Assembly (NCBI GenBank): GCA_034429055.1
Contig: DAOUGK010000039.1
Span: 1 to 42,744, forward strand
DNA: 42,744 nt
Source: Anaerolineae bacterium
GTDB taxonomy: Bacteria; Chloroflexota; Anaerolineae; CG2-30-64-16
Direction: 5' to 3'
The notes beneath the pieces are model-generated. The model was given only the letters and a program-made list of their open reading frames with translations, did not search any database and had not been told where the DNA came from. The translations under genes and the position numbers were made by a program. The first letter of the stretch is position 1; each line of letters starts with the position of its first letter. Below, in pieces: positions 1-42,744 of the stretch.

Positions 1-1
1 C

Positions 2-871
2 CTCTATATCCGCACGGAGGTCGAGAACCGCGCCCGCGACCACATGCTCAGCGTCCTGTTCCCCACGGGCCTGCAGGCCACGCACGCCGCTGTGGACGAG
101 GCCTTCGCGGTCATGGAGCGCGATCTGGACCTGCCCGACGCGGCGGGCTGGGTCGAGGACCCGACCTCGTTGATGCACCAACGCGCGTTCACCGATGTGA
201 GCGCAGACGGCCGCGGGCTGATGGTGCTGAACCGCGGCCTGCCCGCGGTCGAGGTCACGCGCGAGGGGGGAGCCGCGCGCATCGCGCTGACGCTGCTGCG
301 GAGCGTCGGCTGGCTGAGCCGCGACGATCTGGCGACGCGACGCGTCGCGGCCGGGCCGCTCGTCCCGACGCCCGGCGCGCAGTGCCTCGGCGCCTATACC
401 TACGAGTATGCCATCGTCCCGCACGCAGGCGACTGGCGGACGGCGTATCCGTGGGCCTACAACTTCATCGCACCACTGCTCCTCGCGCGGGCCGACACGC
501 ACGAAGGGCTGGACCTGCGCGAGATGAACATCACGCGCGACGACCCGGCGCAGGTCAAGACGATCCCGTGGCCGCGCGGGGGGCCGCTGCCCGGCGCGTT
601 CAGCTTCCTCCAAATCGAACCGCAGACGCTCATCCTGAGCGCCGTGCGCCGGACGGAGGACGGACAGGGGCTGGTCGTGCGCTTTTACAATGTGGAACGC
701 GGGCCGGTGACCGCGACCCTGACGCCAGGCGTGCCACTGGCGTCCGCGCAGCGGCTGAACCTCAACGAGGAGCCGGGAGAACCGCTTGACGTTATTGAAG
801 GTCGCCGGGTCGAGCTGGCAGTGCGCGGGGCGGAAGTCGTGACGTGTGAGCTGCGGCCCGCGCACAGTTAG
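2..871 (+). CDS. Glycoside hydrolase family 38 alpha-mannosidase, C-terminal fragment (5' end outside window)
   Basis: The frame is open from the window edge (ctc tat atc cgc ...), so the ATG at 44 is internal. The stop is TAG 869-871. The translation (SFLQIEPQTLILSAVRRTEDGQGLVVRFYNVERGPVTATL ... LNLNEEPGEPLDV ... VELAVRGAEVVTCELRP) has the pattern I associate with the GH38 C-terminal beta-sandwich. Confidence 0.7.
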   Translation, partial: LYIRTEVENRARDHMLSVLFPTGLQATHAAVDEAFAVMERDLDLPDAAGWVEDPTSLMHQRAFTDVSADGRGLMVLNRGLPAVEVTREGGAARIALTLLRSVGWLSRDDLATRRVAAGPLVPTPGAQCLGAYTYEYAIVPHAGDWRTAYPWAYNFIAPLLLARADTHEGLDLREMNITRDDPAQVKTIPWPRGGPLPGAFSFLQIEPQTLILSAVRRTEDGQGLVVRFYNVERGPVTATLTPGVPLASAQRLNLNEEPGEPLDVIEGRRVELAVRGAEVVTCELRPAHS

Positions 872-920
872 CACGTGTCTCGCGACGGGGGCGCAGCCAT
901 CACGCATGCCGCTGTGCTTA

Positions 921-1030
921 CGCCGAATGCGCCTGTGGGCGCGCCCCCAATGAACGAAGGCCGCGCACCGCGGCGGATCAATTCGGTTATTCGCGGGCTG
1001 ATTCGCGTATTCGCGATGGCCGCGCGCCAA
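921..1030. repeat. Diverged intergenic repeat, copy A (tandem TATTCGCG-like octamers); partner at 11945-12060
   Basis: The 24-nt stretch ATTCGCGTATTCGCGATGGCCGCG (1001-1024) is identical to 12034-12057. Flanking blocks are similar (CGAATGCGC..GGCGCGCC; GC.CCGCGGC.GG). Octamer-like units ttATTCGCGgg / gATTCGCG / tATTCGCG sit in tandem. Confidence 0.7.
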
Positions 1031-1061
1031 CCGAGGAAGCACGCTCCGCTCTTGCGCGGCA

Positions 1062-1090
1062 TTGACGCATCTGATCTGCGATGCTATGAT
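1062..1090 (+). promoter_or_regulatory. Sigma70-like promoter for the oxidoreductase/transporter operon
   Basis: TTGACG (1062-1067), an exact 17-nt spacer, then TATGAT (1085-1090). It lies about 35 nt upstream of ATG 1126. Confidence 0.6.
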
Positions 1091-1125
1091 GCGGCATCCT
1101 CACATGCCCCGGGATCGTTGAGCAG

Positions 1126-2166
1126 ATGCGTCATCCAAGCAAAGATGACACCGGAAACAGCAACCGGCTCGGCCTCGCCATCGTCGGCTGCGGCGACGTC
1201 GCGGGCTACACCGCCTGGTTTGCCCGGCTGAACCGCGGCATCCGGCTGATCGCGTGCTGCGACATCTCCGCCGAGCGCGCCGCGCAGTTCGCCCGGCGCT
1301 TCCACATCCCGCAGGCCTGCACCGACTACGCGGAACTGCTCTCAGGAGACGCACGCCCCGACGCGCTCTACCTGGCCGTGCCTCACCACCTGCACCGGCC
1401 GATGGTCGAGGCAGCGATTGCACAGGGCATCCCGGTCCTGGTTGAGAAGCCCCTGGCGCTGACGCCCTTGGAGGGACGGCAGATGGTCGCCGCGGCGGAG
1501 AGTGCAGGGGTCAAGCTGGGCGTCAACTACCAGTACCGGTACGATGCGGGCTGCTATGCCCTGGCCCGCGCGATCCAGGCGGGCACACTCGGGGTGGTCC
1601 GCTATGCGCGCTGCCACCTGCCCTGGCATCGGGACGAGAGCTACTTCGGCGCGTCGGCCTGGCACGCGCGGCTCGCCACCGCGGGCGGCGGCACGCTGAT
1701 CACCCAGGGGAGCCACCTGCTCGACGTCGTGCTGTGGGCGCTCGGCGATCGGCCTGTCCGCGCGATGGGTTGCACGGCTCGCCGGGCCTTCCCGGATGTG
1801 GAGGTCGAGGACCTGGCGCAGGGCATCGTAGAGATGTCCGGCGGCGCGTTCGTCGAGGTGTGCAGCTCCATGGCGGTCCACGCCGAGCAGGCGTTGAGTA
1901 TCGACATCTACGGCGCGCGCGGGTCTGCGCACTACAGCGACCGCCCGTGGCCCCACGTGCGCTTCCGCGGGGTGCGCCCGCCCCCGTTCCGCGTAGTCGG
2001 GGGCCGGCTGCACGCCCTCCAGCGCAGCCTCGAAGGCTTCCGCGCGTGGGTGATGGCGGACCGGCCCTACCTGACGCCTGCGGCCGAGGCCCTGCCCGTC
2101 CTGGCTGCGGTGGACACTATCTACCGGTCGAGCCGCACAGGCTGCCGCGAGGAGATTGACCTTTGA
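1126..2166 (+). CDS. Gfo/Idh/MocA family NAD(P)-dependent oxidoreductase
   Basis: There is an N-terminal Rossmann motif (LGLAIVGCGDVAGYTAW) and the EKP motif (VLVEKPLALT) typical of the family. The C-terminal alpha/beta domain completes the 346-aa protein. Confidence 0.8.
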   Translation: MRHPSKDDTGNSNRLGLAIVGCGDVAGYTAWFARLNRGIRLIACCDISAERAAQFARRFHIPQACTDYAELLSGDARPDALYLAVPHHLHRPMVEAAIAQGIPVLVEKPLALTPLEGRQMVAAAESAGVKLGVNYQYRYDAGCYALARAIQAGTLGVVRYARCHLPWHRDESYFGASAWHARLATAGGGTLITQGSHLLDVVLWALGDRPVRAMGCTARRAFPDVEVEDLAQGIVEMSGGAFVEVCSSMAVHAEQALSIDIYGARGSAHYSDRPWPHVRFRGVRPPPFRVVGGRLHALQRSLEGFRAWVMADRPYLTPAAEALPVLAAVDTIYRSSRTGCREEIDL

Positions 2167-3671
2167 CCGACACCACACCCGACACTGCAACGAACGACCC
2201 GCGCGCCGCGGCGCCTCCTTCCGAGAAGCTGCCGCTCTGGCGCAAGCTCGGCTACGGCCTGGGCGATATCTACGGCGGCGGGTCGCTCGTCGTCGTCAGC
2301 TTCTACTATCTCATCTTCCTGACCGATGTCGTCCGGCTCTCGCCCGCGCTGGCCGGCACGGTCATCCTCATCAGCAAGGTGTACGACGCGATCACGGATC
2401 CGCTGGAGGGGGTGCTGTCCGACCGGACGCGCACGCGGCTCGGCCGGCGACGGCCCTACCTGCTGGGCGGCATCCCGCTCATCTTCCTGTCGTTCTTCGG
2501 CCTGTTCTACCCGGTCAACCTCGACTCGGAGGCGGCGCGCTTTGCGTTCGTCGTCGCGACCTACCTGTTCTTCTCCACGGTGGTCAGCCTGGTCATGCTG
2601 AATTACAATGCGCTGCAGGCCGAAATCACGCTGGACTACAACGAACGGACCTCCCTCAGCTCGGTTCGGATTGCGTTCTCCACGCTCTCGTCCATCCTGG
2701 CCGCGCTCCTGCCGCTCGAAATCGTCAAGGGGTTCGGGGATGTCCGCCAGGGCTATATCGTCATGGGGCTGGTCTTTGGGGTGCTCTTCGCGCTGCCGTT
2801 CATTGCGACCGTCGCATCCGTACGCGAGCGGCGCGAATTCCAGAAGCCGCCCGCCCGGCTCGACCTGGCCGCGACGCTGCTGCGGCCGTTCCGCATCCGC
2901 ACGTTCGTGCACGCGCTGCTGATGTATCTCTTTGCATTCGTGGCGATGGATGCGGTCAGCAGCATCGTCGTCTATTTCATGAAGTACTACCTGAACCGGG
3001 GCGACGAGGCCAACTACGTCGCGGGCACGCTCCTCGTCTTCCAGGTGCTCTCGCTGCCGCTCTATGTCGCGCTCAGCCGCCGCACCAGCAAGCGGCTCGG
3101 CTTCATGGCCGGCGGGCTGCTCTGGATCGCGGTGATGTTCGTCAGCTTCCTCATCACCCCGGCGAGTCCCTGGCTCCTGGTCTACGTCTTCGCCGCGCTC
3201 GTCGGCCTGGGCACGGGCGGCATCGTCGTGATGATCTACGCCATCTTCCCCGACATCCCGGATGTCGATGAGCTCCAGTCCGGCCAGCGCCGCGAGGGCA
3301 GCTTCGGCGCACTCATCTCGCTCTCGCGCAAGCTGAGCTCCGCGCTGGCAATCTTCGCAGTCGCCAACGTCCTGGGCTGGGCAGGCTACATCCGGCCGGT
3401 CGAGCAGGTCGTCAACGGGATGACGCAACTGGTGGACCAGCCGCAGTCGCCGGAGTTCGTGCTGGTGCTCCGCCTCATCTTCGCGTTCCTACCGGTCGTG
3501 CTCGTGGCCTGCGCCGTATTCTTCGCCAGCCGCTACCCGCTGAACGGGACGGCGCACGGCCGGCTGAACGCGCTGCTCGCGCGGCGCCGCCGCGGTGAGC
3601 CTGAGACGTCGGAGACTGCTGTGGAGGCAGCCGCGCTTGAACGGCTGCTGATCGGACAGAGGAAAACATGA
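2163..3671 (+). CDS. Glycoside-pentoside-hexuronide (GPH):cation symporter family MFS transporter (MelB-like)
   Basis: LWRKLGYGLGD ... ISKVYDAITDPLEGVLSDRTRTRLGRRRPY is the classic GPH loop 2-3 signature, and about 12 hydrophobic segments follow. The start is called at TTG 2163, overlapping the upstream TGA (TTGA). No in-frame ATG is nearby, so the exact start is uncertain. Confidence 0.8.
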   Translation: MTDTTPDTATNDPRAAAPPSEKLPLWRKLGYGLGDIYGGGSLVVVSFYYLIFLTDVVRLSPALAGTVILISKVYDAITDPLEGVLSDRTRTRLGRRRPYLLGGIPLIFLSFFGLFYPVNLDSEAARFAFVVATYLFFSTVVSLVMLNYNALQAEITLDYNERTSLSSVRIAFSTLSSILAALLPLEIVKGFGDVRQGYIVMGLVFGVLFALPFIATVASVRERREFQKPPARLDLAATLLRPFRIRTFVHALLMYLFAFVAMDAVSSIVVYFMKYYLNRGDEANYVAGTLLVFQVLSLPLYVALSRRTSKRLGFMAGGLLWIAVMFVSFLITPASPWLLVYVFAALVGLGTGGIVVMIYAIFPDIPDVDELQSGQRREGSFGALISLSRKLSSALAIFAVANVLGWAGYIRPVEQVVNGMTQLVDQPQSPEFVLVLRLIFAFLPVVLVACAVFFASRYPLNGTAHGRLNALLARRRRGEPETSETAVEAAALERLLIGQRKT

Positions 3672-5689
3672 CGGTCCACGCCTCGCCCGGCTACCGCATT
3701 CGCCCGGCAGCTCCGCCGCCGCCCGGCTATCCGGCAGAGGTCAGGCCCGATGACTTCGCAGCAGAGCCGGATGAGATGACCTTCGAACAGCGCCGGACCG
3801 CTTTCCTCGCCCACTGCCTCGCCAATCCGGCCGCAGAGAACACCAAGAGCGTGTGGCACGAGCTGGCCCGGCTCGCAGCCGGGGGAGCCGTCCATGAAGG
3901 CGCGCTTCATGCGACGCTCGACTTCATCGACGCCCGGCACGACTGTGCAGACTTCGCGCTCCACGGCGTCCTGCGTCTGCTGTACCAGTTCGGCGGGCAT
4001 CCGGGGCTGAGTCCCGCGCTGCTCGACCGCTGCCGGCGGACGGTGTTGGACTTCAAATACTGGCCCAATGAACCAGGCGTGGATTCCCTGTGCACCTGGA
4101 CGGAGAACCATCACATCCTGTATGCCAGCGCCGCGTACCTCGCAGGCCAGCTTGCACCGGACGCGATCTTCACCAATTCGGGCCATACCGGGGCGGAGAA
4201 GATGGCCCTGAACCGGCCGCGCATCCTCCGCTGGCTGGACCTGCGCTTCCGCACCGGTTTCTCCGAGTGGCTCTCGAATGTCTATTACGATGAGGACCTC
4301 GCAGCTCTGCTCTCCCTGGTCGACTTCTGCCGCGATGCGGAAATCGCGGCGCGCGCGGCGATGGTGCTCGACCTCCTGCTGCTGGACCTCGCGCTCAACA
4401 GCTATCGCGGCGTGTTCGGCAGCAGCCATGGCCGCTCCTACGAGAACAGCAAGAAATGGGCCGGCAACGAAGGCACGACCGACACGGCGAAGCTGCTCTT
4501 CGGCATGGGCCAGTACTCCGGCTTCGACAACATGAGCGCGGTGGCCTTCGCGTTGAGCCCGGCGTACCGCGTGCCGCCGGGCATCGCCGCCATCGCACGC
4601 GACACCACCCGGCCCGTCATGGAGAACCGGCAGCGGATGGGCATCCGGCTGGCCGAGGCGGAACGCTGGGGCCTCGGGTTCGACAGTTTCGAGGATGGGA
4701 TGGTCTACCTGACGCTGGAGGCCTATCTCCATCCCCGGACGGTCAACCTGGTCATGCGGATGTTCGATGCGTTCCGCTGGTGGGACAACGCCTTCTTCGC
4801 GCCTTTCAAGCCGTACCGTAAGCTGCTCGCGCTGCTCCGCCGGACGCACACGCTGCCGCTGCTGGCGCGGCTCTTCGAATGGGACCTGTGTCGCAACACG
4901 CGCGAGGAAGTCAACATCCAGACCTATCGCACCCCCGACGTTATGTTGAGCTGCGCACAGGACTACCGGCCAGGCTATGGCGGCGACCAGCAGAGTATCT
5001 GGCAGGCGACGCTCGGCCCCGACGCGGTCTGCTTCACTACCCACCCCGCCAGGCTCATCGGCCCTTCGCCCAACTACTGGACCGGGTCGGGCGTGCTCCC
5101 GCGGGCGGCCCAGTGCGGCCGCGTGGTGATTGCCATCTACCGCAGCCACCGGAAACCGGCGCTCTACGTGCGCGGCCGGCTCGCCTTCACCCACGCGTGG
5201 CTGCCGCGCGACCGGTTCGACACCGTGGTCGAGCGCGGCGGGTGGGTGTTTGCCGTAAAGGGCGACGGCTATCTCGCACTGTACTCGCAGCGGCCCTGCC
5301 GCTGGCAGGACGAACCGGGAGAGGACCAGGGCCGCGAGCTCATCGCAGAGGGCGCGTCGAACATCTGGATCTGCGAGGTCGGGCGGCGGGCCGACGACGG
5401 CGGCGCAGACGATGGGGAATTCGAAGGGTTTGTCGATCGCATCTGCCAGGCCACCGTGCAGACAAGCGGGCTGAACCTGACGTATGATTCGCCTTCCGAG
5501 GGCCGGCTGGAATTCGGCTGGCACGGCCCCCTGCGCCGCAACGGCCAGATCGTGCCGCTGCACGACTATCCCCGCTACGAGAACCCCTACGTCACCGCTG
5601 ACTTCCCTGCAGAACGCATCACCGTCCGTGCGGTCGGGCATGTGCTCACCCTGGATTGGCTGACGGCAACGCGCACATACGAGCAGTAA
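3668..5689 (+). CDS. Hypothetical cytoplasmic protein, helical N-half plus beta-rich C-half; possibly polysaccharide lyase/glycoside hydrolase-like
   Basis: This is a 673-aa ORF whose ATG overlaps the upstream stop (ATGA at 3668-3671), with AGAGGA upstream and no signal peptide. I cannot assign its motifs (ARHDCADFALHGVLRLLYQF, CTWTENHHILYASAAYLAGQ). Its context is a sugar-utilisation operon. The CDS call is solid but the function is a guess. Confidence 0.5.
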   Translation: MTVHASPGYRIRPAAPPPPGYPAEVRPDDFAAEPDEMTFEQRRTAFLAHCLANPAAENTKSVWHELARLAAGGAVHEGALHATLDFIDARHDCADFALHGVLRLLYQFGGHPGLSPALLDRCRRTVLDFKYWPNEPGVDSLCTWTENHHILYASAAYLAGQLAPDAIFTNSGHTGAEKMALNRPRILRWLDLRFRTGFSEWLSNVYYDEDLAALLSLVDFCRDAEIAARAAMVLDLLLLDLALNSYRGVFGSSHGRSYENSKKWAGNEGTTDTAKLLFGMGQYSGFDNMSAVAFALSPAYRVPPGIAAIARDTTRPVMENRQRMGIRLAEAERWGLGFDSFEDGMVYLTLEAYLHPRTVNLVMRMFDAFRWWDNAFFAPFKPYRKLLALLRRTHTLPLLARLFEWDLCRNTREEVNIQTYRTPDVMLSCAQDYRPGYGGDQQSIWQATLGPDAVCFTTHPARLIGPSPNYWTGSGVLPRAAQCGRVVIAIYRSHRKPALYVRGRLAFTHAWLPRDRFDTVVERGGWVFAVKGDGYLALYSQRPCRWQDEPGEDQGRELIAEGASNIWICEVGRRADDGGADDGEFEGFVDRICQATVQTSGLNLTYDSPSEGRLEFGWHGPLRRNGQIVPLHDYPRYENPYVTADFPAERITVRAVGHVLTLDWLTATRTYEQ

Positions 5690-5691
5690 TG

Positions 5692-5700
5692 TGATATAAT
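5692..5700 (+). promoter_or_regulatory. Extended -10 promoter element (TGaTATAAT) upstream of the sensor kinase
   Basis: TGATATAAT at 5692-5700 sits in the AT-richer 51-nt gap. GAGGAGGG (5727-5734) follows, then ATG 5741. Confidence 0.5.
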
Positions 5701-5740
5701 CAGCACAGATGATTTCCTCAGCGCACGAGGAGGGCGGGAT

Positions 5741-7462
5741 ATGCTGGGCACTTACGCGTATACACCCTATATGTGGCCGATGCTTATCTCCGCGCTCGTC
5801 TGCGGTGCGCTCGCCTTCTATGCCTGGCAGCACCGGCGCATCCCAGGTGCGGCTGCATTCGCCGTTCAGCAGCTCTTTGTGGCGCTCTGGGCGTTCTTCA
5901 CGGCTATCGAAATGGCCGGAGCGACGCCGGAGACCCGCATTCTCCACCACAAGACCGAAGCCGTTGCCGCGCTGTCGGCCATCAGCGCGGGATTCTACTT
6001 CGCCCTCGAATATGCCAGTTCTGGCAAATGGGCCACCCGCCGCACCGCATGGCTGCTCGCGCTCAATGTCCTGCTGATATCTGCGCTCATCGCGACAAAC
6101 GATCTGCATCATCTCGTCTGGACTCGCATGTGGGTCGACGGCGTAGTCCAGATCGAGCGCGGCGTGCTCAACGCGATCTTGCTCTTGCCGATCTTCATGC
6201 TGCCGATCCTAGGATCCTTCCTGTTTGCGCGACAGCTCGTGCGTTCAGCCGGCATCTATCGCCGCCAGGCCCTGCTGTTATTCATCGGCGCGACTTTTCC
6301 GATTCTCGCCCTCCTGCTGGAAATGGCTAATGTCGACCTGCTCCCACCCCTGGACCCGGTCATTATTGTGTGGAGCTTAAGCGGCCTGCTGTTCGCGCTT
6401 GCCATTTTCCGTTTCAGGTTGCTGGAGGCCCTTCCCATAGGTCGCGACATGGCAATCGAGCGGCTGCCAAGCGGTATCCTGGTGCTGGATGCAGAAGACC
6501 GCATCGTGGACCTGAATCCTGCGGCCGGGAAGGTATTGGGGCTCGAACGCGGGGCAGTCGCCGGCCGTCTGGCCCAAGAGGCTCTGGCACGGTATCCTGA
6601 ACTGATAGGTCCCCTCAGCAAGAAGGTGGCCACCAGCGCCGAGGTGATATTCGAGCGGACCGGCGGGCCGCAATACTACCGGGGAGAGCATTATCCCCTG
6701 ACGCATCCACGTGGGACGCCCCTGGGATGGCTCATCTTGCTCCAGGATGTGACGGAGCAGCGCCGTGCCCAGGCCGACCTGCTGGAACAGCAGGCTGCCG
6801 TGGCGGCACTGCGCGAACGGGAGGAATTGGCGCGGGAATTGCACGACGGATTGGGCCAGGTGCTCGCCTACGTCAAGCTCCAGACAGAGGCTGCACGGGC
6901 GCTGTTGGCGCAGAACCGGCCGGATAAGGCAGACGCCTGCCTGGACCAACTGGCCGTAGCGGCACAGGCTGCTCACGCGGATGTGCGCGATTACATTCGG
7001 GCGGCCACGAGCGAAACTACGCCCGTCAAGCAAGGCTTCCGCGCCGCACTCGAACAGGTCCTGCACCGCTTCAGCCAGAGTCATCGACTTCAGGTCGAGC
7101 TGGATCTGCCGGCGGATCTGCCCGACGAACGCTTCGAACCTGAAGTAATCTCGCAGGTGCTGCGTATCGTCCAGGAGGCGGTGACGAACGCGCATAAACA
7201 CGCTTGCGCCAGCCGCGTTTGCGTACAGGTCGCCGCTCGTGATGGCACGGCAATAGTCACGATTATGGATGACGGCGTGGGCTTTGATCCCCAGCAGATC
7301 GAGAGCGGGGGGTTCGGGCTGAGGTTTATGACGGAACGCGCACAGGCAGTGGGAGGCCGGATACAGGTGCAGTCAGCGTACGGCCAGGGCACGACAATTC
7401 GCGTACAGGTCCCGCTCCGCAAGCAAGATCGCGGCACGAAAAAACTAAGTATCTATCCGTAA
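5741..7462 (+). CDS. Sensor histidine kinase: N-terminal 7TM domain, PAS, HisKA_3, HATPase_c (NarL-partner class)
   Basis: About seven N-terminal hydrophobic helices come first. A PAS-like segment (LPSGILVLDAEDRIVDLNPAAGKVLG) follows, then the H-box ELHDGLGQVLAYVKL (HisKA_3 type). The ATPase motifs are VQEAVTNAHKHA, DDGVGFD and GGFGLRFMTERA. Confidence 0.85.
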   Translation: MLGTYAYTPYMWPMLISALVCGALAFYAWQHRRIPGAAAFAVQQLFVALWAFFTAIEMAGATPETRILHHKTEAVAALSAISAGFYFALEYASSGKWATRRTAWLLALNVLLISALIATNDLHHLVWTRMWVDGVVQIERGVLNAILLLPIFMLPILGSFLFARQLVRSAGIYRRQALLLFIGATFPILALLLEMANVDLLPPLDPVIIVWSLSGLLFALAIFRFRLLEALPIGRDMAIERLPSGILVLDAEDRIVDLNPAAGKVLGLERGAVAGRLAQEALARYPELIGPLSKKVATSAEVIFERTGGPQYYRGEHYPLTHPRGTPLGWLILLQDVTEQRRAQADLLEQQAAVAALREREELARELHDGLGQVLAYVKLQTEAARALLAQNRPDKADACLDQLAVAAQAAHADVRDYIRAATSETTPVKQGFRAALEQVLHRFSQSHRLQVELDLPADLPDERFEPEVISQVLRIVQEAVTNAHKHACASRVCVQVAARDGTAIVTIMDDGVGFDPQQIESGGFGLRFMTERAQAVGGRIQVQSAYGQGTTIRVQVPLRKQDRGTKKLSIYP

Positions 7463-7471
7463 ACTCGATCT

Positions 7472-7514
7472 GGCCGGTCTCCGACCGAGCCAGGGGCACG
7501 GTCAGAGACCGGCC
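7472..7514. terminator. Bidirectional stem-loop between convergent genes
   Basis: GGCCGGTCTCCGACCG (7472-7487) pairs with CGGTCAGAGACCGGCC (7499-7514): a 16-bp stem with one mismatch and an 11-nt loop. It lies 10 nt after the kinase stop and 23 nt after the ATPase stop. There is no clear U-tract. Confidence 0.5.
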
Positions 7515-7536
7515 CCCAGCAATTCTCGGATAGACA

Positions 7537-9762
7537 CTAACCCCTGTCGTCCACTCCAAGCTTTAGCCGGCGCAATAGTTGTGCATTGAGCGCGACGATG
7601 ACCGTGCTCAATGACATCAGGACTGCGCCCACCGCAGGCGACAGAATGATGCCCACCGGCGCGAGCACACCTGCAGCCAGCGGCAACGCGACGACGTTGT
7701 AGCCCGTCGCCCACACCAGGTTTTGGACCATCTTGCGGTAGCTGGCCCGGCTGAGCTCGATGACCTTGACAGCATCCAGCGGGTTGCTCTTGACCAGGAT
7801 GATGCCGGCCGACTGCACGGCCACGTCTGTGCCGCTGCCGATCGCGATGCCTACGTCCGCGCGCGTGAGCGCGGGCGCATCGTTCACGCCATCACCCACC
7901 ATCGCGACTTTGCGGCCCTGGCGCTGCAGCGCCAGCACTTGCTGGTCCTTTTGCTCGGGCAGGACCTCGGCAAAGAACTCATCGATCCCCAGTTCTTCTG
8001 CCACCGAACGAGCGACAGCCTCGGCATCACCCGTCAGCATCGCGACGCGTACACCCATCTCGTGCAACCGCTGCACCGCGGCCCGGCTTTCTGGCCGGAT
8101 CACATCCGCCAGCGCCAGCGCAGCCACGACCTGCCGGCCGGCATCCGGCGCTTCCGCCACCAGGTAGACTGTCGTTCGGCCGCGGGCGCTCGCCGCGGCC
8201 TCAGACGACGCAATCTCAGACGGCACAACGAGTTCCAGCGACTCCAGGAGGCGCGGTCCGCCGATGTAGACCTCGCCGCCCTCTGCCCTGGCCCGGACGC
8301 CCCGTCCCTTGAGCGCCTCGAAGTCAGTCACCGGAGGCAGCGTCAGGCTGCGTTCCTCGGCCGCACGGCGGATGCCGCGCGCGAGGGTATGCTCGGAATC
8401 GCCCTCAACCGCGGCTGCCAGCGCGAGCGCGCGTGCCTCGGTCCAGCCGGGCGCGACGCTAGTGCCGTCAGCGACGGCAACCCCGACCACCCCGAACTTC
8501 CCCTCGGTCAGTGTGCCGGTCTTATCGAAGATGATCGTGTCAACCAGGCGGGCGCGTTCCAGCGCCAGGCGATCGCGTACCAGGATGCCATTGGCCGCGC
8601 CCTGGGCCGTCGTGATGGCGACGACCAGTGGAATCGCCAGCCCCAGCGCGTGCGGACAGGCGATGACCAGCACCGTGGCGACGCGGGCAATCACGCCCAC
8701 ATTGAAACCCGTTGCAAGGGTCCACCCGATGGCGGTCAGGAGCGCGACGCCGAGCGCAATATAGAAGAGCCATGCTGCCGCTCTGTCCGCCAGCACCTGG
8801 GTGCGCGACTTGCTGGTCTGTGCTTCGCGAACCAGGCGCATGATGCCGGCCAGCGCGGTCTGCTCGCCTGTTGCGGTGACTCGCACACGCAGGCTGCCAG
8901 CGCCGTTGATCGTGCCGGCGATGACCCGCGCGCCCGGCGCCTTCTTCACCGGCCGCGACTCGCCCGTAATCATGGCCTCGTCGACATCGGACTCGCCGCG
9001 TTCCACCTCACCATCCGCGGGCACGCTTGCGCCGGGACGAACCAGCAACAGGTCGCCGCTCCGCAACTGGCTGATGGGCACTTCCTCGGTCGTGCCGTCT
9101 GGCCGTTCGCGCTCGGCCGTGTCGGGCATGAGCCGGGCAAGGGCATCGAGCGCGCCCGACGCCTGGCGCACGCTGCGCATCTCCAGCCAATGTCCGAGCA
9201 ACATGATGTCGATGAGCGTCACGAGCTCCCAGAAAAAGGTCTCGCCCTGGAGCAGGAACTGAGCGGCGAGGCTGTAGACGAATGCGACCGTAATCGCCAG
9301 CGAGATGAGCATCATCATGCCCGGCTGGCGGTTGCGCAGTTCGGGCACGGCCATCTGCAGGAAGGGCAGACCGCCATAAGCGAAGATGATGATGGACAAA
9401 ATCGGGACAAGCCATGCGCTGCCGGGAAAGCTGGGCATGGAGAAGCCCAACCAATGTTGAATCATGGGGCTGTAGAGCAGAACCGGGATCGACAGGATGA
9501 GCGAGACCCAGAACCTTTGGCGGAACATCTGCTCGTGGCCGGTATGGTCCACGTGCGCGGCGCTGTGCCCCTCATGTGCCTGCGTCGAGGCATGGCTTAC
9601 CTGCGCGGCTGCGTCATGCGTGGCAGCCATCGGCATATCGCGCGTACCGTGCCCGTCGTGTGCGCCCTGCGACTCCGGTGGCTCAGGCTGGATTGGCTCA
9701 GCGTCATGCGCCATTGCGTCGTGCCCGTGATGCAAGCCAGGTTGCGTCTCACTTCCCTTCAA
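7537..9762 (-). CDS. Heavy-metal (copper) translocating P1B-type ATPase, CopB-like (CPH motif, His-rich N-terminus)
   Basis: Motifs present are [27 protein letters not shown] and TGES. The His-rich N-terminus reads [10 protein letters not shown] ... GAHDGHG ... [15 protein letters not shown]. The start is called at TTG 9762 because GGGAGGTGA lies just upstream on the minus strand. An in-frame ATG 16 codons downstream is the alternative. Confidence 0.85.
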
Positions 9763-9835
9763 ACTTCACCTCCCGCCCGGGTTACTTGTTTGAGTGTAGT
9801 CCACAGTTGCAGGAAATTTTGGAATATTCAGTCCA

Positions 9836-9864
9836 TTGGCAAGGATCCCGCCCCATGTTATACT
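9836..9864 (+). promoter_or_regulatory. Sigma70-like promoter for the GH36-like gene
   Basis: TTGGCA (9836-9841), a 17-nt spacer, then TATACT (9859-9864). It lies about 50 nt upstream of ATG 9914. Confidence 0.5.
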
Positions 9865-9913
9865 TCACCACGTCGGATCACCTTCTCTCCTTCCTCCATC
9901 AAGGAGCCAGTTT

Positions 9914-11914
9914 ATGCGTTTCCTCCATTCCGCCGGTCCGGAGACCTTTTCCTTCCGCTATCATGCTGCATCCTCGGCCCTCCTCCTGCCCACGTGGCAG
10001 CGTGAGACAACCGCTTCCCAGGTGAACAAGGCCGCGCCGGGCAGCGAGAACCTGCAAACCACCTACCGCGACCCGGCCACCGGCCTGGCGGTTACTGTCA
10101 TCGCGCGCGCCTTTGCTGGATTCTCCGCGGTCGAATGGGTGCTCGAGCTCACCAACGATGGGACGACAGACACTCCGATCATCGACGACGTGCTCCCGCT
10201 CGACGCGCGGCTGCCGCTGCCTGCGCAGGAGCGGCTGCGTCTGCACCACCCACACGGCAGCCTGTGCCAGATGGATGACTTCCTGCCGCAGGTCACGGAG
10301 CTGCCGCCGGGCGCGCAGGTGACGATTGCCCCGCGCGGTGGGCGTTCCTCCAACGGCGCGTTCCCGTTCGCCAACCTGCAGGCGGCGGGCGGCGGCCTCA
10401 TCGTGGCGATCGGCTGGTCAGGCCAATGGGCCATGACCTTCGCCCGGGACCGGGACGGCCTGCACCTGACCGCGGGGATGGAGCACACGCACTTGCGCCT
10501 GCATCCCGGTGAGACCATCCGCACCCCGCGCATCCTGCTCCTCGAATGGGAGAGCGACGACATCGAAGCAGGCCAGAACCTGCTGCGTCAACTGCTGCTG
10601 GCGCGCTATCTGCCGCGACTTGACGACGAGTTGGTTATGCCGCCCGTTGCGCAGTGCCTGCAGGGTTACTTCTACCTGACGGGCCGGGCCGGAGAGGAGT
10701 ACGAGCAGGTTGCGCTCCCGAAGGTCGCAGCCCTCCGCGCGGACGCGTACTGGATCGATGCCTGCTGGTACGGCGGGCAGCGCGAGTGGTGGCAGGAGGT
10801 CGGGTCGTGGACGGTGAACCGGGCGCGCTTCCCCAACGGCCTGCGGCCCATCAGCGATGCGGCGCGGGCCGCGGGCATGCGGTTCGTGCTCTGGTTCGAG
10901 CCGGAACGTGTGCGGCCCGGCTCCGAGCTGCACGAGCAACACCCCGAGTTCCTGCTGACCGCACCGGGCAATCCGGATAATCTGCTCTTCAACCTGGGGC
11001 TGCCGGAGGCACAAACCTACCTGACCGACCAGTTATCCGCGGCCATCAGCGAGCACGGGGTGGATATCTACCGGCAGGACTTCAACTTCGACCCGTTACC
11101 CTACTGGCAGGCGGCGGACCCACCCGACCGCATCGGCATCACCGAGATTCGGTATGTCACCGGCCTGTACGAGCTATGGGACGAGCTGCGCCTCCGGCAT
11201 CCGGGATTGTGGATCGACAACTGCGCGAGCGGCGGCCGCCGTATCGACCTGGAGACCCTCAGCCGTTCGCTGCCGCTCTGGCCGAGCGACTTTCACGACA
11301 TCGTGGGGCTGGCCTATGGCCGCGGGCTGCACGTGGGCGACCAGTGCATCAACTCCGGGTTGGCACGGTGGGTTCCGCTTTTCGGCGGTGGTGTCTGGAA
11401 CTTCACGCCCTACTCGACACGCAGCCAGCTCATCGGCGGCTTCACGTTCGGTTTCCACATCAACGCGGCACACCTGCCCGCCGACAACGCGACTGAGCTC
11501 ACCGGTCCACTGGCTGTGATGGCACGAGGCGTGACCCTGCTGGACGACGCGTTCCCGCTGGCGGACGCGGGCGCGGCCATTGCTGAACTGCACAGCATCC
11601 GCCCCTTCCTGACAGGTGATTTCCACGAGCTGCTGCCGTTGACGGTCGCCTACCATGACTGGTGCGGCTGGCAACTGCACCGGGAGGACCTCGCTGCAGG
11701 AGTGGCTGTGCTCCTGCGCCGCCACCGGAGCCCATTCCCGACACTCCAGGTCAGCCTGAAGCGGATCGACCCGGACGCCACGTATAACGTCAGCGTCAGC
11801 CACGGCTACACGGCAGAGCCGGATATCCGCCTCACCGGCGCAGAGCTCAGGCAACTGGACGTGACCATCAACGAGGCCCCGGGCAGCGTGCTGGTGCGCT
11901 ATCGCCGTGGGTGA
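9914..11914 (+). CDS. Alpha-galactosidase-like glycoside hydrolase (GH36 / clan GH-D)
   Basis: The catalytic-region motifs I recognise are YWIDACWY, IYRQDFNFDP and WIDNCASGGRRIDLETL. The start is moved to ATG 9914, 7 nt after AAGGAG (9901-9906). The track start at 9836 overlaps the predicted promoter. Confidence 0.65.
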   Translation: MRFLHSAGPETFSFRYHAASSALLLPTWQRETTASQVNKAAPGSENLQTTYRDPATGLAVTVIARAFAGFSAVEWVLELTNDGTTDTPIIDDVLPLDARLPLPAQERLRLHHPHGSLCQMDDFLPQVTELPPGAQVTIAPRGGRSSNGAFPFANLQAAGGGLIVAIGWSGQWAMTFARDRDGLHLTAGMEHTHLRLHPGETIRTPRILLLEWESDDIEAGQNLLRQLLLARYLPRLDDELVMPPVAQCLQGYFYLTGRAGEEYEQVALPKVAALRADAYWIDACWYGGQREWWQEVGSWTVNRARFPNGLRPISDAARAAGMRFVLWFEPERVRPGSELHEQHPEFLLTAPGNPDNLLFNLGLPEAQTYLTDQLSAAISEHGVDIYRQDFNFDPLPYWQAADPPDRIGITEIRYVTGLYELWDELRLRHPGLWIDNCASGGRRIDLETLSRSLPLWPSDFHDIVGLAYGRGLHVGDQCINSGLARWVPLFGGGVWNFTPYSTRSQLIGGFTFGFHINAAHLPADNATELTGPLAVMARGVTLLDDAFPLADAGAAIAELHSIRPFLTGDFHELLPLTVAYHDWCGWQLHREDLAAGVAVLLRRHRSPFPTLQVSLKRIDPDATYNVSVSHGYTAEPDIRLTGAELRQLDVTINEAPGSVLVRYRRG

Positions 11915-11944
11915 CGTTCACAGTGACGGCGCGGCTATCGCGGA

Positions 11945-12060
11945 CAAACGAATGCGCTGGCGCGCCACGCATACGCGAAGCGTGTGCGCCGCGGCAGGGC
12001 TATCCGTGTATCCGTGCCCAGCGCCGCAGCGCCATTCGCGTATTCGCGATGGCCGCGTTC
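11945..12060. repeat. Diverged intergenic repeat, copy B (partner of 921-1030)
   Basis: It contains the identical 24-mer at 12034-12057, the tandem octamers cTATCCGTG TATCCGTG and cATTCGCG TATTCGCG, and the shared block CGAATGCGCTGGCGCGCC. Confidence 0.7.
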
Positions 12061-12098
12061 GCCCCCAGTCTGAAATGCACCCCCTATCACCGTCGGAG

Positions 12099-12127
12099 TT
12101 GACGGACGGATGTGAAACGGCGATAAT
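12099..12127 (+). promoter_or_regulatory. Sigma70-like promoter for the response regulator
   Basis: TTGACG (12099-12104), a 17-nt spacer, then GATAAT (12122-12127). It has the same -35 hexamer and the same position relative to the repeat as the promoter at 1062-1090. Confidence 0.55.
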
Positions 12128-12174
12128 ATCCTGAGACTCGACCTGCTCAAGTCAGCCACTAAGGACGGCTCACC

Positions 12175-12834
12175 ATGCGCCTGCTGTTGGTCGACGATCA
12201 TCCTCTGTTTCTTGAGGGTCTGCACAATCTGCTGACAGCTAAGGGCCTCGTCGTCCTTGGCACGGCGCGCGATGGTCTCGAGGCGCTAGCACAGGTGCGT
12301 GCCCTCAACCCCGACATCGTGCTGATGGACATCCGCATGCCGCGCTGCAATGGATTGGATGCCACCCGTCTGATCAAAGCCGAGTATCCGAACATTCACA
12401 TCGTCATGCTGACCATGTCGGCGGATGATGAAGACCTGTTCCAGGCCATTCGCGTGGGTGCATCCGGCTACCTGCTGAAATCGCAGGAGACTGCCGACCT
12501 CTATCACGCGCTCAACGAGCTGATGCAAGGACAGACCGTTCTTGCGCCCGGCCTTGCACAACGCATCCTGGAGGAGTTCTCGCGCCTCAGTAGTGAGGCG
12601 CCGGATGAAGATACGCCGCACAACGAGGGCTTCGACAGGCTCTCACAGCGCCAGGTGCAGGTGCTCACCCTCGTTGCCAGCGGACTGCCATATAAGGAAG
12701 TTGGACGTCACCTGAGCCTGACCGAACGCACGATCAAATTCCACATGGGCGAGATCATCGCGCGACTGCACCTGCGCAACCGCGCGGAAGCTGTGGCCTT
12801 CGCACACTCCCACGGCATGGTGCGCAAGCTCTGA
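12175..12834 (+). CDS. NarL/LuxR-family two-component response regulator (receiver plus LuxR-type HTH)
   Basis: The receiver reads MRLLLVDDHPLF ... DIVLMDIRMP ... VMLT. The C-terminal HTH reads LSQRQVQVLTLVASGLPYKEVGRHLSLTERTIKFHMGEIIARL. AAGGA lies 9 nt upstream of the ATG. Confidence 0.9.
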   Translation: MRLLLVDDHPLFLEGLHNLLTAKGLVVLGTARDGLEALAQVRALNPDIVLMDIRMPRCNGLDATRLIKAEYPNIHIVMLTMSADDEDLFQAIRVGASGYLLKSQETADLYHALNELMQGQTVLAPGLAQRILEEFSRLSSEAPDEDTPHNEGFDRLSQRQVQVLTLVASGLPYKEVGRHLSLTERTIKFHMGEIIARLHLRNRAEAVAFAHSHGMVRKL

Positions 12835-12955
12835 GCCCATTCCAAGGTGTAGCTCACCGCCAGCCAGCGCCCCAAGCGCCGGCTCGCCTGCGCAAGTCTT
12901 ACCCTCGCAACAGCCACATTTCCGGAACCCCTCGCATCTCCCACTGAACTTTTCT

Positions 12956-12994
12956 TGTACTCGCAACTGTACTTGCATGACTCACCGGTACAGT
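12956..12994. promoter_or_regulatory. Candidate operator: inverted repeat ACTGTAC-N15-GTACAGT plus direct TGTACT repeats
   Basis: ACTGTAC (12966-12972) and GTACAGT (12988-12994) form a perfect inverted repeat. TGTACT occurs at 12956-12961 and 12968-12973. The site lies in the 230-nt lower-GC gap about 70-110 nt upstream of ATG 13065. A weak -35-like TTGCAT is at 12974-12979. Confidence 0.3.
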
Positions 12995-13064
12995 GACAAT
13001 TTTCCACAACGCGCTATCCTATGTGCGGAGGTAATCTGCCCTCCTGACCCAGAGGATTCCGCAC

Positions 13065-13415
13065 ATGGTCCGCCGAATCGTCTTGCTTGGCCACTCTCTG
13101 GCGATTGACAGCATTGCCGCAGCAATCGGTGCACTGCCGGAGCTAGAGGTGTTCTATGCACCGAATGCCTCCGACTCCCCAAGCGATGTCGCAGCGGACA
13201 TTATCGCGTGCGCACCCACTGCGGTCATCTTTGACCTGACCGCAGGACTTCCAGGTAGCGCCCTCCTGCAGCACCTGATGCCACTTCATATCCCGCTGCT
13301 CGGTTTCGATCTGGAAAAACATCAGATGTTGGCACTGTCCGGCGAGCACATCCGACTGATGACGCGGGATGATTTAGTCGGCGCGCTGGCCACACCGACG
13401 GAGCAACAGCTATGA
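13065..13415 (+). CDS. Small hypothetical protein, receiver-like (possible pseudo-receiver)
   Basis: The protein is 116 aa with GAGGA 8 nt upstream. The alternating beta/alpha pattern (RIVLLGHS ... AVIFDL ... IPLLGF ...) resembles a CheY fold, but the N-terminal acidic pair is replaced by GH. Its stop overlaps the next start (ATGA at 13412-13415). Confidence 0.55.
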   Translation: MVRRIVLLGHSLAIDSIAAAIGALPELEVFYAPNASDSPSDVAADIIACAPTAVIFDLTAGLPGSALLQHLMPLHIPLLGFDLEKHQMLALSGEHIRLMTRDDLVGALATPTEQQL

Positions 13416-14020
13416 TCTCTCCCCGCTCCCTCATTTCTGCAGGCATATTCTTAATGGTTCTGGTTTTCGCAATGACGCTGCATGCAGGGCGACCGGCGAA
13501 CGCCGCTGCCGTTCCGCCGCCGCCGGATACAGTCCCGCTCCTCACTGCGGTATTGGAGGCCGCCAACGGCATCGTGCTGGTGCCTGGACCGCCTGTTTCC
13601 CTGCCCGTCCAGGCGCGGTCTGTCTCCAAACTCGGTGCGGCCACGGTTCTCGTCACCTATGACCCTGCCATCCTGAAGGCAACCGCTTGCCAGCGCAACG
13701 CAGCCTTCGACGTCGGCCTGTGCAACACCGCACATGACCGCGACGGTGACGGAAACGCCGACTCGGTGCTCTTCAATGTCGTGTCGCTCCAGGGCGTGAG
13801 TGCAGGTGAAACGCCTGTCATGCTCGTAAACATCGCATGGGAGGCGGCTGCCGGCGTGCAACCGCCCGCGTTGGCTGACCTCGGCGTACAAGTGCAGACT
13901 TTTACGGATACGAATGGCAGTCCGATGGCTGTCACAGCACAGGATGGGCAAATCACCATCAAGGCCGGCCCGACGCCTGTGCCGCGACGCCGTGTCTACT
14001 TGCCCTTGGTGCTGCGTTAG
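13412..14020 (+). CDS. Membrane-anchored/secreted single cohesin-like domain protein ending in VYLPLVLR
   Basis: The N-terminal hydrophobic segment is LISAGIFLMVLVFAMTL. The cohesin-like core is VSLPVQARSVSKLGAATVLVTYDPAILKATACQRNAAFDVGLCNTA ... VLFNVVSLQGVSAGETP. The extreme C-terminus is PRRRVYLPLVLR. Confidence 0.7.
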   Translation: MISPRSLISAGIFLMVLVFAMTLHAGRPANAAAVPPPPDTVPLLTAVLEAANGIVLVPGPPVSLPVQARSVSKLGAATVLVTYDPAILKATACQRNAAFDVGLCNTAHDRDGDGNADSVLFNVVSLQGVSAGETPVMLVNIAWEAAAGVQPPALADLGVQVQTFTDTNGSPMAVTAQDGQITIKAGPTPVPRRRVYLPLVLR

Positions 14021-14143
14021 GCGCGCAGCAGCTAGAGCACCGTGAGCCTTGTCAATCCTGGCCGGCCGGCGCCGATCTGTGGTCTTCCAGTCCGGCGCCA
14101 AACCTAGCAGGGCGGTTGCCTATCAAAACGGGAGGTACTTCCG

Positions 14144-16759
14144 ATGTATACCAAACGAGTCCTCGGCATGTTCCTGGGCCTGAGCGTGCTGGTTCTACTG
14201 GCACTGACGGTGCGCGCGGCCCTGCCGCAGCCAGGGGCGGCGGACACGGCTCTGGCCGAGGCGCCCCGCGCTGTGCCGCCGGCAGCAAACCCACAGGCCC
14301 AAGCTGCGCGCATAGACGCCGCCTTGGCACTGCCAGCAGTGGACGAGACGATATCCGGCGCAATCCTGACACAGAACTTCACCTTGCAGGCCGGCTGGAA
14401 CGCGATTTACCTGGGCGTCGAACCGATCAACGGATCACCCGTCGAGGAAGATGGCACGCCCACTCTGTCGGTCATGGAGTGGGTCTTCCAGGGCCTGGCC
14501 GAGAATGGCGCGCTCGAAAGCGTATGGACCTACACCCAGCCGGTATCATCAAAGGATTTCATCATCGATCCCAATGAGGGGCTGTGGGACGAGCCCGGCT
14601 GGGAACGCTACGTGCCTGTGCAGATGATGGGCGCGGACGGCAAGTCCCAGGGGTTTCTCAGCAACCTCTACACCCTGCATGCCGACACCGGCTACCTCGT
14701 AAAGCTGCGAGACGATCTGGGCGGACCCGTGACACTCTCGATAACCGGCAGACCGGTCGTCAGCCATCACCGCTGGGATCTGAACGCCTGGAACCTGACG
14801 GGCTTCCCCCTGCCGCTCACCGGCGGAGCCACGGTTGGGACGCTGAAAGCGGCTTCGCCCATCACCGACATTCGCGGGCTGACCATCACCGGCGCCTGGA
14901 CGAAACTCACCGACGAGGTCGCCCTACAGTACGGCCAGAGCTACCTGATCTTCTACGAGGACCCGGGCGAGGGACGGACCAACTTCACCGCGCCGCTGGA
15001 GGTACAGGAGGTCGCGGGCCGCGGCCTGACCTTCCAGGCGGGCTACCAGGGCAGCCGCCAGACGTTCAAGCTCGAGAACCTGACCGGTGCCGCCATGACG
15101 GTGAACCTGGCGCTGAAAACCGGCTCCCTGGTCGTCAAACAGGTGACAGGCATGCCAGAGAGCGAAGTGCTGACGCCGCTGCCCGTCAACCTAGACATAG
15201 CTGCACACTGGGCCGAACCCATTGTGCTGCAAGTCAGTTCGGGCGACCTCACCGGGCCGGTCGAAGACCTGCTGGAAGTCAGTTCGACGACGCCGGGCGT
15301 GCGCTGGCTTGTCCCGATTGCGGCGAAGCCGGGCTCGTACGACGGGCTGTGGGTCGGGGAGGTGGTGGTCAACAACGTCAGCGAGGCGCGGCTGGGCGCG
15401 ACCGGATTGTCCGACCTGACCGTCAGCCTTAGCCAGCAGAACGCATCCAATGTGCGCGGGGCTGCTGAGCTACACGAAGAGACCATAGGGCCGACCACGA
15501 GCGTCGACATCACCGTCACGCTCGCGCTGCCCCTGCCGGATCCGGCGCCGATACGGACCATCCAGGGAACCACACCCTACGTGGGCGGCTATGTGTTCCT
15601 GGACGAGAACCTCAACGGCCAACGCGACGCCACGGAGCGCGGCCTCAGCGGGGTAACGGTCACATTGGGCGGCCAGACGCAGGCCACGGCAGACGACGGC
15701 TCATACATTTTTCAAAGCGTGAGCGCGGGCGCCCATGCCATCTCCACCAACCTGGGGACCGGCTACACTTCGGGGTTCGACGTGATCCTCCCGGATGATG
15801 AGGAGCCCGTGACGCCGGTGGCGAACGTGCTGCCGACCAGCGTAGCGATAGCCGCAACCGGCGTCAGCAGCGTCGAACCAGCAGGCTATCTGGCCCAGGT
15901 GCTGCCAGAGCCCTACACGACCCTGCCCTTCATTGATGCGACGGGAGCACGCGTTCAGCCGGACATCAACTTCGGGTATGCCATCGCACACACAGTCAGG
16001 CTCAACGCGGGGACCTGCGCGTCGCCCGGCAGCGAAATCGCCACCGGCACGGCCATCAACGGCCGGCTGGCGATGACCCTTGCGCCGCAAACGCTCGCGG
16101 CGCTGACGGGCCACGCACATATCGCCGTCGAGCGGCTGGGGCAGATGGTGGCATGCGGCGATCTCCTCGTGGGCGCGCCGACGAAATTCGCGGACGGCGG
16201 CGGCAGCGAGTTCCGCTTCCGCCTGCTGCTGCGCGTCGACGCAAACGGGGTCGTCGAGCTGCTGCCTCACTACATCTTTGCGGACGCGGACGATGAGGCT
16301 GCCTTCCCGCGGCTGAGCAGCCCGGCGCTCTCGATCGGCGACGCCATCACGGGCTCGGGCAATTTCAGTGCCGGGAACGAGATCAAGTTCGGCGTCGATA
16401 TTGCCGGGCAGGACCCCCTCAACCCGTTCAAACACAAGTATCATCCCGACCACGATAACCTCGACGCCAAGTTCGAGCCATTCGATCCGACCCAGCTCAG
16501 CCCCTACAGTTGGGAGTCCTTCGGCGTCAGGCGGACCATCTCACTGACGCTCAAAAACGATCCTGCCTTTGAAGGCATGACGGCGGAGGAGATCCAGCGG
16601 CTCAGCGACGAATCGGATTGGGGCGGGGAGAACTGGGGCGGCGACTATGCCGAGGTCATCGAAGGGCTGCACCAGAACGATATCACGGTCAAAGGTTACT
16701 TCGTCATCCATCACGCGCTGGCGGGTGATGCGCTGACCGCGCAGGATTACGACAAGTGA
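14144..16759 (+). CDS. Secreted 871-aa hypothetical protein with one SdrD-B/Cna-B-like domain
   Basis: GGGAGG (14130-14135) precedes the ATG, and the signal peptide is MYTKRVLGMFLGLSVLVLLALTVRAA. GGYVFLDENLNGQRDATERGLSGVTVTL ... DGSYIFQSV (about 15584-15760) looks like an SdrD B-type fold. I cannot assign the C-terminal motifs NPFKHKYHPDHDNLD and WGGDYAEVIEGLHQNDITVKGYFVIHH. Confidence 0.75.
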   Translation: MYTKRVLGMFLGLSVLVLLALTVRAALPQPGAADTALAEAPRAVPPAANPQAQAARIDAALALPAVDETISGAILTQNFTLQAGWNAIYLGVEPINGSPVEEDGTPTLSVMEWVFQGLAENGALESVWTYTQPVSSKDFIIDPNEGLWDEPGWERYVPVQMMGADGKSQGFLSNLYTLHADTGYLVKLRDDLGGPVTLSITGRPVVSHHRWDLNAWNLTGFPLPLTGGATVGTLKAASPITDIRGLTITGAWTKLTDEVALQYGQSYLIFYEDPGEGRTNFTAPLEVQEVAGRGLTFQAGYQGSRQTFKLENLTGAAMTVNLALKTGSLVVKQVTGMPESEVLTPLPVNLDIAAHWAEPIVLQVSSGDLTGPVEDLLEVSSTTPGVRWLVPIAAKPGSYDGLWVGEVVVNNVSEARLGATGLSDLTVSLSQQNASNVRGAAELHEETIGPTTSVDITVTLALPLPDPAPIRTIQGTTPYVGGYVFLDENLNGQRDATERGLSGVTVTLGGQTQATADDGSYIFQSVSAGAHAISTNLGTGYTSGFDVILPDDEEPVTPVANVLPTSVAIAATGVSSVEPAGYLAQVLPEPYTTLPFIDATGARVQPDINFGYAIAHTVRLNAGTCASPGSEIATGTAINGRLAMTLAPQTLAALTGHAHIAVERLGQMVACGDLLVGAPTKFADGGGSEFRFRLLLRVDANGVVELLPHYIFADADDEAAFPRLSSPALSIGDAITGSGNFSAGNEIKFGVDIAGQDPLNPFKHKYHPDHDNLDAKFEPFDPTQLSPYSWESFGVRRTISLTLKNDPAFEGMTAEEIQRLSDESDWGGENWGGDYAEVIEGLHQNDITVKGYFVIHHALAGDALTAQDYDK

Positions 16760-16809
16760 GCGCCGCATCAGCGGATGTGCATCAACTGATGCCTGAAGGA
16801 GAGGAACCC

Positions 16810-19800
16810 ATGAAACGCATTTCAGTCATGAGCCGGCGACGCAATCCCATGTTTTGGGTCGCCATGTTGACTGTTTGTCTCCTGCTGAGCGGCGCCGGCA
16901 CGTTCGAGCGGGCAGCGGCAGCCCCGCTGCCCGCACCCGCGCTGCCCGTAACAGATCAGCGGGCGGTTGATCCGGCGCCTCCGGCTGCGCCGGACGCGCC
17001 GGCGGCGCCCGATGACGCGGTCGAGTCTGGCCTCTGGGGCTGGTGGAAATTCGAGGAACAAGGCACCGCCGGCGACGGTACACCCACAACCCCCGACGAG
17101 TCTACGTATGGTCACACGGCCTTTTTCGGCGATGATGGGGGCGATGACTGCCCATCCATGAGCACCACTGAGTATGCGCCAAGCTATATGGCCAACGCGG
17201 GCAGCGCCGGATTCGATGGCAGCAACGATTGGTTCAGCATGCATACGGGCCCGAGCATCGGGAGCGATGACAATTTCACACTGGTGGCATGGATCAAGTG
17301 GACCAATGGCAAGTCCACCATCTTCTTCCAGGGGCAGCCCGAAGACAACCACGGGCTGGTCTTCGGCATCGACCTGGATAACCCCACGATCTATCCGGAC
17401 AGGGGCACCCTGCACTGTGGATTCTGGGACAACGACCTGAGGTATGATCCGGGCGATACGAGTCTGGAAGGTGCATGGCATCACGTGGCCTGCGTATGTG
17501 ACCACGACAACGCCCACGCACGGAAGCTGTATGTCGACGGCATCCTGGTGGCATCTGATTACCCATCCAGTTGGTATGCCGGGGGCGGCGACCTGTGGAT
17601 AGGACGAAAGCGCCCGGATGCTGCCCGATGGGATTTCGGCGGCTACATCGACGAGGCGCGTTTCTACACGCGCGCACTGACCGCCGCCGAGATCAAGGGG
17701 CTGGCCGCGCGCTCGGACACGGCGAACACCTGCTTCACCCAGCCGGTCAACCCATCCGGGACTACTAACGGCACCATCTTTGCCTCAACCGATGCGACGG
17801 CCATCAAGGCCGCCATCGACACTCTCGGCGCGAACGGTGGCACGGTGCGTATCTCCGGCACCTGCACAGGGGTTAGCGAGTATCTGTACCTGTTCACGCG
17901 TAATAACGTAGACTACATGGGTGTGGACTACCAAACGGTACTCGTTCCCACGCTGAACACCGGCAAATGGTTGACGCTGGAAGGCGGCTGGAATAGCACC
18001 TTTACGACCCATGACGCGGCCACCCACCCCACCACTCTGGATGCCAATAACTCCGGACGGGTGGTGTCTGCGCCCGGAACCACGGGTTCCCTGATCCTGC
18101 AGGACCTCACGATAACACGCGGAAATGCGAACACATCGCTGGAAAAAACGCCGACCTCGAGCAGTTGGACGACCGTGCCAGGCAACGGCGGCGCGCTGAA
18201 GACCGGCATACCGACCACCCTCACCAACGTTTCGGTCACCAACAGCCAGGCGGGAGCCAACGGCGGCGGTATTATGGCGGACGCGGCGTTGACGATGACC
18301 GACTGCACGGTTTCGGGCAACCAGACCGGCTATGCCAATCCATCCACCGGTTATTGGATCGCCCACGGCGGCGGCATCGCGGTGGCCGGCACGCTGACCA
18401 TGACCCGCTGCACCGTGACCGGCAACACGGCCACGAACGGCGCAAACGCGCAGGGCCTCAGCTCCTCGGGCGGCGGGATCCACACGACCGGTCCGTACAC
18501 GCTCACGGACTGCCAGGTGACGAACAATACCGCGTATCAAGGCGGTGGGCTGCGACACGTAGCCGTCGATGGGACGATCAGCGGCAGCACCTTCTCAGGC
18601 AACCGCGCGACAAGCGGCAGCTTTGCGGGCTCCTATGATGACGGCGGCGCCATTTACATGTCCAACGGCTCGATGAGCCTCACGAACGACACCAACGTCA
18701 CCGGCAACTCGGCTGACGGTAACGGCGGCGGCATCTTTGTCTCCACCGGCGCGCTCACCGTGTCGGGCGGCAAGATCGGCTGGCGCGACACCGGGCAGGG
18801 CAACACGGCCACCGGTGACGGCGGCGGCATCTACGTGGCCGAAGGTACAGTCGCGCTCAACTCGACGGTGCTCGTCTACGGCAACACCGCGGTCAACGGC
18901 GCGGGCGTCCACGTCAGGGGCGGCAGCCTGACCGTCACCGGCGCGAATATCGGCAGTACGGCGATGGGCGAGGGGAACGTCGCCTCGGGCAACGGCGGCG
19001 GCATCTACCTGGATTCCTGGGGCACGCTGCAGATGTCAACCACGGGTGCGTCCGTCGGGGGCAACCGGGCGGCGCAGGGCGCCGGCGTTTACGTCAACGG
19101 CGGCCAGATGACGACCACCAACGGTCACATTTCGAGCAATACGGCTACCACGGCCGGTGGCGCAATCTATGTCGCGTCCGGCACGGTAACCCTCGGCTCC
19201 ACCTCGACGTCGTTCGACTCGGCACCCAACGGGGCCGGCCTCTATGTTGCGAGCGGCACGGTGACCATCACCGGCGGCACGACCGGGTACAACACAGCCG
19301 CTTCCGGCTCTGGGGGCGGCCTCTATGTCGCGGGCGGCACGGTGGCAGTCAATGGCGGCAACCTCATCGATAACACAGCGACTTCCGGCGGCGGGGTGCA
19401 TGTGGCGGGCGGCGCGGTGACACTGGACGCCGCGACCATAGTGCGCGACAACTCAGCCACAACCGGCGGCGGGCTGTCGGTGGCCGGCGGCACGCTGACC
19501 GCCACCGGCACGACCATCGGCGGTGAGGCTGGCGTCGATTATGACTTCAACAGCGCATCCACCCTCGGCGGCGGGGCTTACGTATCCGGGACCGGCACCC
19601 TGAACCTGACGTCGGTCACGCTGTCCGATAACACCGCCTCAGTAAACGGGGGCGGGCTGCACGTTGCCGGCGGCACGGCAACGGTGAGCGACAGCACGAT
19701 CTCGAATGGCACGTCAGCGTACGGCGGCGGCGTGTGCACCACCGGGGGCACGGCTACCGTCACGGGCAGCACGATTGAGAACAACACCGCGAGCATTACA

Positions 19801-22800
19801 GGCGGCGGCGTCTATGCCTACGGCGGCACGTTGACGGTCACCGGCGGCACAATTCACGACAACAGCGCCACAACCTCCGGCGGCGGCGCGGGCACCGGCG
19901 GCACCGGCACCCTGAACCTGACTGCGACGGTGATCAGGAACAACACCGCTCCGAACGGAGCGGGCGCGTACAGCGGCGCGGGCACGCTGAAGGTCAGAAA
20001 CAGCACCATCTCCACGAACACCGCGACCACGACGGGCGGCGGCGTGCGGGTGGACGGCGGCACCGTGACGCTGGGCCTCACGACGGTGGCCGAAAACCAG
20101 GCCCCTGAGGGCGCAGGGTTATACGCCAACGCGGGGACGACGACGCCGACGAGCAGCATCATCGCCAGGAACAGGACCGCAACAGATGTCTACGACGGCG
20201 ACGTCAAGGCGGTTGCGGGCCTTACCAGCGGCGGCGGCAACGTGATCGGTGTGGGTGACGTGACCGCGTTCACGGCCCAACTGGACCTGAAGGGAATCAC
20301 CGATCCGGGGCTGAGCGCGCTGCAAAGCGACGGTACGCACCATCTGCAGAGCAATAGCGTGGCCGTTGATAATGGCCTCTGCGCGGTGGGCGGCGTGACC
20401 TACACCACCGATCAGCTGGGGCAGCCGCGGCCCGGCGGCGGCGGGACCTTCTGCGATTCGGGCGCGTATGAATTGCAGGTGCTGCCTGTCAACTGCGCCG
20501 CGAGATCGGGCGACACGACGCTTTCCGGCCCCAATGCCCGCATCGTGCAGCAGATGGTCGACACGGTTACCGCGGGCGCAACCATCAAGGTGGCGGGCCA
20601 CTGCAAAGGCGTGGCCGGCACTGACCCGTGGACGCTGGTCATCAACAAGAGCCTGACGCTCGAAGGCGGCTATTCCACCGCTGACAACGAGGCGTGGGAT
20701 GACCCCGACCCGGTCGAACATCCGACGGTGCTGGACGCGCAGAGCCTGGGCGGCGTGGTCTACATGAGCGGCAGTTCTGATATCACGCTGCGATACCTGA
20801 CAATAACCGGCGGCAGGCGCAGTTCGGCCGCGGGTGTGTCTGCCGGTAACGGGTCGCATGCGCACATCGAGTACTGCACGATCATCAACAACCACACGAC
20901 GACAAGCAATGGCGGCGGCCTGACGGCCGGCGGCGGCTCGACGGTCACCGTGATCGGCAGCCTCGTCCAGGGCAACTCTTCGGGCAAAGTAGGTGGCGGG
21001 GTGTACGTTGGCGGCGGCAAGCTAAACCTGATGAATAGCACCGTATACGCGAATACCGCGGAGTGGGGCGGCGGGGTCGCCAACTGGGGCGGAGAGTTGG
21101 ATCTGAAGTTCAACACGCTCAAGGACAACGGCAGCGCGAGCCTGTACATCAATGATGCTACGGTCAACCGCGTCACCGGCAACATCTTCTCAGGAACGAG
21201 CCACTGCTGGTACCAGGGCACCTGGAAGGTCACATCAGGCGGCTTCAACTACATTACCGGCGGCTGTAACCTGGGCACAGCTCCGGTAGGGCGACCCGAT
21301 GTGAAGAACGCCGTCATCGAGCTCGGCGACCTCGACTACAACGGCGGTCCGACGAAGAACTTCCTGCCCGCGGCCACGGTTAGCAACCCCGTGCTGGACG
21401 TCATCCCCGTGAACGCGTGCGAGGAAGTTCTGGGCACGACCCCGCTGGACCAGCGCGGACGGCTGCGGCCCAGCCTGGGCTGGGAGACACACGAGAACTG
21501 GTGTGACCCCGGCTCGGTCGAACGCGGCAAGGAGATCCTGGCAGTCTGCGGCTTGCCGCTCGATATGGAGCTAGAAGGCGGCCCGCGCGGCCGCTGTCGC
21601 TTTGATTCCGTTGCGCAAGCCATGAAGACTGCGGCCGACGGCGACATCATTGTCGTGTCGGGCGTCATCACCGAGAACGTCACACTGAACAAGGACGTGA
21701 CCTTGCGCGGGCCCATGCCCGACTGGAATACGCCGGGCACGCACATGGGGTTCATCCAGGCCTCGGCGGCCCCGCCGACCAGCACCTGTACGGGCGGCAC
21801 GGTCGTCAGCGTGCCGGCTGGCTCCATCGTGACTATCGAGGACCTGAACATTCGCCACGGCTGCGCGATAGACGGCGGCGGCATCAAGAATGAAGGGACG
21901 CTGATCGTCCTGCGCAGCACCGTCTACGATAACCGCGCCAGCGGCAGCGGCGGCGGCGTGTACAACTCCGGCACGCTGACGGTGAAGGACAGCACGCTGG
22001 CGGGGAACGCGGGCACGGATGGCGGCGGCATCTTCAACGCCTCCGGCGCGACCCTGGCCGTGGGCCGGTCCACTTTCAGCGGGAACACCGCAAGCACCAG
22101 CGGGCAGAGCATCGCCAACAGCGGCACCGCGACGGTGGGCGGCTCGATCCTCGCGACCTCCGGCACGGTCGCCCAGTGTACGGCCGGCATCAATGCGGAC
22201 GCCACCAACCTGGAATACGGGCCGACCTGCGGCATGAGCGGGAGCATCGGCGGCGACCCGCAGTTGGAGTCCCTGCGCGACAACGGCGGCGCAACGCTGA
22301 GCTATGCCATCAAGTCCACCAGCCCCGCCATCAACCTGGGTTACACCGGCGCGCCGGAATGCACCGGCCAGGTGGACCAGCGCGGCCGTACCCGCCCGGC
22401 AGGCAGCGCCTGCGACCTGGGCGCGTACGAGTATGGGCCGCGCACCCTTACCGTCGACGCCGCGGCGCTGCAGGACCCGGCCGCACTGCTCTTTGGGGAT
22501 CTCCAGAGCGCGCTCGACGCAGCGATGACGGGCGACATCATCGAGGTGCGCGCCGGCATCTATACGGGCAACTTCACAGCGTACCGCGATGTCACCATCC
22601 GCCACGCCGGGGTCCAGGTCAGCAAGCTGAGCCCCGAGCTGGGCTATGACCTGCGCGCCATCCTGCAGGCCTCGTCGCGTACCCCACAGGAACAACATGC
22701 GCTCGGCACGGGCGGCACATTCGCCGGCACGACCCTCACCGTGCAAGGCTATGCCCCCACCGGCACCAGTTTCGAGCCGACCGGCCAGGTCGCAGTCAGC

Positions 22801-25800
22801 CTGCAGGGGCTGACTATCCGCCACGGCACGGGTAAGCTGGGCGGTGGTATACACAACCTGGGACGGCTGACCATCGACGGCGCGACCATCGAAGGGAACG
22901 CAGCCACGGGCGAAATGGGCGCCGACGGCCGGGGCGGCGGCATCTATAATGCCGGTGACCTGACGGTTACGCGGTCTACCATTTCCAGCAACCAGGCTGA
23001 ACAGTATGGCGGCGCGCTCTACAACGCCAGTCCTGACCCTGCAGTGCCCGTAACAGCCACGGTCACGGCTTCCACTATCGCGTATAACCTGGCGATCCGG
23101 CTGCCCGACCAATACGTGGTTTCGGTGCGCAACACCGGCCTCACCCCTGAAACACTCGACATCATCTCGGGCGATGAGGTGCGTTTCGAGACGCAAGACA
23201 GCCAGGCGCATACGATGGAAGTGCAATCGGTGGCCGACAACATCAGTTGTAAGCCGGCCACCATCGAGGTGCCGCGTTCGGGCCTGGGCCTATCCGTGCC
23301 GCTCATCTGCACGACCTCGGCTACAGCGCCCTTCTCGGGCAGCGTGACCATCCATGATCCCGAATTCCAACACACCCTCATCCTGACCGTATCCGCCGCG
23401 AGTGCGACGCCCGACGGCGCATCCCTGTTCCAGACCGGCAAGAGCAGCGCCTGGCTCGACCGCTCCATCATCTACAGCAGCGGGGCTGCGCGACCCTGCG
23501 GCCGGTTCGCCGATGACAGCCAGGCGACTGTGCTGCCCCAGGGCACGAATCTGTTTGGGAATGAGGCGACTTACGAGGACGAAGGCGCGGCATATGGCCT
23601 GTGCGCCCTGCTGACGGGTGATTACCCGATCGCCGAGCCGTATCTCGGGCCACTGCAGGACAACAACGCGATCGACTTTGCGGCGGGGACTGTTTCCGGC
23701 TACACACATTCCCATGCCCTGCTGCCGCAAAGCCCGGCGATCGACGCGCTCGACGTTACGGCTTGTGGGGCGGCTAGTGCAACCATCAATCTCGACGCCG
23801 TCACTCAGGCAAGCCCCGGCAGCCTCAGCGTGCGTGCAGGCGATATCGTCATGTGGTCCAGCACCGTAGCGCGCACGGTGATGATCGATGACGGCCGCTA
23901 CAACGCGCGACGGGTGGAGGTGCCTGCGGGCCAAACGCCCGTTACGATGCAGGTCAACCAGCCCGGCACACTCAGGTATCGCGTGTATAACGCGGCCAGT
24001 GCGGAGCAAGGTTATGGCAGTATAACCGTCGCCGCGCGGCCCGACCGAGGCACGGACCAACGCGGACTCGCCCTGCCGCAACGGGGTACGACTCAGTCGT
24101 ACAGATGCGACATCGGCGCCTATGAGTTCGCCACCTGGGTGGTCGGGCAGCCGCTGCCGCGGCCGCCGTCCGTCAGTGGCAGCAGCCTGCCCCGTTGGAC
24201 CATCGACGGCGCAGACGCGGCGGGCTACCACGCCTGGAGCCCCGCGCCAATGCTCGATTACGCAATCCGTCCCACCCGCCCGGCAGTCGGTGGGGCAGCC
24301 ATGGAAACCGTAGAGGTCGCGTGGGCGACTGCCACCGCTCCGGCGGATGTAACGCAATTCGGCATCGTCGTCTGGCCGGACCAGCCACAACTCCACGTCG
24401 GCAGCGCCAAGGTCAATCTCAGCCACAGCACTGTCACCGATGGCTTCAATGTGGCGCCCGGTACCGCGCGCGCTTACGAGGGCTACGAGCCGGTCGAGGA
24501 GCTGGCAGGCGCCATCATCGACGGCACTGTCTTTAACCGCACCGAGTTGCACGCGGCGGACGGCGACCCAGAGGAAGGCGACTCGTATTCGGTCGTGCAT
24601 CTCAGCAAGAGCACGCAGTCGAGCGGCAGCCTGAAAGTGCTGGTCATCAAGACGCTGGACTGGGACACTCCCGGCATCCTCGACCTGCGCGACCGCGTAA
24701 CGGCCGACGGATACAGCCAGACCGACTGCGTGATTGGCCGCGAGCTGTCCTACCCGGCATTCAACGACAAGGCGGAAGAGGCCTACACGCTGCCGGGCCA
24801 TGCCGACCCGGAGCAGCGTTCCGGCTGGATCCTGTACGGGGTCGCATATGACGGCGTTGCGACTTCCGCCGAACTGACAACAGCCCAAAACACCGTCGAC
24901 AACCTCATCCCCCCGGCCCATGTACAGGAGATTCGCAACGGGCCGATCATCCCCGTCTTGGAACAGGCGCCGGCGGAGGGTGAGACGGACGCAAGGACGC
25001 AGGACGACCTGCGGGTCGCCTGGTACCAGACGGACAGCCGCAACGTGGCCTGGCCGGTGAAGACTGTGGCCTACCGCTGCCGCTGGCCCGTGGACGCGCA
25101 GACGCCGAAGATCATCGTTGCCAGCGAGCTGGGCTCGGAAATCGCCAACCAGGCTGTGTTGAACACCCGGCAATTCGTGGCGCCGACGGTGTACCATCAG
25201 GTCGACCCGGCGCTGCCCGGATACAGCCCGAACCACGAGCACGCCCTGCTGGCGAGCTCGAACCTGGGCAACACGCAGCCTGCCTTCTACGCGCTGCGCA
25301 CCGACCTGCTCAACCGGAATACGAACGCCGCGCACTGGCGCTCCTACGCGCTGCTGAAGTATCGCGACGCGCGGCAGGAGAACCGGACGCAGATAGCCGT
25401 ATACCGCGTGCTCCTGACGGAGAACGCGCCGGACCTCAACTATGCCCGCGTTCCGGGCGCCATCGGCCTCACGAGCGTGGACCCGCCCGGCGGACCGACC
25501 GCCGGCACGCTGACCCTGCGGGTCGGCACCGCACTGTTTGGCGGCAACACGACCGCGACCGTGCCGGTTGAGGCGCTCAATGGCGCGGGGCTGCATGCGG
25601 CCTATGTCGAGGTGGATTACGACGAGGTCAACCTGGAGCCTGTGAAGTGCGCGCCGAACCTCAACCGGTTTGTCGAGCGACCCTACCGGCCGCAAGTCGC
25701 CGCCGATGACAATATCCTCGTGGGCCATGTGGTGCATCTGCGCGTAACGACCGATGCCGGCTCCGACCTGCGCTACCGGTGGGACTTCGGCGATGGCACG

Positions 25801-28800
25801 GTGCAATATGACGACCGGGTCGTCAGCCATGTCTACGGCGCAGCAGACAGCGACCCGACCACGGTGGACATCATCGACCCGTACCACGTGACCGTGGAGG
25901 TGTCGAGCGGCCTGCTGGACAACATCGTCTCGGCCGGGATCGACGTACACATCCTCGCAACGCAGACCGTACCACCGATCCTGCTTCAGCCGGAGGATCT
26001 GACCGCTCAAACCGGCTGCCGCTTCACCACCGGCGGCAACATCCTGCTCGACCTGGTCGCGCGCAGCAAGCACGGCCTGACTGCCGATTCCCGACTGGCT
26101 GACCTGACCTTCAAGAAGAAGGATGCCTTTACCAGCGGCACCGCCACTGTCGCGGTAACGACAGCCAGCGAACCAAAGGGGCCGGATTACAGCACACTCA
26201 CTTACGGCCTCGGCGCGGGGCTGCCGGTCTATGCACCAACGCCCATGCGCGGGCTGCTGGATATCCAGCCGTGCGCGGAGACGCAGGCCAATACCGAGGA
26301 TGCGCCCTTCTGGAAGGACTGGAAGGGGATGCTGTGGGCCCGCGCAGCCGGCGACATGACCGTCAAGTACTTCTACCCGCTGCAGCGCGGCTTCTACCTG
26401 AGCGACGCCTATGCGGAGGAACTGGGGCTGGTCGATGGGGAGACCGCGGAGGTCCTGACTGAAGAGGAGCGGATCGGCAAGTGCATCCCGTGGTTGGACA
26501 GCCTGAGCAGCTACCCGCCGGAGTCCCAAGTCACATACGAGGACTACTCCGGTGAGGAGCAGACCAGGAATGTGTACCCGGTCAGCTATCATGTGCGCTG
26601 GCCTGAGCTGCCGGCGCTGCTGAACGTCGGCGAGACCGTGTTCCAGCGCGCCAAGGGCGGTGTCTCGGCAGTGGGCAGCCAGGTGGCGGTGACCCGCATC
26701 TATGACGACCTGGCAGAGTCGACCTGGGACAATGACGCGGAAGCGATCGCCATGGACCCGGCTGGCGTCACCCGGTCTGTCGCGCAGCTGATCGACCCGA
26801 TGGCCGAGGTGCAGGTGGAGCTGCCCGTTTGGATCGAAGGGCAGCCCGGCCTGCCGACGGACATCACGACCCAACGGCTGCTCATGGGCGGCGGCACGGC
26901 ACTGACCGGCAATGCCGATGACCCGAACCTGGCGCTGCCGTTCGCGCTGCGCAGCCGCATCGTCTTCCGCGACACTGCGGTGGACCTGGACGGCGACGAC
27001 GAGGCCAACGGCACGCTGGTCTTCAAGGGCTACTACGACGGCGCCTCGCCCGAGTACATCAAGGGCGACCCGCTGCTGCTATTGAACGTGATGTCGGAGT
27101 CCGACAAGCAACGGCTGCTGGACCTCTGCCCGAGTGGGACCGACGAGTGCACCGCGTACCAGGAGGCCGTCGAGGCGCTGTTTTGGAAGACATGGAACCC
27201 CCGCGACCTGGACCTGTGCCGGAACGCGGCGGGCTACCTGCCCGGCAGTGCCGCCATCCCGGCGGTCGATCTCGGCACTCCGGTGGCAGCGCTGTCGGTC
27301 AACTGCCCGAATTACCCGACCTACTTCCGCGACGGCGAGCCCGACCACGCGCTGCTCATTGCAGTGCAGGATACGCCGTCCCTTGACCTGCTGAACGAGA
27401 TCGGTGAGGCTTATGCAGAGGGTGAGCAGGTGGACGGCGTGACGGACACGCCCGACGGCATCCCTGAACCCTTCGAAGGCCTCGGCAAGGGCAAGGCGCT
27501 GACCGCGGGCAATGCCGCGGGCACGGGCTACATCACCCTGGCCTACAACAACGACTCCTCGCTGGGTGGGCTGCCCGTGTCGCTTCAGGTCATCAAGGTG
27601 GAGTGCGCCAAGAACGCCGCGGGCGAGGAAAGCCCCTATCGTGGCAATCTGCTGGTCATCAAGTCGGACAACCTGTTCGACGAGAAGCTGACCATCCGGC
27701 ACACTGGTGACTTCGGCGGCCGGCCCGACAACTTCGACTTCGAATGGTGGATCGCCGCAGTCGATGACACCGGAGTATCACCCTCACTGGCGCCGCCGAG
27801 TTACCCCTGGCAATCCTGGACCGCACCGGAGAAGGGCAGCACGACGCTCGGTCCGCAGATTACCATCGAGGGTGCCAACCCGACCACACTGCGGGATAAC
27901 TGGGTCATCGTGCGCTACAAGAACAAGACCTGCCCGGTCTGCGGCAACCAGTACACCTACAGCGCGTTCGCCGGCGACCCCTCGGCGAAGCCTTCCGAGC
28001 TACGCGCGCAGCTGGCCGAAGGCTGGATCAAGCGGGTGACCAGCGCGCTGAACCCGTTTGACACCCGTGTGGACGACTTCGTGAGCGCACCGACCAACAC
28101 CACGGTAGACATGATCCGGCAGGCCGGCCCGCGGTATGAGGGACCGGTGGCGATGACCAACGATCCCGAGACCCTGAACAACATGGGGCTCATCGAGGCT
28201 TACCAGACAGTGCTCGACCGAGGACGCGACCTCTCGATTGACGCGGGGGTCAACGACCAGGGGGCAAATGCTGCGCTGCTCAACGTGACCTCCCGCATCG
28301 CCAGCCTCTACATGTTGCTGGCGAATGATGCCTACATGGATGCACTCGACCCGACCGTCGGATTGGGCACGAGCAGCAGCCTGGGCGTCCGGGCGCCGGC
28401 CGTGTTTGCCTTCGCGAACCAGTTCCGGTCTGATCAGTTCGGCCTGATCGACGAGGAACTGGCGCTGCTGCGCGGCCGCGACGAGACGCTGGGTGGCGTC
28501 GCCGCGGCGCCCACCTATAATCGGCTGACCTGGAACTTCACGAATGGCGACGGCGAGGTTGCCTACGTGATGAACTACAACATCAAGGACGTGAACCAGG
28601 ATGGGTTCGTCAATGAGGCCGATGCGGCGATCATGTATCCGCAGGGCCACGGTGACGCTTGGGGGCAGTTCCTGACCGCCTTGACCAAGTATTACGAGCT
28701 ATTACGGCACCAGAACTACACCTGGGTGCCGCGCGCCGAACCCATCAGCGTGGCCGGCGCGCCGGTCGTAGTGGATTACTACGACGAGCGGCGCTTTGCC

Positions 28801-42744: not shown

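Follow-up and report, generated by a model that had tools for sequence, protein, structure and literature searches.

A giant Sec-exported surface protein of an Anaerolineae bacterium, from an unnamed cross-phylum family with a TcA-like C-terminal region

Does a single gene of about 16 kb in the genome of an Anaerolineae bacterium encode one intact protein, and what could such a protein be for? The question is raised by a stretch of 42,744 nucleotides (assembly GCA_034429055.1, contig DAOUGK010000039.1), analysed at its full length and called the window below. In it, the original prediction had read an uninterrupted mosaic frame that joins lectin, beta-helix, toxin-translocator-like and cohesin/dockerin modules. 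The product is a Sec-exported, cell-surface, multi-module protein, here termed the giant, and a member of a very large unnamed cross-phylum family with variable N-terminal modules; its features and those of its neighbours are collected in Table 1.

Table 1. Features of the giant gene and its surroundings, in window coordinates
Feature	Position	Strand	Basis
HisKA_3 kinase	5741-7462		Pfam
LuxR-type response regulator	12175..12834	+	Pfam
202-aa exported protein, one cohesin-like module	13412..14020	+	hhalign vs profile A5
Conserved partner gene, 871 aa, signal peptide	14144..16759	+	Alignment A6
Giant gene, 5,374 aa + stop	16810..32934	+	
Sec-type signal peptide (hydrophobic core aa 13-33), then Pro/Ala-rich linker	16810..17034	+	Kyte-Doolittle
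LamG / concanavalin-A-like lectin domain, aa 136-296	17215..17697	+	Pfam Laminin_G_3 E 2.9e-21, full-length
Four right-handed beta-helix modules, each ending in a choice-of-anchor Q element	17797..23769	+	NCBIfam, Pfam
Family-conserved all-beta region, array of Ig-like sandwiches, aa ~2440-3570	24127..27519	+	AF2, Foldseek
Possible split cohesin around PKD	about 25507-26184	+	hhalign E 0.001, probability 21%
PKD domain, lineage-specific insert in beta region	25696-25842	+	Pfam
Most conserved family region, mainly helical, aa 3571-4250	27520..29559	+	Invariant alignment columns
Invariant motif EELALLRGRD	28453-28482	+	Alignments A1-A3
Invariant motif YNRLxWN	28516-28536	+	Alignments A1-A3
Invariant motif PQGHGD	28639-28656	+	Alignments A1-A3
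TcA-like pore-forming hairpin, aa 4328-4590	29791..30579	+	AF2, Foldseek, hhalign
Hairpin tip motif GQPFVVGIDND	~30049-30117	+	Motif conservation
C-terminal alpha/beta domain, aa 4591-4905, where TcA has its TcB-binding domain	30580..31524	+	AF2 pLDDT mostly 70-93
Lineage-specific C-terminal extension, putative beta-sandwich first	31525..32931	+	Homologue comparison
Type I dockerin, aa 5065-5124	32002-32181	+	Pfam Dockerin_1 E 3.2e-8
C-terminal cohesin of the giant	32212-32694	+	Profile A5 vs PDB cohesins
YLPL motif	32704	+	Motif
Acidic Pro/Glu tail	32725-32931	+	Sequence
Scaffoldin-like protein, 1,052 aa, five cohesin modules	32962..36120	+	Repeat alignment A5

Integrity of the gene, its family and its neighbourhood

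Regarding its integrity, the ORF scan of the window returned one open frame from position 16756 (first GTG) to the predicted stop at 32934; translation probably begins at the ATG of 16810, as the original prediction had placed it, with GAAGGAGAGG just before this codon; given the base composition of the DNA, a stop-free stretch of 5,392 codons has a chance probability of ~1e-58. The giant ORF is real and intact. A syntenic gene of 5,373 aa occurs in the independent assembly GCA_048222975.1, with a partner protein of 84% identity, and another of 5,446 aa, carrying LamG, PKD and dockerin, lies on a 1.3-Mb contig of the independent assembly ERZ25039483; many homologues align colinearly with the giant across its module junctions, such as P0001 with residues 808-5331 in one HSP and P0013 with residues 77-573. 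The DNA repeats within the gene are the beta-helix rungs and are just 60-78% identical, so that a collapse of repeats during assembly is unlikely. An assembly artefact, a chimera or a decaying pseudogene, as might be suspected from the length of the gene, its metagenome-type contig and the repetitive beta-helix DNA, is effectively refuted by these data, and its probability is negligible. Promoter and terminator scans gave nothing informative.

As for its relatives, the family comprises 1,554 clusters at 50% identity and at least 460 loci in species-representative genomes of about ten phyla, Chloroflexota, Verrucomicrobiota and Acidobacteriota among them. Its carriers belong mostly to diderm phyla and are for the most part free-living heterotrophs for which a predatory habit is not known; cultured ones include Marinicella sp. 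W31 and Wenzhouxiangella sediminis XDB06. Literature searches found no paper describing the conserved ~2,450-aa region or its family, and the proteome paper on Wenzhouxiangella AB-CW3 held nothing relevant to it. The original prediction knew of no described protein with this combination of modules, yet the mosaic is not a one-off, in view of the number of clusters and of the partner gene that many of the mapped loci have in common.

Of 53 loci, 37 have a homologue of this partner gene as the immediate upstream neighbour of the family gene, and 45 have one at most four genes away. In the encoded protein, both terminal domains are conserved and the motif NPFxHKYHPDHDNLD is invariant; an insert specific to the lineage contains an SdrD_B domain, the only Pfam match. 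The profile of the protein had no match in the PDB, and a functional name for its homologues was absent from every source. Signal peptides are general among the family homologues and occur on the partner proteins as well. The other neighbours at family loci include a gene for a periplasmic PpiC-type PPIase (30 of 86 loci) and DUF11, Calx-beta, cadherin-like and beta-propeller proteins. In the window, the LuxR-type regulator and the HisKA_3 kinase possibly regulate the giant locus; kinases and regulators of the same types stand upstream of a few Verrucomicrobiota family loci (L003-L005). Sugar-use genes (GH36, GH38, MFS) also lie near the giant gene.

Modules upstream of the hairpin

The variable N-terminal half, made of a LamG lectin and four beta-helix modules, is of adhesin type. 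The signal peptide is the sole Kyte-Doolittle peak above 1.5 in the whole protein. The beta-helix modules have a rung repeat of 75-81 nt and NCBIfam choice_anch_Q elements at residues 1165-1223, 1504-1572 (weak), 1816-1875 and 2278-2319; the region matches Pfam Beta_helix (E 2.2e-9) and, more weakly, Chlam_PMP, NosD and Cupredoxin_1, the last module holding cupredoxin-like inserts. The signal peptide, the LamG domain and the four beta-helices had all been proposed from the letters alone, and each was recovered.

Three parts make up the conserved C-terminal half: an Ig-like beta array, a helical region in which several motifs are invariant, and a TcA-like stretch of ~650 aa. For the beta array, the AF2 model of residues 2506-3705 is all-beta (pLDDT 80.7, pTM 0.76), and Foldseek returned generic Ig and cadherin arrays only, TcA being absent. 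Fragments of GhpA, the Aureispira grappling hook, appear among these matches together with cadherins and complement proteins (probability 0.5-0.9, TM below 0.21). GhpA, too, is secreted and of giant size, and tandem Ig-like beta domains make up most of it; however, the likeness is that of generic Ig arrays, specific homology is unsupported, and those matches contain no TcA-like module. Of the cohesin split by a PKD domain that had been proposed here, the PKD stands, while the split cohesin is weak (Table 1).

The helical region is the most conserved of the family; AF2 confidence was low across residues 3571-4250, and their profile matched neither the mid-regions of TcA nor the PDB. The conserved ~2,450 aa as a whole are unnamed in Pfam, NCBIfam, the PDB sequences and the source annotation, the inserted PKD being their sole named part, and the PDB sequences yielded nothing useful to either single-sequence or profile queries with the giant.

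The TcA-like region

Residues ~4250-4905 share a distant ancestry with the translocation apparatus of TcA, the A subunit of the insecticidal Tc (ABC) toxins: they comprise a counterpart of its pore-forming hairpin and, behind it, a putative counterpart of its TcB-binding region. In the AF2 model, a tip loop joins the two helices of the hairpin, the first of 90 and the second of 158 aa, and the alpha/beta domain follows; nearly all family members terminate at the equivalent of residue 4905. Foldseek against the PDB placed TcA at all of ranks 1-22 (E 1.7e-8 to 5e-4, probability 1.0), with 600-column alignments that take in the alpha/beta domain, and low TM-scores of 0.12-0.18; the next unrelated fold had an E of 0.8, and SMC and other coiled coils an E of ~1 or more. 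The mean pLDDT of the model is 63.8 and its pTM 0.48, with the tip itself below 50; this confidence was probably limited by the input alignments, which had only 29 rows. At the level of profiles, hhalign was run with 208 sequences of the family and 107 C-termini of TcA and gave a probability of 93.3% and an E of 2.7e-7, with an alignment that begins at the tip and, at low stringency, runs colinear to the C-termini of both; the controls gave 0.24 for the reversed profile, 0.14-0.83 for ten shuffles and 0.1-0.8 for other regions. A coiled-coil artefact as the source of the match was rejected, given the Foldseek values of the coiled coils and the failure of the reversed and shuffled controls, and a kinship with phage tails or tape-measure proteins is unlikely, such matches having an E of at least 0.05 in BFVD.

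The hairpin tip carries a motif, P-x-h-h-G-h-A, that is common to the family, with P(96%)-x-h-h-G(96%), and to TcA, with P(98%)-N-I-F-G(99%); in the giant, these two residues are P4421 and G4425. The pore-forming loops of TcA are conserved and hydrophobic (PMC11435725); averaged over the family, the hydropathy maximum and the charge minimum both fall at the tip, and the tip of the giant itself is mildly hydrophobic and charge-poor, below transmembrane grade. The giant has the long helix pair with a conserved tip loop that defines the pore-forming part of TcA. Foldseek, the controlled hhalign and the tip motif bear out the predicted likeness to the TcA C-terminus behind a long helical hairpin, with two amendments: this likeness, assigned then to the C-terminal third, covers no more than the final ~650 aa of the core, and the hairpin, then called hydrophobic, is only modestly hydrophobic at its tip.

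In these ~650 aa, the order of parts (long helical hairpin, tip loop, final domain ending the protein) is that found at the C-terminus of TcA proteins, such as Photorhabdus TcdA1, Xenorhabdus XptA1/2, Yersinia YenA2/TcaB and Serratia SepA. Both the giant and TcA are giant polypeptides with Ig-like or lectin-type receptor-binding modules, and the large gene that precedes the giant is reminiscent of type II ABC toxins, whose A genes are split (PMC6486591). Other features differ. The final domain of the giant has ~315 aa, versus ~175-190 aa for the TcB-binding domain of TcA, and Pfam TcA_TcB_BD (PF18276) found no match in the giant, P0073 or P0108, with SepA as a control at 3.6e-51. The helical VRP1/ABC_toxin_N shell and the neuraminidase-like domain are missing from the giant, as the Pfam models Neuraminidase, ABC_toxin_N and VRP1 matched the control SepA and not the giant, and hhalign of residues 2440-3570 and 3571-4300 against SepA 900-1750 gave an E of 0.5-0.8. 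An equivalence of the whole conserved 2,450 aa to a complete TcA was rejected, the beta and helical regions being unlike the TcA shell and neuraminidase domain in structure and profile. The giant adds instead ~2,400 aa of adhesin modules at the N-terminus, and a dockerin and a cohesin at the C-terminus.

The loci differ as well. TcB/TcC (SpvB/RHS) genes are absent from 86 family loci, scanned over ~10 kb either side of the defining match or gene: none of their 580 ORFs has more than two YD-repeat motifs, and no such Pfam family was found among the window ORFs. The window has no holin or endolysin, whereas pADAP has one beside sepA. The giant has a Sec signal peptide, which TcA subunits are not known to carry. 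The Y. entomophaga Tc toxin is reported to leave the cell through T10SS-dependent lysis (PMC10847048). Finally, known Tc loci are 96% from Proteobacteria and 3% from Firmicutes (PMC7861908), whereas Chloroflexota, Verrucomicrobiota and Acidobacteriota are among the carriers of the family.

Cohesin-dockerin parts and candidate roles

The lineage-specific C-terminal extension is common only to the closest homologues, P0001-P0006, and the dockerin was gained by the giant in this Chloroflexota lineage. The latter scores 34.1 bits against the Dockerin_1 cut-off of 22.9, with two discernible Ca-binding segments, DVNVSGRRDSADAL and DVTQDGRCNSTDAL. As for the cohesins, profile A5, built from six modules (the C-terminal cohesin of the giant and the five scaffoldin repeats), matches the PDB cohesins 2XDH (E 3.7e-5) and 6KG8/6KGC (~1e-3); Pfam Cohesin has no match in the cohesin copies of the window, which are too divergent for the model. 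The dockerin, the C-terminal cohesin and the acidic tail of the original prediction are all retained. It had not remarked on the cohesin proteins encoded on either side of the giant gene, which are the likely receptors of the dockerin. The upstream 202-aa protein matches profile A5 (hhalign probability 97.5%, E 6.9e-12), ends in RRRVYLPLVLR and is syntenic at two other loci (L088/L089). The scaffoldin-like protein downstream is made, in this order, of an N-terminal hydrophobic anchor or signal, the five cohesins, a Thr/Pro linker and a small C-terminal beta domain; it has zero Pfam matches even at E 10, and an exact-sequence look-up of the downstream protein found no public record. At locus L009, a giant and a scaffoldin follow each other in the same order, and the scaffoldin homologue matches Pfam Cohesin with an E of 8e-10. 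The flanking cohesin proteins and the dockerin suggest that the giant is tethered to the cell surface.

These parts recall cellulosome scaffolds (clostridial CipA/ScaB; the Archaeoglobus cohesin 2XDH) in the type I dockerin with its duplicated Ca-binding segment and in the cohesins, single or five in tandem on an anchored neighbour with a Thr/Pro linker. In contrast to a cellulosome, the window has no dockerin-bearing glycoside hydrolase (the GH36 and GH38 ORFs lack a dockerin) and no carbohydrate-binding scaffoldin module (no CBM match in Pfam for the scaffoldin); the docked part would be a TcA-like giant and not an enzyme, and this giant bears both a dockerin and a cohesin.

TcA forms a homopentameric, bell-shaped prepore that turns into a pore. 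By analogy, the giant may be a contact-dependent, membrane-inserting surface device, a tentative reading that falls a little short of probable. Its adhesin modules would first bind a target surface, after which the hairpin tip would enter a membrane; several copies could assemble in the fashion of TcA, their hairpins forming a helical channel, which would serve antagonism or predation either as a pore or as a conduit for translocation. Such a device would dispense with the TcB-TcC cocoon and act together with the conserved upstream partner protein. The dockerin sits at the end to which TcB attaches in a Tc toxin, and it could plug into the cohesins of the five-cohesin anchored scaffoldin or of the 202-aa protein, which would mount the device on the surface of the producer with the hairpin tip outward; the ~470-aa extension at the funnel end might, on the other hand, block the channel entrance. 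Further points against such a device are the moderate AF2 confidence, the low Foldseek TM-scores, the silent Pfam models of TcA, the only mildly hydrophobic tip, the TcB/TcC cargo genes missing from the 86 loci and carriers that are mostly free-living.

A non-toxic structural adhesin or surface fibre, attached to particles, polysaccharides, neighbouring filaments or matrix, with the hairpins as an oligomerisation stalk or an anchor in the envelope of the producer, is rather unlikely, and is the alternative that survives best. It accommodates the N-terminal lectin, beta-helix, PKD and Ig-like modules, the surface-protein neighbours, the scaffold suggested by the cohesin-dockerin parts, the lack of toxin cargo genes within ~10 kb on each side at 86 loci, and the mainly free-living heterotrophic carriers. 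However, the conserved hydrophobic tip-loop motif is common with the membrane-inserting loop of TcA, and ~2,450 aa strictly kept over about ten phyla are unusual for a simple spacer; adhesins usually keep their anchor and vary the rest, whereas this family preserves a large core, non-repetitive and with polar motifs that do not vary.

Less probable by far is an autotransporter-like self-export, in which the helical channel would lie in the outer membrane of a diderm producer and export the N-terminal passenger, lineages without an outer membrane having exchanged that anchoring for the dockerin. The layout does recall type V autotransporters and Chlamydia Pmp proteins (signal peptide, variable beta-helix passenger with weak Chlam_PMP repeats, conserved C-terminal region as the translocator), and both the periplasmic PpiC-type PPIase gene and the predominance of diderm phyla agree with it. 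However, the giant has no beta-barrel translocator (no Pfam autotransporter match), its C-terminus being helical and alpha/beta, TcA-like; we know of no precedent for an alpha-helical autotransporter. Most Chloroflexota members (P0007-P0020) have the core without a dockerin, a translocator of more than 2,400 aa is far beyond the needs of export, and the TcA channel enters target and not producer membranes (PMC6486591).

It is just as improbable that the protein belongs to a scaffolded extracellular enzyme complex, displayed in the fashion of a cellulosome, where the region of EELALLRGRD, YNRLxWN and PQGHGD would be catalytic, with polysaccharide or cell wall, for example, as the substrate, and the TcA likeness would be incidental. 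Although conservation is strongest in polar motifs of the kind seen in active sites, and although the cohesin and dockerin parts and the nearby sugar-use genes would fit, no enzyme family of Pfam, NCBIfam or the PDB was matched by sequence or profile, the cohesin-dockerin parts are restricted to one small lineage, the GH genes are not conserved neighbours at other loci, and the TcA signal survives its controls.

The reading as a membrane-inserting device can be extended, by analogy, to the whole family, although this extension is somewhat unlikely: it would be a so far unrecognised, Sec-exported lineage of the Tc channel that works without TcB/TcC, as a surface-mounted, contact-dependent alpha-helical syringe with its partner protein; here, a pentamer would place five dockerins on the five-cohesin membrane scaffold, and the family would possibly be the ancestral context of the channel of Tc toxins.

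In conclusion, Tc toxins are, to our knowledge, the only known users of a long alpha-helical injection channel. Since this channel is otherwise known almost only from pathogens of Proteobacteria and Firmicutes, it is unexpected that a family of 1,500 clusters or more has preserved the channel module; the family does so without the shell and the cargo cocoon, and adds a Sec signal, adhesin modules and its own partner gene. The existence of cultured carriers, in Marinicella and Wenzhouxiangella, makes the hypotheses testable. If they are true, the phylogenetic range of the Tc-type channel machinery would be much wider, and the origin of Tc toxins could be approached through the family, which would also supply new channel scaffolds for engineering protein delivery; in the mounting through cohesin and dockerin, cellulosome parts would have a new use outside cellulolysis, and abundant environmental phyla such as Verrucomicrobiota, Chloroflexota and Acidobacteriota would have a new mode of contact-dependent interaction.

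Integrity and modules of the giant protein

Regarding the giant gene, a single open frame spans 16756-32934 on the plus strand; translation probably begins at ATG 16810, 6 nt past GAAGGAGAGG, giving a product of 5,374 residues and matching the original prediction (16810-32934). With the base composition of the window, the chance that so long a run contains no stop is ~1e-58. Its internal DNA repeats (75-81 nt units, 60-78% identical) correspond to beta-helix rungs and hold nothing prone to cause assembly collapse. The order partner-then-giant recurs in two independent public assemblies: in GCA_048222975.1 the syntenic giant has 5,373 aa, and in the second, on a 1.3-Mb contig, it has 5,446 aa with LamG, PKD and dockerin. 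Homologue alignments are also colinear over the module junctions. From ORF statistics, repeat divergence, syntenic assemblies and colinear homologues, therefore, the gene is real and intact, as its uninterrupted frame had indicated, and an artefact is practically ruled out. An antisense ORF of 1,194 aa (23290-26874, minus strand) and several more of 150-550 aa lie within it; these are not genes but shadow ORFs of the kind that GC-rich coding DNA typically shows.

Most modules first read from the sequence were recovered: Pfam confirms LamG, PKD and the dockerin, and the four beta-helix modules are supported by Beta_helix and choice-of-anchor Q matches (Table); the signal peptide, at the N-terminus, is the only strongly hydrophobic segment, and the acidic Pro/Glu tail is seen directly in the sequence. 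The predicted C-terminal cohesin gave no match in the Pfam scan; it can be aligned with the five repeats of the downstream scaffoldin, and the profile of this alignment (A5) matches solved cohesins (2XDH, 3.7e-5; 6KG8/6KGC, ~1e-3), which bears out its assignment. As for the cohesin thought to be split by a PKD domain, the PKD stands, and the split cohesin gave a weak match (hhalign E 0.001, probability 21%).

Table. Genes around the giant and modules within it (aa, residues of the giant protein; L088/L089, close syntenic relatives of the locus)
Feature	Location	Strand	Evidence or remarks
116-aa ORF	13065-13415	+	4-nt overlap with start of cohesin gene; syntenic in L088/L089
202-aa protein: signal peptide, single cohesin	13412-14020	+	hhalign E 6.9e-12 against A5; syntenic in L088/L089
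Partner, 871 aa	14144-16759	+	
LamG	aa 136-296	+	Pfam E 2.9e-21
Four beta-helix modules		+	Beta_helix E 2e-9, choice-of-anchor Q elements
Choice-of-anchor Q elements	aa 1165-1223, 1504-1572 (weak), 1816-1875, 2278-2319	+	
PKD	aa ~2963-3011	+	Pfam
Type I dockerin	aa 5065-5124	+	Pfam
Scaffoldin, 1,052 aa: N-terminal hydrophobic anchor, five cohesins, Thr/Pro linker, small C-terminal domain	32962-36120	+	

Conserved core and genomic neighborhood

Used as query, the C-terminal 2,934 aa of the giant retrieved 109 homologues, all lacking a functional name; they share blocks equivalent to giant aa ~2440-2893, 3125-3470 and 3571-4905, and nearly all stop at the equivalent of residue 4905. The N-terminal modules differ (LamG, beta-helix, Big_9/cadherin, PA14, VCBS), and the dockerin/cohesin extension is common only to the closest Chloroflexota relatives. 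Exhaustive phmmer over 1.84 billion representatives counted 1,554 family clusters (50% identity, E <= 1e-3; 878 at E <= 1e-30), and at least 460 family loci were confirmed among species-representative genomes; the protein is not a one-off mosaic. The best 80 of these loci belong to Chloroflexota, Acidobacteriota (Thermoanaerobaculia), Gammaproteobacteria, including cultured Wenzhouxiangella and Marinicella strains, Verrucomicrobiota, Desulfobacterota, Hydrogenedentes, Omnitrophota, Lentisphaerota and Kiritimatiellia. The long stretch for which no family could be named remains nameless: libraries, source annotations and the searchable (non-subscription) literature gave no description of the family. 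The family-invariant motifs EELALLRGRD, YNRLxWN and PQGHGD (aa 3882-3949; 28453-28656) fall within the region of strongest conservation, where AF2 confidence is lowest. Some MAGs carry two family genes (L021 and L047; L015 and L049; L046 and L080); in L038, a Desulfobacterales MAG, two lie in tandem with a partner fragment in between.

Of the 53 loci whose flanks are long enough, 37 have a partner homologue immediately upstream of the family gene and 45 have one no more than four genes away, several apparent exceptions being ORF-calling artefacts. The partner has a signal peptide and conserved N- and C-terminal domains; it has no name or known family, with no PDB match and no Pfam match except an inserted SdrD_B. 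Its motif NPFxHK[YF]HPDHDNxD (aa ~760-772), invariant in the partner alignment (A6; Chloroflexota, Verrucomicrobiota, Acidobacteriota, Gammaproteobacteria), resembles a metal-binding or catalytic site. A PpiC-type PPIase gene (~335 aa) occurs with the pair in 30/86 loci (e.g., L003-L005, L030, L013, L054), and DUF11/lactonase-propeller and Calx-beta/beta-propeller/cadherin-like proteins are recurrent flanking neighbors; downstream beta-propeller proteins of other loci occupy the position of the scaffoldin of the window. A HisKA_3 kinase and a LuxR-type regulator are near the family gene in the window and a few other loci. In L001 (Caldilineaceae, homologue P0020), a pentameric ligand-gated ion-channel homologue (Neur_chan_LBD/memb, 5948-7153) is directly upstream of the partner.

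In the window, five co-directional, tightly packed genes occupy 13065-36120; the first, the 116-aa ORF, had no family match, and a sigma-70-like site (12993-13020) is directly upstream of it. The dockerin of the giant is the only one in the window, and in the Anaerolineae locus L009 a scaffoldin homologue, matching Pfam Cohesin, follows a dockerin-bearing giant. The simplest reading is that the giant would be docked via its C-terminus, the end that in TcA is the funnel receiving TcB, onto the neighboring cohesin proteins; the correspondence between five cohesins and the expected pentamer is suggestive and may be a coincidence. A motif [IVL][YF]LP[LV][ILV], often basic-flanked, recurs in the window (positions 13994, 32116 and 32704). 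In the giant and its close homologues P0001-P0006 it comes directly behind the C-terminal cohesin, and the 202-aa cohesin protein ends with it (RRRVYLPLVLR); it may act in sorting or anchoring as a signal particular to Chloroflexota.

The TcA-like channel module

For aa 3706-4905, the AF2 model (built on a 29-row alignment; mean pLDDT 63.8, C-terminal 600 aa mostly 70-93) has a 90-aa helix, a loop, a 158-aa helix and then an alpha/beta domain. The helical hairpin of the original prediction is thus present in the model; its hydrophobicity is modest, the signal peptide being the sole strongly hydrophobic segment of the giant. In a Foldseek search against PDB, ranks 1-22 were TcA subunits (E 1.7e-8 to 5e-4, probability 1.0; 600-1,070 aligned columns) and rank 23 was 6l7i, a subtracted TcdB1-TccC2/TcdA1 map (E 0.06); the first unrelated fold followed at E 0.8, with generic coiled coils at E > 1. 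TM-scores were low (0.12-0.18), as expected because a monomer model was compared with pentamer chains.

Independently, SepA of Serratia plasmid pADAP and 120 TcA relatives were collected, and hhalign of 208 family C-termini (aa 4250-4905) against 107 TcA C-termini gave a probability of 93.3%, E 2.7e-7 and a score of 68.5, versus E 0.24 for the reversed TcA alignment, 0.14-0.83 for ten column shuffles and 0.1-0.8 for other regions of the two families. The confidently aligned part begins at the hairpin tip, covers the second helix and reaches into the C-terminal domain (giant ~4409-4645, SepA ~1994-2184), and at low stringency the families are colinear up to both C-termini. Both conserve at the tip a Pro and, four residues on, a Gly (family, P96%-x-h-h-G96%-h-A/S-N-D; TcA, P98%-N-I-F-G99%-L-A), where the family-averaged hydropathy is maximal and charge minimal; the TcA counterpart is the conserved hydrophobic pore-forming loop (PMC11435725). 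Profiles and model point to homology between the channel modules of the giant and TcA, and the predicted resemblance to the TcA C-terminus is upheld.

In the viral library, the only strong match to the TcA-like model was BFVD A0A481Z1I0 (Mimivirus LCMiAC02; uncharacterised, 1,032 aa; E 6.6e-8, 951 columns), which could be a giant-virus family member or TcA-like protein, or bacterial contamination of a metagenomic bin.

Relation to Tc toxins and possible roles

Canonical TcA is marked by four Pfam models, TcA_TcB_BD, Neuraminidase, ABC_toxin_N and VRP1; the SepA control was matched by all four, the giant and two verrucomicrobial members by none. The AF2 model of aa 2506-3705 (pLDDT 80.7, pTM 0.76) is an array of beta sandwiches, for which Foldseek returned generic Ig/cadherin strings alone, including Aureispira grappling-hook protein fragments, and no TcA. 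RHS/YD repeats were absent from the ORFs of the window and of 85 related loci (~10 kb flanks), and SpvB-like families from the window ORFs and scanned neighbor genes; therefore, a TcB-TcC cocoon is not linked to these loci. Sec signal peptides are present on the giant as well as on its homologues and their partners, whereas the Y. entomophaga Tc toxin is reported to exit when a subpopulation of cells undergoes T10SS-dependent lysis (PMC10847048). Finally, the family occurs in Chloroflexota, Verrucomicrobiota, Acidobacteriota and other phyla, while known Tc loci are 96% in Proteobacteria and 3% in Firmicutes (PMC7861908). Because Pfam marks, TcB-TcC linkage, secretion route and taxonomy differ, the giant, although it has the TcA channel module, falls outside the Tc toxin system as defined.

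As for its role, the giant is tentatively seen as a membrane-inserting, contact-dependent device: its adhesin modules would attach to the target, the hairpins of several protomers would build the channel, and the conserved tip would go into the membrane. The main rival, a structural adhesin or fibre only, with the hairpins serving as a stalk, is rather unlikely. A scaffolded enzyme, an idea prompted by the invariant motifs in aa 3571-4250 that no analysis accounts for, is improbable, and an autotransporter-like self-export device is about as doubtful.

In conclusion, the giant and TcA have, as far as profiles and model indicate, a homologous channel module in common, and the system around it is a different one.
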